Assembly (NCBI GenBank): GCA_963733375.1
Contig: CAVTDB010000020.1
Span: 2,467-66,466, forward strand
Direction: 5' to 3'
DNA length: 64,000 bases
DNA from: Nitrospirota bacterium
GTDB lineage: Bacteria > Nitrospirota > JACRHJ01
In this document: positions 1 to 64,000 of the stretch, one piece after another
Position numbering within the stretch: the stretch's first letter is position 1
Layout of the letters: every line of letters starts with the position of its first letter
Translations under genes and position numbers: made by a program
The notes under the pieces: model-generated
What the model saw: only the letters and a program-made list of their open reading frames with translations
What the model was told of the DNA's origin: nothing
Database searches by the model: none

Positions 1-1
1 C

Positions 2-244
2 CTGGCTTTTCAGATTGCCGATGATATACTGGATATAACCGGCACTCAGGAAGAGATAGGCAAGGACGTGGGCAGCGACCTGGAACGGGGGAAGAAGACG
101 TATCCCGCGATGGTCGGCCTGGAGGAGTCCCGGAAGCGCGCCATGGAGCTAGCTGGCTCGGCTGTGGACGCGCTTGAAATTTTTGCGCATAACGCGGAAC
201 CGCTCCGCGAGATTGCACGTTACATAGTATCACGAAAAAACTGA
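2..244 (+). CDS. ispA: polyprenyl (farnesyl/geranylgeranyl) diphosphate synthase, C-terminal fragment; 5' end lies outside the window
   Basis: Own translation gives [35 protein letters not shown]..., which carries the second Asp-rich FQxxDDxxD motif of trans-prenyltransferases. TGA at 242-244. It sits directly upstream of dxs, as in the common ispA-dxs arrangement. Confidence 0.85.
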
Positions 245-264
245 TTGCCGAAAGGGAGGCATTA

Positions 265-2148
265 ATGGCATATCTTGACAGCATCGGCTCCCCTGCGGAC
301 CTCAAGGCGCTTAAGCCGAGGGACCTTCCGCTGCTGGCGGAAGAGATACGAGAAGAGATAATCGCGGTCTGTTCCGTAAACGGAGGCCATCTGGCCTCGT
401 CCCTGGGCGTCGTGGAACTCGCCCTCGCACTGCACTATGTCTACGATACCCCCGCGGACAAGATAATCTGGGACGTGGGCCACCAGGCATATGCCCATAA
501 ACTCCTCACCGGGAGGCGCGACCGTTTCGGGACGATCAGGCGCGAAGGCGGCTTAAGCGGCTTCCCCAAGCGCTCGGAGAGCCCATACGACCCGTTCGAC
601 GTCGGTCACTCCAGCACGTCGATATCGGCGGCGCTCGGCATGGCTGTCGCGCGGGACATGGAGGGCGGCGGTTTCAAAATTGCCGCGGTAATAGGCGACG
701 GTTCGATGACCGCGGGACTGGCGTTCGAGGGGATGAACCAGGCCGGACACCTGGAGCGGGACCTGGTCGTCGTATTAAACGACAACGAGATGTCGATCTC
801 CACGAACGTCGGGGCGCTGTCGAACTACCTAAGCCGCATCATCACCGGCGTCAAGGCGGAGAAGCTGAGGCGCGAGACGGAGCAGTTCGTGAAGAAGCTC
901 CCGAAGGTGGCCGAGCAGATGTTCAAAGTCGCCTCGAAGACCGGCGAGAGGATGAAGGGAATTTTTTTGCCCGGCATGCTCTTCGAAGAGATGGGCTTCT
1001 CCTACATCGGCCCGATAGACGGCCACGATATAAAGATGCTGACGGAAGCATTGAGGGACGCTCGTGACAGGAAGGGCGCGGTGCTCGTGCACGTTATGAC
1101 CAAGAAGGGCAAGGGCTACGAGTTTGCCGAGAACGACCCGACCGCGTTCCACGGCACGCCTCCCTTCGACGTGGAGTCGGGCGAGGCCGCGGCGTCCGGC
1201 GGGGGCGTATCCTATACAGGCGTATTCGGCGGGGCGCTGGTAGAGCTTGCAAGAGAAGACCCGTCGATAATAGCCGTAACCGCCGCCATGCCGGAAGGGA
1301 CCGGACTCTCCAAATTCGCGAAAGAGTTCCCTGACAGGTTTTTCGACGTCGGCATCGCAGAACAGCACGCCCTGACTTTCTCATGCGGGCTGGCCGCATG
1401 CGGCATGAAGCCGGTAGTCGCCGTCTATTCCACCTTTATGCAGCGGGCATACGACCAGGTCGTGCACGACATATGCATGCAGAACCTGTCGGTCCTGATG
1501 GCGATGGACAGGGCCGGGGTCGTGGGCGAGGACGGCGAAACCCATCAGGGGCTATTCGACATATCCTTCATGAGGAACGTGCCCAATTTGGTATTCATGG
1601 CGCCGAAAGACGAAAACGAGCTGAGGCACATGCTTTTCACGGGACTGAAATTAAACTGCCCGGTTGCGCTGCGCTACCCGCGCGGCAAAGGCCTGGGCGT
1701 ACCGCTAGACCGCGAATTTCAGGAGATTCCGCTGGGCAGGGCGGAGGTGATAAGCGAAGGCCTGGAGCTGTGCATAATCGCCATCGGAAACACGGTGCAT
1801 CCGGCGGTCCTGGCGGCGGACGAACTGTCGAAATCCGGCTGCCAGACCGGCGTGATTAACGCGAGGTTCATAAAACCGATAGACAAAGACGCCATCATCC
1901 GCGCCGCAACGACTTCCAAACGGATCCTCACCGTGGAGGAAAACGTACTCGCGGGCGGCTTCGGGAGCGCGGTGCTCGAGGTGCTCGAGGAGGCGGGTAT
2001 AAACGTGCCGGTGAAGCGCATCGGCGTCCCGGACATTTATGTCGAGCAGGGGACCCAGGCGCAGATACGGCGCAGGCTGGGGCTTGACGCAAGAGGCATA
2101 TTCGAAGCGGCGGAGGCTTTCGTCTCGGAAAAAGTTCTGGCGGAATAG
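265..2148 (+). CDS. dxs: 1-deoxy-D-xylulose-5-phosphate synthase
   Basis: Intact 627-aa ORF with the TPP-binding motif IGDGSMTAGLAFEGMNQA and a transketolase-like middle and C-terminal region. Typical Dxs length and N-terminus (LDSIGSPADLK). Confidence 0.97.
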   Translation: MAYLDSIGSPADLKALKPRDLPLLAEEIREEIIAVCSVNGGHLASSLGVVELALALHYVYDTPADKIIWDVGHQAYAHKLLTGRRDRFGTIRREGGLSGFPKRSESPYDPFDVGHSSTSISAALGMAVARDMEGGGFKIAAVIGDGSMTAGLAFEGMNQAGHLERDLVVVLNDNEMSISTNVGALSNYLSRIITGVKAEKLRRETEQFVKKLPKVAEQMFKVASKTGERMKGIFLPGMLFEEMGFSYIGPIDGHDIKMLTEALRDARDRKGAVLVHVMTKKGKGYEFAENDPTAFHGTPPFDVESGEAAASGGGVSYTGVFGGALVELAREDPSIIAVTAAMPEGTGLSKFAKEFPDRFFDVGIAEQHALTFSCGLAACGMKPVVAVYSTFMQRAYDQVVHDICMQNLSVLMAMDRAGVVGEDGETHQGLFDISFMRNVPNLVFMAPKDENELRHMLFTGLKLNCPVALRYPRGKGLGVPLDREFQEIPLGRAEVISEGLELCIIAIGNTVHPAVLAADELSKSGCQTGVINARFIKPIDKDAIIRAATTSKRILTVEENVLAGGFGSAVLEVLEEAGINVPVKRIGVPDIYVEQGTQAQIRRRLGLDARGIFEAAEAFVSEKVLAE

Positions 2149-2180
2149 CTTGTTTTAACAGAATATAAAGCGGGGTAAAA

Positions 2181-2723
2181 ATGGGTAAGAAAGATTTTGA
2201 ATCGTTCCTGAAAAAACAAGAGTTAGAAAAGAAAGACGAAACTACAGTTGATTGGGAGAAGGAAAAAAAAGGGTGGCTTGAGTATCTTAATCAATTTTAT
2301 GAATTGATTGAAAATTTTTTAACAAGTTATGTAGAAAGAAAAAAAATATCCCTTACATTTAATACAGAATTTTTATTTGAAGAAAATATTGGCGAATACG
2401 AGGTTAAAAGTTTATCTTTGACTATCGGAAATCAGAAAATCTATTTCAAACCGATTGGGACTCTATTAATTGGTGCAAAAGGAAGAGTTGATATGGAGGG
2501 ACCGGTCGGGACAATAAAATTTGTTCTTGTAGATAAAGAATCTACAGGCATTTCTATAAGAGTAAAAATTTATGAAGGCGGGAAAATTCCTACCGAAGAA
2601 AAAGAGACGAATAAAAAAATTAATTGGGTATGGAAAATAGCCACTCCGCCTCCGAGTATTAAATATATTGAATTGAATGAGAATTCTTTTTTTGACGCCT
2701 TAATGAGCGTAATTAATGGCTAA
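2181..2723 (+). CDS. hypothetical protein, first gene of the AT-rich two-gene cassette
   Basis: 180-aa Lys/Glu/Asn-rich ORF with codon usage unlike the flanks. It starts 32 nt after the dxs stop and overlaps the next ORF by 8 nt (ATGGCTAA). N-terminal half reads as helical, C-terminal half as beta-rich. I recognise no motif. Confidence 0.6.
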   Translation: MGKKDFESFLKKQELEKKDETTVDWEKEKKGWLEYLNQFYELIENFLTSYVERKKISLTFNTEFLFEENIGEYEVKSLSLTIGNQKIYFKPIGTLLIGAKGRVDMEGPVGTIKFVLVDKESTGISIRVKIYEGGKIPTEEKETNKKINWVWKIATPPPSIKYIELNENSFFDALMSVING

Positions 2724-3255
2724 AGAAAGAATAAGTTTTTCAAAACAAAATTTAGAGCTATCGGAAATCGTGGAATATTATTTAGATAGCGAGGCGGCTT
2801 TAAAGAAATATTATCCAATCACAGGAAAGACAGATACTCTCATAGAAAAATTTATACTTTATACAAAAGATGAAATTATAAAAGAATTTAAAAAAAGAGT
2901 GGATGAATTAGACAAAACATCCTCGCTAACTATATTAACTAGCGTGGAAGCAAAATTTAGAATAGATTATTTGAATAGATGCTATAAAAGAAAAAAGGAT
3001 CCTTTATCACTTGAATTACGAGATTTATATAAAATAAAAGAAAATCACGCATCACTTGAAGACGAGATTCTCGTATTTTGGAAAAAACATTTTCCGGACT
3101 ATAAAGGACTGTTCTCCGAAATCATTGGTGCGCTAAAATATAGACATTGGATAGCGCATGGTCGTTATTGGTATCCTAAATTAGGAAGAAAATTTGATTA
3201 TACTTATATTTATTCCCTAGCAGTTCAACTTACATCACTTCCCTTTGAAGACTAG
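2716..3255 (+). CDS. HEPN-like (Rx4H motif) protein, candidate RNase toxin or Abi effector
   Basis: 179-aa AT-rich ORF. R143-H-W-I-A-H148-G (KYRHWIAHGRYW, nt 3142-3159) fits the HEPN Rx4-6H / RxxxAHG catalytic signature near the C-terminus. Its size resembles stand-alone Abi-type HEPN proteins. The assignment rests on the motif only. Confidence 0.5.
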   Translation: MAKERISFSKQNLELSEIVEYYLDSEAALKKYYPITGKTDTLIEKFILYTKDEIIKEFKKRVDELDKTSSLTILTSVEAKFRIDYLNRCYKRKKDPLSLELRDLYKIKENHASLEDEILVFWKKHFPDYKGLFSEIIGALKYRHWIAHGRYWYPKLGRKFDYTYIYSLAVQLTSLPFED

Positions 3256-3272
3256 TTTATAAAAAATGTGCT

Positions 3273-4016
3273 TTGAAAGAAGTTAAAAACAGGCTGGACG
3301 TTGAGATGGCCGCACGCGGGCTGGCCGATTCCCGGCAGAAAGCACAGGCCCTGATACTCGCCGGACAGGTAATCGTTGACGGCAGGAAAGCGGTCAAGGC
3401 GGGAGAGCCGGTCGCCGGGGAAGCGATAATCGAGGTCATAGAGGGCCTGCCTTACGTCTCGCGCGGCGGGCTGAAGCTTAAGGCCGCGCTGGATAATTTT
3501 AAAATTTCTGTCGCCGGGCTGACATGCGCGGACATAGGCGCATCAACCGGCGGCTTTACCGACTGCCTCCTTAAAGAGGGGGCAAAAAAGGTTTATTCGG
3601 TAGATGTCGGCTACGGGCTGATAGACCAGGGCCTGAGGGGCGACCCCCGCGTGAGTGTGATCGAGCGGGTAAATTTTCGTCATGCCGGCGCCGGGTTCCT
3701 GGACGAGCTTGTGGATTTCGCCTCCGTGGACGTCTCCTTTATCTCACTGAAGCTCATCCTTCCCCCGATAAACCTGAACTTAAAACCCGGGGGCCTGGTC
3801 GTCGCGCTGGTGAAGCCGCAGTTCGAGGTCGGACGTGAGAGGGTGGGCAAGGGCGGCATCGTGCATGACAAAAGCGCGCGGGAGATGGCCCTCCACGAAA
3901 TTGCCAGGTTTGCAGAGTCGATTGGTTTTAAAGCGCTGGGCCAGATGGAGTCGCCCGTGAGAGGCGCCAAGGGGAACCTGGAGTACCTGCTTTACTTGCA
4001 TAAGGTGCAGCCATGA
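3273..4016 (+). CDS. tlyA: TlyA-family rRNA 2'-O-methyltransferase (S4 domain plus FtsJ fold)
   Basis: S4-like N-terminus (RLDVEMAARGLADSRQKAQALILAGQVIVDG) and SAM-binding GASTGGFTDCLL. TTG start only 17 nt after the cassette stop. Confidence 0.9.
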   Translation: MKEVKNRLDVEMAARGLADSRQKAQALILAGQVIVDGRKAVKAGEPVAGEAIIEVIEGLPYVSRGGLKLKAALDNFKISVAGLTCADIGASTGGFTDCLLKEGAKKVYSVDVGYGLIDQGLRGDPRVSVIERVNFRHAGAGFLDELVDFASVDVSFISLKLILPPINLNLKPGGLVVALVKPQFEVGRERVGKGGIVHDKSAREMALHEIARFAESIGFKALGQMESPVRGAKGNLEYLLYLHKVQP

Positions 4017-4612
4017 TTGAAGAGATAGACGACCAGCTAAACACGGACCTGCCTGAAGACGGGGCGGCGGAGGAAAAAAAATCAGGCCTTGAAGGGGCCC
4101 CTGATTTTGAGACGGATAAGATGCCCGGGGCGGCGCTCGCGGCGATGCGCGCGCGTCAGGAGCGCGAGGAACACGAGCAGCAGGAAGAGGCCCAGGCGCA
4201 TAAGCTGGGCCTTCAGGCGAGGCTTCTCAGGCTTGACGTGGGCGAGCGCTCAAAGCAGGCAAGGCACGGCGAGCAGGAGGCCCGGATGATACTCATCAAG
4301 GACTCAAGCAAGCAGGTCGCGCTCGCCGTGCTCGCTAACCCGAAGCTCACGCTCCATGAAGTGGAGATGATCGCGGCTTCGAGGAACGTGAGCGAAGAGG
4401 TGCTCCGGGAAATAGCCGGGAACAAGGACTGGATAAAATCTTATACCGTAACGCTCGCGCTGGTGAACAACCCGAAGACGCCCGTGCCGATGGGGCTGAC
4501 TTTCCTCCCGAAACTAAGGACGCGCGACCTCCGTTTCGTAGGCAAGAATAAAGGCGTGCCGGAAGTCATCCGCATGTCCGCCAAAAGGCTGGCCGGGACG
4601 CGCACCTTTTAA
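4013..4612 (+). CDS. hypothetical protein (acidic N-terminus, helical-repeat C-terminus)
   Basis: 199-aa ORF with host-like composition. ATGA overlap with the tlyA stop. I recognise no catalytic motif. Confidence 0.55.
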   Translation: MIEEIDDQLNTDLPEDGAAEEKKSGLEGAPDFETDKMPGAALAAMRARQEREEHEQQEEAQAHKLGLQARLLRLDVGERSKQARHGEQEARMILIKDSSKQVALAVLANPKLTLHEVEMIAASRNVSEEVLREIAGNKDWIKSYTVTLALVNNPKTPVPMGLTFLPKLRTRDLRFVGKNKGVPEVIRMSAKRLAGTRTF

Positions 4613-4770
4613 AATTAATCACATTTAATCCGCACGCAAAGAATTTTCAGGCCTTCCGTTTTCCGAAAAAAACACTAAATCTTGTGCACCCATGCTTCCA
4701 GCCGCCTTCTTTTGGTGGATAACTGCCTTTATTACTTGGTAAAAACAAATTTCACCTAATAATTATTTTC

Positions 4771-4799
4771 TTGACAAGCAAATATTTTAAGTATAGTTA
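4771..4799 (+). promoter_or_regulatory. candidate sigma70 promoter for the MerR-like gene and pil operon
   Basis: TTGACA at 4771-4776. The -10 is either TATAGT (4792-4797, 15-nt spacer) or TAGTTA (4794-4799, 17-nt spacer). Lies in a 245-bp AT-rich spacer. Confidence 0.35.
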
Positions 4800-4856
4800 G
4801 TATACCAATACGTATTAAATGGTTAAAACAAATTAATTTTACAAAATGGAAATCAT

Positions 4857-5060
4857 ATGAGCATGATGCGCAGGGACACGGAAAAAAAAATATACAAGAC
4901 CAGGGAAATCTGCGAGCTCTATGACATATCGCGGTCTACACTTTTCAGATGGGAAAACGAAGGGCTCATAACGGGCGTGCAGAGGGACTGGAGGGGCTGG
5001 CGGCTCTATCACGCGGCGAACTTGAAAGAGATAGAGCGGATAATCAAGCAGAAACAGTAA
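4857..5060 (+). CDS. small MerR-type helix-turn-helix DNA-binding protein
   Basis: 67 aa. YKTREICELYDISRSTLFRWENEGLITGVQRDWRGWRLY matches the MerR/excisionase-type HTH pattern. Lies immediately upstream of pilM. Confidence 0.65.
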   Translation: MSMMRRDTEKKIYKTREICELYDISRSTLFRWENEGLITGVQRDWRGWRLYHAANLKEIERIIKQKQ

Positions 5061-5078
5061 CTCCCGGTAACCAGCGAG

Positions 5079-6140
5079 GTGCGCGTGTTCTTAGGCAGGA
5101 AAACACAAATCGTGGGGCTTGATATCGGGTCGCATACCGTGAAACTCGCACAGATTGTGGAGCGCGGAAAGGACCTGGTACTGACGAAGTACGCGTTCAG
5201 GGAGTTGGACCCCGAGGCGATAGTGGACGGCGCGATTATGGACCGCTCCCAGGTCGCGGGGGTCATTGCCGAACTGCTGCAGGAGACCCAGTTGAAAGTC
5301 AAGGATGCGGTCATAGGCGTATCCGGGAACTCTGTAATCGTCAAGCGGATAACGCTCCCGGAGATGAGCGAGGACGAGCTTTCCGAATCCATCAACTGGG
5401 AAGCGGAACAATATATACCTTTCGCCATCGACGACGTCAATCTTGACTTCCAGATACTGGGCCCGTCCGCGAAGGAGGGCGCCAACACGATGGACGTCGT
5501 GCTGGTCGCCGCCAAGAAAGACAAGATAAACGACTATGTGACGCTCGTGACCGAGGCCGGGCTGAACCCGGTGATAATGGACGTGGACGCCTTCGCGCTG
5601 GAGAATATGTTCGAGGTCAATTACGAGATATCGCCTGGCCGGGTGGACGCGCTCGTGAACGTCGGCGCGGCGGTAATGAACATAAACATATTAAAAGACG
5701 GCGCCTCGGTGTTCACCAGGGACAGCTCCGTCGGGGGAAACCTCTACACCGAATCGCTTCAGAAGGAGTTCGGCATCGGGTTTGCCGCCGCGGAAAATCT
5801 GAAGAAAGGCGACGATTCCGCGGGGGTGGACCTCTCGCGGGCGCAGTCCTTGATAGACCAGGTGACGGAAGACATAACGGCGGAGGCGGCGAGGTCCATA
5901 GACTTCTTCCGGGCCACCACCGGCATAGAGAACGTGGACAGGGTGATACTCTCCGGGGGCGCCGCGCTCATGGCGGGCTTTCCGGAGCGGCTGGCCGAGA
6001 GGGTAGGCGTGGAGGTGGAACTGGCCAACCCGCTCAGGAATATAAGTCTTGATCCGAAACTGGACCCGGAGGCGGCGCAGAATTCCGCGCCCTCTGCCGC
6101 CGTGGTAGTCGGGCTCGCCCTGAGGAGGTTAAAAGAATGA
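5079..6140 (+). CDS. pilM: type IV pilus assembly protein PilM
   Basis: 353 aa with actin-like ATPase fold signatures (VGLDIGSHTVKLAQI; VILSGGAALMAGF). First gene of a pilMNOPQ-ordered cluster. Confidence 0.9.
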   Translation: MRVFLGRKTQIVGLDIGSHTVKLAQIVERGKDLVLTKYAFRELDPEAIVDGAIMDRSQVAGVIAELLQETQLKVKDAVIGVSGNSVIVKRITLPEMSEDELSESINWEAEQYIPFAIDDVNLDFQILGPSAKEGANTMDVVLVAAKKDKINDYVTLVTEAGLNPVIMDVDAFALENMFEVNYEISPGRVDALVNVGAAVMNINILKDGASVFTRDSSVGGNLYTESLQKEFGIGFAAAENLKKGDDSAGVDLSRAQSLIDQVTEDITAEAARSIDFFRATTGIENVDRVILSGGAALMAGFPERLAERVGVEVELANPLRNISLDPKLDPEAAQNSAPSAAVVVGLALRRLKE

Positions 6141-6772
6141 TAAAGATAAACCTCCTCCCGCATAAAAAGATCAAGGCGGTAGATAAAAATATACTGAAAC
6201 TCCGGGCGGTGGTGCTGGGCGTCACCGTCCTGTCCGTCCTCCTGGCCGCATACGGGACTATCCATATATATTCAAAAAAATCCGACCTTCAGTACCAGGC
6301 GGACCTGACGCAAAAACAGCTCGACGTCATGAAGAAGAAGGTCAAAGAGGCGGAAGCCTACGAGAAGAGCCGGATCGAATTTGAGAAGAAGCTCAAGACG
6401 ATACAGGAGCTGGAAAAGAGAAAAGTCCCCATGACGCCGCTCTTAAACGGCATAAACGCCTCCATTACGCGGGATGTCTGGCTCACCTCGCTTTCCGTGA
6501 AAGGGCCTTTGTTCACCATTGAGGGCATAGCGCGGGACAGCAATAAAAACGCGCAGGTTTTCGCGGACAAGATGGAGGCGCTGCCTACTTTCGCGAATAT
6601 CCGGGTAGAGGACGTGAAAGACGTTTCCACCGCCAAGGAGGACAGGTACACCTTTAAAATATCGGGCAAGCTTGCCGGATATGAGGAACTGCCCCCGGAG
6701 CCGGTGATGGCGCCTGGACGAAGCCTGGCACGAAGCCAGGTGCGAAAGAAACCCGCGCCGAAGAAGAAGTAG
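6137..6772 (+). CDS. pilN: type IV pilus assembly protein PilN
   Basis: Single N-terminal TM helix (LRAVVLGVTVLSVLLAAYG) followed by a coiled coil. ATGA overlap with pilM. Position in the operon. Confidence 0.85.
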   Translation: MIKINLLPHKKIKAVDKNILKLRAVVLGVTVLSVLLAAYGTIHIYSKKSDLQYQADLTQKQLDVMKKKVKEAEAYEKSRIEFEKKLKTIQELEKRKVPMTPLLNGINASITRDVWLTSLSVKGPLFTIEGIARDSNKNAQVFADKMEALPTFANIRVEDVKDVSTAKEDRYTFKISGKLAGYEELPPEPVMAPGRSLARSQVRKKPAPKKK

Positions 6773-6780
6773 GAGGAAAG

Positions 6781-7359
6781 ATGAGCATAATTGAGGATAA
6801 GATAAAGAAGCTTACCCCGAAACAGCAGACCCTCCTCCTGTTTTTCATGCCCGCGCTGATAATAGGCGCGTTCATGTATTATGTCTATCTGCCGGGGAGC
6901 AGAGCTATTTCGGACCTGGAGACGACCGTCCAGAAGAACGAAAGCGAAATATCAAAAAGCCAGATTATGCAGAGGAAGCTTAAACTGCTGAAGGTCGAAA
7001 ACGAGCGCCTCCAGCAGGAACTGAAGGTGGCCACGCAGCTGTTGCCGTCGCCGGCGGAAGGCGAGGGAGTCCCGGACGCCATATCGGGGGCGGCGAAGGC
7101 AAGCGGCCTTTCCGTGAAATCGGTGAACGCCGGGGACAAAAAAACGGGGCCGGGCGGGCTTTATGTCCAGACGCCCATAAGCGTTGAGGTTAACGGCGGC
7201 TACCATGACCTCGGAAAATTCATGGAGAAGCTCGACAAGATGCCGATGATGATGACGGTCTCGGAACTGAATATCTCTTCCGGGACCGTGGGCGGCATTA
7301 AAATGAACCTCCCGATCAAGTTCACCGTGCTGGCATATACGGCCGGCGGAGGTAAGTAA
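6781..7359 (+). CDS. pilO: type IV pilus assembly protein PilO
   Basis: 192 aa with an N-terminal TM helix, a coiled coil (QRKLKLLKVENERLQQELK) and a C-terminal ferredoxin-like part. Position after pilN. Confidence 0.85.
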   Translation: MSIIEDKIKKLTPKQQTLLLFFMPALIIGAFMYYVYLPGSRAISDLETTVQKNESEISKSQIMQRKLKLLKVENERLQQELKVATQLLPSPAEGEGVPDAISGAAKASGLSVKSVNAGDKKTGPGGLYVQTPISVEVNGGYHDLGKFMEKLDKMPMMMTVSELNISSGTVGGIKMNLPIKFTVLAYTAGGGK

Positions 7360-8183
7360 GTGGAAAAAAGGACTAAGGTATTAATCATAATGGTGGTGGT
7401 TCTGGGGATTGCGGCGGCGGGGTCCTTCTTTTACCGGCATTACAAGGCGCAGACAGCGCCCCAGCCGAAGTTTGCGCTGAGGATGGGCGCGCCTATAAAA
7501 AAGGGAGCAAAGGCGAAGTCCAAGCCTGCGGGGGAAGCGGGGCATGAGCACGGCCAATGCGCCGGAGCAGCAGAACCAGGTCGTGATAAAGACGGTTGAG
7601 GGGGGAAAGGAAGTGCGGTATAACACGCCGGAAGATTTCGCGGCGCACACGAAACTTTCCCAGTCCATGGCGGAATCTTATGTACAGTTGAAGCTCGACG
7701 AGGCCAAGAAATCTCTGGACGCGGCCAGGAAGATAAAAGACTCCATTGCCGCGGACCGGGCGGAGAAGGAAATCGCCCTCTATGAGAAGGCCGCCTCGAT
7801 TTTGAAGACGAGGGTGCTCGCCGGCCCTGAGAAAGACTACGTTTATTCGTCGCTCGGAAAAAGAGACCCGTTCATGTCCCCGTTTGAAGTGCCGAAGGTA
7901 TGTCCTCCTATATCGAGGAACGCCAGGCCGCTTGAGAAGGTGCCGGTCGATAAGCTTGTTGTAAGGGCAATATGCTGGAATAGATAAAGGGTTCAGGGCG
8001 ATGATATTCACTCCTGACGGACGGGGCTATACGGTCAAGTCGGGCGAGCCCATCGGGGACAAGCAGGGCAGGATTACCAGGATCACCGAAAACAGTGTCT
8101 ACGTTACCGAAAATATCAAGGACATCCTTGGCGACGTGGAGACCAACAAAGTAGTCTTACCCTTGCACAAGGAGGCGGAGTAA
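7360..8183 (+). CDS. pilP: PilP-like pilotin/alignment protein, split over three frames
   Basis: The pieces are 7360-7599 (TM anchor MEKRTKVLIIMVVVLGIAAAG), 7544-7987 and 8001-8183. The last piece (IFTPDGRGYTVKSGEPIGDKQGRITRITENSVYV) looks like the PilP beta-domain. A 1-nt shift near 7970-7975 would join ...KLVVRAI to AGIDKGFRAMIFTPDG. Confidence 0.55.
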
Positions 8184-10737
8184 TGGCGGGCGCCGGCCAA
8201 TTAAAAAAATCATTTCTGCTTTTATTCCTATGCGTTCTTTTTCTGTCAGCCTGCGCCGGGGGGCCGGGAGTATCAGGCAGCAAACGAAGGCCCCGTCGTC
8301 TTGAAGAAGGTGGACGTCGTCGACAACGATAAAAATACCGCCATAGTCATTACCACGGGCGCGCCGGTCATATTTACGACGCTGAGGCAGCAGGACCCCC
8401 CGAAGCTTATACTGGACCTGGCGGGAGTGGAGCCCGGCGAGGCAGGTGGCAGGCTCAACGTGGACAAAGGGCCGGTATCCTACATCAGTTCGTATAAGGC
8501 GGAGAATGCAAAGCAGATAACCAGGGTCGAAATCGCGCTGACCACGGATGCCGAAAGCATAATAACCCAGAACGAGTCTTCGATAAACGTTATCTTAAGC
8601 AAAACCGAAAAACATGTATTTCCAGGTACGGCAACCCCGGAGGCGAAGGCGCCCGAGGCGCCGCCCGCGCCAGAGGAAAAAGTCGCGAAGGCCGAGGCCG
8701 CCAGACCGGCGGCCCCTTCTGAAAAAGCCGCCATCAAACCTGTAGCGCCTCCCGCAAAGGCCGAGGCGTGCGGGGTGAGCGCTCCCGGCCATAAATCATC
8801 TTGTCCGACTCTCCCTGAGGCAAAGACGCTGACCAATATCTCCTTCTTCAAAGAGGGGGACAGCGCAGGCGTGCGCCTCCAGGGGGACGGGGTATTTAAA
8901 AAGCCGGAAATTTTCAAGCTTGGCGCGAACAGGCTCGTCGTGGACTTAATCGACATGAATTCCATAAAGGCCAAAGAGAGTTTCGACGTAAACGGGAAGG
9001 TGCTGGCAAAAGTCCGGATGGCCGCTCACAGGGATCTGCCCCGGAAGGTCCGGATAGTCCTGGACGTGAAGGGACCTTACGATTATGACGTTGAAAACTA
9101 GGGCAGGACTTTGGTGGTGAGCGTGCATCCGCCGGTAATGGCGAAAAAAGCTCCCGCCGCCGCCCACGCCGCGCCCGCCGCGCCTCCAGCGGCCCCGGCG
9201 CCGAAGGCAAAGGCGGAAGCCCCCAAGGCGGCGCCCGCTCGCCCGCGCCGGAGCGGGAGGCTAAAAAAGAAGCCCCTGCGCCAATGGCGCCGCGTAACGT
9301 CAAATCCAGACCGTCCGAGGCGAAATCACCCGCGCCCGTTAATATCTATGTCTCTCGCGCCGGGGGAAAGACTATTCTTTCTTCCAAGCCCCTTGCCTCC
9401 CGGACCCCGGCAGACAGCGCGGATTTAATGGACGCACAGGACAAGAAATATACCGGCGGCAAGATCTCCTTTGACGTCCAGGACGCCGACCTCGACAAGG
9501 TAATAAAGCTTCTGGCGGACGTCGCGGGCTTGAACCTGATAATGGACCCCACCGACGTCAAGGGGAAGGTCACTTTAAAGCTGGACAACGTCCCCTGGGA
9601 CCAGGCCCTTGACATACTTCTCCGGATTTACAACCTGGATAAGCGGATAGACGGGAACGTCTTAAGGGTGGCCTCGAAGGCAAGGCTGGATGACGAGACA
9701 AGGCGCGACCTGCTCCAGGTGGCGGAGCGGAAGAAACTGGAACAGGAGGCGGAAGACCTGTATACCATGACGTTCAAGATCAATTACATGAAGGCGACAG
9801 AGCTTGAGCCGAAGATAAAAAAGATCCTCTCCCCGAGAGGCGACATAATATCGAACGAGAGCACCAACGAGATTATCGTCACAGACATACGGCGCAATCT
9901 CGACAAGGCGGGGGACCTGATAAAGATACTGGACAAGGAAGTAAAGCAGGTGATGATAGAGGCGCGTATAGTGACGGTGGACGTGGGCTACAGCAGGTCG
10001 CTGGGCGTCTCCTGGGGCCTCACAAAGAATAGCGGGAATAACCCGAGCATCGGCGTGCTGGGAGGCTCCGCCGCAACCGGAACAACCACCGCAACCCAGG
10101 CGTGGTGGGAATAGGGGCTACCGGCGGGTCTACGCCGAATTATTCGATTAATATTCCGTCGGAACTGGCGGCGGCGGCTGGAGGCGTGGCAGGCAGCTTT
10201 GCCTGGGGCCATCTCCTGAAAGGGGTCAACCTTGACCTTACGATACAGGCATTAGAGGCGATCAACAAACTGGAGACGCTGGCCGCGCCGAAGGTCATGA
10301 CGCTTGAGAATAAAGCGGCCTCCATAGTCCAGGGCACCACCCTGTACGTCCAGACCACGTCGGCGGCGGGGACTGCTCCTACGCCTTTGAACGCAAATCT
10401 AAGCCTTACGGTCACGCCGCGCGTCACGGGCGACGACTTTATATCCATGGACATAGTCGCCACCGACAACACCCCGTCAACCATAACGCCGGCGGGGGCC
10501 ACCGCGTCGATAGAGACCAAGTCCGTCAACACCAGCGTGATCGTAAAGGACGGCGATACAATCGTCCTGGGCGGGGTCTTCACTAAAGCTACCGATAAGT
10601 CCGTGTCGGAGGTCCCTCTCCTTGGCAAGATACCGCTTCTCGGCTGGTTGTTCAAGAACCAAACCTTGAACCAGCCCCAATCGGAGCTTCTGATATTCAT
10701 TACGCCGAAACTGGTGAAGCCGGTCGTGGCCCTTTAG
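8183..10737 (+). CDS. pilQ: type IV pilus secretin PilQ, disrupted by 3 frame breaks and 1 in-frame TAG
   Basis: An unlisted 49-codon ORF at 8183 encodes a lipoprotein signal peptide (MAGAGQLKKSFLLLFLCVLFLSAC). AMIN domains lie in 8301-9101, followed by an Ala/Pro/Lys linker. N0/N1 domains lie in 9284-10114. The secretin C-domain lies in 10102-10737 (VPLLGKIPLLGWLFK...ELLIFITPKLV). Breaks are near 8258-8263 (G6 run), about 9200-9280 and about 10100. The nonsense codon is at 9099-9101. Confidence 0.85.
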
Positions 10738-10765
10738 CTCTTGCAAATTAAAATATGACGGTTTA

Positions 10766-10794
10766 AAATGCGCCCGTAGGGGCGCATTTTTTTT
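10766..10794 (+). terminator. intrinsic terminator after pilQ
   Basis: ATGCGCCC-gtag-GGGCGCAT hairpin (10768-10787) followed by a T8 run. Confidence 0.75.
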
Positions 10795-10830
10795 AGTAAC
10801 GCCCCCTCTGTTGTTGATCGGCGTGCGATT

Positions 10831-11820
10831 TTGACCACCATCGGCATCCTGTGTGACCCGCGACCTCAGAAGGTGGGTCAATTTTGGACGCTGTCCAGCA
10901 TAGAAAACATTACTATCATAAGCGATAGCAAAGCTTTTTCTTTGGAGCCTAAATCTACTCAACTCGATCCGTCGGACTTTAAATTCTTGCGTAAATTTTT
11001 AGACGTAACTAAAGCTAATCTGGTTTTTGCCAAAGCTATTGTTATCGTTGAAGGCGATGCTGAAAATATATTGTTACCTATTTTAGCAAAAATATTGAGG
11101 CGAAATTTTTCCGAATATGGCGTATCGATAGTAAATGTTGGTAGTCGAGGGCTTTTCCGATATAGTAAAAGATTTCAACGCAATGATGAGAAAGCCATCC
11201 CAGTCAAAATCGCTTGTGTTGCAGATAGAGATATTATTCCTGATACTGCAAAAGAATATGTAAGGGAAGGGAGCGTTTTTGAATCAGCAACGGATTGCGC
11301 GCAAATCATAACAAGACTAAAAGAGCATGATGCAGGTCCTGTTAAAACATTCATATCTCCAAAGTGGACGTTAGAATATGACCTCGCTTATAGCGGGCTT
11401 GGTAAAGAAGTACACGTAGCAGTTCAGCTTGCAAAAAAATGTAATAATAAGACATTCGATAGAGACGCCACAGAAAAAGAAGCGATTAGCACTTTTAATG
11501 GGTGGCTAGCTCAAGGATTACAAAATGAAGAGCTTGCCGCAAAATTTTTTAAGCCTCTTTATAAAGAAAATCTGTTTCAAAAGCTGAGTCTCAATGTACA
11601 TCCGGCGACGGGGCTTTTTCCCTTCCACGAATTCACACCACGGGGCAGTCTTGTTATTGACTTGATAGAATATAGAGCTATATTTTTCAAACACAAAAAG
11701 GGGATCGTGCCTGATGTTCAATATAAGAAGTCTATCCCTGAAAAAGAGCTCACAAGCCTAAAGAGATATATTGTCGAGCAAATTAAGAAACTTGTAGGGC
11801 CTGTCCGCTATTTTGTGTAA
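10831..11820 (+). pseudogene. OLD-family nuclease relic: Toprim half only, ATPase domain missing
   Basis: LVFAKAIVIVEGDAENILLPILAK and CVADRD are the Toprim E and DxD motifs of OLD/GajA-type nucleases. Homology starts abruptly at about 10895, where composition switches to AT-rich. The first ~20 codons are GC-rich non-homologous read-in. The stop codon lies inside the IS256 inverted repeat. Confidence 0.7.
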
Positions 11821-12689
11821 ATGGTTTTTCGGTTTTATAAAGCCAGCACTCTTTCTTCAAACATTATCGAAAACTGATTCAACGCTGATTTCCAATCCCT
11901 GATTGGCATCGTCCATTTCTTTGCGATGTTAATGAGAGCTAAGTATAGCAGTTTCAGCATGGCCTAGTCATTGGGAAAGTGGCCCCGGTTTTTGGTTACC
12001 TTGCGAAGCGACATATTGAGCGATTCTATCGCGTTGGTCGTGTAGATCACCTTCCGTATCTCAGGCGGATAGGAAAACAGCGGTATGATCCGCTCCCAGT
12101 TGTTCCGCCATGACTTGGCTATGCTCGGATGGGTGGCGTCCCACTTGGCGGCAAAGGCATCGAGGTTAGACTGAGCCTGCTCCATGGTCGGGGCCTGATA
12201 GATCGTCTTCAAGTCTTCGGCCACCTCTTTACGCTGTTTCCAGGACACGTAGTTCAGCCTGTGGCGTACCATGTGGACTATGCAAAGCTGTATCTGGGTA
12301 TTTGGAAAGACCGCCTCGATTGCTTCGGGAAAACCCTTGAGACCGTCCACGCAGGCGATGAAAATATCTTTCACGCCTCGGTTCTTCAGTTCCGTGACCA
12401 CCTGGAGCCAGAACTTGGCGCTCTCGGTCTCGGCCAACCACATTCCGAGGACTTCCTTTTTGCCTTCCATGGTAACGCCTATGCCCAGATAAACGGCCTT
12501 GCACGGTCATCTCGGACTGCATCGCACGCTCTAAAAGCTGCTTTGTGAGTTGCTTGAGAAGCCCGTTCTCACCAATAAGGTCTTCGGGCTTCTTGTAGTC
12601 CTTCATTAACGCATCGAGTAGCTCGTCGGTAGTGGCCATCGGTTCCTCCTTGAGGGTTAAATTTAAACCGATTCTGGCCATTTACACAA
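11815..12689 (-). mobile_element. IS256-family insertion sequence, internally deleted (875 bp)
   Basis: Terminal inverted repeats: GTGTAAATGG...CGGTTT at 11815, and its reverse complement at 12665-12689. Flanking 8-bp direct repeat GCTATTTT (11807-11814) / TCTATTTT (12690-12697), matching at 7 of 8 positions. Boundaries are ambiguous by 2 nt. Confidence 0.75.
11835..12639 (-). pseudogene. IS256-family (Mutator-type) transposase pseudogene
   Basis: The N-terminus [45 protein letters not shown] is fused out of frame, at about 12498-12505, to ...[61 protein letters not shown]. The central ~200 aa are missing. There is an in-frame TAG at 11964-11966 ([29 protein letters not shown]). Confidence 0.85.
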
Positions 12690-12697
12690 TCTATTTT

Positions 12698-13368
12698 ACA
12701 GGCTCAAAGAGCCCTTACCTTCGGATGGTCGTCGTAGGAAAGGACGAACTTTCCGTCGATGCACTTCAGTGTATCCCGAAGCTTGACGTGCATCTCCGGC
12801 TCCGGATATCTCCGTCAACATATAATAGGGCGGGTCGCAATAAAACACAGCGCCTTTTCTGTCCCATTTAGGGATTAACGCCTCAAAACTCTGTGACTCT
12901 ATATAAACACGCTGCAGGCGTTTCACGATACGTCTCCATGTCTTTAAGACAGCACGGGTATTTATTTTGCTTTGACCGGGCAGCACTCCATCCCGTCGTC
13001 ACACCGGCACCGAAACCGGTTGAGATCAAATAATAAAAGACGATAGCCTTTTCGATATCGTCTTTATATTGGCCTTTTTTATAACGTTCTTGGAAGGCAT
13101 GGTATTCTGAGCGGGATGATAAAAGGAAATACCGCCTCTTTAGGAACTGGTCCAGCTTATCTATGACGACACTGAAGAGGTTCACCAGGCCGTAGTGGAC
13201 GTCGTTATAATCATCAACCTCGCCTTTCTTTTGTTATTTTTTAAAGAGTACCTTTGCGCCGTCGCCGAATACCTCAATAAATCCAGTCCGGTTCTCCGGG
13301 AGCATCTCCACTATCGTTTTGGCCAGCTTCGCCTTCCCGCCGATCCAAGGCACAAATGCTTTTGACAC
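12698..13368 (-). pseudogene. D12-class N6-adenine DNA methyltransferase (Dam-like) relic
   Basis: GTG start at 13368 behind a GGAGG. SKAFVPWIGGKAKLAKTIVEMLP (SAM-binding region) and FYCDPPY (motif IV). In-frame TAA at 13234-13236, at least 2 frame breaks, and the 3' end is cut by the IS256 insertion. Confidence 0.75.
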
Positions 13369-13426
13369 GTTTTTGCCTCCCTGTCGTTAATCTCACGCTT
13401 CTTCTCAAAAAATATCTAACTATATG

Positions 13427-14986
13427 TTAATTAACACCAATTCCGTAATTCCTTATCTTTGTCAGGAGGGTCTTGTAGCTCACGCTCAGAAGCTCACGGG
13501 CCCGGCTTTTGTTACCCCCGGAGGATGCTAGTGCCCCCTTTATCGCCTCTATTTCGGCGGCCCTTGCCGCAATCGAGGCCGTCCGCTGGAGCCCGCCCGG
13601 CGCTTCTCCTTCTACCGGTATCCGGTCCAGATGCTCCAATCCTATCTCGCCGCCGTCGACGAGTATTACAGCTCTCTCGATGCAGTTTGCCAGCTCCCGC
13701 ACGTTCCCTTTCCACTCCATTCCCAAAAGCGCATCCGACACATCGCCTGAAATATGAAGAGGCCCTTTTTTAAGCTCGGACCGGTATATCTCCAGGAAGT
13801 GCCGTGCTAGAAGAGGTATGTCTTCCCGCCTGTCGCGAAGAGGCGGGATATGCACTGGGAACACGTTCAGCCGGTAATAGAGGTCTTCCCGGAACATCCC
13901 GTCCCGCACGGCCTTTATTAAATCCCTGTTGCTGGCCGCCGCGACCCTTACGTCAACTGAAAAGGGTTCGGAACCGCCCAAGCGCTCGATCATCTCGCCC
14001 TGGAGCGCCCGGAGGAGCTTTGCCTGAAGAGACGGGGCCATCTCTCCTACCTCGTCCAAGAAAAGCGTACCCTTGTCGGCATGCTCGAACTTGCCTATCC
14101 TCCTCGTTTCGGCACTGGTAAAAGCGCCCTTTTCGTGCCCGAAGAGCTCGGACTCCATAAGATCCTTCGGGATTGCGGAGCAGTTAACCGCCACGAACGG
14201 ACCGCCTTTTCTGGGGGAGAGGTGGTGCAGTGTCTTGGCGAACAGCTCTTTTCCGGTGCCCGACTCCCCTGTTATCAAGACCGTCGCCTTAGTCGGAGCG
14301 GCTTTCCTCAGGAGTTCAAGCGAGTCCATGAGCGCCTTGCTTTTCCCGACAAGCATCGGGAGCGAGAGTTCATGGGCTAACTCCTCTTTTAGCACCACGT
14401 TTTCCGAGGCCAGCTTCCCGCTCTCCAGGGCCTTCTCCGCAAGCGCCAGCATATGCGAGATGCCGAACGGCTTGGTCAGAAAGTCATAAGTCCCAGCCTC
14501 TACCGCCCCGACCGCCGTCTCGATGCTGCCGAACGCGGTCATCTGCTTGAGCTTACGGTTTTCGTTCTCAAGGTTGTCTTGCCTGAGAAGCTCGTCCATA
14601 CTCAAAGTGACTACCCCCACAGGCTTGCTGGATTTTGGCTGGGAAACTACTGTTTTACGGGTAACTTGTCTTTTCACGGTTTTTATCCGAGGTCCAAGAT
14701 TAGGGTCGTGGAGAGAACCTTTGAGCTGATTAGGCGCTTTTGGTCCGGTGTTCTTAATGAGCCTGTATAAATTTTCTCTTCCTTGTTTTGGGGAACGGCT
14801 TCTGGAGCCGACGACTCTTATATATCCCGCTCTTAATAACGTACCAATATACTTTCTTGAATTAGCCACACTGGCCTCCGAGAGCCTGGCCACATCCCCG
14901 ACAGTAAACGGCCCCTTGAAAACCCTCATTACGCACCACGCCCGTGCATGAGCAGAGACCTTGCTCTTATCCGTTAGCCGCTTCAT
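13427..14986 (-). CDS. chimeric sigma54-dependent activator: element-derived wHTH-like N-terminus fused to a receiver-less AAA+/Fis-HTH enhancer-binding protein
   Basis: Intact 519-aa ORF. Residues from about 150 onward read [11 protein letters not shown]...GESGTGKE...GAFTSA...RELANCIERAV...[22 protein letters not shown] (NtrC family). Residues 1 to about 148 have no receiver-domain similarity, and the start is ATGA-coupled to the MuB-like gene. Homology with the paralog at 18402-19757 stops at nt 14542. Confidence 0.8.
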   Translation of the reverse strand: MKRLTDKSKVSAHARAWCVMRVFKGPFTVGDVARLSEASVANSRKYIGTLLRAGYIRVVGSRSRSPKQGRENLYRLIKNTGPKAPNQLKGSLHDPNLGPRIKTVKRQVTRKTVVSQPKSSKPVGVVTLSMDELLRQDNLENENRKLKQMTAFGSIETAVGAVEAGTYDFLTKPFGISHMLALAEKALESGKLASENVVLKEELAHELSLPMLVGKSKALMDSLELLRKAAPTKATVLITGESGTGKELFAKTLHHLSPRKGGPFVAVNCSAIPKDLMESELFGHEKGAFTSAETRRIGKFEHADKGTLFLDEVGEMAPSLQAKLLRALQGEMIERLGGSEPFSVDVRVAAASNRDLIKAVRDGMFREDLYYRLNVFPVHIPPLRDRREDIPLLARHFLEIYRSELKKGPLHISGDVSDALLGMEWKGNVRELANCIERAVILVDGGEIGLEHLDRIPVEGEAPGGLQRTASIAARAAEIEAIKGALASSGGNKSRARELLSVSYKTLLTKIRNYGIGVN

Positions 14987-15687
14987 TTCTTTGCCCGCCA
15001 GTCAAGGTCTCTGATGTGGGAGGCATCTATTTGCTTGAGGTTGTTGCGCTTGGCGAGAACCTCAATATGGTTGATGATTATCTTCAGGGAGCGAAAACAG
15101 CCTGAAGATGCTTTTGCCATGGCATCAGAGGCCTCATATGTCATGCTTACCTCACACAGTTCTTTGGCTGCCTTCATTATGTCCTCGTTATCCAGGGGCT
15201 GGAACTTGTTTATCTGGCTTATGCGTGAGAAGAAATGCGGGTGGCGCATCAGCTTCTTATCTACGGACCCCATACCTATTAGAAGGATCGGGGTGCCACA
15301 TTCGTCGTGAAGGTCTCGTAAGGATTCCAGGACCCTTGAGTCGTGGCAGCAGAAGTCGGCCTCGTCAATTATCAGCATGACATTACTTCCCATAAGCAGT
15401 TCCACCGCCTGTCCAAACAAACTTGAAAACCTGTAATATGGGTCGGCTCCAAGGGCATTGACGATCATATCGAAGAACCACCTGTGTGATATTGCAGCTC
15501 TTGCCCGGACATATACGGCATTTGAGCCTTTGCGTCCAACAAACCATGTGCAGGTCTCGGTTTTCCCGAGGCCGGGGTCGGAGTAAATTAGCCCAAAGCC
15601 GGGGACTCCGTTGCCGCGTTCTTTCAGATTGTCGATCATTTCGACGGACCTCATGACGTTCTTGGTCTTAACAAACACGTTGTGCAT
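14983..15687 (-). CDS. MuB/TniB-like AAA+ transposition ATPase
   Basis: Walker A (SDPGLGKTE) and Walker B (MLIIDEAD). The likely start is MHNVFVK at 15687, behind AAGGAGG; the track start at 15735 reads through an intergenic hairpin. Lies downstream of the DDE transposase. Confidence 0.8.
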   Translation of the reverse strand: MHNVFVKTKNVMRSVEMIDNLKERGNGVPGFGLIYSDPGLGKTETCTWFVGRKGSNAVYVRARAAISHRWFFDMIVNALGADPYYRFSSLFGQAVELLMGSNVMLIIDEADFCCHDSRVLESLRDLHDECGTPILLIGMGSVDKKLMRHPHFFSRISQINKFQPLDNEDIMKAAKELCEVSMTYEASDAMAKASSGCFRSLKIIINHIEVLAKRNNLKQIDASHIRDLDWRAKK

Positions 15688-15734
15688 GGTGCACCTCCTT
15701 GTTAAATGGAAAAGGCCCCGAGCGGGGCCTTTCA

Positions 15735-17741
15735 TCAGACATACGAGGCGAGCTTTGCCTCGTATTCGGTTAGCCAGCTTCTTTCATCAGGGCTTAAGTC
15801 CTGCCTGCTTCTGAGGGCAAGGTACTTGTCATAGTCGGATTTATACAGCCCATTGCTTTTTGTTTTTTTACTTCTTACAATCCCGTCGGCAACCGACAAA
15901 TGACTTACGGCAAGCTTTGCCTCCAGTGCCTCGACGTGCTCCGCTATCCTGGGAACTGTTGGCACAATCTCATGCCAGGGCAGGACCGCATCCTTGGAGG
16001 CGTCCTTGGCCATTTTAACGACCTTTAAAGTCTGGCGTTTAAGGGACCGTTTCCTTCGGATGCCTTCCTTCACCGCGTCCATAGTCACCGGGTTGCCGGT
16101 AAGCTTTGCCATCGGGTGTACAGGCTCGACCAGCTTAGCCGAGCAGAGGTACTCGCCTCTTATGTGTGTAAACGAACACCTGAGATAAATCGAAGAAGCT
16201 GTACCGTATGCGGACTTTGTCTCGTAAACCGTAAAGGGCCTCGTGGAAGTATTCGTTGCCGAGGAACCTGATGCCGTTCCTGCCGATGGAGGCCGTCTCA
16301 ACGGACAACATCAGGTAATCCAGCTCGCGGGCATTTATTCCATTACCACGTCCTGCATTAAGGACTTCGCCCGGTGTACGCCCATTGAGGCCGCCGTGTG
16401 GCTGTGTCCGGTAATATTCCCGCCACTTGCCTATCATGGCCATTGCCTCCGGTATTGTGGGCACCCAGTCATTATGCAGGCTCTTGAGGAATTTTTCGTT
16501 CCGTTTCATGTAGCCGGGTTTATCCTCTATTGAAGCGCCGGTAAACGAGGGCATGAGCCTTTCAAACGAGTCGGAGAAAGTCCCGAAGAAGCGCTCAATG
16601 GGTTTACTCTGCGCGTTATACGGCCAGGCAAAGGACGTAATAATGCCGAGCCTCGCAAACATCCCGTAAAAGCCGCACTCCTCAAAGCTCGGACTCGCTT
16701 GTGAAATACCTTCGCCTTGAACGCCTTGCCGTTATCGAGCAGGGCTGCCTTCGGGAACTTACCAAGCTCCAGGACCGCATTACGGAGGGCACCGGCAACG
16801 GCCTGTATGTTTTCCTCGACCATAATCTCGTAGCCTAACAAGTCACGGCTTGCCCAGTCGTAGAAACCAACGAGTACGGCACGGCAAGGTTTTCCGGTAT
16901 ATGGGTTTATCACCTGAAAATTGAGCCTGTGGCCGTCGGCGACCAGGACGTCGCCGACATCAAGCAGGGACGAATCACGCTTCAGGAACGGGAGCACCTT
17001 GTCGTTTAGGGCCTTCTCGCCCTCACGGAGCGCAATCCACAGGTCATAATGACGCTTCTTGAAGTTATCGACAAACCGGCGAAGGGTCATGCCTGATGAA
17101 GGGGAGGGGAGGCCACGGCGCTCTAAGATATACTTTGTCAGCTTTATAGCCGTCTCGACCTTGACCTGGTTCTGGTGCAGGAGCTGCGTAAGGAGCAGGT
17201 TGGCCTCGTCTTCGGTGACCTTCGACCTCTCACCTTGCTTATTGGTGGGTCCCGGGGCCAGGACACGGTAATCGCTGTCCCCGTCCTTATATGCCTTCTC
17301 CCACCGGTAAAGTGTCCCGCGCGAGATGGTGCCCAGAATCTTGAATATCTCCGGAAGCAGATGGCCGGTATTGTATGAGAGCAGGAAACAGCCCAAGGCG
17401 TCTCCGATACTACCTGATGCGATAGCTATCTCCTTGTCCTTGTGCCAGGCAGCAAGCAGGTCGGCACGAGCAAGTGCCGATTTCTCGGTCCGGGCGGGCA
17501 GGTGCCTTTTATCGGCTGCGCATATATTGGAGGGATGGGGCTGGTCTGTTTTACATTTAAGGTAGTTGTCTTGAACTTCGGGAGGGAGGGCGGAGAGAGG
17601 GATCAGGTACTTCCAGCCCGATGTGCCACGAGGGACTTTCTCGGCTGGAAGTTTTTCCAGGCTGATGAGCCTCTGGACCGACCTGACCGTTATGCCCAGG
17701 AGGTCGGCTGCCTCGGTAATCTCAACTCTTGAAGCTTCCAT
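15735..17741 (-). CDS. Mu-like DDE transposase (about 669 aa) with two frame breaks
   Basis: N-terminal HTH (ITEAADLLGITVRSVQRL). DDE triad candidates are LVADGHRLNF, LLDNGKAFK and SKPIERFFGT. The three track ORFs 16527-17741, 16135-16662 and 15735-16301 join with shifts near 16690 and 16170. Confidence 0.8.
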
Positions 17742-17828
17742 GCGGCATTGAAACCTCCTAACCCTTTGTCAATACTGCCGTTAAGTCGGACACACACTAC
17801 CTCTCTGCCGGGGACATTGCAAGTGGAT

Positions 17829-17957
17829 TTTGCGACAAGCGGAGATTGCTGCATTAGCAAAAAGGTTCATTGATTTAAAGGGAGTTCGCTAAGTGGCTTT
17901 TTGTGTCGCGACAGATGTCGCGATAATGTCGCAACATGGCTGAATATTGCGACGCAG
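17829..17957. repeat. phased palindromic repeat array (TGTCGCGACA-type): candidate operator or transposase-binding sites
   Basis: TGTCGCGACA (17904-17913, perfect palindrome), TGTCGCGATA (17916-17925) and TGTCGCAACA (17927-17936), spaced 11-12 bp apart. Half-sites TGCGACA (17831-17837) and TGCGACG (17948-17954). Lies 90-215 bp upstream of the transposase start. Confidence 0.6.
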
Positions 17958-18401
17958 GGTTTTAAAGGCTAATCGGCAAAAGGCAAAAAAAATAAATAGG
18001 TTGGCGAGTTATGAGGGCATGACAAAATCTCAAACCAAATGGCAGGAACTGACCCGAAATGGCCGGTCAATCTCGCGCTTAAAAAATCCACGCAAGAGGC
18101 CAGTGAATTTGTTTATTCCCAAAGAGGCAACTCATTTTATCTAATGAAATCTTATTGCGCCTGATGAAATTCCCAAATGATTTCAAAATAATGCCAATTA
18201 AATTCCAGTATGGTTTTGGGAGGGTTTTGGGATGGTTTTTTGAGAGCGAGTTGTCGAGATTTCAAAGACTTCAATCTCACCCCCCCTGTCAATTTATATC
18301 CATAAAAGTGGAAGCGGCGTCATTCTATAGGGTTTTTCCCGGTTTGTTAATTAATTTCTTTTAAGAAGTATGTAGTTTGCTTCACAGGGTTGTGTAACAG
18401 C

Positions 18402-19757
18402 TTACCCAATCCCGTAATCCTTTATCTTTGTCAGGAGAGTTTTGTAGCTCACCCCCAAAAGCTCCGAGGCCCGGCTTTTGTTCCCGCCGCAGGAGCGAAG
18501 GACCCCCTTTATCGCCTCTATCTCGGCGGCCTTTGCCGCAAGCGAGGCCGTCCTCTGGAGTCCGCCGGACGTCTCTTCATCCGTGCGCGCCGTCCGGCCC
18601 AGGTCCTCCAGCCCTATCTCGTCCGTGTCCGCGATTATGACCGCCCTCTCGATGCAGTTCTCCAGTTCCCGCACGTTCCCCTTCCACTCCATGTGCGAAA
18701 GCGCGTCTATTGCTTCACTCGAAAACTGAAGACGTCCTTTATTCAGCTCCGTCCCGTATATTTTCAGGAAATGCTTTGCAAGCAGAGGTATATCTTCCCG
18801 CCTCTCGCGGAGCGGCGGGATATGCACCGGGAACACGTTCAGGCGGTAGTACAGGTCTTCCCGGAACTTGCCCTCCGAGACGGCCCTGTTAAGGTCCCTG
18901 TTGCTGGCCGCGGCGACCCGGACGTCCACCGAAAAAGGCTCGGCGCCCCCCACGCGCTCTATCATCTCGCCCTGGAGCGCCCGGAGGAGCTTCGCCTGGA
19001 GGATAGGGTCCATCTCTCCCACCTCGTCCAGGAAAAGCGTCCCCTTGTCCGCCAGCTCGAACTTGCCCATCCGTCTTGCGTCGGCCCGGTGAAGGAGCCC
19101 TTCTCGTGCCCGAACAGCTCGGATTCAAGGAGGTCCTTCGGGATCGCGGCGCAGTTGACCGCCACGAACGGGTTGTCCTTCCTGGGCGAGAGGTGGTGCA
19201 GGGCCTTGGCAAAAAGCTCCTTGCCCGTGCCCGACTCGCCGGTTATCAGGACCGTCGCCCTGGTCGGCGCGGCCTTCTTCAGGAGTTCGAGCGCGTCCAT
19301 GAGCGGCTTGCTTTTTCCGACAAGCTTCGGAAACGACAGCTCCTGGGCGAATTCCTCCCTGCAGCACGAGGTTATCCGCCGCCAGCTTCCCGCTCTCCAG
19401 GGCCTTTTCCACCAGCGCAAGCATATGCGAGATGTCGAACGGCTTGGTCAGGAAGTCGTACGCGCCCGCCTTTACCGCCTTGACCGCCGTCTCTATGCTC
19501 CCGAACGCGGTCATCATTATGACCGGCAGCAGGGGCTTCTTCTCCTTGAGGGTCTTCAACACCTGAAGGCCGCTCATGCCGGGGAGCTTCAGGTCGGTCA
19601 GCACCAGGTCCGCGCCTTCCCGGAGCACTCTGGCTACTCCCTCCTCGCCCGTCCCGGACGTCAGGGCATGGTAGCCTTCGGCCTCGAAGGTCTTGGCGAG
19701 CATCTCCGCCATCGACTTCTTGTCCTCTATAATCAGTATCCTGAACTTCTCCGCCAT
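18402..19757 (-). CDS. sigma54-dependent NtrC-family response regulator (REC-AAA+-Fis HTH), two frame breaks
   Basis: REC domain ([15 protein letters not shown]...[14 protein letters not shown]...MMTAFGS), [13 protein letters not shown](A) and a C-terminal HTH. The breaks fall at C/G runs, about 19357-19359 and 19085-19087. The kinase gene lies immediately upstream. Proximity to the pil genes suggests it could be PilR-like; that is inference only. Confidence 0.85.
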
Positions 19758-19765
19758 CGCCGCTC

Positions 19766-21645
19766 CTACGATTCGGCCTTTACCGGAAGATAAATCGAAA
19801 ATACCGCTCCGCCCTGTTTCGGACGTCTTTGCCAGTTACCCTGCCGCCATGATAGACGATTATCTTTTGCACGAGCGCGAGTCCAAGCCCGGTGCCCTGG
19901 ACTTGGTAGTGAAGAACGGGGTAAAAATTTTCCCGGCGGTGGATGGGTCGAAGTCCGTGGCCCGTATCCTTGAACTCCAGCCTTACGTACTTCCTGCCCT
20001 GAGATTTCGCGCCGTCGCCCTTATCCACCTGCGCGCTGACCGCGAGCGTCCCGCCGTCGTTCATCGCCTCGTATGGGTTTTTGATGAGGTTTATAAATGC
20101 CTGCCTGAGGAGCACCGCGTCGCCTTCGAGCGCGGCGGAAGGCTTCCCGTCCGCCGCAGCTCCCGGTTTACTCCAGCAGCGATGTTCCCGAAGCGCGCGG
20201 AAAGAATCGTCCAGGAGTCGGCGGGAGTTCCACCCGTGTAACATTTAGTTCCGTCGGCTGGGAAAAGTTCAAAAACTCCCGGATTATCTCGTCCATCACC
20301 TTTATCTCCTGGCCTGGATGTTCTTCACCGTTTCAAGCGATCGGGCGTCGTCCGCTTTAGCGTTCCTTGCCAGGAAGCTCGGCGTACCCGGATATAACTC
20401 CCATCGGGTTCCTCAGCTCATGGGCAATCCCCGCGGACATCTCGCCAAGGACGGCTATCCTCTCTTTCAGCTCCATCATCTCCCGGAGCTCTTTTACCTC
20501 CGTGATGTCCGTGAACACGAGTATCGCGCCGCCGGGCGTCCCTTCGCGAAATAGCGGAGATATGCCCACGCCTATCCACCGCTTCCCCGCGGGCGTGTTG
20601 ATTTCGCCTTCCGCCCTCTTCTGGCCCAGACCTCCCTTTAACGTTTTCTCCACCAGGGACGATAGCCAGTTCCGGTCCCGAACAGCGCCGGATAACGGCC
20701 TCCCGTCAGGGCGTTTCCGTATGCCGGGCAGGAAACGTGTCCGCCCGAGAATCGCCCCGGCCGCATCGTTGGCGGTGACTACCGTCCCGCCCAGCGTCAA
20801 ACGTAATAACGCCGCTCTGGATGTTCTTGAGGATGCTCTCGCTCTAGCTCTCGGCGCTCCTCGCGCGCTCCTCGGCCCTGTCCCTCAGCTCGCTCAGCTC
20901 CTTCTCTTTCTCCTTCAGCGATGGCGATGGTAAGCTGGAACGTATCCATGACGAACGAGATGTCGTCCCGGCTTTGGGGTCTTACATGACCGGGGCGCCT
21001 TTCGCCATCTGCAGGAGTCTCTTCTGGGAACAGGCGAGCGTCTTCACGACATATACCCCGGCCAGGAACAGAAAGACGGCGGACATCGACTTCAGAGCGA
21101 AATAAATCGTGCTCTGCTGGGTCAGGTCTTTTATATACCCCGCGTCGATCGCGGCCTCGCCAACCGCGACCATCCTGCCGAGCGGGTCTTTTACGGGAAA
21201 ATAAACCGACCGGAGCCTTGAATTTCCGCTATCTGTAAATCGGCGAGAGTTCGACGCTCCCGCGCCCGACCACGTTAAATTCCTGCGGGGTAATCCCCTG
21301 TAGGACGAACTGCTCCCCCCGGAGCTTCTTCCCGGATCGGTCGATTATGACCCGGCCGTCCGAGTCCAGGATTATCAGATGGGACAGCGACTCCTGGAGC
21401 GACAACGAATACAGGTGCGAAGGGTCCTTAAGGGATTCGGGATAGTGGTCGCTGACCGCCCTGGAGACGATCTCCGAAATATTCAGAAGCCTCTTGTCCA
21501 TCTCCTTTTCAAGATATTTTCTTGTCCTGGAGACGAGCGAGAGGCTGCTGATTGTCAGGACTATGAGCAGCACCGCGAAAAAAGGCGTCGCGGCCTTTAT
21601 AAGGCCCTCAAGCGGAAAGCCGTTCCTGGATTTCATAACGCTCAT
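19766..21645 (-). CDS. sensor histidine kinase (TM-sensor, PAS, HisKA, HATPase_c), at least 4 frame breaks
   Basis: Fragments are 21229-21645 (TM plus periplasmic part), 20982-21173 (second TM), 20357-20800 (PAS plus H-box EMSAGIAHELRNP) and 19780-20244 (GTGLGLALV G2 box). The true C-terminus ...GGAVFSIYLPVKAES ends at TAG 19766-19768. Confidence 0.75.
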
Positions 21646-21697
21646 TTTCGTCCCTTAATTCCAGGCGCGCCGTTCGGCGCGCCCTGCACCCGCCCTG

Positions 21698-22471
21698 CTA
21701 TTTCTCCGGCCTCTGGAGGCTCTTGATAAAAGGCGAAAGGAGGTCTATCGGAAGCGGCAATATCAGCGTCGAGTTCTTGTCTCCCGAAACCGTAAGCACG
21801 GTCTGAAGGAACCGAAGCTGCAGCGCGGCCGGCTCGGTCTGGATGATCTTGGCCGCGTCCGCGAGTTTCTGGGCGGCCTGGAACTCGCCTTCCGCGTTTA
21901 TGACCTTCGCGCGCCGCTCCCTCTCCGCCTCGGCCTGCTTGGCAATCGCCCTCTGCATGTTCTCCGGGAGGTCCACGTTCTTCACTTCCACGTTAGTGAC
22001 CTTTACCCCCCAGGGCTCCGTCTGCTGGTCGATTATCTTCTGGAGCTCCACGTTTATCTCGTCGCGCTTGCTTAAGAGGTCGTCCAGGTTGGATTGGCCC
22101 AGGACGCTTCTCAAGGTGGTCTGGGAGATCTGGGAAGTGGCGAAGTAGAAATCCTCGACCTCGATTATCGCCTTGCGCGGTTCCAGTACCTTGAAATAGA
22201 TTACCGCGCCCACCTTCACCGTGACGTTGTCCCTGGTGATGATGTCCTGGGAAGGCACGTCCATCGTCACCGTCCGAAGGCTCACGCGCACCGCCTTCTG
22301 GACCGCCGGGAGGACGATTATTACCCCCGGCCCCCTGACGCCGTTCACCGGGTCCACTCGCCCCAGAGTGAACATGACCGCCCTTTCATACTCCTTCAGT
22401 ATCTTTATGGAGTTTATTATTATCAGGACCACTATTGCTACGGCTATCGCAACCCCCGAGATTCCGTACAT
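21698..22471 (-). CDS. SPFH/band-7 (stomatin-like) protein
   Basis: 257 aa with an N-terminal TM helix and the PHB domain ([12 protein letters not shown]...[22 protein letters not shown]). Paired with nfeD upstream. Confidence 0.9.
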
Positions 22472-22485
22472 TAGTTCTCCTCCTA

Positions 22486-23775
22486 TTATTTCTGTTTTCC
22501 CACCTTCAGCCGGAGTCCCACCACCTCCAGCACCCTGACCTTTTCGTCAACCGCCACCGGCTCGTCCGATGACGCGCGCCAGTGCGCGCCATCGAGGAAG
22601 ACGTCTCCCTCCCCGCCGGCCGGTATCTCCGTCCGCGCCGTCCCGACCATCCCGACCAGCTTATCCTTCCCGGTGGTATGTCCGTACCGGCGGGATTTAA
22701 GCCCCGCCCGGACCAGGATAAAAAAGAAGCCGGAGAGGATAAGCACCGACGGCGCGAGCACCTTCAGCGATATCCGCATGTACGGGAGCGGCGAATCGAT
22801 GAGCATCAGCGAGCCGAGCACGAGGGATATTACGCCGCCTATGGTGAGCATCCCGTAGCTGGGTATTTTTATCTCCGCGACGAACATGATGATAGCCAGC
22901 GCTATAAGCAGCACGCCGGCATAATTTACGGGGAGCGTCTGGAACGCATAGAAAGCGAGCACCAACGAGATGCCGCCTATGATGCCCGGCAGGATAAGCC
23001 CCGGGTTGGACAGCTCGAAGAAAAGACCTATAATCCCGGCGAGCATCAGGACGTAGGCGATGTTCGGGTCTGTTATCACCGCGAGTATTTTCAGCCTGCT
23101 GCCGGGTTCGATGTTCTCCACCAGCGCGTCCTTCGTATGCAGGACCACCAGGCCGCTGGCCGTCCTTACTTGCCGCCCGTCCAGCTTGTTAAGGAGGTCC
23201 GGCACGCCGTCCGCGACCAGGTCCGCGACATGCTTCTTTACCGCGTCCTCATCCGAGATGGATACGCTTTCGCGTACGGCCTGCTCCGCCCAGTCCGCGT
23301 TCCTCCCGTAGCGGTCCGCAAGGCTGCGGATATATGCCGCCGAGTCGTTCTCCACTTTCGCCGCCATCTCCTTGGAGAGGCTTCCTCCGCCCATCAGCAC
23401 CGGGTGGGCCGCCCCGATATTGGTCCCCGGCGCCATCGCGGCCACGGGCGAGGCGAGGAAGATAAATACGCCAGCCGACGCCGCGCGCGCGCCGGACGGC
23501 CCTACATAGGTAATTACGGGAATCGGAGATGCGAGTATGGTCTTGACGATCTTCCTCATCGAGGCGTCCAGGCCGCCTGGCGTATCGAGCATGATCACCA
23601 GCGCCTCCGCATGGCTGGCGGAAGCGTCCCGGACGGCCTTCTCCACGAACTCCGCCGTTACCGGGTTTATCACCCCGTCCACTTCCGCCACCTTGACCAG
23701 CGGCCTCGGCCCAGAGGCGGAAGCCGCCGCGCAGAAGGTTATCAGAAATAAAATAGCTATGGTTAATTTTTTCAC
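22486..23775 (-). CDS. nfeD: NfeD-family membrane-bound ClpP-class serine protease
   Basis: 429 aa: signal peptide, ClpP-like domain (LDTPGGL...ASAGVFI), multi-TM middle and a C-terminal OB-fold NfeD domain. Classic nfeD-stomatin pair. Confidence 0.9.
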
Positions 23776-24472
23776 GGGTTTATTATTATGTTGGCTTTCG
23801 TTTTTAAATCCCGCAGGTACTCGTCAAGCTTCTTGTCCGTCCTTTGCTCCGTGATGAGCCGCTTTATCTCGGGCTCCGCCTCTGCAAAATCCCTGGCTCC
23901 GAAATCCTTTTTATGCTCCTCGTAATAGTTTTTCTCCTCGTCCGGCGTCACCAGGATAAAAGCCCTTATCCTCCTGTCCACGTATTTTATCACAAGTATC
24001 TGGTCGCGCAGATTATCTTTCAGCTCGTCCTGGGTAATTTCTTCCCTTTGCAGCGACTCTTCAAAGGATTTTTCATCGGGATACCTGCTTTTCACCTTCA
24101 TGAAGGCCTGCTCGACTTCCTCCGGCGTGACCTGCGCGAGGTTGAACTTGTGGGCTTCGTCGATAAGGAGCGCCCGGTTAATCAGGGAGTCCAGCGCGGC
24201 CTTCCGGAGCGCGCTTTCGTCTTTCCCGGCTCCAGAGGCTTCCGTCTTCTCCACCTGGACCGCCCGGTCCACATCGCTCATCGTTATCACGTGGTCGTTC
24301 ACCACGGCGTCAACCTTGTCCAGGACATAGGCCGAACACACGCCCTCACCCACCGGCAGGAGCCGGCCCCCCCTCCCCACGGGTGGGGAGGGTAATAAGG
24401 AAGAGGCCACTTTAGGGCGAGCGGTGAAAAAGATGCCACGGAAAGGATTATGAGGAATAGAAGTTTCTTCAT
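23772..24472 (-). CDS. SurA N-terminal-domain periplasmic chaperone-like protein (one frame break)
   Basis: The signal peptide MKKLLFLIILSVASF starts at 24472 (TGATG overlap with the bamA stop) but is in a different frame from 23772-24410 (DKVDAVVNDHVITMSDVDRAV...LINRALLIDEA). The break must lie in 24300-24410, probably at the C7 run 24367-24373. Confidence 0.65.
24371..24392. repeat. perfect 10-bp GC palindrome (CCCTCCCCAC-gg-GTGGGGAGGG)
   Basis: Read directly from the sequence. It lies inside the 5' part of the surA-like gene, abutting the C7 run. Confidence 0.8.
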
Positions 24473-27272
24473 CAGAAAGCTTCTCCCAGGGTGAAGTGCA
24501 GTTCGCCTATCGATTCGCCCGGACGCCTGTTGACCTTAAACCCGTAGTCCAGCCGGAGCGGCCCGACAGGCGTCTGATACCTTATTCCGAGGCCAGCGCC
24601 GTAACGGAGGCCTTTCGTGCTGGAACTCGTGACGTTCAGCGTCTGGACGGGGCCGGCGCCGGTGGGCTTGACGTTCTTGTTCAAAAGCCATGCGTTGCCT
24701 GCGTCAAGGAACGTCACCAGGCCGAAATTATACGGCAACGGGAAACGAAGTTCCGCATTGAAGATTGCCATAGTGTCGCCGCCGACGGGGTGTTTTAGCT
24801 TGTTCAGGGGCGCGACGCTCTCGTAGCTATACCCGCGCAGGCTGCTTGCGCCGCCGATGAAGAACCTCTCGGAGATGGGTATATCCATTACTGGCGCAAG
24901 AGAGCTTGCTATACCGCCGCGAGCTGAAAAGCCGGCGATTATGCCCTTGTAAACTGGGAAATACCAGCTAGTCTGGGCGGTGGCCTTAAGCATGTTCGTG
25001 GTAGAGCCGAAGTATGTGCTGGCGTATTTGAGGATCACGGCGTGTAAAGAGCCTGTCGTCGGATTGAAGGGGTTGTCCCTGTAGTCGAAAATGACGGACG
25101 GGATGACGCTTGCGAGGCTGGACTTGTTCAAGTCCTCCGGGTTAAGCGCGACCCCTGGCGCGATAGTTGCTGAATTTTACCCGTTCGTACTGGTAATTCA
25201 AGGAGGAGGTGATATGGTCTCCGAAGGTCTTGTAAAAGCCGGTAACACCGATATAGTCGAGGATGTGGTAATTCGGCTTGTCCGCATTCAGATAAACAAG
25301 GCTGGTCTGGTAGTTGAGGTGAAAGCCCATAAACCACGGCCACTTGTATGTGGCGACGGCCTTGGTCTGTTTAAAACTCTCATCGCCCCGGAGCGATATC
25401 GAATGGCCCAGACCAAACAGGTCTACATAACCGATTTGCGCGAAGCCCCTGAGCCTGTCCCAGTCCCCGTACCCGCCGCCGAACTCCACCCTGCCCGCGT
25501 CCCGCTCCCGGACGCTCACCAGCAGGTCTTTGGACGACTCCACCTTCTCCGGGTCCACCGGCTTAATCCGGACCTGGCTGAAGAATCCCAGCTGGTATAT
25601 CTTCTGCTGGCTCCGCAGTATCTTCTCGTAATCGAAAGGCTCCCCCGTTTTGAAAAGCAGCTCCCGGAGGACGACCTTGTCCTTCGCCGCCTCGTTCCCG
25701 CTCAGGATTATCTTCCCGATTTTTACGGGCTCCCCCTGTTTTATCGCATACGACAGGTTAACTCCCCGGCCCTCGTCCACGAACTCCTGCTTGGTATCCA
25801 TCGTCGCGCCGATGTAGCCGGCCTCCGAGAACTGATTAAGGATATTGTTCTGGTCGGCTTTTACCTGCTGGGGGTTGAAAGGCTCGCCCACCTTCTGCTT
25901 TATGGCCGCCTCCACCTTTTTTCCTGGCACGCCGTCGCCGTCTATTATCTCACGGGACAAAACGTAAGTCCTGGGGCCTTCGGTAATAGCGAACGTGACG
26001 TCGGCCTTGGTGTCTTTGTCCGTGAATTTAATCGGCGCAGGGCTGTACCTGCGCCTTCAGGAACCCTTCCGATTCGTACAGGTTCCGTATCCGCTCCGCG
26101 TCCTGTTTTACGGCGTCGTCCGTTACCCGATATTTAAAAAATATGCCGGACTCGCGAAGCTCCATCGCTTTCTTTATGCGGTCGGATTTAAGGGTCTCGT
26201 TGCCGGTAAGGATAATATGCTCCAGCTTTGTCCGCGGCCCTTCTTTTATGACGAAGGTTACTGTCACGGACGGCGGGGCGGCGGCTTCCTCCATCCTCGA
26301 CGTGACCTTGACGAAATAGAAGCCTTCCTTTTTGTAGTAGTCCTGGAGCTTGTCGAGGTTTTCCGAGACGCTGTCTTCGCTTACGTCCCTGTCGTCCCAG
26401 AAGGTAAGGACCTTCTTCAGCTTCTTCTTCGAGAGCTTGATCGTTCCCTTCGAAATCCACCGCCAGCTTCGGCCCCGCTTTTACCTTGAAATCCACCTCC
26501 GCCTTATCGCCGGAAACGGTTACCTTGGGCGCCACCTCCGCCTTCACGTAATCCTCCTTCACGTAATAGTCGGAGAGTGCGGTGACTGCATTTTCAAGGT
26601 CGTCTTTCCGGAGCCTCTTCCCCTTTTTTATATTGTCCTTCTTCGCCTTTTTAAGGAGGTCTTCCTCCGGCAGGCCAGGCTCTCCGACGATGCGCACCTC
26701 GCTTATTATCGTAGGCGGCCCTTCCTGGATATGCACCACAAGCTCCGCCGTCAGCGGGCTTAGCTCTTTCGGCTCAAGGCTGACCTGTGCATGGGGAAAC
26801 CCTTCGTCATGGTAAAACTTCAGCACCGCCTCCGTGGAAGCCTTAACCTGGCGGGACTCTATGAAATCGCCCTCCTTCAAGGTCATCCTGGGGGCAATCT
26901 TTTTCTTTGAGAGCAGGTCGTTCCCCTCAAACCTGATTTTCGATATCCGTAATTTCGGGATGAGACGGAACGTGATTATCGTCCCTTCGGGAGTGTCCCT
27001 GCCTTCGGCGATGATGTTCTTGAAAAGCCCTTTCAGGTACAGGAGTTTTATCGAATCGCGCACCAGCCGCAAAGAGAGCGGGCCTCCCTGCCCTTACCTC
27101 CACCAGCTGGTCTATGCCCGTGGGCAGTTTTCCGGGATAATCGAATAATACCGCCGCGACCTTCCCCCTTTGCGGCGCGGCCTCCCGGGCCGGGGCGGCC
27201 TCGGCCGGCGGCATGTCCCGAAAGGGCGATGAGGACGAGGAAGCAGAGGATGGGCCGGAGAATTTTTCTCAT
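24472..27272 (-). CDS. bamA: outer membrane protein assembly factor BamA, at least 5 frame breaks
   Basis: Signal peptide at 27272 (MRKILRPILCFLVLIALSGHA). POTRA repeats in 26188-27072 and 25142-25960. Beta-barrel in 24472-25131, ending ...GELHFTLGEAF. ATGA overlap with the tamB stop. Confidence 0.85.
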
Positions 27273-30200
27273 TTGAATTCGAACCGGTACTGAAGGTCTC
27301 CGCCGTAATGACCGAGTTCGTCCCTCTCGCCCACGAGGGACACGTTCTTGTTGAATATATATTCCAGCTTCACGTACTGGTCTTCGGATGTCCCGACGTT
27401 GGAGGAATATGTCAGGTAAAGTTTCTCGGAGAAAAGGCTCTTCCCCACGGTGAGCCTCGGCCCGCTGGACACCCCCGTGCTCGTCAGGTATGGGTCTATC
27501 TGGAACCGGTCGAACCCCGTGATCGTCTTCACACGGCTCTCCACGGCGTCCTGTATCTGCCCCGTCACGAAACCCGCGGCCTCGCCGGTGGTTATAGCCG
27601 CCTCATGCCCTTTCAGCCCTTCGGAAGTCCTGCCTACGGTCAACAGCGTGACGACGTCCGACTCCTCGAGCGGCGGGTCGGAAGTCAGGTTCACTTTTAC
27701 CCTGTCGAGCGTTCCCGTCAGCACCAGCGTTATAGTGTAATCCTGGACCTTCGTATCGGCCTGCAGGTCTATCAGCGGGTTGAACTTCTTCGGGTCCGCG
27801 AACTCCATCACCGCGTTCTGCAGTTTAAAGTCGTTGTTCCTGAAATATATCGAGCCGCTGCTGGCTTCCAGCCGCCCGATGAGTACCGGCTGGCTCGCGG
27901 TCCCGCGCACGTACACGTCCGCGGAGACCGGGACCTTCGCAAGGTTGTTGTCTATCTTTATGGTTTCCGCCGCCGTAACATGGAGGTCCAGGGAAATGTC
28001 CTTGAGACCCCCCTGCTTCTGCGGGGCCGGCAGGTTCCTCTTATTCTGTATCTGCACAAGCCAGCTCTTCCAGTCTATCCTCTGGGCATATCTCGCCTTG
28101 CGGACCGACACGTCGCCGCTGGCGTTCATCCTGCCCCCGACGCCCTCGAACCTTATGGACGCGTCCACCGTCGGGGTCAAACCTTCGATGGTATTCACCC
28201 TTATCCCGTCGGCCGCTATGTCAAACCCGAAGCTGTCGAACTGCCAGTCCTTGAAATTCCCGCTGCCTGTAGCCGACAACTTCCCGCCGCCGAACTCCGC
28301 ATTGAACTTCGTAATACGGAAGCTGGCGCCTTCAACATGCGCCTCGGCGTTCACCTTGTCGAACCTCTGCGGGAAGTCCTTTACCTTGAGCCCCGCGTCC
28401 GTGACCCGGACCGTCCCGGTGATCGCCGGGTTCATCAGGTCGCCTTTCACCCGGAGGTCCGCCTGGCCCTGCCCGCTTATATAATCCACGTCTCCTTTTA
28501 AAAAGGGCTTCAGCACGTCCAGTTCCGCCTTCGCCTTCACCACGGCGTCCACCTTGTCGATACCCGAGGCAACGCCGGAAGCCTCCAATGTAAGCTCATC
28601 CCCGCGGAGCCTGAACGATTTAAGGTCGAGCTTCCCGTCCCGGTAGCTTATGCGGATGTCGCCGTCGTTCGTGAGCTTCCTGCCCATGATAAGCGCATTG
28701 ACCTTCTTGAAATCCACATCCACGGAAGTGGCGGAAGGGTTTGAAAGTTCGCCGTTACCGGTGAAGACGCCTGTCGAGACGAGGGTGACATCTTCGGGCA
28801 GGCCCTTGTACGCCAGGCGAAGGAACGGCTCCAGCCTGCCGCCGCTAAAGACCATGCTTCCCGTCCATTTATATGGCCTTGACATCCCGAGCGATCCCGC
28901 TATGCTCACCTTCTTGTCCAGCACCGTGCCGTCAAGCTTTAAATTACCGTCCCACAAGTGCGCATCCACCTTGCCCGCGCCCAGGTCCACGTCCTGGAAA
29001 CTCAGTTTGAACGTGCTCATGGTCGCTTTGATCAGGGGCTTGTCGAACGTTCCCTGCCCGGTGACGGAGAACGAGACGCTGCCCTTTATGGGCGCTTTCG
29101 TATCCGCCAGCAGCTTTAAGTTCCCCAGGTTGAACTTTGCCGAGGAGGCCTTGCCGTGGAAGGTGTTGTCAAACCCGATCGCGCCGGAGCCCGTAACAAC
29201 GTCGTTGCCCCGCACGGCGACCACTTTCGGGAAACGTATTTCGTTTTCCGAAAGCACGGCCGTCACCTCGCCCTCGTCCAGCGGCTGGCCGTAAACGTCG
29301 CCCGCGCCGGTGACAAGCTTCGCGTCTCCCTTGAACTTCTTCACGGTCCCGGAGAAGTGCAGGTCGCCTTCGGCGCTCATGTTTATGGGTATGTCTTCAT
29401 AGAATATTGCGACGATGCCCCTTACGTCAACCTTGCGGACGGAGAGGCTTGCCTTGAAATAGGGATTATCGAAAGTCCCGCCTTCTCCCTTGAAAAATAT
29501 CGTGCCGTCAAGGACGAAGTTGCCGCTTTTGTGGTGCACCATGAAATCGCTGAAGGAGAGCTGCCAGCCGGAAAGCTTCACGTCCCCGTTTGCCACGGGG
29601 AACGATATGCCGTGTGCAACCGCGTCCGTTATTTTCGCCTTGCCGGTTATCGTCGGCTCAAGGATATTGCCCCGCATATAGGCGTCAAAGTCGAGCTTGC
29701 CGTGCACGTCGGAATATCCTATCATCGTCGATATGTCGGTTATGTCCTCCGAGCGGCCTTTTATCGCCATGTCGGAGGTCCCGTCGAATCCCACGACGCC
29801 CGCGAAAGATACGGTGGAATTTTTCGAGTAGACGAAACCCCGGTCAACCTGGATGAGCCCGCCGCCTATGCGGAAATCCACTTTGGCCTGCCTGACGGAA
29901 CTCAGTTCCGCGCTCACCCCTCTTTCGTCATGCGGCTTTTCGTATTTGACGGCTGAAACCGTGCCGGAAGCGGTTATGTCGGAGCTTTTAAAACCGGCGC
30001 CGGATATGCTGACGTCCCCGTCCAGGGTGTACCAGGGGATGAACTTGAGTTTCGGGTTGGAAGCGGTATAGCTGCCGCTTGACAGGCCGCTTAAGTTCCA
30101 CCGCGAGGTAAACGACGGCTTCGCGCCCGAAAAATCCACCAGGACGTCCCCCTTCGACTTTCCCGCCGAAAAGCCTGCTTTCAAGGCCCGATATCGAGAG

Positions 30201-31154
30201 CTTCCCCTTGTCGAGGATTACCTTGGAATAAAGGTCGTCTATCCTTACCCCCTGGTACGCGCCTTTCTTCAAGGAAAATTCGCCTTTCCCGGCCAGGGAT
30301 GGATATTTTCCGTTCAGGCGGCCTGAAAGTTTAACCAGGCCGGAAGGCGGAGTTTTCATCAGTCCAAGCCTGCCCATCAGCGCGAGGTCGGCCAGGGACG
30401 AGAATTTTATATCAAGCTCCGGCGCTCTCGCGGCCGTTACATGGCCGGAGAGTTCGAGCTTGGCCCCTTCCGCCTTCAGCCTTACGCCCTGGAGGTTAAT
30501 ACGGCCCCCGGCGTATTCGGCGTCTCCTTCCAGGCTGGCATGGACATTCGGACGGCCTTCCACCCTGGCGGCGATGTTATTGAATTTAAAACCGGTCCAG
30601 TAGCGCTCCCCGTTCATCCTGAAGTCCACGCCCGCGTCCCCGACTGAAAGGAATATTTTGTTCGCCGCGTCGGAGTACGAGCCGCGCGCGCCGAACAGGA
30701 CGATTTCGCGGACCTCTACTTTATACGCCCCGGGCTTCGGCTTCTTTTTTATAAGCTCGTTAATCTTGTCCCGGAGCGGGTCGATGTCAAGGTGTCCGTC
30801 CGGCAGGCGGGCAACGTCCAGAGATATCCCGTATACCTGCATCCGGCGGATGTATATCCGTTTGTTCAGAAGCGCGCTGAGGCCGACGTACGCACGGATT
30901 TTTTCCGCGCCGACGGACCTGCCCGGATTTTTCGGATCCCACCCTTTAACGTACGGCCTTTTCAAATCTATATAAGCCGGGAAGAAATTAAAGACAAGCC
31001 TGTCCATCCCGACATCGAGGCCCAGTTCCCGCTTTGCCTGGTCCAGGACATACGACCTGATTTTTCCCGAAAAATATTCCCCCCTCGTAAAGAGGTTCAT
31101 GCCCCCTACGAGCAGGGCGATGGCAAGCAATATGAATACAGCTCTTTTTTTCAA
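27269..31154 (-). CDS. tamB: translocation and assembly module protein TamB (DUF490 C-terminus), one frame break near 30180
   Basis: N-terminal TM anchor (MKKRAVFILLAIALLVGG), long beta-rich repeats and a C-terminal DUF490-like ...LTVGKSLFSEKLYLTYSS...LQYRFEFK. Adjacent to bamA. Confidence 0.8.
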
Positions 31155-31183
31155 ACTTGCAACTCGCGTTACCCGTGTATTTA

Positions 31184-33800
31184 TCAGCTTACCGCCTTCC
31201 GCAAAGCGTCTTTCAAAGCGGCTATGCGGTCGGTATCTTCCAGCTTATGCCTGAAAATGTCGGTGACATAGAATACGTCCACTATCTGGTCCACCTCGGT
31301 GTCCACTTTCGCGGACGATATCTGGCAGCCCTGGTTATACAGCTCCTTGGTAATATCGTAAAGGAGCCCCACCCTGTCCGGGGCGAAGACCTCGACGACC
31401 GTGAACTTGTCCGAGGCCTCGTTGTCCACCTCCACACGCACCGGCACGTCCTTCAGCGCCGTCCTTTTGGGATACGCGTGGGAGCGGGGCATCAGGTCTT
31501 CCACCCTCGCCTGGCCGCGGAGCAGGCTGATAAGACCTCGTTTCACGTCTTCCCATACCTGTTCGTCTTCCGCCGGTTTTTTATTGTAGTCCGTGACCTG
31601 AAGCGTATCGATTATTATGCCGTTTTTGCCCGTGAATATCTGGGCGGAAAGTATATTCAGACCCTTCGCGGCCAGGCCCCCGGCCGTCAGGTAAAGGAGC
31701 CCCATCATATCGTGCAGGATAACGGTCAGCTCCGTGTAGCCCCGATCGTACGTGCCGGTGGTCCAGGACGATGTCGCCGCCCCTTATGCCCCTGGAGAGA
31801 CTGAAATGAATCAAGGCCGTCTCGACGGGGACGGAAAGGACGTAGTTCGGCGGCAGGTTGTCCAGGAACTTCAATACTTCTTCCTTCTTCCCGGCGCCCT
31901 TCGACACGGCCTCGGCGGCGATATTCGCCCGAAGCTTCGCCAGCCGGTCTTTCTCGAATGCGAGCGACGAGACTTCATCCTTCAAGAAGGCCATCGCGCT
32001 GCCGTGCAGCTCCTTCAAGAGCATCATCTTCCAGTCGTTGAACATCTCCGGGCCTACCGCGGATATGTCCGCGTAAGTCAGGATGTAGAGCATGTCCAGA
32101 AGCTCCGGAGAGTCCACTATCCGGCAGAACTTTTCCACCACCTTGCGGTCGGACAGCTCTCTTCTTTTAGAGATGTGGTCCATCAGCAGATGGTTTCTGA
32201 TAAGGAACTCCACCTTATCCGCCCGTTCCTTCTCCATCCCCATCCGGATTGCCGCCTTATAAGCCAGCTTCGCGCCGGTCTCGGAATGCCCTTTGCCTTT
32301 GGCCTTTCCGCAGTCGTGCAAAAGGGCCGCGAGCATCAGCGCCTGCTTGTCTTTAACGCGCCTGAACGCCTCGGAGAATTCCGGGTACGACATGCCCTCG
32401 CCGGTCTGCATATCCTGGATTTTTTTGACAGCCAGCAGGGAGTGTTCGTCAACGGTGTACTTGTGATAGAGGTCGTGCTGGACGAGCGCGGAAACAGCCC
32501 CGAACTCCGGCAGGAACCTCCCCAATACCTTCATGCTGTGCATGTCGCTAAGCGTCTCGTGGAGCCTGTCCGTCCGCCCCAAAATCTCCAGGAACGTCCG
32601 GCCCGCGAGCGCCGAATCCCGCGTCTTCCTCATGATAAGGCCGGGCGCGTCGGCTATGGCGTCTTTTAAAAGGTCGCTCATCACCGCGCCCTGCGCCTGG
32701 CAGTGCGAATAAGCGAGAAGCACCGTCTCGGGCTTTGAATTTATCTCCGCCTTCGGGTCCCCGGAAAGACAGAGCTGCCTTCCCATCAGGAAGAAATTGT
32801 CATCCAGTTTCTTTTTGACGGGCGGAAAAATAAACCACTTCCTCTGCCTTCTCTTCTCCAGCGTCCTGTCGATTACCTCAAGCGAAATCTCCCGGACGCC
32901 CCTGGCCCGAAGATAATATGCCCGCATGAAATTTTCCGCCGCGACGGAAGTTTCACTCTCGCGGTATCCGAAGTCACGGGCGGCCTCTTCCTGCATGTCG
33001 AAAGTCAGCACGTCCTGCCTGTGGCCCGCCTTGAAATGCAGCTCGTTCCGAAGCCTTAGCAGATAGTCCCTGCAGCCCCGGAGCCTCCGGTATTCCCTGT
33101 CCTTGATTATCCCCTTATCCCGCAGTCCCTCAAGGCTGCCGGTCCCATGCTTCATCCGCGCTATCCAGAGCGCGGCGTGCACGTCCCGAAGCCCCCCCGC
33201 GCCCTCTTTTACATTCGGCTCCCGCAGGTATACGCTGTCGCCGTATTTTTTATGCCTCTTCGTGCGCTCGACAAGCTTCTCCCGGACGTATTCCTCCGCC
33301 TTCTTGTGGTTGATCGCCAGAGCCGTCTTCGCCCTGAAGTTCTCAAAGACCTGGGCCTCCCCGAGGATAGGCCGGGCCTCCATGAGGGAGGTCATTATGG
33401 TGACGTCCCCCTTCATGAGCGAGGCGCAGTCGTCCACGCTCCTGACGCTGTAGCCGATGTTCAGCCCCAGGTCCCACAAGAGGTGCAGGGCGCGCGAAGG
33501 GATGTCGTCGCCGCCGGACTTCACGCCCAGGAACATGATGTCTATGTCCGAGTGCGGGTTCAGCTCACCCCGCCCGTACCCGCCCACCGCGGCCAGCATC
33601 CAGCCGGAACTTTCAGGCGCGACGCCGGCTTCGGAGCATACCCTGGCAAAGGCCATCGACAGGAGCCTGTCCGTGCAGGCGGTTATCTCTTTTACGACCG
33701 CAAGGCCGCCCGCCCCCTTGAAATGGGAATCCCTGGCGATGGCTATCCCTTCGGCAAAATCCTTTTTAGCCGTCTCTATCCAGGAGGAAATTTCCAGCAC
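31184..33800 (-). CDS. glnD: [protein-PII] uridylyltransferase / uridylyl-removing enzyme, one frame break near 31700
   Basis: NTase motif GGYGRGELNPHSDIDIMFL, HD domain (LLHDCGKAKG) and two C-terminal ACT domains (31184-31708). Confidence 0.9.
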
Positions 33801-34263
33801 TCCCCGCTCGCCATGCTATTTCTTTTCCGCCTCGTCGCACGTAACGCATCCTCAGGTTGTAAAGAAGAGATTGCAGCATGTGGGATTCATCTTCCGTCAG
33901 GTTCCCTTTGGTCTTCTCCTCGAGGAGCGCAATCAGGTCTATCATCTGCTTCGCGCCGTGGAGGTCTTTTAATCCCTCAGGCTGGTCCGGGGCGACTTTC
34001 TCTCCCAGGTACATCAGGGCCGAAGCCCCAAGAGAGCCGACGAAGGAGATAAAGTCCACCGGAGGAAGCTCGCCTTCCGGATGCGAATGCTCGCCTTCCG
34101 GATGCGTATGCGGCCCGCCCTGCTCCGTATGTTTACCACCCTCCCCACCCGCGGGCGAGAAGTCGGGAGCGGGAGCTTCCTTGGAGGGTTCGCGTACCTG
34201 CTCGCCTTCCTGGTTGAATATCCTCTTATCCCTTACCTCGAATTTTTTATCCTCTTCGTCCAT
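33766..34263 (-). CDS. DUF1844-like protein (family name from memory)
   Basis: Acidic, His-rich N-terminus followed by VDFISFVGSLGASALMYLGE...AKQMIDLIALLEEKTKGNLTEDESHMLQSLLYNLRMRYV. The 3' tail overlapping glnD may be out of frame. Confidence 0.55.
   Translation of the reverse strand: MDEEDKKFEVRDKRIFNQEGEQVREPSKEAPAPDFSPAGGEGGKHTEQGGPHTHPEGEHSHPEGELPPVDFISFVGSLGASALMYLGEKVAPDQPEGLKDLHGAKQMIDLIALLEEKTKGNLTEDESHMLQSLLYNLRMRYVRRGGKEIAWRAGSAGNFLLDRDG
34069..34110. repeat. tandem 21-bp duplication (20/21 identical) inside the DUF1844-like gene
   Basis: CTCGCCTTCCGGATGCGAATG followed by CTCGCCTTCCGGATGCGTATG. Encodes the HPEGEHS/HPEGE repeat. Confidence 0.85.
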
Positions 34264-34273
34264 AGTGCCTCCT

Positions 34274-36010
34274 TTATCCCTTGTATTCTATTCCCGCCCA
34301 CCACTTCGGGTCCACGTCCGGGAAAATATCGTCGCGCTCCTTCGTCATTCCCAGGAACTCCCACTCGCCCTGGGCGACCTTCTCGCCGCGCCCGTATTTT
34401 TCCGCCATGTCGGCGAGCCTCTTGAACGTCGAAAAATGTTCCGTGAACCGCATCTCCGCGTAGTCCCTGGCGCTCCAGGTGCTGATAAGGAACTGCCAGT
34501 CCGAACTCTGGAGCAGAAGCAGCTCGCGGGCGGCCTGCTTGAGGATGTCCTGGAGGTTCTCGTCTTCCTTGTCCGCGAATTCACGGGCAAGCGACAGCAT
34601 CCTCGTCTCGGCCTCGTAGATATGCTTCCAGGTCCACTCGGTCCACTCGTTTAACCATATGTAATGGAACCCGCCCTCGCCCCACGAGCCTTCCGGGAGC
34701 GAGACCAGCTGGCCTTTTTTCTGGGCGGAGACATATTCGCCGCCGGTAACCAGGTCCACCTCGCCGTCCTCGGCGAAATTCTTTATCACATGGTAGAGCC
34801 ACTCCGGACCCTCGAACCACCAATGCCCGAAAAGCTCCGCATCGTAGGGCGCGGTCAGGATGCCGGGCGTCTTTTTATCCTTTAAATGCTCGGAGAGCGC
34901 CGCCTTCACCATCTCCTTGAAATGATATGCCTGCTCCGGGATGAATTTTTGCGCCATCTCCGGCTTGTAATTTTTTTTCTCCGCCAGGTCCGCCTTGATA
35001 TCGGTGACGGCCCAGTACCGAAGGCCGCCGGGGAAGCGTTTCTTGTGAAAATCCAGATACTGCGAGTTGCCGGGATAGCCGTGCTCGCCGCTCCATACCT
35101 GGAGGCCGGTCTTCGGGTCGCGGGTCAGTATCGCGACGGGCTTTTTCCCCGGCTTCGTCCCCACGAAATATACGTCGTAGGGCGATTTTTCCGGGTCCAG
35201 CGGGCGGGGCTTGAACCCCTTGGCGAACTCTCCCCAGAGCTTTTCCAGCGCCTCGAACCTGTCCAGGTACACGCCTATCGGCTTGCCGCCTTCCAGCATG
35301 TGCGAGTCCACGATGAAGTACTGGATGCCGTTCTCGCTTAAGAACTCCTCGACCCCTTTGCGGTCGTAAGGTTCAAGGCCCGGCGAGGGCACGGGGGCGG
35401 TCCATTTGTATCCCGGCCGGTACGCGCACTCCGGAAGCCACATGCCCTTGGGCTTTCTTCCGTAGTTTCTGCGGTACGAGGCCACCGCCTGCTTCACCTG
35501 CGCCTGGATGCTCTCGTCGCGCGAGAGAAGCGGAAAATATCCGTGGGTCGCGCCGCAGGTTATTATCTCGATATGCCCCTGCCTCTGGTAATCGGCGAAC
35601 GCCTTTACGACGTCGCGCTTGTACTTGTTATTGAACGCATCCAGGGCGCCGCCGTAGAAATCCTCCCACATCTTCGCGACCTTCGCGAGACCCGGCTCTT
35701 TTATCTTCTTGAATTCCGCAATGTCCGCCTGCGCCGCCTCGATTTTATTCTCCAGGTATCCCACGAATTCGTCGTGGAAGCCTTTGTTTTTGAGCATTTC
35801 GGTCAGGACGGGCGTGATACCCAGGGTAATCTTCGGCGATATGCCCTCATCGACCAACCGGCCGATGACATTAAGGATCGGGATATAGGTTTCGGCCATC
35901 GCCTCGTTAAGCCAGTCGGTGCCGTGCGGCCACCGGCCATGAGAGAGGACATACGGGAGGTGCGAGTGCAGGACGAACGTGAAGCTTCCCAATTTTTTGC
36001 GAGCGGCCAC
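34274..36010 (-). CDS. GH57-family 1,4-alpha-glucan branching enzyme
   Basis: Intact 578 aa. N-terminus FTFVLHSHLPYVLSHGRWPHG...WLNEA and the overall layout are typical of GH57 plus the DUF1957 C-terminal domain. Confidence 0.85.
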   Translation of the reverse strand: MAARKKLGSFTFVLHSHLPYVLSHGRWPHGTDWLNEAMAETYIPILNVIGRLVDEGISPKITLGITPVLTEMLKNKGFHDEFVGYLENKIEAAQADIAEFKKIKEPGLAKVAKMWEDFYGGALDAFNNKYKRDVVKAFADYQRQGHIEIITCGATHGYFPLLSRDESIQAQVKQAVASYRRNYGRKPKGMWLPECAYRPGYKWTAPVPSPGLEPYDRKGVEEFLSENGIQYFIVDSHMLEGGKPIGVYLDRFEALEKLWGEFAKGFKPRPLDPEKSPYDVYFVGTKPGKKPVAILTRDPKTGLQVWSGEHGYPGNSQYLDFHKKRFPGGLRYWAVTDIKADLAEKKNYKPEMAQKFIPEQAYHFKEMVKAALSEHLKDKKTPGILTAPYDAELFGHWWFEGPEWLYHVIKNFAEDGEVDLVTGGEYVSAQKKGQLVSLPEGSWGEGGFHYIWLNEWTEWTWKHIYEAETRMLSLAREFADKEDENLQDILKQAARELLLLQSSDWQFLISTWSARDYAEMRFTEHFSTFKRLADMAEKYGRGEKVAQGEWEFLGMTKERDDIFPDVDPKWWAGIEYKG

Positions 36011-36113
36011 TTTTCACCTGTAGATAAGTTGTTAGAAAAACAGGGAGTTTAAGCGTTAATTTTCGCACAAAAGGGGGAATTTATCAAGGGGAAATGCGGG
36101 TTTTCGGAAAGGG

Positions 36114-36283
36114 TTAATCTTCGACGATGGCCCCGGAGGGGCATGATTCCATGCAGGACGCGCACTCGATGCATTTGCCGGTTATTTTAAATGCGGCCCC
36201 GGACGCCTCGATGGCATCGCTTGGGCACTCTTCCCGGCACGCGCCGCAGGCGATGCACTGGTCTTGTAAAATAACAAAGGACA

Positions 36284-36284
<1 letters not shown>
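36114..36284 (-). CDS. 2x[4Fe-4S] ferredoxin (56 aa, below the ORF-track cutoff)
   Basis: Own translation: MSFVILQDQCIACGACREECPSDAIEASGAAFKITGKCIECASCMESCPSGAIVED, with two CxxCxxCxxxCP motifs. The ATG overlaps the frr stop (TAATG). Confidence 0.8.
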
Positions 36285-38215
<1,931 letters not shown>

Positions 38216-38241
38216 CTCTGAAATTCCTCCAACAATCTTAG

Positions 38242-38318
38242 TAACTCCCCCTTAAGTCCCCCTCTTTAGAAGCGACCCATCGGAATGGGTGCCCCGGAGG
38301 GGTATTAAGGGGGAGTTA
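38242..38318. repeat. 77-nt nested inverted-repeat element in the rpsB-tsf spacer
   Basis: A perfect 14-bp outer stem TAACTCCCCCTTAA (38242-38255) / TTAAGGGGGAGTTA (38305-38318). An inner partial pairing, plus the hairpin ACCCAT-cgga-ATGGGT (38275-38290). No U-run follows on the transcribed strand. Confidence 0.7.
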
Positions 38319-38332
38319 TGAGAATTTTTATA

Positions 38333-39148
38333 TTACACGACCCCCGCGTCCCCAGCTTCGGCGGCGGTATCAGACTCATGCGCGGCGGGCACCTCCGGCT
38401 TCTCGCCGGTCTCCTCTTCCACGGACGCCATGGAGGCGGCTACACGGCCTTCCACCTTGTCCTTGTGCCTCTGCTGGCCTTCGGTTACGGCATCGGCCAT
38501 CTTCGAGGCGATAAGCTTTATCGCGCGGATAGCGTCGTCGTTTCCGGGGATTACGTAGTCTATTACTTCCGGGTCGCAGTTGGTGTCCACTATACCCACC
38601 ACCGGGATGCCAAGGCGCCTCGCCTCCAGGACCGCTATGGCTTCCTTGCGGGGGTCCACCACGAACACCGCGCCGGGAAGCCTGGGCATGTCTTTTATTC
38701 CGCCCAGGTTCTTCAGGAGCTGCAGGCGCTTCTTCTCGAGAGAGGATACCTCTTTTTTGCTTATCTTTTCGTAGGTGCCGTCCTCTTTCATCTTTTCGAG
38801 CTTGCGGAGCTTTTCGATGCCCTTCTTCAATGTCTCGAAGTTCGTCAGCATGCCGCCCAGCCAGCGCTGGTTGACGTAATACTGGCCGCAGCGGCCGGAC
38901 TCCTCGGCAATCGAGTCCTGCGCCTGTTTTTTCGTGCCGACGAAAAGGACCGGTTTTCCTTCCGCGGCCACGTCAGACACGAAATTATACGCCTCCTTGA
39001 ACTTCCGGAGCGTCTTCTGAAGGTCGATTATGTATATGCCGTTTCTCTCCCCGAAGATGTACTTCTTCATCTTGGGGTTCCACCTCTTCGCCTGATGGCC
39101 GAAATGCACTCCGGCCTCAAGGAGCTCCTTCATCGTAATTACCGCCAC
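38333..39148 (-). CDS. rpsB: 30S ribosomal protein S2
   Basis: [27 protein letters not shown]... GTG start at 39148 behind GGAGGTG. The track start at 39178 is probably too far upstream. Confidence 0.95.
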
Positions 39149-39308
39149 TTTGCACCTCCGATTGGTTTTTGCCTCCACCCCGGTTTGCGAAGGGAACTCT
39201 CAGAAACCGCCGGAATAACCGGCCGATTCATGAAAGCACCGCCCTACGGTTATGGCCCGGGGTGTGCGAGATAGATACCCGGCCTGTAATCAGCCGGGAA
39301 ACCTGCAA

Positions 39309-39337
39309 TTTATAACATAAAGCTCGCGGTATTGCAA
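39309..39337 (-). promoter_or_regulatory. candidate sigma70 promoter of the rpsB-tsf-pyrH-frr operon
   Basis: On the minus strand: TTGCAA (39337-39332), a 17-nt spacer, then TATAAA (39314-39309). Implies a leader of about 150 nt. Confidence 0.4.
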
Positions 39338-39345
39338 GGTCTTTT

Positions 39346-40053
39346 TCAGAAATGGTAACCCTTGTACCCTTCCGTGAATTCCTCGTCTTTAAGTCCGGTG
39401 TTTACTTTTAAATCACTGTACCCGTAGCTTTCCAGGAACTCGTCTCCCGGCCCGAAAATCTTTATTTTTATCGGCAGGTTAAGCTCCTTGTCAACCCATA
39501 TCTCCATTTTCGGGGCATAATACCCTTCAGCCGGCGTCTCTTTTACGATATGCCAGGCCCTGCGCCCGTAAACCTCATCCTCCCCCAAAAACTTGAGCTT
39601 CAGCTCCCCCCGTTCCCTGCCGCGCTTAAGGTCTTTATCCAATATTTCAATGAGTCTGCCTATCCCCGCGTCGGTTATGGGATGCCGGTTCCCCTTCATG
39701 GCGATATTCCCGGTAGGCTCCATATGAAGCGTAATGAAGCCGATTATCCCTCCCTCGTGCCCGATTACCTTGCCGCCATTCTCGCCGCGGACGTAGAGCG
39801 ACTCTCTTCCCTCGTGAGGGCCGGGGAGCCAATGCAGATATATTTTAAAAGGCTTTTTGAACTTGAGCTGGATTTTTTCCTCGGGCAGGACCGTCCCTTT
39901 CACCCGCTCCTGCTTGTAAAAAACAGCCGTGTAGTCATCTACCTTCGAATAGGCGCCGCTCATCCCGTTTAAAATCTCCGCGGGGTCCTGTGCAGAGGCC
40001 GGGACGGATATAATAAGAAAAAGGGAAAAGGCTATAAAAATCATTTTTGCCAT
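39346..40053 (-). CDS. exported DUF1571-like protein (family name from memory)
   Basis: Sec signal peptide MAKMIFIAFSLFLIISVPASA-QD. LolA-like beta-rich body (YTAVFYKQERVKGTVLPEEKIQLKFKKPFKIYLHW). Confidence 0.55.
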   Translation of the reverse strand: MAKMIFIAFSLFLIISVPASAQDPAEILNGMSGAYSKVDDYTAVFYKQERVKGTVLPEEKIQLKFKKPFKIYLHWLPGPHEGRESLYVRGENGGKVIGHEGGIIGFITLHMEPTGNIAMKGNRHPITDAGIGRLIEILDKDLKRGRERGELKLKFLGEDEVYGRRAWHIVKETPAEGYYAPKMEIWVDKELNLPIKIKIFGPGDEFLESYGYSDLKVNTGLKDEEFTEGYKGYHF

Positions 40054-40111
40054 CGATGGACGCTCCTCATATGTTATCTTATTAATAATAGCCTAAAGGG
40101 AGGTTTTCTAC

Positions 40112-41326
40112 ATGAAAGTCGCTGAGATAAAAAAAGGCATTTACTGGGTCGGGGCGGTCGATTGGGGCATCCGCGATTTCCACGGCTATATCATCCCGGA
40201 AGGAACTTCCTACAACAATTACCTCATCATGGACGAAAACCCCACGCTGATAGATACCGTGAAGCACGACTTCGCCCATATAACGCTGGATAATATCCGC
40301 TCGTTAATTGACCCCCATAAAATCCGTTACGTCGTCATAAACCATATCGAGCCGGACCATGCCTCGTCGGCCGTCGAGATAATGGAGGCATGTCCGCTTG
40401 CCACGATGTACATGACGGAGAAGGGACGCAAGGGCCTGGAAAAATATTTCGACATATCGAAATGGACGATCCATACCGTAAAGACGGGCGACACGCTCCA
40501 CTTGGGCAAGCGGACGCTTGTGTTCGTCGAGACGCCGATGCTCCATTGGCCCGATTCCATGTTCACGTACGTACAGGAGGAAAAGCTCCTCTTCAGCCAG
40601 GACGTCTTCGGCCAGCATATCGCCACGGCCTGCCGGTTCGACGACGAGTACACCGACTGCGAATCCGTATCCATGCTTGAGGACGCGGTGCTGGACTACT
40701 ACGCGAACATCCTGATGCCTTTCGGGAGCCTTGCAAAGATGAAGCTCGACGAGGTGGCGAAGCTTAAGCTTGAAATCGATATGATAGCCCCGGACCACGG
40801 GGTGATATGGAGGAAGGGCGTATCCAAAATAGTCCGGATGTATCAGGATATGGCGTCTTTAAAGGCGCGGCTGTCCGTGGCGATAATCTACGATACCATG
40901 TGGGAGAGCACGGCCCAGATGGTCCAGCCCATTTTAAACGGAGTGCTGGACGGCGGGGTGGAATGCAAGGTCATAAAGCTCCGGGCCACGCCGATGAGCG
41001 TGGCGGTGAAGGAGCTGTGGAGGGGGCGCGGCGCGATAATCGGCTCGCCCACTTTAAATAACGGATTATTCCCCTCCGTGGCGGAGTTCCTGCGCTACCT
41101 CCGGGGGCTGCGGCCCAAAGGGAGGCTGATGGGCGCGTTCGGGAGCATGGGCTGGAGCGGCGGCGCGGTCAAGGAGGCATACGGCGAGTTCGAGAAGATG
41201 GGACTGGAAGTAGTCGAGCCGGGCATTGAATGCATTCACCGCCCCGACACCGACGACGCGGAGAAGTGCTACCAGTACGGCCTTGAGTTCGCGAAGCGGG
41301 TAAAGGAGTACGACAAGAAGTTCTAA
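40112..41326 (+). CDS. fprA: FprA-type flavodiiron protein (O2/NO reductase)
   Basis: 404 aa. Metallo-beta-lactamase-like domain with the diiron ligand motif NHIEPDHASS, plus a C-terminal flavodoxin domain. Confidence 0.9.
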   Translation: MKVAEIKKGIYWVGAVDWGIRDFHGYIIPEGTSYNNYLIMDENPTLIDTVKHDFAHITLDNIRSLIDPHKIRYVVINHIEPDHASSAVEIMEACPLATMYMTEKGRKGLEKYFDISKWTIHTVKTGDTLHLGKRTLVFVETPMLHWPDSMFTYVQEEKLLFSQDVFGQHIATACRFDDEYTDCESVSMLEDAVLDYYANILMPFGSLAKMKLDEVAKLKLEIDMIAPDHGVIWRKGVSKIVRMYQDMASLKARLSVAIIYDTMWESTAQMVQPILNGVLDGGVECKVIKLRATPMSVAVKELWRGRGAIIGSPTLNNGLFPSVAEFLRYLRGLRPKGRLMGAFGSMGWSGGAVKEAYGEFEKMGLEVVEPGIECIHRPDTDDAEKCYQYGLEFAKRVKEYDKKF

Positions 41327-42537
41327 ATATTGTTTTTAACCCTGTTGGAGATTTCCATGAAAGTCTCCAGCAGGGCCTCTTTCCCCTCAAGAGAAATCGC
41401 GCGCACGGATTTTAATATCGGTATCCTGTCCCCGTCTCTGGTGAGGATGACCCCCTCCGACAAGTTTATAGGCATACCCAAGTTTATGATGGGACATTTA
41501 TTTAACTCAGTAGGACAGACCAGGTCTTCACACATTTTATTTACAATGTCGGTCTCCGACTCATAGCTCATCATCTCAAGCGCGGTCTTGTTGACCATCC
41601 TTATAACGTGGTCGCAGTCTATGACCATTATCCCGAAATTTACGTTGTCGAAGATATCCTTCAAGGTCTTGTTCGAATGGGCCACCAGTTCCTCGGCCTG
41701 TTTCATTTGCGTAATATTGAGGCTCACGCCCCATACCCGCACGAGGAGGCCGTTTTCCACCATGCCAAGGCTGCTGTTTCTGAGGTAGACTTTGTTCCCC
41801 TGCCTGTCCAGGATGTGGGCTCGGCGCGCACGCACGGTAACCCGACCGGATGAAATTCCTGAAGGTCTCGATATTGCGCGGGTCCGAGCGTGGGCAAGAG
41901 TCCGATATCCGCGAGCCTCGTGAATTCCTCTATGCTGTCATATCCGAACATCTGGGCCGCGGCTTCATTGCATTCCGCCACGTAGGCGTTCTTGTAAACG
42001 AGGTCTACCTGTTCGTCTTCCGGAAGCGAGACCGGGATGGGCGAATCAAATTCTATCCGCCATATGGCCTCGGAGGCTGTTGGCGACGAAGGTGCGGTAG
42101 CGGGTTTCGCTTTCAAATAAGGCCGTTTCCGCGGCCGTCTTTGCGCGCTCCGCGATCCTTTTCTTTATCGCCTGCTCGACCGAATTTATTATCCTTGCAA
42201 AATGGGCGAAACCTGTTTCCTTTGTGTAATAGTCGTCCGCCCCGTTCTTGAACGCGTCCCGGGCAACCTGCTCGTTGCCCTGGCCGGTAACGAAGATAAA
42301 CGGGACATCGTTTCCTTGCTCCCTTACGGCTTTCAGGAATTCCATCCCGTCCATTTCGGGCATCTGGAAGTCCGAAAGTATGCAGTCAACGGGGTTATTT
42401 TTCAGGTATTCAAGGGCTTCCCGTCCGCCGCCTGCGAACGAAATAGAAAAATGCCGGGCGTCCCTGAGGAGTCTGAAGCTGATCAATCGAGCCATGTCAA
42501 CGTCGTCATCCACTATGAGAACACGCAAATTTTCCAT
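41323..42537 (-). CDS. response regulator with REC-PAS-PAS architecture, two frame breaks
   Basis: REC domain in 42046-42537 (RVLIVDDDVDM...ILSDFQMPEMDG). PAS segments in 41724-42116 and 41323-41835. No output domain is evident. Confidence 0.75.
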
Positions 42538-42684
42538 GGCTTCCTCTAAGAGTCAATATATATTAATTATTATACAAAAAAAAGAATATCCGGTCAATTA
42601 CCCACAACATCTTGTTGTTAAAACTTGACTTGAACTGCCTGCTTGTGTTATTTATTGCAAGTCATTATCGAAGGGAGAACGGTC

Positions 42685-43468
42685 ATAAACATCAGGGTCT
42701 GCACGCTCGCCTCGGGGAGCAAAGGGAACTGCATACTTGTCGAGGGCGGCGAGCGTTAAAATCCTGGTGGACGCCGGCCTCTCCCTGCGCGAGACGAAAC
42801 TCCGGCTTTCCCAAATCGGCATCAAGCCCGAAGAGATTTCCGCGGTATTAATCACCCACGACCATCGCGACCATGTCCAGGGCCTAGGGCCAGTCGCGCG
42901 CGGCCTGCGCTTACCCGTATACATGACTGAGAAGACCTGGGGCGTCGTCCGGTCCTGGCAGGGGAAGGGCTTCAAGGTAATGGATTTCGAGGCGGGGACG
43001 GCTTTCAATATAGGCGGTCTGACTGTCGAGCCTTTCTCCACCCCGCACGACGCGGCGGACCCGGTAGGCTTTTGCTTTTATGCCGGGAATGTCAAGGCGG
43101 GGCTGGCGACGGATTTGGGATACGCGACCAGTCTTGTGATGGAGCGGCTTAAAGGCTGCGATATCCTTGTGCTGGAGTCCAACCACGACCCCAAAATGCT
43201 TAAGGAAGGCCCTTATCCCTGGCCGCTCAAGCAGCGCGTCTCGGGTAAAGAAGGCCACCTCTCCAACGAGGACGCCGCCGCCCTTTTGTCCGACCTTATT
43301 CACCCGGGCCTTAAGTCTGTGACGCTCGCCCACTTAAGCCAGATAAACAACCTCCCCGAGCTGGCGTACCAGACCGCCAGGGAAGCGCTCGTCAGATGTT
43401 CATGCGATGGGGATATAGCGATAGGCGTAGCGAGGCAGGATATATCGGGCGCTTTCTCGGCGGCTTAA
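42685..43468 (+). CDS. MBL-fold metallo-hydrolase (one frame break near 42735; start codon unclear)
   Basis: HxHxDH motif (VLITHDHRDHVQG). The upstream frame encodes the expected N-terminus INIRVCTLASGSKGNCILVEGGER, which joins KILVDAGLS after a 1-nt shift. Confidence 0.8.
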
Positions 43469-43533
43469 AGCCTTCTACCATCCCCACGGCGGCTATAGCG
43501 TCATTTGGCGGAGTCGCAGAGGTTCGCGGATGC

Positions 43534-47560
<4,027 letters not shown>

Positions 47561-47735
47561 GTTTAAAACCTCCGCGTAAGACTATAGAATGCGTGCCCGG
47601 CCATGTCAATGCTATAATTTTTACGGGGACCGGGTCTTCGCATTGGGCTCTTTCTGAAGTAGCAACAGTTCTTAAATATTATATTTGCGCATACTGATTT
47701 TTGTGCTATATTAGTTATTAAATACTGCTTAATAC

Positions 47736-47809
47736 GGCGACGTAGCCAAGAGAACAGGCAGAGGCCTGCAAAGCCTCCTACAGGGGTTCAAATCCTCTCG
47801 TCGCCTCCA
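47736..47809 (+). tRNA. tRNA-Cys (GCA)
   Basis: Hand-folded cloverleaf. Acceptor stem GGCGACG/CGTCGCC. Anticodon stem GAGGC/GCCTC with loop CTGCAAA. T-arm AGGGG-TTCAAAT-CCTCT. Encoded CCA. Confidence 0.9.
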
Positions 47810-47815
47810 AACATC

Positions 47816-47849
47816 ATGGGCCATCCTTAAACGGATGGCCCATTTTTTT
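47816..47849 (+). terminator. intrinsic terminator after tRNA-Cys
   Basis: ATGGGCCATCC-ttaaac-GGATGGCCCAT followed by T7. Confidence 0.7.
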
Positions 47850-47919
47850 ACCCGGTCCCGCCTTTGACCCCTATCTTATTGAGAGATATAATTTAAGTAG
47901 AGGTTCAAAGAGGTTTTCA

Positions 47920-49606
47920 ATGCGTGAAGGTTTTAAAAAGTTCTTCGCACGCTCCGTTCCGAAGACGATAATCATAATCTTCGGGGTTTTCGCCGCCATA
48001 ATCCTCATGCTGTTCGTCGCCTCGTTTTTCGTGGACAAGCCACTTGGGGGCTACCTGGAAAAAACGATGAACACCAAGCTGAAGGGCTATCACGTCAGCC
48101 TTCCCGGTGCGCATTTCCAGATAATCGGGTTTTCTCTCACACTAAAAGACCTCAAGATCATGCAGGACGAGCACCCGGACCCGCCGATAGCCTATATACC
48201 GAGCCTGACCGCGAGCGTGCAGTGGCGTGAGCTTTTAAGCGGGAATTTGGTCGCTGATCTGGAATTCGACAAGCCGCAGATGCACGTCGATTTAACACAG
48301 CTCCGGACGGAGGCCAAAAGGACGACGAAGATAAAGAACGAGGGCTGGCAGCAGGCATTCGAGTCTATATACCCTCTGGATATTAACCATATAATTTTTA
48401 ATGACGGAGACATCGTATATATAGACGTGGACCAAAAGATGCCTCTGCACATCAAGCACCTGAACATGGAGGCGGACAACATCAGAAACATTCACTCCAG
48501 GGAGAGCGCCTATCCATCACTGTTGCATGCGGAAGCGGTAGTCTTCGGCACTGGGAAGGGGACCATCGACGGAAACGCGGATTTCCTGAAAGAACCTTAC
48601 ATGGGCGTTAAAACGAAATTCAAACTGAAAGACGTGCCCCTGGACCGCTTCAAATCCATGACCGCCAGGGAGAACGTAAAGATAAGCGGCGGGGTAATTT
48701 CCACCGAGGGAGAGATAGAATACGCGCCGCACGTAGAGACGGTGCATGTATCCGACCTGACTATCGACAATGTCAAAATAGATTACCTGCACTTGCCGAA
48801 GACGGCACAGGCCGAGGCGGCGCGGGTGGCCGCTGTGAAGACTGCCGCGAAGAAAGCCGGCAATAAACCGGAGATGCTCCTGAAGCTGGACAAGATGAGG
48901 CTGACACACAGCGAGCTTGGATACGTGAACATGACCAAAAGCCCCGGCTACAGGGTCTTTATTTCCGGCGTGGACCTGACGGTAAAAAACTTCTCGAACC
49001 ACTTCACCGAGGGCGTATCCGACATCACGCTTTCGGGTCTCTTCATGGGCAACGGCAAGACCACCGCCTCACGCCGCTTTCAGGCCGGAGATGGCCGGTC
49101 CTGATTTCGACCTGAAACTCGCGATAAACAACACAGACCTGATATCCATGAACAAGATACTGCTCTCATACGGAAATTTCGACGTGGTGCACGGGTTTTT
49201 CTCATTGTACGTGGACATTCATGTGAAGAATAAAAAGATAAAGGGGTATATTAAACCGTTATTTATAAATATGCAGGTGTACGACAAGCGTAAGGACGCG
49301 GAAAAGAGCCTGTTCCACAAACTCTACGAGATGCTGGTAGGCGGGATAGCCCATATCCTGGAGAACCCGCGCTCCGCGGTCGCGACGAAGGTGGAGATTT
49401 CCGGGGAGGTGAAAAACCCCCAGACGAGCACATGGCAGACAATAATCAGGCTTATCGAAAACGCATTCTTCCATATGATACTGCCGGGCTTCGACAGGAG
49501 CATCAAGGGCACGGAAAACAACCCGCCCCCAGAGGGTTATAATCTTTTCAGTCCGGCTTATTATGCCGACTATGGACAAGCGCGACTTGACGGGCATTAT
49601 GCGTGA
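47920..49606 (+). CDS. DUF748-like membrane-anchored protein (family name from memory), one frame break near 49090
   Basis: N-terminal TM helix (TIIIIFGVFAAIILMLFVASFF). Fragments 47920-49104 and 49091-49606 join into one long beta-rich protein. Confidence 0.6.
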
Positions 49607-49679
49607 CTATATATTCTGTTTAACATAGGGGACAATATAATTTGAGAGGGGCAAGGGGATAACAAAAGGAGAATAAAAA

Positions 49680-50135
49680 ATGGAAAAAATGTTTGAACTC
49701 CTGCAGCAGGACCACCGGGAGATTTCACAGATGATAAGCCAGATGCAGAGGTCAAGCGGCCAGAAGAGGGAAAAGCTCTTCTCCCAATGCGCGGACGCTC
49801 TGGACATGCACATGCAGATAGAGGAAGATTACCTGTACCCGGCCCTTGAGGACATCGACGAGACCAAGGACCTGGTCCGCGACTCCTACGAGGAGCACAA
49901 GATGGTCAAGAAGCAGATTAAGGAAATGGAGAAACTGAACGTGGACGACCAGAAATGGGATGCAAAGCTCCTGGCGATGAAGGAAAATATCGAAAGCCAC
50001 GTCCAGCAGGAGGAGACCGTGCTGTTCAAGCAGGCGCCGAAGGTGCTTTCCGCGCGAGGAGCTGGAAGATTTGAACTACCAGATAATAGAAGAGAAAGAG
50101 GCGGCATAAGCGGCCTTATATGCGAGGGGGGCTAA
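49680..50135 (+). CDS. hemerythrin HHE cation-binding domain protein
   Basis: LLQQDHREISQMI...HMQIEEDYLYPAL...EEHKMVKKQI...ESHVQQEE shows the His/Glu ligand spacing of hemerythrin-like four-helix bundles. The C-terminal ~25 aa are probably out of frame. Confidence 0.7.
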   Translation: MEKMFELLQQDHREISQMISQMQRSSGQKREKLFSQCADALDMHMQIEEDYLYPALEDIDETKDLVRDSYEEHKMVKKQIKEMEKLNVDDQKWDAKLLAMKENIESHVQQEETVLFKQAPKVLSARGAGRFELPDNRRERGGISGLICEGG

Positions 50136-50164
50136 AAGCCCCCCCGGCCTGAGGAATAAAGAAT

Positions 50165-51036
50165 ATGGCACATGCAATCTGGAAAGGAAGCATCAGCTTT
50201 GGACTGGTGCAGATACCTGTAGGGCTTTATTCGGGGGAGAAGCGGGAAGATTTAAACTTCACGATGCTCGATAAAAGAGACCTGTCTCCCGTCGGATACA
50301 AGCGGTACAACAAGAACACGGGCGAGGAAGTCGGCTGGAATGACGTACTGAAGGGTTACGAATACGAAGAAGGCCAGTATGTGGTGCTGTCGGAAGAGGA
50401 CCTGAAAAACGCCAACCCGAAGGCAACCCAGACCGTAGAGATACTGGACTTCGTGGACGCGGATGAAATACCCCCCGAATACTTCGACAAACCTTATTAT
50501 CTGGCGCCCACTAAAAAAGGGAAAAAGGGCTATGCGCTGCTGCGGGAAACGCTGAAGAAAACCGGTAAAGCGGGCATAGCAAAGGTCGTCATCCATACCC
50601 GTGAATATATCGCGGCGCTCATGCCCCAGGGCAAGCGTACTCGTGCTGGATATCCTCCGCTACCCCTATGAGATAAGAGATACCTCCGACCTTGAAATAC
50701 CCGGAGAAAAAATCTCGGAGCTGGGCGTGACGGACAAGGAAATACAGATGGCCGAGATGCTCGTCAAGGGCATGGTGGACAAGTGGGACCCCTGCCAGAT
50801 ACAAGGATACGTACCGCGAAGACGTATTGAAGATGATAGCGGAGAAGGTGAAGACGGGCGACACGAAGCATCTGGCGGAAGCGGCCGGGAAAGAGGAGAA
50901 AAAGGGCGCGGAGATAATAGACCTGATGTCGCTGCTTAAGAAGAGCGTCGAAGAGAAAGAGGCCCGGAGGAAAAAAGCGCCCGCAAAACCTGAAAAGAAG
51001 CCGGTGACTGAGAAGGCCGGGAAGAAGGCGGCATAG
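50165..51036 (+). CDS. ku: Ku protein (NHEJ), two frame breaks
   Basis: MAHAIWKGSISFGLVQIPVGLY...YFDKPYYLAP. Continues in 50601-50939 and 50827-51036, with a Lys-rich tail. Confidence 0.9.
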
Positions 51037-53637
51037 TGGCTAAAGAGAAATCTGAAGAGAAGGCGGCAGACCTGTCCGAGTACCGGAGCAAACGCCATTT
51101 CGACAAAACACCCGAGCCTGAAGGAGGCAAGGCCGAGGCCGGAGTATTCGTCGTCCATAAACACGCCGCGAGCCACCTGCATTACGACTTCCGCATCAGC
51201 CTTGACGGCGTTTTGAAAAGCTGGGCGGTGCCGAAAGGCCCGTCGCTCGACCCGGCCGTAAAGCGCCTCGCCATGCACGTCGAGGACCATCCCTACGACT
51301 ACAAGGATTTTGAGGGCACTATCCCGCAGGGAGAGTACGGCGGCGGCACTGTCATGGTCTGGGACAAAGGGACGTGGATACCCGACCACGACCCCCGCCT
51401 GATGTACGGCAAAGGCTCGATGAAATTTACCCTTCAGGGACAGAAGTTAAAAGGAAAATGGGCGCTTGTCCGGATGAAGAAAGTCTCCGAGAAGGAAGGG
51501 AAGGAGAGTTGGCTCCTCATAAAAGAGAAGGACGAGTACGCCCGGCCCGGAAGCGGCGACGAGCTGGTAAACGATAACCCGTTAAGCGCCGCGACCGGAA
51601 GAGAGCATGGACGAGATAGCCTCCGGCGCAAAACCTGAGAATCAAACGCCCGCCGATACCCCTAAAAAAAAAGCGGCGAAATAAAAGCCGTCGGCGGTAA
51701 AAAAGCGCCGATGCCGGAGATGATATACCCGCAACTCGCCACGCTGGTGGAAGAGCCGCCCGAAGGGGATGGGTGGCTCCACGAAATAAAGCTGGACGGA
51801 TACCGCGTGCTGGCCCGCATGGAGAATAAGAAAACAATCCTTTACACCAGGCGGGGCAACGACTGGACCGGCACATTCGCGCCCATAGCGAAGGCGGTAT
51901 CGGAACTTCCGGCAAAGACGCTCTGGCTGGACGGTGAAGTGGTCGTGATAAAGCCAGACGGAAGGTCCAGCTTTCAGGACCTTCAGGACGCGTTGAGCCA
52001 GGGTAAGGATAACGAGTTGTCTTATTATATTTTTGATTTGATGTACCTGGACGGTCATGACCTGCGCGGCATTCCGTTGATTGACCGGAAAAAAATACTG
52101 GACGGGCTGCTGAATTCTGAAGGAAAACCGAAGGGCCCGTTATTTTACAGTGACCACGTCCTGGGTAGTGGCAGGGCTTTTTTCGACAACGCCTGCAAAT
52201 TCAGGCTCGAAGGGATAATATCGAAAGCGGCCGATTCCAGCTTATGCCTCGGCACGCGCAAAGACATGGCTGAAGATAAAGTGCGGACTGAGGCAGGAAT
52301 TCGTAATCGGCGGTTATACCGAACCCGGCGGGTCCCGTACCGGCTTCGGGGCGCTCCTGCTGGGAGTTTACGATCCCGAAGGCAGGTTGCGCTTCAAAGG
52401 GCGGGTCGGGACGGGGTTTAATCAGAAGATGCTGGAAGAGATGTCTGAGCGCCTTAAGAAGCTTAAGATAAAAGAACCTCCTTTTATAGACCCACCCGCG
52501 GGCGCCGGTGCAAAAGGGGTCAACTGGGTGAAGCCGGAGATGGTGGGAGAGGTGCGGTTTTCCGAATGGACGAGGGATGGGGTCCTCCGCCAGCCGTCCT
52601 TCCTGGGGCTCCGGGAGGATAAGCCGCCAGGGCAGGTCACGCTTGAGAGCCCTGAACCAGCCGGGGAAGCGCGGAAAGAAATCAAAACGGACCCTGCAAC
52701 CTGGCCGCCGGCAAAAAAGGAGATAGGCGGAGTCTTTCTGACAAATGCGGACAGGGTCCTTTACCCGGCGCAGGGCCTGACCAAGGGCGACCTCTGGCAG
52801 TACTACAAGCTGGTGGAAAAGCTTATACTCCCGCATGTCGCCGGACGGCCGCTTACGCTGGTGCGCTGTCCGGACGGAAGGCACGAGGACTGTTTTTTTC
52901 AGAAGCACGTAAGCGAGACAGTGCCGAAGGTGCTGGAGACGATACCGGTAAAGGAAGGCGGCGGCATCGAGAGTTATATGGTCGTCGATTCGCCTGCGGG
53001 ACTGGCCGCACTCGTCCAGATGGGCGTGCTGGAAATCCATACATGGAACTCCCGGAAGGAGAAACTCGAATACCCGGACCGGTTCGTGATGGATATAGAC
53101 CCGGACGCGACAGTCGCCTGGGATAAAGTAGTCGAGGCGGCGGTAATTCTGCGGGAGAGGCTAAGCGAACTTGGCTTGACAAGCTTCCTGAAGACGACCG
53201 GCGGGAAAGGGCTTCACGTGGTGGTCCCGCTTGCGGCCAGGCAGGACTGGGAGGAAGTAAAGGCTTTTACCAGGGCGCTGGCTGAAGACATCGCGCGCCG
53301 CGCGCCGGATGCCTTTACCTCGAAAATGACCAAGGCGAGGCGGGTCGGCAGGATATTCGTGGACTATATGCGAAACATTCGGGGGGCCACGGCGGTGGAA
53401 GTCTATTCCACGCGGGCGAAGGCGAACGCGCCGGTCTCGGCCCCTGTCGAATGGGAGGAACTGGCCGATGGAGTGCGCTCGGATTCCTTTAATATCAGGA
53501 ATATGCCGGAGCCGGATAAAGAACCTGAAGAGAGACCCCTGGGAGGGTTTTTTCGGTATCAGACAGTCGATAACAAATACGGCGAAAAAAAAGCTGGGGA
53601 TGGATTAATGCTTGCAAATCCCGCTCCCCTGCCTTAA
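51036..53637 (+). CDS. ligD: ATP-dependent DNA ligase LigD (phosphoesterase-ligase-polymerase order), at least 2 frame breaks
   Basis: PE domain (FVVHKHAASHLHYDFRISLDGVLKSWAVPKGPS). Ligase domain with KxDG (LHEIKLDGYR). Primase-polymerase domain (LTNADRVLYP...LTLVRCPDG...FVMDIDPD). Confidence 0.9.
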
Positions 53638-53649
53638 AATCCTTTTCTT

Positions 53650-54574
53650 ATGAAAATACTTATAACCGGCGGAGCGGGTTTCATAGGCTCCCATATAACA
53701 GACGCGGCTATCGACGCCGGGATGGAGGTGGTCATCATCGACAACCTCTTCACCGGCAAAAAAGAGAACCTTAACCCCTGCGCGAAGTTCTATCTTGCCG
53801 ACATCAGGCATAAAGACATCGCCGATATCTTCGCCGATGAAAAGCCCGACGTCGTCTGCCACCATGCGGCGCAGGTCAGCGTCCGCAATTCCGTCGAAGA
53901 CCCCTGCCTGGACGCCGAAATAAACGTGGTCGGCTCCATCAACGTCATAGACAACTGCAAGAAGTTCGGCGTCAAAAAAATCGTTTTCGCTTCCTCCGGC
54001 GGAGCGATTTACGGAGAGCAGGAGAAGTTCCCGGCCCCGGAGGACCATCCCGCGCGGCCGGACAGCCCATACGGCGCCGCAAAGCTGTCCGTGGAGCACT
54101 ACCTGTATATCTATAAAAAAGTATTCGGCTTAAAATATATAGCGCTGCGTTATTCCAACGTCTACGGCCCCAGGCAGGACCCGCATGGGGAGGCCGGAGT
54201 CGTCGCAATCTTCACCGGAAAAATGCTGTCCGGCCAGACGCCGTTTATAAACGGGGACGGAGGCCAGACGAGGGATTACGTTTACGTAAAAGACGTCGTC
54301 CAGGCAAATATGCTGGCTTTTCAAAGTGACGCCGAAGGGCCTTTTAACGTCGGCACCGGCATCGAGACGGACGTGAACCGGCTCTACGCGGCTTATCAGG
54401 GAGAGGACCGGCTACCAGGGAGGCAACGAGCACGGTCCGGCAAAGGCCGGGGAGCAATACAGGAGCGTGCTGGACTGCGCCAGTATTAAAAAAGGACTCG
54501 GCTGGGAGCCCAGGTTCAGCCTTGAGGATGGTCTTAAGGAGACGGTGGAGTTTTTCCGGAATAAAGCAATTTAG
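53650..54574 (+). CDS. NAD-dependent epimerase (UDP-glucose 4-epimerase-like), one frame break near 54390
   Basis: GGAGFIGSH Rossmann motif and catalytic YGAAK. The true C-terminus ...FSLEDGLKETVEFFRNKAI ends at TAG 54572-54574. Confidence 0.85.
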
Positions 54575-54581
54575 TTGCTCC

Positions 54582-54609
54582 TTGAAAAAATCTAATAATC
54601 TGATATCAT
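54582..54609 (+). promoter_or_regulatory. candidate promoter of the RRM gene
   Basis: TTGAAA (54582-54587), a 16-nt spacer, then an extended -10 TGATATCAT (54601-54609). Confidence 0.4.
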
Positions 54610-54621
54610 ATTAGTATCGGC

Positions 54622-54658
54622 AGCCGGTGAGGCAGCGGTAGCGCCTTTCCGGCTTTTT
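54622..54658 (+). promoter_or_regulatory. hairpin plus U-run: either a leader attenuator of the RRM gene or the epimerase terminator
   Basis: AGCCGG (54622-54627) pairs with CCGGCT (54649-54654), followed by T5. It lies just downstream of the putative -10 element. Confidence 0.4.
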
Positions 54659-54727
54659 ACGTTAGCGGCTTCTGGGGTCAATCGGGTGGTTGTCCTTACA
54701 AAGCTTGACAAAAACAAGGAGACGAAA

Positions 54728-55052
54728 ATGGCGAACTAAGCTTTACGTGGGCAACCTGTCCTACAAGACCTCTGAGGAAGATCTCCAGGAGCTCTTCTCA
54801 CAGGCGGGTCAAGTAAGCTCCGTTAAGATTATAACTGACGGTTATTCGGGCCAGTCCAGGGGCTTCGGTTTTGTCGAAATGACGACGGACGAAGATGCCC
54901 AGAAGGCAGTCGAGATGTTCCACGGCAAGGAGTTTATGCAGAGAGAGCTTACCGTGAACGAGGCAAGGCCCCAGCAGAAAAGGGAATCCAGGGGCGGCTT
55001 CGGCGGCGGCGGCGGCAGAGGCGGCGGCGGTGGCGGCGGCGGCAGGAGATAA
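54728..55052 (+). CDS. RRM-type glycine-rich RNA-binding protein (1-nt frame break right after the start)
   Basis: ATG at 54728 behind AAGGAG gives M-A-N and then a stop. Shifting 1 nt gives KLYVGNLSYKTSEEDLQELF (RNP2) and RGFGFVEM (RNP1), with a Gly-rich tail. Confidence 0.85.
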
Positions 55053-55079
55053 GCCTTGAGGCCATAAAGAATGAAGTTG

Positions 55080-55109
55080 CCTCCAGGGTGGTTTCCCTGG
55101 AGGTTTTTT
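55080..55109. terminator. bidirectional intrinsic terminator between the RRM and macro-domain genes
   Basis: CCTCCAGGG-tggttt-CCCTGGAGG followed by T6. It overlaps the stop codon of the convergent macro-domain gene. Confidence 0.7.
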
Positions 55110-55636
55110 ATGCCTTTAGCGCCTTCTCGTACGCCTGGAATACCTCTTCTCCGAAACATACTACAATAATTTCCTCCATTTCAGGGTGCGTCATCAAGGA
55201 AATCCCTCATCTCCCTGACCGCTATTTTCGAAGCGCGTTCCACCGGAAACCGGTACGCGCCAGTGCTGATGGATGGAAACGCTATCGTCCTGACCCCGTT
55301 TTCACAGGCCAGCGCCAGCGAGTTCCGGTAACAGTCCGCAAGCAGTTTATCCTCCTTCGACCCGGCTTCGAAGGAATCCCCGCCGCCTCCCCTCCAGATC
55401 GGGCCCACGGTATGTATCACGAACTTTGCAGGCAGGTCGTAGCCGCCGGTTATCCTGGCTTCGCCGGTCGGGCAGCCGCCAATCTTTTTGCATTCCCTGA
55501 GAAGCCCGGGGCCCGCCGCCCGGTGTATCGCGCCGTCCACCCCGCCGCCGCCCAAAAGCGTGCTGTTCGCGGCGTTCACGATGGCGTCCGCCTGGATTTT
55601 CGTAATATCTCCTTTTATCAGCTCGATTTTCCCCAT
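55108..55636 (-). CDS. macro-domain protein (O-acetyl-ADP-ribose deacetylase-like), one frame break near 55185
   Basis: [39 protein letters not shown]. The C-terminal ...[24 protein letters not shown] is recovered in another frame. Confidence 0.85.
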
Positions 55637-55718
55637 TTTTTTTCACCCCTTATTGACACACGTATTTTACAGCGTTATCATTTAAATAGAAGTCCAACTT
55701 CTTCAAGGAGGCCTGCTA

Positions 55719-56162
55719 ATGGTAATCTCGCACATCCTGCACCCTACGGATTTCTCGGAAGGAGCGGGCGCTGCCTTAGATTATGCCAAGTCGCTCGCGA
55801 AACAGTATAACGCATCTCTGACGCTCTTGTACGTGATGAACGACATGAGACAGGGAGAAGGCTGGTACGTCCCCCATATCTCCCTGGACAATTTCTTTGC
55901 CGAGATGGAGTCCGAGGCAAAGAAGAAGCTCGAGCATTACGTCTATGAAGAACTTCAGGACATAAAAAACGTAAATTCCGTGGTGACGGCAGGCGAGCCG
56001 GACGAGGAGATAGTGGACTACGCGAAGAAGAACGGCGTGGACTTAATCGTCATGGGGAGTTACAGCAAAAGCGGGATGGATTTCCTATTCGGCTCCACGG
56101 CGAGGAAGGTCCTGAAAAAGGCGGATTGCCCCATACTCTGCGTTAAAGTGCCTGCGGGGTGA
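55719..56162 (+). CDS. universal stress protein (UspA family)
   Basis: 147 aa. ILHPTDFSEGA...LIVMGSYSKSGMDFLFGSTARKVLKKADCPILCV. Confidence 0.9.
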   Translation: MVISHILHPTDFSEGAGAALDYAKSLAKQYNASLTLLYVMNDMRQGEGWYVPHISLDNFFAEMESEAKKKLEHYVYEELQDIKNVNSVVTAGEPDEEIVDYAKKNGVDLIVMGSYSKSGMDFLFGSTARKVLKKADCPILCVKVPAG

Positions 56163-56194
56163 AGCCTTCTAGGCAATTAAAATGAGGAGGGACC

Positions 56195-56458
56195 ATGAAG
56201 CAAGGCGTTATGGGGAAACACACACTGACAGGCGGATTCAGGGAGGAAAGACCTAAAAACATAAAAGGAGAGCTTGCGCCGGAGCGTAAGAGCATCAAGG
56301 AGCATGTGACGAACCTTCTGAGCGAGACCGCCCGGACGATTTTAAATGCGCGGGCCATCCAGTTCCAGCGTCAGCTCCAGAAGTCGCACAGGCTTGGGAA
56401 CTGGCTTGGGAAGTTCCACCCTTCAAAAAGCAAAAAAGGGATAAAAAGAAGCGAATAA
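56195..56458 (+). CDS. small basic hypothetical protein
   Basis: 87-aa ORF followed immediately by a strong terminator. No motif recognised, so coding status is uncertain. Confidence 0.4.
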   Translation: MKQGVMGKHTLTGGFREERPKNIKGELAPERKSIKEHVTNLLSETARTILNARAIQFQRQLQKSHRLGNWLGKFHPSKSKKGIKRSE

Positions 56459-56463
56459 AAGTT

Positions 56464-56492
56464 AAAACCCTCCTGTTTCGGGAGGGTTTTTT
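56464..56492 (+). terminator. intrinsic terminator
   Basis: AAAACCCTCC-tgtttcg-GGAGGGTTTT plus additional Ts. Confidence 0.75.
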
Positions 56493-56561
56493 AATTCCTG
56501 TACTTAATGTAATACCTGCTGACTTCTGCCCCCTGGCCCCCTACTCCCGTTTTTTTGGAGT

Positions 56562-56591
56562 TTGACCTTGACAATGGGCTCCCGATATAAT
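56562..56591 (+). promoter_or_regulatory. candidate promoter of tRNA-Glu
   Basis: TTGACC (56562-56567), an 18-nt spacer, then TATAAT (56586-56591). Lies about 20 nt upstream of the tRNA. Confidence 0.45.
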
Positions 56592-56612
56592 AAATTATGC
56601 GTCTTGCCGCAT

Positions 56613-56688
56613 GGTCCCTTCGTCTAGCGGTCTAGGACGACGGCCTCTCACGCCGTTAACATGGGTTCGAGTCCCATAGGGATCACCA
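56613..56688 (+). tRNA. tRNA-Glu (CTC)
   Basis: Hand-folded cloverleaf. Acceptor stem GGTCCCT/AGGGATC (one G-U pair). Anticodon stem ACGGC/GCCGT with loop CTCTCAC. T-arm ATGGG-TTCGAGT-CCCAT. Encoded CCA. Confidence 0.88.
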
Positions 56689-56805
56689 AATACTTTCTAC
56701 AATCCTTTGAACATCCAGTAGTTTCTTCTCATTTTATAAAACAGTGTCGTCCAAATATTGCCTATCACTTTGCCAGTCTATCAAGTGATGCATAGCCTGA
56801 GCATT

Positions 56806-58051
56806 TCATAAACCCGCCTCGTCTCCATCCGGGGAAGAAAATACTGGAAGAGAAGGCCCGAAATCGGGCAGAAATGCTGCGAGGAGACCGAGCAGCGGGA
56901 GGAAGGAACATACCCGGTAGACATATTCGATCCCGTACAAGTCTGCCACTTTGCCGAGAACCGCCGCACCCATGCCGCCTATGCCGAACGCGATCCCGAA
57001 GAAGAGTCCGGAAACCATCCCAACCTTGCCTGGGAGGAGTTCCTGCGCATAGACCAAAATCGCTGAAAAAGCCGACGATAATATGAGGCCGATGATTATG
57101 GTCAAAACCCCCGTCCAGGCCAGACTCACATAAGGCAATATCATGGTAAAAGGCGCGGCTCCAAGGATTGAGACCCAGATTACTCGCTTGCGGCCGATGC
57201 GGTCACCCACGGGGCCGCCCAGAACGGTTCCCAACGCTACGGCGAACAGGAACATGAAAAGGTGAACATCCGCAGATTTCATCGAAAGATGGAATTTTTG
57301 CATCAAGTAGAAAGTGAAATAGCTGTTCATGCTGGAAAGATAAACAAACTTCGACAACATCAATATCAAAAGAATAATCATCGGAAACGCCACCGCGTGG
57401 GACGGGCGGTTGGAGGCGACTTTGGAGGCCGTCTTTATCGACTGCATATGCCGGCGCTTGTACCAGCGTCCCACCCGCAACAACACTATCAAGGCCGCCG
57501 CGGCCGCAAATGAAAACCAGACCAGACTGCCTCGACCCATTGGAAGGATAATACAGGCAGCCAGCAACGGTCCCACGGCTGTGCCCGCATTTCCACCGAC
57601 CTGAAAAATTGATTGGGCCAGCCCGAAGCGTCCCCCGGATGCCATTCGCGCCACCCTGGAGGATTCCGGGTGGAAGATTGAGGAACCCGCACCTACCAGG
57701 GCCGCGCCCACGAGCAGTATGCTGTAAGTGGGCGCCAAGGCAAGCACAAAAAGCCCCATCAGGGTCGAACCCATTCCGATGGAAAGAAAATAGGGCATCG
57801 GGTGACGGTCCGTGTAAAGCCCGACAAAGGGTTGCAACATCGAGGCCGTGATCTGATACGTTAACGTTATCAGTCCGATTTGTGCAAAGCTGAGGTGAAA
57901 GGTAGCCTTTCAGCAGCGGATAGATCGCAAGGATCAGAGACTGGAGCATATCGTTCAGAAAGTGCGATACGCTGATCGCGCCCAACATCCCGAAGACGGT
58001 TCCTTCAGAGTGCGAAGATGTTGCGGTGAAACCTTTGTTTTTATTGTCCAT
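56806..58051 (-). CDS. MFS transporter (Fsr-like), one frame break near 57890
   Basis: Start MDNKNKGFTA...GAISVSHFLNDMLQSLILAIYPLLKG. Continues as LQPFVGLYTDRHPMPYFLSIGMG... with about 12 TM segments. Confidence 0.8.
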
Positions 58052-58147
58052 GTTAATTTGTAACACCCATATTTTAACGCTTATGAAGTTCTCATGTCCA
58101 TAAAAATGAACTCGCAAAAGTCATTTTCAGAAATCCGCCGAAAGGGT

Positions 58148-60298
58148 TTAATGCGGCAGGTCCTTTTTATTTCCCTTCATCGAGAGCGATATCCGGTTCC
58201 TCTTCACGTCCACTTCAAGCACCGTCACCGTTACCCTCTGCCCTACTTTTACCACGTCCGCCGGGTTCTTGACGAACCTGTCGGCAAGCTGGCTTATATG
58301 CACGAGGCCGTCCTGGTGCACGCCTATATCGACAAAAGCGCCGAACGCGGTAATGTTCGTCACCACGCCGGGAAGCCTCATGCCGGTCTCTACATCGGTT
58401 ATCTTCTCGATCCCTTCCGCAAAACTGACGGACTCAAACTGCCGGCGCGGGTCGCGCCCCGGCTTTGCAAGCTCGTCAATTATATCTTTCAGTGTCGGGA
58501 TGCCTGTCTTGTCGCTGACGTACTTCTTGATGTCGATTTTCTTCCGAAGCTCCGCGTCCCTCATAAGGTCGGCGACCGTGGAATCCAGGTCCCTGGCCAT
58601 CGCCTCCACCACCGGGTAGCTCTCCGGGTGCACGGCGCTGCCGTCGAGAGGGTTCCCCGCATCCCTTATCCGGAGGAACCCGGCCGCCTGCTCGAAGGCC
58701 TTCGGGCCCAGGCGCGGAACGCTTTTAAGTTGTTCGCGTAACTGGAACGGGCCGTTTTCGTTCCTGTAATCCACAATGTTCTGCGCAAGCTGCGGGCCAA
58801 GTCCGGACACGTAGGTGAGAAGCTCCGGGCTTGCCGTATTCGCCTCTACGCCGACCGCGTTCACGCAGCTCATTACGACATCGTCAAGGCTCTTCTTAAG
58901 GGCGTTCTGGTCCACGTCGTGCTGGTACTGGCCTACGCCGATAGATTTCGGGTCTATCTTGACCAGTTCCGCGAGCGGGTCCATAAGCCGCCTTCCTATG
59001 GATACGGCGCCCCGCACGGTGATGTCGTGGTCCGGGAATTCCCGGCGCGCGGTCTCCGAGGCCGAGTATATGGACGCGCCGCTCTCGTTGACCATGACTA
59101 TCTTTATAGAGCCTGGCAGTCCGAGCCCGCGCAGGAAGGTCTCCGTCTCGCGCCCCGCGGTCCCGTTGCCGACAGCTATCACCTCTATATTGAATTTTTC
59201 GCAAAGCGCGCGTACCTTCGCCGCGGATTCGTCCTTGGCCCTCTCGGACATTGTCGGGTAGATAACGTCGTGATGCAGAAGCTGACCCTGCCTGTCGAGA
59301 CATACTACCTTGCAGCCCGTGCGGAAGCCCGGGTCTATCGCCAGGACGTTCTTCTGCCCGAGAGGCGGGGACAGAAGGAGCTGGCGCAGGTTTTCGGCAA
59401 AGACCGCTATCGCCTCCGCCTCCGCCTTTTTCTTTGCCTGAAGACGCGTTTCCGTCTCCATGGAGAGGGACAACAGCCGCTTATAACTGTCCTGCACGGC
59501 AAGCCGCACCTGTTCCGAATCCGCGCCGCTCCCTTTCACGAAAAGCCCTTCCAGGATGGACACCGCCTCCTCTTCCGGCGGGGCTATCTGCAGGGCAAGG
59601 AAGCTTTCGTTCTCGCCGCGTCTCATCGCGAGTACCCGGTGCGAAGGGGCGGAAGATACCGGCTCTTCCCAATCGAAGTAATCCCGGTATTTTGCGCCCT
59701 CGTCCTCCTTGCCCTTAAGCACCTTTGAGCGAAGCAGTCCCTTCGAGTTAAAAAGTGCGCGCATCCTCTCGCGTGCCGCATGGTCCTCGCTTACCATCTC
59801 CGCGATAATATCCCTCGCCCCGGCAAGCGCCTCGTCGGCACTACTGACGCCCTTATCGGGGTCTATAAAAGAAGCGGCCAGGGCCAGCGGCTCCACTCCA
59901 TCCTGCGCAAGGATACGCTCCGCCAGGGGGAGAAGACCCTTCTCCTTTGCCATCGTGGCCCGGGTACGCCGCTTCGGCCTGTAAGGCAGGTATATGTCCT
60001 CCAGCGCGCGGTAGCCCTCCGCGGCATTGACTGCGGCCTTCAGCTCGTCGGTCAGGACTCCCTGTTCCTCCAGGGATTTAAATATCGCGGCGCGCCGTTT
60101 GTCGAGTTCGGCAAGCTGGGCCAGCCTGTCCCTGATTCCGGCAATGGCGACCTCGTCAAGCGAGCCTGTAGCCTCTTTCCTGTATCTTGCTATGAACGGG
60201 ACGGTAGCCCCTTCTTCAATCAGCGCGGCGGCGGCCTGGACCTGACGAAAGCCAAGACTTAGCTCGGCCGCAATATGTTCGACATATTTATTTTCCAA
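58148..60298 (-). CDS. tex: Tex-like transcription accessory protein (S1 RNA-binding domain)
   Basis: Intact 716 aa. N-terminal HTH region (ELSLGFRQVQAAAALIEEGATVPFIARYRKE), a YqgF-like domain, HhH motifs and a C-terminal S1 domain (GVVTNITAFGAFVDIG). Confidence 0.95.
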   Translation of the reverse strand: MENKYVEHIAAELSLGFRQVQAAAALIEEGATVPFIARYRKEATGSLDEVAIAGIRDRLAQLAELDKRRAAIFKSLEEQGVLTDELKAAVNAAEGYRALEDIYLPYRPKRRTRATMAKEKGLLPLAERILAQDGVEPLALAASFIDPDKGVSSADEALAGARDIIAEMVSEDHAARERMRALFNSKGLLRSKVLKGKEDEGAKYRDYFDWEEPVSSAPSHRVLAMRRGENESFLALQIAPPEEEAVSILEGLFVKGSGADSEQVRLAVQDSYKRLLSLSMETETRLQAKKKAEAEAIAVFAENLRQLLLSPPLGQKNVLAIDPGFRTGCKVVCLDRQGQLLHHDVIYPTMSERAKDESAAKVRALCEKFNIEVIAVGNGTAGRETETFLRGLGLPGSIKIVMVNESGASIYSASETARREFPDHDITVRGAVSIGRRLMDPLAELVKIDPKSIGVGQYQHDVDQNALKKSLDDVVMSCVNAVGVEANTASPELLTYVSGLGPQLAQNIVDYRNENGPFQLREQLKSVPRLGPKAFEQAAGFLRIRDAGNPLDGSAVHPESYPVVEAMARDLDSTVADLMRDAELRKKIDIKKYVSDKTGIPTLKDIIDELAKPGRDPRRQFESVSFAEGIEKITDVETGMRLPGVVTNITAFGAFVDIGVHQDGLVHISQLADRFVKNPADVVKVGQRVTVTVLEVDVKRNRISLSMKGNKKDLPH

Positions 60299-60428
60299 AA
60301 TATCTCCTTGGGTAAGACTATAGGAAAAAGAAGGAGATTATACAGTAAATTTAATAGAATTCATGAGAAAAGAGTAAGGCGTGTTCACAAAGGTTGTCGA
60401 GTCAAGCAAAGATGGCCTTCGCTTGATT

Positions 60429-61781
60429 TTACGCGCATGCGCCCTTCTTGACCGCACACGAAAAGTAATCGTTAATTTCTTTGAAAATTTCTCTAAGCCT
60501 GATAAGAGGCACTTCGCAGTAGCTCCGGTCGGCATCGGTAAAGTGGATGCCGCCGAGCTTCGTATTCGGGGTAAGCTTTCCCTCCTTAAGCAGCATGTCA
60601 TAGAGGTCGCTCCCCGGCAGCGGGACGAAAATACTGAATGAATACCTGTCCAGGTCAAGCTCCTTCGCAAGCCTGAACGTGTCGGATATGTCCTTCTCGG
60701 TCTCGCCCGGTACGCCTATCATAAAGAAGCCGGATACCTTGACGTAACGCTTCGCGGTCTCTACCGCATTCCTTATCTGTTCTACCGTTATTCTTTTATT
60801 CAGCGCGTCGAGCGTTTTCTGGGAGCCGGACTCGATTCCCAGGTCCACCTGCACCAGCCCGGCGTCCTTCATAAGACCCAGCATCTCCCCGTCAACCAGG
60901 TCCACGCGGGTATTCATCTGCCATTTCATATCGAGGCCGCGCGCAAGAAGTCCTTTGCAGAACTTCTTCACCCAGTCGCGCTTCAGGTCGAATATGCTGT
61001 CTTTGAACCAGATGCCGTCTATTTTAAATTTCTCCTTCAGGGCCTGCATCTCGTCGATAGCGGCCGCCGGTTCCTTTATCCGGTATTTCCTGCCCATCGC
61101 GCCTTCGACCGCGCAGAAGGCGCAGTGGTACGGGCAGCCCCTGGATACGAGCATCGAAAGGCCGCTGATGCCCCTGAGCCTGCGGTTGTATTCGATGTAC
61201 CGCTCTGCCGGGAAGGACCCGTAATCCGCCATCGGGAGCTCGTCAAGCGGGTCAATACCCTTCGCCTTTGCCTTGATGACGGGCCTTTCGTCCTTCAGAT
61301 AACAGAGCCCGTCGATATCTGCCGGCGGCTTGCCCTGGACAAGCTCCAGCATCGGCCTTTCGCCCTCCCCCCGGATTACGTAATCTACCGGCGCTTCCTC
61401 AAAGACCGGCTCCGGCATGATGGTCGGATGCACGCCGCCCATCACGATCTTCGCCTGCGGCAGGACCTCCCTTACGAACTTGGCGAGCCTGAGCGCGGAC
61501 GGGTATGTGGGCGTCATGGCGGTAATGCCGACAAGGTCCGGCCTGTCTTTTTTCAGCCTGGCCCGAAGCTCTCCATCCGTCATGTCGAGCGCCTGAAGGT
61601 CTATAAGCCCGGCCTGCTCCCCGTGCTTCTTCAGGTACGCGACGAGGTTCGCAAGCCCCAGTGGCGGCTCGAACGGGTGGACGTACATATTCCCCGTCTC
61701 AATCCAATCCCTGTATCTGACGTACCGCCCCTTCATCTCGTCCGGGGACAGATACTGGGGGTTTAAGAGCAGGACCTTCAT
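60429..61781 (-). CDS. B12-binding-domain radical SAM protein (class B)
   Basis: 450 aa. N-terminal cobalamin-binding Rossmann part (DLVGITAMTPTYPSALRLAKF...IVMGGVHPT). Canonical CxxxCxxC (SRGCPYHCAFC). ATGA-coupled to the upstream methyltransferase gene. Confidence 0.9.
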   Translation of the reverse strand: MKVLLLNPQYLSPDEMKGRYVRYRDWIETGNMYVHPFEPPLGLANLVAYLKKHGEQAGLIDLQALDMTDGELRARLKKDRPDLVGITAMTPTYPSALRLAKFVREVLPQAKIVMGGVHPTIMPEPVFEEAPVDYVIRGEGERPMLELVQGKPPADIDGLCYLKDERPVIKAKAKGIDPLDELPMADYGSFPAERYIEYNRRLRGISGLSMLVSRGCPYHCAFCAVEGAMGRKYRIKEPAAAIDEMQALKEKFKIDGIWFKDSIFDLKRDWVKKFCKGLLARGLDMKWQMNTRVDLVDGEMLGLMKDAGLVQVDLGIESGSQKTLDALNKRITVEQIRNAVETAKRYVKVSGFFMIGVPGETEKDISDTFRLAKELDLDRYSFSIFVPLPGSDLYDMLLKEGKLTPNTKLGGIHFTDADRSYCEVPLIRLREIFKEINDYFSCAVKKGACA

Positions 61782-62446
61782 AGCTTTCTCCCGAGGAATA
61801 CATGAAACATATTCCTTAAATTTTCGTAGCCCACGGTGTATTCCGTGTGCTCAAGCTCCGTCTCGTAGAACTGGAGGGTTTCCATGCCTTCGCTTAAAAG
61901 CTGCCTTGCTTCTTCGGCGCTGAAGAAATGATAGATGAGCCCTTCAAGAGAGCCGCCGCCCATTACGAAGGTATTGGGCTCTATCTCGGTGCCGGTCTGC
62001 CTGCCGATTTCGTAGAGAGTGTTGGCCGTCGAGCGGAGGCTGCAATAAAAAAAACCACCCGGTTTCAGTATCCGTTTTATCTCCGAGATGGTCTGCAAAA
62101 TGGCGCCCCGGCGCGCTAAATGAACGACACGCCAGGAAATTATGACATCAAAAGCGTTTGTTTTGAACGGCAGGCAAGCCATGTCCGCCCTCAGCAGACA
62201 CCCTTTCCTTGGCGACGCCAGCTGTGCGCTTTTGACCGCCTTCTTCGAGATATCTATCCCGACTATCCGGAAGCCGTGCGTCCCGAGATGCCGGAAATGC
62301 CTGCCCAGGCCGCAGCCTAAGTCGAGCACGCGGTCTACCCCCGCCGCCTTGAAGAACGGCACAAGTTCCGTGACGTGGCTGTCGGGAGTTTCGAGCTTGT
62401 ACCCGCAGCCCAGCACGTCGTCCCATGTCTTGCCGTTAGCGGACAT
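61778..62446 (-). CDS. class I SAM-dependent methyltransferase
   Basis: Start MSANGKTWDD at 62446. Motif I VLDLGCGLGRH. 222 aa. Overlaps the upstream gene by 11 nt. Confidence 0.85.
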   Translation of the reverse strand: MSANGKTWDDVLGCGYKLETPDSHVTELVPFFKAAGVDRVLDLGCGLGRHFRHLGTHGFRIVGIDISKKAVKSAQLASPRKGCLLRADMACLPFKTNAFDVIISWRVVHLARRGAILQTISEIKRILKPGGFFYCSLRSTANTLYEIGRQTGTEIEPNTFVMGGGSLEGLIYHFFSAEEARQLLSEGMETLQFYETELEHTEYTVGYENLRNMFHVFLGRKL

Positions 62447-63557
62447 CCGCAAGCACTTCCTCCCCGGCCGAACAGCAGTTGCACTTGGCGCAGCCGGAGA
62501 CCGACTTCGCCGGGTCGAGCCCGTATTCAATTAATATTTCCCGCAGCTCTTCAAAAACCGCATAAAGCCAGTCCGCCTCGGGCGGCTTCCTGTTCTGAAG
62601 CTCCGATCCCATAAGCGGCCTGAATACGGTAATGAACGGTAACGCGCCGGCTTTCGCTACGGCCCGCGCCCCGGCCATCAGCGACTCCTTCGGCTCCAGC
62701 CCCGCTATAAGCCACGAGGACACCTGGTTCTTGCCGAAAATAGAAGCCGCATACGACAGGGCGTCAAGGTAGCGGCTGACGGGTATCTTCGCCTTGCCGG
62801 GACACATTTCGGACCGTATCTTTTCGTCAAAGATTTCGATATTAAAACTGATAGTATTCAGCCCGGCCTCTTTCAGCTTCTTTATGTAGGAAAAATCCTC
62901 GGGAGGGCAGAGCTGGGCATAGATCGAAATGTCGCTGACTTTCCTTACCTCGCGTATCGCCTCCTCATACATCTCCGCGCCGCAGTCTTCTCCGTACACC
63001 GTGCCTGCGTTTATATTCAGCTCCGTGTATTTCTCGCCCTTCTCTTCCAGGGCCTTCACTACCGCCGCGATGTTCGCAAACGACTTCGTCCGCTCGTTAG
63101 GGTCCGGAGTGAGGGCGCAGAAACGGCAGCCCTCCTCGTCGAGCTTGAAACGGCATATCCCGGTGAGCGCGGTCGCCAGGATGTTCTTGCCGTGGAGCTG
63201 CACCATCGAGTTATATGGGGTCCCGTCCGGCAGCTTCTCGGAGTACCACCAGGGGTCCTCGATAAGCCTCGCCGCGATTACCGGCTGGCCGTCTTTTTGG
63301 ATGACCTTCTTTTCGTGGTCGTAATAGTACGGGGAGTCTTTTACGAAATCCTCGTACACCGCCAGATTTATCGAATAGTCCTTCCCGTCCCTTGTCAGCT
63401 CAAAACACCTGCCCTCGGAGAGGGACGCACGCTTGTGGACGTACCGCGGCAGACCCGCTTTCACGAGGTCGGGATCGAGCCTTATGCCGTTCGACATCAG
63501 GCTCAGTTTCAGCCATGTGATACTGTTTTGCTTCTGCGGTGTAAGCAGCATTTTCAT
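62436..63557 (-). CDS. radical-SAM-like enzyme with a non-canonical CX8CX2C cluster motif and a C-terminal CxxCxCC
   Basis: Start MKMLLTPQ at 63557 (ATGA overlap with the upstream stop). C135-x8-C144-x2-C147 (GICRFKLDEEGCRFCAL, nt 63117-63155). TIM-barrel-like strand pattern (TELNINAGT, IYAQLCPP, NTISFNIEIFD). C-terminal SGCAKCNCCS. Confidence 0.65.
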   Translation of the reverse strand: MKMLLTPQKQNSITWLKLSLMSNGIRLDPDLVKAGLPRYVHKRASLSEGRCFELTRDGKDYSINLAVYEDFVKDSPYYYDHEKKVIQKDGQPVIAARLIEDPWWYSEKLPDGTPYNSMVQLHGKNILATALTGICRFKLDEEGCRFCALTPDPNERTKSFANIAAVVKALEEKGEKYTELNINAGTVYGEDCGAEMYEEAIREVRKVSDISIYAQLCPPEDFSYIKKLKEAGLNTISFNIEIFDEKIRSEMCPGKAKIPVSRYLDALSYAASIFGKNQVSSWLIAGLEPKESLMAGARAVAKAGALPFITVFRPLMGSELQNRKPPEADWLYAVFEELREILIEYGLDPAKSVSGCAKCNCCSAGEEVLADVR

Positions 63558-63865
63558 CTCTCGAATGTGAAGGTCATGTCCTTGGCGACGTTGAACCCCG
63601 CCTCTACCTCCAGCGTCTTCAGTATGGCCGAAGGGATGGGGCAGGCCGAGTGTTTCACACGCCTTGCGGCCGCCTGGTAAACCGGGTTCTGCAGGATGGG
63701 GATAAACACGTCCATCTCTTTGAGGACGGGAATGTCTTCCGCGAGCGCTTTCACATGCTTGCACCCGGTCTCGACCGTCAAGGAATATTTCCCGGCGGCG
63801 GCTTTTTCCACCCTTATATTTATAGTATATCCGCAGCCGCCGGTATTTACAACCAGTTTAGTCAT
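63554..63865 (-). CDS. small 3-Cys/2-His protein of unknown function
   Basis: 103 aa: MTKLVVNTGGCGYTINIRVEK...TGCKHVKAL...VKHSACPIPSAILK. First complete gene of the coupled operon. Confidence 0.6.
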   Translation of the reverse strand: MTKLVVNTGGCGYTINIRVEKAAAGKYSLTVETGCKHVKALAEDIPVLKEMDVFIPILQNPVYQAAARRVKHSACPIPSAILKTLEVEAGFNVAKDMTFTFER

Positions 63866-63889
63866 GTTTGTCCTGATTTGACCATGATA

Positions 63890-64000
63890 TCAACCCTTTA
63901 TGGCTACTTCGTAGTTCGTCTTCTCAAGGAGCGCCTTCAGGTTCGGGAACGGGTCCTTCATATGCGGGATGTGCATAGCCATCATGAACTCCTTCTGGAA
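63890..64000 (-). CDS. 3' end of an unidentified gene (continues beyond the window)
   Basis: Own translation: ...FQKEFMMAMHIPHMKDPFPNLKALLEKTNYEVAIKG, with a stop at 63890-63892. Same strand as the radical-SAM operon and 24 nt upstream of it. Confidence 0.4.
   Translation of the reverse strand, partial: FQKEFMMAMHIPHMKDPFPNLKALLEKTNYEVAIKG

Follow-up and report, generated by a model that had tools for sequence, protein, structure and literature searches.

RNases of the HEPN superfamily are recognised by a conserved Rx4-6H motif, by a polar residue directly after the arginine (mostly N, D or H) and by a second acidic residue upstream, typically within an E-x3-[KR] motif of helix 2, which acts as an auxiliary active-site residue (PMC3710099). 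In the type VII toxin-antitoxin (TA) system HepT-MntA (e.g. Shewanella SO_3166/SO_3165; PMC7641770), two small co-oriented genes encode first the neutraliser MntA, a minimal nucleotidyltransferase (MNT) with a GSX10DXD motif, and then the toxin HepT (PF01934/DUF86). The type II systems RnlA-RnlB and LsoA-LsoB, which are plasmid- as well as chromosome-borne and whose TA behaviour is tied to an anti-phage function, consist of an HEPN RNase bound by a dedicated non-enzymatic protein; the toxins RnlA and LsoA are large and multidomain, and their genes come first (PMC8266594). HEPN domains of the Pfam families PF18735 (RiboL-PSP-HEPN) and PF18737 (MAE_28990/MAE_18760-like) have been described fused to L-PSP or beside ParB, ParA and methylases. 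Compact, promoterless and AT-rich TA and defence cassettes occur in integrons ('integron cassette HEPN', PDB 3jrt; Esos and Taranis of the Vibrio cholerae superintegron; 10.1101/2024.07.02.601686), and the HEPN cassettes described there are single genes.

Here we analysed a pair of genes, ORF1 and ORF2, in the genome of a Nitrospirota bacterium, where they lie between dxs and tlyA in a window of 64,000 nucleotides. Judged from sequence and predicted structure, the pair is probably a new HEPN toxin-antitoxin or abortive-infection variant. Like HepT-MntA, it consists of two small co-oriented genes with the putative neutraliser first, it is abundant on mobile DNA, and the product of its second gene is predicted to be all-alpha, with R-x4-H, then A-H-G and a nearby conserved Tyr (RHWIAHGRY in ORF2, RNRMAHGY in HepT). 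Like the integron cassettes, it is compact, promoterless and AT-rich.

Positions of the features are collected in Table 1; the coordinates of the two ORFs, dxs and tlyA, the 8-nt overlap and the spacers of 32 and 17 nt were all as the first-pass annotation of this DNA had given them. The 1124 nt between dxs and tlyA had a GC content of ~31%, against ~58% in the flanks, and in 200-nt windows GC fell from 0.58-0.65 to 0.25-0.35 over positions 2150-3270 and had recovered by 3300, in agreement with the drop described earlier.

Table 1. Features of the dxs-tlyA locus (window positions; all on the forward strand).
Feature	Position	Strand	Remarks
dxs (1-deoxy-D-xylulose-5-phosphate synthase)	265..2148	+	left flank; Pfam DXP_synthase_N E=4e-121, Transket_pyr and Transketolase_C
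Left border of the inserted DNA, ORF1 5' leader	2149..2180	+	32 nt; GGGG Shine-Dalgarno-like site 5 nt before ATG
ORF1	2181..2723	+	180 aa; putative antitoxin or neutralising partner
ORF1/ORF2 overlap, ATGGCTAA	2716..2723	+	8 nt; ORF2 start within the end of ORF1
ORF2	2716..3255	+	179 aa; putative HEPN-superfamily RNase toxin
E78-A-K-F-R82 codons, E-x3-[KR] motif	2947..2961	+	in the long ORF2 helix
R143-H-W-I-A-H148 codons, Rx4H motif	3142..3159	+	at the end of ORF2 helix 127-147
Right border of the inserted DNA	3256..3272	+	17 nt between ORF2 and tlyA
tlyA-like rRNA methyltransferase, S4 and FtsJ domains	3273..4016	+	right flank; TTG start; Pfam FtsJ E=1.8e-40 and S4

We found an empty site when the dxs-tlyA junction was compared with that of a relative (L087), in which the dxs stop codon is followed by CCGGAT (6 nt) and then by the TTG start of tlyA, with no GC dip at the junction. 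The window dxs is 95% identical at the nucleotide level to L087 588..2471 and tlyA is 93% identical; in more distant relatives the gap between the two genes ranged from -37 to +150 nt. The cassette was acquired horizontally and recently and was precisely inserted between dxs and tlyA, and the earlier suggestion of a foreign, precise insertion is borne out by the empty site, the 93-95% identity of the flanks and the low GC content of the cassette. A pair kept throughout the clade at this locus with host-like composition was not seen, as L087 is empty there and the cassette is AT-rich. The native upstream context of tlyA was lost through the insertion. The start of the gene was left unchanged, because L087 has the identical TTG start (TTG AAA GAA GCT AAA AAC AGG in both); the TTG is ancestral, and the proposal that the insertion had remodelled the 5' end of tlyA does not hold. 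Nor does the weak flanking repeat proposed in the same annotation: its right-hand copy, GTTAAAAACAG, is native tlyA coding sequence and therefore no target-site duplication. The borders of the cassette in the window showed no convincing direct repeat, inverted repeat or target-site duplication, and the right border held no attC, hairpin or terminator and was unstructured on folding (z = +1.9).

A sequence scan of the cassette agreed with the earlier observation that it has neither a terminator nor a promoter of its own. There was no terminator between the cassette and the neighbouring genes, the leader ahead of ORF1 is too short for its own promoter, and no promoter-like site was positioned to serve ORF1, the sole match in the leader (2155-2182) overlapping the ORF1 start codon. 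Lacking both elements, the cassette would be transcribed by read-through inside the dxs-tlyA operon, and any transcript that comes from dxs has to cross it before it reaches tlyA. The 8-nt overlap implies that translation of the two genes may be coupled.

ORF1 had at least 283 database homologues and the ORF2 family at least 1188 representatives (50% identity clusters) at E<=1e-3; because both have such large sets of homologues, we take ORF1 and ORF2 to be real genes. Both are annotated as 'hypothetical protein' in RefSeq, scans of Pfam, NCBIfam, PADLOC and PHROGs gave zero matches for either, and a literature search on the Klebsiella protein accessions and on HEPN/PH-domain antitoxins found no description of the pair. 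With nothing comparable in these four collections, the earlier remark that the pairing was possibly new stands. Among 80 genome loci from many phyla, sampled with ORF1 as the seed, both genes were intact and adjacent in 58, and an intact ORF1 lay directly upstream of ORF2 in 10/10 evaluable viral-contig loci retrieved with ORF2 as the seed. The order of the pair was constant, ORF1 then ORF2, almost always adjoining. An 8-nt ATGnnTAA/TAG/TGA overlap was present in 30/57 scored loci, most others overlapping by 4-14 nt, and distances among ORF1 sequences co-varied with those among ORF2 sequences (Mantel r = 0.75, p = 0.001). The tight coupling noticed in the window is thus a property of the family: homologues of the two genes are nearly always adjacent, and the unit is kept across phyla with the 8-nt overlap as its usual form. 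Cassette GC was below that of the flanks in 39/39 loci (median gap 7.5 points; 27 points in the window), and the distribution across phyla was patchy, with close relatives differing in presence or absence.

ORF2 was basic (pI 8.9) and all-alpha in an AF2 model (pLDDT 89), with a long helix at residues 51-91, a helix at 127-147 that ends with R143-H148, a loop and a last helix at 162-172. The motif R143-HWIA-H148-G, reported by the first-pass annotation at nucleotides 3142-3159, is present, and both its arginine and its histidine were invariant among homologues. Across 138 diverse representatives (50% identity), R143, A147, H148 and G149 were the only invariant columns, and the R143-H148 spacing was exactly 4 throughout. 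Position 144 was H in 106 representatives, N in 21 and D in 11, with no other residue, while position 78 was E in 136/138 and position 82 was R in 102, K in 15 and Q in 10 (R or K in 117/138). The family therefore shows three of the hallmarks by which HEPN domains are defined, namely Rx4H, H/N/D after the arginine and an upstream E-x3-[KR], here in helix 51-91 (PMC3710099).

Profile and fold comparisons of ORF2 gave weak matches to HEPN proteins. PF18735 and PF18737 were the only Pfam families to recur among the weak matches of the ORF2 family, both below threshold (HEPN_RiboL-PSP, PF18735, 12/138, best E = 3.9e-4; HEPN_MAE_28990, PF18737, 2/138, best E = 1.1e-4), and one family member aligned to PF18737 over 132 residues, near its full length. 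At curated thresholds neither the window ORF2 nor any family member matched an HEPN family; the window ORF2 and the family consensus had no PF18735 or PF18737 match at all, and when the consensus and 'R-N' motif variants were scanned against Pfam, PF18735 was found in 0/17 members and PF18737 in a single one (P0240). A comparison of ORF2 with a HepT alignment in hhalign returned one match with Rx4H in register, weak (E = 0.053) and against a shallow HepT profile. HEPN chains made up 7 of the 31 top Foldseek matches of ORF2 in the PDB, including the integron cassette protein 3jrt (rank 12, E = 4), all of them weak: the best E was 1, with a TM of ~0.3, and none reached E<=0.001. PDB sequence-profile searches with both proteins (queries A1, A3 and A2) returned only spurious coiled-coil or designed-protein matches. 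The earlier assignment of ORF2 to HEPN is backed by the Rx4H, H/N/D and E-x3-R/K hallmarks and by sub-threshold profile matches, not by a significant profile or fold match, and ORF2 is probably an HEPN-superfamily RNase toxin of a new variant.

The partner protein is of another kind. In the window ORF1 is acidic (pI 5.5), and its predicted fold comprises an N-terminal helical hairpin, ~7 beta strands and a C-terminal helix (AF2 model, pLDDT 84). Its alignment contained two conserved blocks (PIGTxLIGAKGRVD and WKIATPPP) and the invariant polar residues E67, T94, K152 and T155, and it was about as conserved as ORF2; classical antitoxins are not usually as conserved as the toxin. Sequence profiles found no match for ORF1 in the PDB, and Foldseek none at E<=0.001 in the PDB or BFVD, with PH domains recurring atop its weak matches. 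ORF1 and 64 relatives gave no HTH, RHH, AbrB or Phd-type Pfam match and no recognisable antitoxin domain. The first-pass statement that ORF1 resembled nothing recognisable was confirmed by searches of Pfam, NCBIfam, PADLOC, PHROGs and the PDB and by Foldseek.

These properties also separate the pair from the systems that it resembles. The ORF2 family had no PF01934 match (0/138); ORF2 is ~50 residues longer than HepT and has additional N-terminal sequence as well as inserted helices, and its Tyr lies one residue farther from the His (RX4HXXY in ORF2 vs RX4HXY in HepT). Unlike MntA, ORF1 is predicted to be beta-rich, and its alignment had neither the GSX10DXD motif nor a nucleotidyltransferase (MNT) Pfam match. 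A type VII (MNT-like) mechanism was therefore rejected, as GSX10DXD is absent. For ORF2 and ORF1 we propose the same arrangement as in RnlA-RnlB and LsoA-LsoB, an HEPN RNase bound by a dedicated non-enzymatic protein, but ORF2 is a single 179-aa domain and is encoded second, and no sequence similarity of ORF1 or ORF2 to components of these systems was detected. No ORF1-like partner has been described for PF18735 or PF18737. In contrast to the single-gene HEPN integron cassettes, ORF1-ORF2 has two genes, and the window copy sits in a housekeeping operon.

We also assessed the mobile carriage of the pair. It was present on 3.7-4.7 kb ColE1-type Klebsiella plasmids, on IncFIB plasmids and on 11 IMG/VR contigs, and in no GenBank phage. 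The Klebsiella plasmid proteins are WP_064279389 and WP_040173808. In several genomes the pair adjoined other TA pairs, and a check for defence islands showed that its neighbours were for the most part housekeeping genes or further TA pairs. An integron cassette carries attC at its 3' end (an imperfect RYYYAAC ... GTTRRRY hairpin) and a G|TT core at its 5' border. A subset of the relatives shared such borders with the described cassettes, in the form of a G|TTATGC core, a GCATAAC inverse core and attC hairpins. GTTATGC occurred upstream of ORF1 in 8/67 loci (p = 4e-10) and GCATAAC at the ORF2 stop in 10/67 (p = 7e-17), a signal that at position -5 may be due in part to a conserved C-terminal Ala and the TAA after it. 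Heptamer positions and matched-control folding identified clear attC hairpins in ~4 loci (L023, L045, L055 and L059), and in attC-bordered relatives the ORF2 stop codon was often inside the inverse core. Two strict generic attC detectors were specific and missed sites visible by eye. A folding-based detector gave 48 matches vs 61-72 in shuffled sequence; being no better than shuffled sequence, it was therefore discarded, and positional heptamer enrichment was used. The window copy had no core or inverse-core heptamer at either border and no attC, and lies between dxs and tlyA outside any array. Small plasmids serve as vehicles for the family, which in a minority of lineages also travels in the form of integron cassettes.

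Type II TA modules are small, adjacent, co-oriented gene pairs that are co-inherited, patchy and mobile-borne; orphan antitoxins occur and orphan toxins do not, and the antitoxin regulates its own operon through a DNA-binding domain. The pair studied here shares the co-oriented, adjacent genes, co-inheritance, patchy spread, mobile carriage and orphan ORF1 with no orphan ORF2, and it differs in that ORF1 has no DNA-binding antitoxin domain and in that the cassette of the window contains no promoter on which such a domain could act. Decay was asymmetric: 16 loci had an intact ORF1 with a broken or missing ORF2, against 1 with a broken ORF1 and an intact ORF2. These counts come from the 80 ORF1-seeded loci, and some of the broken ORF2 copies are from long-read MAGs, in which a frameshift may be an artefact of assembly. 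ORF2 without ORF1 was not found, all 10 of the evaluable ORF2-seeded loci having ORF1, and loci without ORF2 had no substitute gene downstream of ORF1, so that partner swapping was not seen. Median pI was 5.4 for ORF1 and 8.9 for ORF2. Several lines of evidence thus favour ORF2 as the putative toxin and ORF1 as its neutraliser.

We lean, by a small degree, towards reading the cassette as a promoterless two-gene TA-like module in which an HEPN RNase, ORF2, is restrained by ORF1. ORF2 would be a metal-independent endoribonuclease with an R143-x4-H148 active site aided by H144 and E78. ORF1, its cognate acidic partner, would be made first, the 8-nt overlap linking its translation to that of ORF2, and would hold ORF2 inactive, most likely by direct binding. 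Should the element be lost, or stress or a phage infection set in, ORF1 could be lost, titrated or displaced, and ORF2, set free, could cleave cellular RNA and arrest growth. The first-pass proposal of a toxin-antitoxin, abortive-infection or other defence module is consistent with the asymmetric decay of the two genes, with their carriage on plasmids and with the acidic-basic contrast between their products; neither protein had a PADLOC match, and the neighbourhoods of the pair are usually not defence islands.

Exchanging the roles, such that ORF1 is toxic or the effector and ORF2 protective, seems very improbable. ORF1 does have invariant polar residues and no recognisable fold, and a toxin-first order exists in some TA systems, but 16 loci keep ORF1 beside a broken or deleted ORF2 and only 1 the opposite, ORF2 was never seen without ORF1, and it is ORF2 that is basic and carries a nuclease-type motif, ORF1 being acidic. 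We also regard as improbable, to a lesser degree, an obligate non-toxic complex of the two proteins, for instance a factor that binds or processes RNA, or a regulator, in which ORF2 would be a non-catalytic HEPN-like or a non-HEPN protein that uses R-x-W-x-A-H-G for binding. Such a complex would accommodate the lack of significant HEPN profile or fold matches, the similar conservation and co-divergence of the two proteins and the position of the pair in a housekeeping operon, with which it would be co-transcribed. It sits poorly with a patchy spread in which even close relatives differ, with cassette GC below that of the host at every one of the 39 loci, with plasmid and integron-cassette carriage and with the frequent decay of ORF2; moreover, what is invariant in ORF2 corresponds exactly to the catalytic residues of HEPN domains, the H/N/D position and E-x3-R/K among them.

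Closer to the module that we prefer is a two-component abortive-infection or anti-phage system in which ORF1 is a sensor that restrains ORF2 and frees or activates it on a phage component, defence being the selected function; this we consider unlikely. Mechanistically it overlaps with a TA module, from which it differs in trigger and biological role. HEPN domains are common as abortive-infection and defence effectors (PMC3710099), and integron cassettes and small plasmids harbour compact defence systems, HEPN-like single-gene cassettes among them (10.1101/2024.07.02.601686; 10.64898/2026.03.17.712381). A structured, well-conserved ORF1 with invariant residues also looks more like a sensor than like a labile antitoxin, and the IMG/VR contigs that carry the pair point the same way. 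Against this, PADLOC matches neither protein, GenBank phages lack the pair, its neighbourhoods are mostly not defence islands, and simple TA logic accounts equally well for the decay asymmetry.

Returning to the restrained HEPN toxin, we propose tentatively, with somewhat more doubt than conviction, that ORF1-ORF2 represents an undescribed and very widespread TA or defence family: a new HEPN clade run by a new, possibly PH-like partner through a mechanism unlike MNT-type AMPylation or RnlB-type binding, which moves as integron-cassette or plasmid cargo and also lodges without attC in essential operons, where it would be expressed by read-through. The family comprises >1000 clusters at 50% identity in at least 10 phyla and reaches clinical Klebsiella plasmids; with homologues on 4.6-kb ColE1-type Klebsiella plasmids, the hypothesis can be put to a direct test in enterobacteria. 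The filled and empty sites of close relatives would offer a clean natural case of a promoterless selfish cassette in an essential operon, and the family would tie together integron cassette pools, small plasmids and chromosomal TA loci. If the proposal is correct, a large unannotated family joins the HEPN toxin repertoire, and, since the predicted fold of the partner has no significant match, ORF1 could exemplify a new mode of HEPN RNase control.

Comparison with a close relative shows the AT-rich cassette between dxs and tlyA to be a recent insertion. A metagenome contig of this relative (L087), with a TlyA 94% identical to that of the window and nucleotide identities of 95% in dxs, 93% in tlyA and 93% in the next gene, carries an empty site at which only CCGGAT lies between the dxs stop and TTG AAA GAA GCT AAA AAC AGG, with no GC dip at the junction. 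In place of these 6 nt, 1124 nt stand in the window. The first-pass annotation had proposed looking for such a site, and its reading of the cassette as foreign DNA is borne out by it and by composition (GC 0.31 over the whole cassette vs. 0.56–0.60 in the flanks). In 200-nt windows, GC fell from 0.58–0.65 in dxs to 0.25–0.35 over 2200–3200 and returned to ~0.6 by 3300, matching the drop first judged by eye, and the originally reported coordinates, 8-nt overlap, spacers (32 nt to dxs, 17 nt to tlyA) and TTG start were all exact on recheck. Two other proposals did not hold. The 5' end of tlyA was not remodelled, because the empty site, directly after CCGGAT, has the same TTG start, which is therefore ancestral; and the right copy of the suggested flanking repeat, GTTAAAAACAG, belongs to the native coding sequence of tlyA, as the L087 junction shows, with no convincing repeat found at the cassette borders. 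A Shine-Dalgarno-like purine run just 5' of tlyA in the empty site now lies 1.1 kb away in the window, so tlyA translation may be affected. Gaps between dxs and tlyA ranged from −37 to +150 nt in more distant relatives having dxs before tlyA, indicating that a tight junction is the norm, and another public sample contained a filled junction identical to that of the window.

As first noted, the cassette seems to lack transcription signals: no terminator-like site was found between it and dxs or tlyA, and close to the left border there is a single promoter-like match, which overlaps the start codon of ORF1. Without a promoter of its own, the cassette would be carried by dxs-operon transcription. 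The 9-mer TTGTTTTAA upstream of ORF1 also occurs in the closest relative of the cassette (L001, about 5210; ORF2 62% identical), at about −55 from the ORF1 ATG in L001 and −31 in the window, and could reflect chance in AT-rich DNA or a leftover of a common cassette border.

Features of the window in and around the cassette and further downstream
Feature	Position	Strand	Description
dxs	stop at 2148		left flank of cassette
9-mer TTGTTTTAA	2150-2158		
ORF1	2181-2723		180 aa
ORF2	2716-3255		179 aa
ORF1/ORF2 overlap			8 nt, ATGGCTAA
tlyA	TTG start at 3273		S4 and FtsJ domains; right flank
ORF overlapping tlyA stop	4013-4612		199 aa; no Pfam match
AT-rich patch	4551-5050		minimum GC about 0.30; upstream of and overlapping MerR-family ORF
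MerR-family ORF	4857..5060		67 aa
Low-GC region	10831-12470		
OLD-like ORF	10831..11820		329 aa; OLD-like TOPRIM domain alone
Mutator-family transposase fragments	11964..12470	minus	adjoin OLD-like ORF
Transposase-like ORF	16527..17741	minus	404 aa; HTH domains, weak rve integrase-core match
Low-GC region	17901-18450		no clear genes; follows transposase-like ORF

Elsewhere in the window, the ORF overlapping the tlyA stop seems native to the operon, as it is kept in place in L087 (93% nucleotide identity), and the second AT-rich patch predates the cassette insertion because L087 has it too (82%). The OLD-like ORF is probably a truncated OLD-family nuclease, since no ATPase part was detected, and together with the Mutator fragments resembles a further block of defence DNA, foreign or decayed. 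The 404-aa ORF looks like a transposase.

Comparative searches show that ORF1 and ORF2 are conserved together as a unit, each belonging to a large family without a name. ORF2 had 58 matches in a word-indexed search and 1188 representatives at 50% identity (E ≤ 1e-3) in an exhaustive one, all single-domain and about 175–185 aa long; ORF1 had at least 283 matches, and every source name for homologues of either was 'hypothetical protein'. A scan with the ORF1 alignment, in which each species was represented by a single genome, yielded 80 loci across Desulfobacterota, Acidobacteriota, Gamma-, Beta- and Alphaproteobacteria, Binatia, Spirochaetota, Bacillota (Geobacillus/Anoxybacillus relatives), Cyanobacteria, Campylobacterota, Caldisericota and others. 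Both genes were intact and adjacent in 58/80; ORF1 was intact with ORF2 frameshifted, truncated, stop-interrupted or absent in 16, only ORF2 was intact in one, both were broken in one, and contig ends cut four. No replacement gene was found in loci without ORF2. From the ORF2 side, 11 IMG/VR loci were retrieved, and intact ORF1 lay directly upstream in all 10 evaluable, so the co-occurrence that had been suggested as a check was found from both directions. The same 8-nt overlap was the commonest junction (30/57 scored loci), most others overlapping by 4–14 nt, and pairwise distances of the two proteins co-varied over 55 loci (Mantel r = 0.75, p = 0.001).

ORF2 had been read as a HEPN protein from its Rx4H motif. 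Among 138 diverse representatives only R143, A147, H148 and G149 were invariant, so that the two residues whose variability would have spoken against this reading do not vary. Position 144 was H in 106, N in 21 and D in 11, W145, R150 and Y151 were nearly invariant, and E78 (E in 136/138) with R or K at position 82 (117/138) forms an E-x3-[KR] motif. In an all-alpha AlphaFold2 model (pLDDT 89, pTM 0.83), E78–R82 lies within long helix 51–91, and R143–H148 ends helix 127–147, with a loop and then the last helix after it. Features of this kind are described for HEPN active sites, namely N, D or H after the arginine and an acidic residue placed upstream, in the E-x3-[KR] motif of helix 2 (Anantharaman et al., PMC3710099). 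No similarity score to HEPN was significant in Pfam, hhalign, Foldseek or PDB profile searches. The two most recurrent Pfam families were both HEPN and sub-threshold (HEPN_RiboL-PSP, 12/138, best E = 3.9e-4; HEPN_MAE_28990, 2/138, best E = 1.1e-4), the next family matched 3/138, and a single member aligned residues 22–153 to PF18737. Against a HepT/DUF86 alignment seeded from a Klebsiella plasmid toxin whose gene adjoins that of an MNT, hhalign gave one match (E = 0.053) with YRHWIAHGRYW opposite MRNRMAHG-YF. HEPN chains made up 7 of the 31 top weak Foldseek matches in PDB (7ae8, 7ae9, 4nqf, 3jrt, 6m6u; all E > 1, TM about 0.3), and a PDB sequence profile search returned nothing. Overall, we consider membership of HEPN likely.

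ORF1 is predicted to be a structured, acidic protein of unrecognised kind. Its AlphaFold2 model (pLDDT 84) opens with a helical hairpin at the N terminus, continues with about seven beta strands that a disordered, charged linker interrupts, and closes with a C-terminal helix; conserved blocks are PIGTxLIGAKGRVD and WKIATPPP. Neither library scans nor PDB sequence searches gave a match for ORF1, which also lacks HTH- and RHH-type domains and the GSX10DXD motif of nucleotidyltransferases. Foldseek against PDB and BFVD gave nothing significant; PH domains recur atop both lists, a lead only. Median pI was 5.4 for ORF1 and 8.9 for ORF2.

Cassette GC was below that of the flanks in 39/39 loci. Chromosomal copies are usually solitary amid housekeeping genes, and several adjoin toxin-antitoxin genes (UPF0175/DUF3368, DUF4258/MqsA, HicB). 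In a Desulfobacteraceae MAG (L004, JAABSZ010000023.1, 5327-8543), a NIF3-family gene is apparently split, a DUF4258/MqsA-like pair parting a 393-aa portion from a 66-aa fragment, and ORF1–ORF2 begin 32 nt after the fragment, the spacing also seen in the window; this order suggests small toxin-antitoxin cassettes lodged serially within a housekeeping operon. The pair also occurs on 3.7–4.7 kb non-mobilisable ColE1-type Klebsiella and Raoultella plasmids, among about six genes and with its own promoter-like region and terminator hairpin, and on 135–177 kb IncFIB plasmids; no GenBank phage carried it. K. quasipneumoniae plasmid p6 (NZ_CP092518.1, 4655 bp, ColRNAI) encodes homologues WP_064279389 (ORF1) and WP_040173808 (ORF2) at 1746-2856 with an 8-nt overlap, among only six annotated genes including rop, and clinical isolates have near-identical copies in IncFIB plasmids; all of these proteins are annotated as hypothetical. 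In NZ_CP072469.1 (3147-3629, minus strand), a HepT (DUF86) toxin gene with an aberrant C-terminal extension adjoins an annotated MNT nucleotidyltransferase; IS26 borders the locus, and the HepT gene is absent from the PLSDB gene table.

Unexpectedly, integron attC hallmarks were found in a subset of loci. GTTATGC lay 31–58 nt upstream of ORF1 in 8/67 loci (p = 4e-10), and its reverse complement GCATAAC at the ORF2 stop in 10/67 (p = 7e-17), often with the TAA inside the heptamer; part of the latter signal may simply stem from conservation of a C-terminal Ala, its codon followed by TAA. Well-formed attC hairpins were found in L023 (z = −8.9), L045 (z = −4.0), L055 and L059, while 0/60 matched control sites folded with z < −3. 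The TAA falls inside GCATAAC, of attC inverse-core type, in L016, L029, L034, L044, L045 and L046, an obvious hairpin following only in L044 and L045. The copy in the window lacks attC as well as both heptamers.

These comparisons are most consistent with a HEPN toxin and a binding neutraliser. ORF1 would be translated ahead of ORF2, be coupled to it by the overlap, and neutralise it by binding; were ORF1 lost or displaced, ORF2, as an endoribonuclease, would be freed to cleave RNA and growth would stop. This polarity is assigned because decay is asymmetric (16:1), because ORF2 without ORF1 was not found, and because of the charge pattern. The reverse, a toxic ORF1 with a protective ORF2, is unlikely given the same asymmetry. 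We also considered a sensor-effector defence system and a non-toxic complex. The decay pattern, plasmid carriage and charges fit the module first envisaged, and the pairing had no library match; the selected role may plausibly be addiction, stabilising plasmid or cassette, or abortive infection, which are not exclusive.

The pair is proposed to work like the HEPN-toxin modules HepT-MntA and RnlA-RnlB but belongs to neither: ORF2 falls outside HepT (PF01934), and its conserved Tyr lies one residue further from the His; ORF1 is no MNT protein; and nothing in either protein resembles RnlA or RnlB. Among named HEPN clades, RiboL-PSP and MAE_28990 come closest to ORF2, at sub-threshold level, and have been described alongside different partners. 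None of the literature searched mentioned the Klebsiella proteins by accession or a pair like this one, and we rate ORF1–ORF2 as probably a HEPN clade and a partner type that are both new. One more two-gene HEPN module is in itself unsurprising; family size, carriage on clinical plasmids and the clean filled and empty sites make this one a good experimental target.

Follow-up and report, generated by a model that had tools for sequence, protein, structure and literature searches.

The closest described relatives of the locus studied herein are the corrinoid-dependent methyl-transfer systems MtaABC, MtsAB and Mto, the bacterial O-demethylases, which use a RACo-type activator, and the mec cassette of anaerobic dichloromethane catabolism, which draws on the same protein families (bioRxiv 10.1101/2021.08.30.458270). 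With the former systems, the operon described below, in the form in which near-identical relatives carry it, shares methyltransferases of the MtaA/CmuA and MtrH families, a corrinoid protein with a DxHxxG motif and RACo. Relative to mec, its gene order differs and it additionally carries an AhpD-like protein, an RDH/QueG-like ferredoxin and DUF6951, whereas mec includes a PocR histidine kinase, MecG and an antiporter. Further, most copies of the cassette are coupled to coenzyme-M-type biosynthesis genes, while here it is coupled to a radical SAM module; we found neither coupling described for three-component corrinoid systems.

The window analyzed, 64,000 nucleotides of a Nitrospirota bacterium contig (CAVTDB010000020.1), ends in four tightly coupled minus-strand genes, with a partial fifth gene 5' of them (Table 1). 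The layout, translational coupling and four enzyme classes given in the initial annotation, as well as its 130-bp spacer before tex, were borne out by coordinates, junctions and domain matches. Its chain of overlaps holds for three junctions, namely an ATGA overlap between DUF6951 and the variant radical SAM enzyme (63557-63554), an 11-nt overlap between the latter and the methyltransferase (62446-62436) and a second ATGA overlap leading into the B12 enzyme (61781-61778), but not for the RACo stop codon (63890-63892), which lies 24 nt from the DUF6951 start. The methyltransferase has an alternative TTG start at 62452, giving 224 aa and agreeing with the gene call in a close relative (L001). 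No terminator- or promoter-like sites were found in the spacer, and a scan of 60000-64000 revealed no excess over shuffled sequence.

Table 1. Genes and spacer at the end of the window that carries the operon
Feature	Position	Strand	Extent	Family match or remark
RACo gene, 3' end	63890..64000	-	36 codons + stop	remainder outside window
DUF6951 small protein	63554..63865	-	103 aa	PF22263
Variant radical SAM enzyme	62436..63557	-	373 aa	PF04055 + NF045502
Class I SAM-dependent methyltransferase	61778..62446	-	222 aa from ATG	PF08241, PF13649
B12-binding radical SAM enzyme	60429..61781	-	450 aa	PF02310 + PF04055
Spacer, operon end to tex	60299..60428	.	130 bp	read from sequence
tex	58148-60298			next gene past spacer

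The 5' end of the operon falls beyond the window, as the initial annotation recognized, and is visible in relatives with 93-97% DNA identity: L004, which is 97% identical and collinear through tex, and L001 and L003, with about 93% identity where they overlap the window. The same set of 12 genes is present in each of these relatives, and the four window genes appear to be the 3' end of this ~11 kb operon. A perfect sigma-54 promoter motif (TGGCAC-N5-TTGCT) lies immediately 5' of gene 1 in each, preceded by genes for a histidine kinase and an NtrC-type activator. In L001, synteny ends at the spacer, where a tRNA and other genes take the place of tex.

Genes 1 to 9 constitute a widespread, syntenic corrinoid methyl-transfer cassette. 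It opens with a receiver-like protein and includes two methyltransferases of the MtaA type that show a Zn-site (H-x-C...C) pattern, an AhpD-like protein, a methyl-THF:corrinoid methyltransferase of the MtrH type, a base-off/His-on corrinoid protein, a ferredoxin similar to reductive dehalogenase and QueG, and RACo, with DUF6951 last. Specifically, a cassette methyltransferase reached the MtaA/CmuA model (255.9 bits, cutoff 235.4) and another cassette protein the MtrH model (342, cutoff 287); the corrinoid protein fell below its model's cutoff (198 versus 215), with a DVHDIG motif visible in its sequence. The partial fifth gene encodes RACo, the ATP-dependent reductive activator of corrinoid proteins. 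Its translated tail (...FQKEFMMAMHIPHMKDPFPNLKALLEKTNYEVAIKG, then the stop codon) equals the C-terminus of the 657-aa RACo of L001 except for one K/R change, and the latter matches Fer2, RACo_linker, Raco_middle and RACo_C_ter in Pfam; the top NCBIfam match, AcsV-like, scored 485 bits, under its cutoff of 800.

The initial annotation favored peptide or protein maturation, in which the 103-aa Cys/His protein would be the substrate that both radical SAM enzymes and the methyltransferase methylate or crosslink. RiPP clusters can contain B12-radical SAM enzymes and class I methyltransferases, translation of the small Cys-containing ORF is coupled to that of a radical SAM gene, and there are weak NCBIfam matches to ApyD (154, cutoff 750), the RiPP C-methyltransferase TIGR03975 (124 for the B12 enzyme, cutoff 282) and a daptide methyltransferase (42, cutoff 175). 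Nevertheless, genomic context largely refutes this reading, and we regard it as highly improbable. First, the small protein is a member of PF22263 (DUF6951; 88.6 bits, cutoff 27), a folded domain conserved along its full length (AF2 model pLDDT 80) that comprises 533 clusters at 50% identity in a representative library. Second, DUF6951 is tied to RACo, which was found upstream of it in 63 of 82 metagenome loci (all nine cassette genes in 13 of the 82), while radical SAM genes follow it in a single locus and are absent from the other 81. Third, the module occurs without DUF6951 in many genomes, including Geomonas, Thermincola, anammox bacteria and Omnitrophota. Finally, the locus lacks leader/core architecture, an RRE domain, a peptidase or protease and an exporter, and every RiPP-specific model scored far under cutoff. 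By its gene neighborhood, DUF6951 closes the corrinoid methyltransferase cassette and is no RiPP precursor.

The Cys/His character ascribed to this protein holds strictly for the cysteines, with C11, C35 and C75 invariant among 40 diverse members, and nearly so for the histidine, H72 being at least 90% conserved. The best, although weak, fold matches of its AF2 model were IscU, SufE and CsdE (E 0.03-0.3, TM about 0.5), with which it has in common a predicted three-stranded sheet plus helices and three Cys and a His; it is about 25 residues shorter, and hhalign found no relationship to E. coli IscU. We infer a small 3Cys+His metalloprotein that may act as an Fe-S, sulfur-relay or electron-transfer partner. 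A literature search returned nothing on DUF6951, TIGR04043 or the radical SAM pair.

Genes 10 to 12, encoding a CX8CX2C radical SAM enzyme, a class I methyltransferase and a B12-radical SAM enzyme, form a separable conserved module. Over 21 independent bacterial loci, all three genes were adjacent in 13, the radical SAM pair occurred without an adjacent methyltransferase in two, the variant radical SAM enzyme was accompanied by the methyltransferase in a further two (so that these two genes adjoin in 15/21), and it stood by itself in four. Orthologues of the B12 enzyme with 46-53% identity adjoin a variant radical SAM enzyme in 21 loci. Because the same gene order recurs across many independent loci, the arrangement goes beyond chance. 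Cassette, DUF6951 and module recur together, independently, in an Actinomycetota metagenome-assembled genome (L023), in which genes resembling PAPS reductase, ATP sulfurylase, TauE and CysK come after the module, as judged by sequence reading without a family-model scan. The usual order 3' of DUF6951 is instead a DsrM-like protein, a DsrK/HdrD-like protein, cysteate synthase (TIGR03844; 465, cutoff 325) and a fused sulfopyruvate decarboxylase, which passes the alpha model (181, cutoff 148) and falls just below the beta model (219, cutoff 221.5). In this lineage, the module occupies the place of that block, which is typical of most cassettes. No genes for cysteate synthase, ComDE or SsuA were found within the window.

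The variant radical SAM enzyme passes PF04055 (40.2, cutoff 29.5) and the variant_rSAM model NF045502 (225.7, cutoff 125), and carries an atypical cluster motif, C135-x8-C144-x2-C147, that is invariant across 21 homologues, together with a C-terminal C356-x2-C359-x2-C362 motif whose cysteines are also invariant. Its predicted fold (AF2, pLDDT 90) resembles those of small-molecule enzymes, with best matches to HydE, PylB, ThiH, BioB, LipA (LIAS) and HydG. The CX8CX2C motif and overall sequence are common to the MSMEG_0568/Nit1C-cluster radical SAM family (TIGR04043) and NF045502, for whose members no reaction was found in the literature searched. The partners differ, being a methyltransferase and a B12-radical SAM enzyme in the window and nitrilase, GNAT and AIRS-like proteins in TIGR04043. 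Membership in TIGR04043 was rejected (215.5, cutoff 303.7).

The methyltransferase passes PF08241 (74.6, cutoff 21.2) and PF13649 (69.1) and has no specific NCBIfam family, the best being DVU_1556 (67 bits, cutoff 155). Its weak similarity to TehB, ArsM and MduS could hint that cassette and module methylate, and thereby detoxify, As, Se, Te, Hg or a related element, as could the cassette AhpD-like protein, which resembles arsenosugar-associated and ArsM-fused AhpD domains, and the surroundings of two module loci, namely an HMA protein, a multicopper oxidase and a cation-efflux gene in Thermincola and a Cus-type RND efflux pump in Geomonas. However, all of these family matches are far under cutoff, metal genes are non-recurrent among 138 module neighbors, and ars, mer and hgc genes are lacking, which makes metal(loid) methylation improbable.

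The B12 enzyme passes PF02310 (81.1, cutoff 32.1) and PF04055 (89, cutoff 29.5), carries the canonical CX3CX2C motif and has AprD4 and the MCR glutamine methylase 9CCB as sequence relatives in the PDB, but remains under cutoff in all specific NCBIfam models (BchE 211/481, HpnJ 180/578, BzaD 143/450). Its partial matches to HpnJ and to a ladderane-associated lipid radical SAM family (157 bits), as well as the occurrence of the module in anammox, Planctomycetota or Omnitrophota loci with UbiA-like and extra radical SAM genes, would accord with hopanoid-, ladderane- or ether-lipid-type tailoring. We give this little credence, given that every such score is under cutoff, that many module-bearing lineages lack these lipids and that the window's operon has no lipid-synthesis genes.

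Cofactor or small-molecule tailoring, in line with the alternative offered in the initial annotation, is compatible with the evidence. The anaerobic Bza pathway combines BzaF, a radical SAM enzyme of unusual type, with the O-methyltransferase BzaC and the B12-radical SAM methylase BzaD. The module parallels this trio of enzyme classes and is likewise cobamide-associated, sharing its operon with a corrinoid protein and its activator; it might build or modify a heteroaromatic part, such as a dedicated lower ligand for that corrinoid protein. CbiET lies near some cassettes, six loci have AIR-synthase-like genes next to paralogues of the variant radical SAM enzyme, and the variant enzyme is distantly related to the cofactor enzymes CofH, MqnE, HmdB and ThiH. 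Yet none of the three window proteins reaches a Bza family model, the variant enzyme is not ThiC-like, cobamide genes are missing from most module loci, and the orthologous B12 enzymes accompany sulfonate importers and sulfur-starvation genes, not cob genes. Cobamide tailoring consequently seems unlikely to us.

The gene surroundings of relatives of the radical SAM pair point towards anaerobic chemistry on organosulfur compounds (sulfonates) and away from peptide maturation. B12-enzyme orthologues of Clostridium, Acetobacterium, Rhodomicrobium, Geobacteraceae and Polyangiaceae have a second type of variant radical SAM enzyme as their partner. In all six sampled loci of this kind (L128-L133), that enzyme is ~420 aa long (383 aa in L132) and occurs with an NMT1/SsuA-type binding protein, ABC-transporter genes and MetK (SAM synthetase), and in five of the six with a 155-aa protein. 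The two binding proteins that were scanned pass SsuA models (TIGR01728 at 221 and 254, cutoff 163.5; PRK11553 at 319, cutoff 299). At some of these loci, a family 2A encapsulin together with cysteine desulfurase, rhodanese or a nitrogenase-type cluster of the Mar/Isr kind is also present, and sulfur-starvation genes are found at several B12-enzyme orthologue loci. The six B12 enzymes are 50-52% identical to the window's, those of module loci 46-53%, and the two sets intermingle. Further, archaeal homologues sit within SsuABC-like operons, and in Geomonas an AsrC-like sulfite reductase adjoins the module.

This setting is like that of two systems for O2-independent assimilation of sulfonate sulfur, the IsrBHDK isethionate reductase and the IslAB glycyl-radical sulfite-lyase, with SsuABC/TauABC-type importers, cysteine desulfurase and rhodanese (PMC11423573), and one orthologous-pair locus adjoins a nitrogenase-like Mar/Isr-type cluster. 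The enzymes themselves are wholly different, with no nitrogenase-like or glycyl-radical component; the pair's putative sulfonate link is suggested by genomic setting. Several observations run counter to that link. The strongest sulfonate-importer association is that of the 420-aa paralogue subtype, not the window's; SsuA-like binding proteins of module-type loci are under cutoff (74-80 bits); sulfur genes are absent from many module loci; and the metal genes of the Thermincola and Geomonas loci and the AIR-synthase-like genes described above point elsewhere. NMT1-family binding proteins may also bind non-sulfonate ligands, and sulfur scavenging gives no evident reason for a class I methyltransferase.

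No characterized pathway matches the module or the operon, in agreement with the initial annotation, which could assign the set to none. Orthologues of the radical SAM pair accompany NMT1/SsuA-type importers, SAM synthetase and, often, sulfur-starvation genes; we therefore infer an organosulfur role and tentatively propose, as a reading that is possible rather than probable, that the module handles small organosulfur molecules on behalf of the methyltransferase cassette. In this model, the cassette would pass a methyl group between tetrahydrofolate and a substrate of the thiol or thioether type via Co(I)/CH3-Co(III), and RACo would repair oxidized Co(II). The module, in turn, would make or process a small organosulfur (sulfonate or thiol) metabolite through O2-independent radical chemistry and methylation, and this metabolite may be the cassette's co-substrate or its sulfur source.

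The right-hand end of the window carries the tail of a 12-gene operon made up of two units: a nine-gene corrinoid methyl-transfer cassette that ends in the small protein DUF6951, and a three-gene module encoding a variant radical SAM enzyme, a class I methyltransferase, and a B12-binding radical SAM enzyme. The initial annotation had described four complete, translationally coupled minus-strand genes here, and these were confirmed by the ORF listing, by direct reading, and by the Pfam and NCBIfam classes of the products. Read from the sequence, the three junctions overlap as claimed (ATGA at 63557-63554, 11 nt at 62446-62436, and ATGA at 61781-61778), but this overlap pattern does not extend to the fifth gene, which encodes RACo, the reductive activator of corrinoid proteins. 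The DUF6951 start lies 24 nt beyond its stop codon, with no overlap. Only the last 36 codons of this gene fall within the window, and the 36 residues equal the RACo C-terminus bar one conservative change. A TTG two codons upstream is an alternative start for the methyltransferase, as in the gene call of a close relative (L001), and a 130-bp spacer separates the B12 enzyme gene from tex (58148-60298). The base composition of the region is like that of its neighbors, and a scan of 60000-64000 for promoters and terminators returned nothing above shuffled background. Exact-sequence look-up found no record for three of the window proteins; context was therefore taken from homologues.

Genes of the operon, as read in the window or in the close relatives L001, L003, and L004
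Gene	Position in window	Strand	Length	Basis or remark
Receiver-like protein (cassette gene 1)			118 aa	L001/L003/L004
MtaA-like URO-D-family methyltransferase				L001/L003/L004
AhpD/CMD-like protein				L001/L003/L004
MtrH-family methyltransferase				342 bits vs cutoff 287
Second MtaA/CmuA-family methyltransferase				256 vs 235
Corrinoid protein				DVHDIG (DxHxxG) motif
Two-cluster ferredoxin			220 aa	Resembles C-terminal part of reductive dehalogenases and QueG
RACo	stop TGA 63890-63892		657 aa	
DUF6951	63554-63865	-	103 aa	ORF listing and direct reading of strand
Variant radical SAM enzyme	62436-63557	-	373 aa	
Class I methyltransferase	61778-62446	-	222 aa	
B12-binding radical SAM enzyme	60429-61781	-	450 aa	

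Near-identical contigs, reached via homologues of the variant radical SAM enzyme, supplied the missing start of the operon, which had rightly been placed outside the window. L004, a 752-kb contig of a Nitrospirota MAG, is 97% identical to the window at the DNA level and collinear through tex and beyond, and L001 and L003 are ~93% identical across the shared stretch. The window accordingly stems from a member of the Nitrospirota that is conspecific with these relatives or belongs to a sister species. In all three, eight genes precede the four on the same strand and closely spaced, and they make up a corrinoid methyltransferase system with a RACo activator. A perfect sigma-54 consensus (TGGCAC-N5-TTGCT) lies just upstream of cassette gene 1 in L001 (2261-2276), L003, and L004, and also in two metagenome loci with the cassette (L106 and L107); it comes after genes for a PAS/GAF histidine kinase and an NtrC-type activator. 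Given the eight closely spaced same-strand genes and this upstream motif, the unit is an operon of ~11 kb and 12 genes, and the motif suggests that it is probably sigma-54-dependent. Synteny ends directly downstream of the B12 enzyme: in L001, a tRNA (13187-13270, minus strand) and other genes take the place that tex occupies in the window and L004. That tRNA was the sole Rfam match across eight loci, among which no riboswitch was found. In L004 (9634-11120), the DUF6951 and variant radical SAM genes are each broken into two frames. Both genes are intact in the window, L001, and L003, which makes assembly frameshifts a more probable explanation than pseudogenes.

The small 103-aa protein had been proposed as the substrate of a peptide or protein maturation pathway. 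It belongs to DUF6951 (PF22263; 88.6 vs 27, covering 2-101 of the model's 101 positions), and the expectation that the small ORF would be conserved was borne out: a profile search of 1.84 billion representatives returned 533 clusters, nearly all stand-alone proteins of ~105 aa. Among 40 diverse members, G9, C11, C35, and C75 never vary, and conservation reaches at least 90% at H72, P76, and P78. We compared 82 loci, 80 from a metagenome scan and two more from another search. DUF6951 directly follows RACo wherever the upstream sequence suffices (RACo was detected in 63 of the 82), and all nine cassette genes occur in the same order in 13. Radical SAM genes lie downstream in a single locus, that of a Nitrospirota relative (L048, 77% identical). 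DUF6951 thus belongs with the cassette and not with the radical SAM enzymes. A role as RiPP precursor fails on this count, the protein being a conserved folded family that occurs without the enzymes in 81 of 82 loci. Most enzyme loci, conversely, lack DUF6951, and an RRE domain, a protease, and an exporter are absent from the operon. We reject RiPP or protein maturation on this context and regard it as extremely improbable.

The AlphaFold model of DUF6951 (pLDDT 80) shows helices after a three-stranded sheet. In the PDB, it best matches the folds of IscU, SufE, CsdE, and SufU, all weakly (E 0.03-0.3, TM about 0.5), while an hhalign comparison with E. coli IscU gave no support and the profile had no match among PDB sequences. 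Since the fold match is weak and lacks that support, we call DUF6951 a putative small 3Cys+His metalloprotein associated with RACo, and an IscU/SufE-like role, suggested by the model, is a tentative lead.

The radical SAM genes follow a distribution of their own. Across 21 independent bacterial loci whose variant radical SAM enzyme shows at least 40% identity, all three module genes occur together in 13, including Geomonas subterranea, Ca. Desulfatibia, several Thermodesulfobacteriota, Omnitrophota, Planctomycetales, and one Actinomycetota MAG. In two further loci (Thermincola and L011), no methyltransferase adjoins the radical SAM pair; in Thermincola, one lies a few genes upstream. Two anammox loci combine the variant enzyme and methyltransferase with a divergent B12 enzyme, and four have the variant enzyme alone. 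Taken over the 21 and 82 loci, the four genes are conserved, as had been anticipated, but as two units rather than one. DUF6951 appears among the 21 only in L023, the Actinomycetota MAG, which independently repeats the cassette, DUF6951, and the module, with an extra 431-aa variant radical SAM enzyme before the module. PAPS-reductase-like, ATP-sulfurylase-like, TauE-like, and cysteine-synthase-like genes follow, as identified by reading the sequences rather than by a family-model scan. At 4918-5843 of L023, the second MtaA-like gene appears cut short, and between it and RACo there is neither a corrinoid protein gene nor a ferredoxin gene, which may reflect a deletion or an assembly artifact.

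Several of these and related loci have further features. In L020 and L024 (Planctomycetales/Omnitrophota; about 1-10000), the module is preceded by a larger conserved set. Several of its products are additional radical SAM enzymes, of which one bears an HMPTM-type zinc ribbon, and two are further B12-radical SAM enzymes; the others are a UbiA-like membrane protein, an ABC ATPase, a GTPase of the CobW/HypB/UreG type, and a protein that carries an FeS-domain motif. In MAGs of Clostridia, Bacilli, and Christensenellaceae (L034, L035, L037, L039, and L043-L045), the variant radical SAM domain is C-terminal in ORFs of 660-1100 aa (stop to stop), whose N-terminal 400-700 residues matched none of the queries used. 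The GAF sigma-54 activators beside some module loci match NifA, FhlA, and NorR about equally, all below cutoff, and a specific link to nitric oxide through NorR was therefore discarded.

All four window proteins fall in known superfamilies. The variant enzyme belongs to the NF045502 branch (225.7 vs 125; PF04055 40.2 vs 29.5), and its motif C135-x8-C144-x2-C147 is invariant in 21 homologues, in place of the absent canonical CX3CX2C; a C-terminal C356-x2-C359-x2-C362 is invariant among 16 closer homologues. Its model (pLDDT 90) comes nearest to HydE, PylB, ThiH, BioB, lipoyl synthase, and HydG; these full-barrel enzymes have small-molecule substrates, and several of them insert sulfur. Assignment to the MSMEG_0568 family (TIGR04043) was rejected (215.5 bits, below 303.7), and the operon has no Nit1C-type partners; publications on Nit1C assign no reaction to the radical SAM enzyme, and the literature searched has nothing on TIGR04043/MSMEG_0568. 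The methyltransferase (PF08241 74.6 vs 21.2; motif VLDLGCGLGR) is a generic class I enzyme for which NCBIfam offered no specific family (DVU_1556, 67 vs 155). The B12 enzyme is a class B radical SAM protein (PF02310 81.1 vs 32.1; PF04055 89 vs 29.5) with a canonical CX3CX2C motif, read as C-PYH-C-AF-C, and the solved structures nearest to it in sequence are those of AprD4 and the MCR glutamine C-methyltransferase 9CCB. The module might tailor a cobamide or another cofactor by a Bza-like logic, which we consider unlikely, or a lipid, to which we attach hardly any credence; the B12 enzyme scores too low for all specific NCBIfam models, falling below cutoff as BzaD (143 vs 450), HpnJ (180 vs 578), and BchE (211 vs 481), and likewise as QCMT/MgmA (129 vs 360), PhpK (131 vs 600), and a RiPP C-methyltransferase (124 vs 282).

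In most DUF6951 loci, the cassette, sometimes followed by FolD, continues into a DsrM-like membrane protein (51 loci) and a DsrK/HdrD/TfrB-like CCG protein (38 loci), and in most of these cassettes next come a cysteate synthase (TIGR03844, 465 vs 325) and a fused sulfopyruvate decarboxylase (alpha model 181 vs 148; beta model 219 vs 221.5), often with an SsuA-like binding protein nearby. The latter two enzymes are the coenzyme-M-type biosynthesis genes of Methanosarcinales, here coupled to an Hdr-like disulfide reductase. The radical SAM module of the window lineage and of L023 occupies precisely the place that the DsrM/DsrK/cysteate synthase/decarboxylase block has elsewhere. The window has no cysteate synthase, ComDE, DsrMK-like, or SsuA-like gene; coenzyme M biosynthesis by the cysteate synthase route was accordingly rejected for this locus, as cysteate synthase and sulfopyruvate decarboxylase are absent from both the window and its operon. 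Metagenomes from peat, wetland, and sediment (L046-L127; e.g., L090 1-16303, L107, and L085) commonly contain the ~13-gene syntenic cassette with this block, in the order receiver-like, MtaA-like, AhpD-like, MtrH, MtaA, corrinoid protein, ferredoxin, RACo, DUF6951, DsrM-like, DsrK/HdrD-like, cysteate synthase, and fused sulfopyruvate decarboxylase. Its carriers are apparently non-methanogens. Neither this cassette nor a pairing of cysteate synthase with MtaA and MtrH is described in the literature searched. The cassette is a recognizable kind of corrinoid methyltransferase system, and we also considered the dichloromethane (mec) cassette, which comprises ten syntenic genes, mecA-J, with a PocR histidine kinase, MecG, and an antiporter; judged by its published description, it differs from our operon in composition and order, and we consider this identity improbable.

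A sulfonate connection also emerges from relatives of the radical SAM pair. The B12 enzyme has >1,100 homologues at E <1e-40, and the best 120 listed are mostly about 50-55% identical. We sampled six of these loci (L128-L133), from Clostridium pasteurianum (L128, CP003261), Rhodomicrobium udaipurense (L129), Acetobacterium (L130), Polyangiaceae, Geobacteraceae, and a JGI contig. In all six, the B12 enzyme adjoins another radical SAM protein, ~420 aa long except in the JGI contig (383 aa); in C. pasteurianum, this neighbor has the CX8CX2C motif and passes NF045502 (195 vs 125). All six also encode a SAM synthetase (MetK), an NMT1/SsuA-type binding protein, and ABC-transporter genes; both binding proteins scanned pass SsuA models (TIGR01728, 221 and 254 vs 163.5; PRK11553, 319 vs 299). 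A 155-aa, weakly PNPOx-like protein occurs in five, and individual loci add a family 2A encapsulin with cysteine desulfurase cargo, a rhodanese, a CysK-like enzyme, an MTA/SAH nucleosidase (Pfs), LuxS, a phosphoribosyltransferase and, once, a nitrogenase-like Mar/Isr-type cluster. Because the B12 enzymes of the sampled and module loci are equally similar to that of the window (50-52% vs 46-53% identity) and intermingle in distance clustering, they are one orthologous family. In archaea, variant radical SAM homologues of about 396 aa (32% identical) lie inside SsuABC-like operons of ANME-1/Ca. Ethanoperedens (L025, L027, L028, L031, and L033) and Bathyarchaeia (L026 and L029), in the order binding protein, permease, radical SAM enzyme, binding protein, ATPase. 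These operons have no B12 enzyme or methyltransferase, and one of their binding proteins passes SsuA_fam (166 vs 163.5). Three module loci are flanked by SsuA-like binding proteins whose scores fall below cutoff, and the Geomonas locus encodes an AsrC-like sulfite reductase. The locus type of L128-L133 is a candidate anaerobic sulfur-scavenging system.

Beyond the observed operon architecture, two-unit structure, family assignments, and recurrent contexts, we infer that the cassette would move methyl groups between a thiol or thioether and THF, with a sulfonate-type thiol as the likely co-substrate in most copies. The module, for its part, may perform O2-independent radical chemistry and methylation on a small organosulfur compound tied to that co-substrate or to sulfur supply, a reading we prefer tentatively and with considerable doubt. 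A more specific and somewhat more doubtful proposal is that the variant and B12-radical SAM pair constitutes an unrecognized O2-independent system that acquires or transforms the sulfur of aliphatic sulfonates or related organosulfur compounds, recruited in this Nitrospirota lineage with an additional methyltransferase to supply or recycle the cassette's sulfonate/thiol co-substrate; such a pair would be an anaerobic counterpart of SsuDE/TauD. The organosulfur reading has its weak points: the sulfonate association is strongest for a paralogous subtype of 420 aa, not every NMT1-type binding protein is specific for sulfonates, and the requirement for a class I methyltransferase has no explanation. 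Some neighborhoods, moreover, suggest metals or AIR-related chemistry, and methylation of a metal or metalloid is an alternative that we judge very unlikely. The remaining probability goes to something else.

The question of how strict anaerobes obtain sulfur from sulfonates without oxygenases has been partly answered by glycyl-radical lyases and a recently discovered nitrogenase-like isethionate reductase, and these systems, IslAB and IsrBHDK (PMC11423573), rely on enzymes unrelated to the pair. Searches for the radical SAM/B12-radical SAM pair, or for B12-radical SAM enzymes with sulfonates, returned unrelated systems only, and the literature searched describes neither the module, the reaction of the CX8CX2C enzyme, DUF6951, nor the coupling of the cassette to coenzyme-M-type genes. 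A concrete candidate for anaerobic desulfonation is this widespread pair, whose neighbors include SsuABC-type importers, SAM synthetase, and sulfur-starvation genes, and since it occurs in the cultivable C. pasteurianum, R. udaipurense, and G. subterranea, it is open to genetic testing. The cysteate synthase and decarboxylase of the cassette suggest methyl transfer in non-methanogens that depends on a coenzyme-M-like thiol. DUF6951 and the variant_rSAM/TIGR04043-like enzymes, two families that had no functional context, now have one, and the locus provides testable leads on anaerobic organosulfur metabolism.
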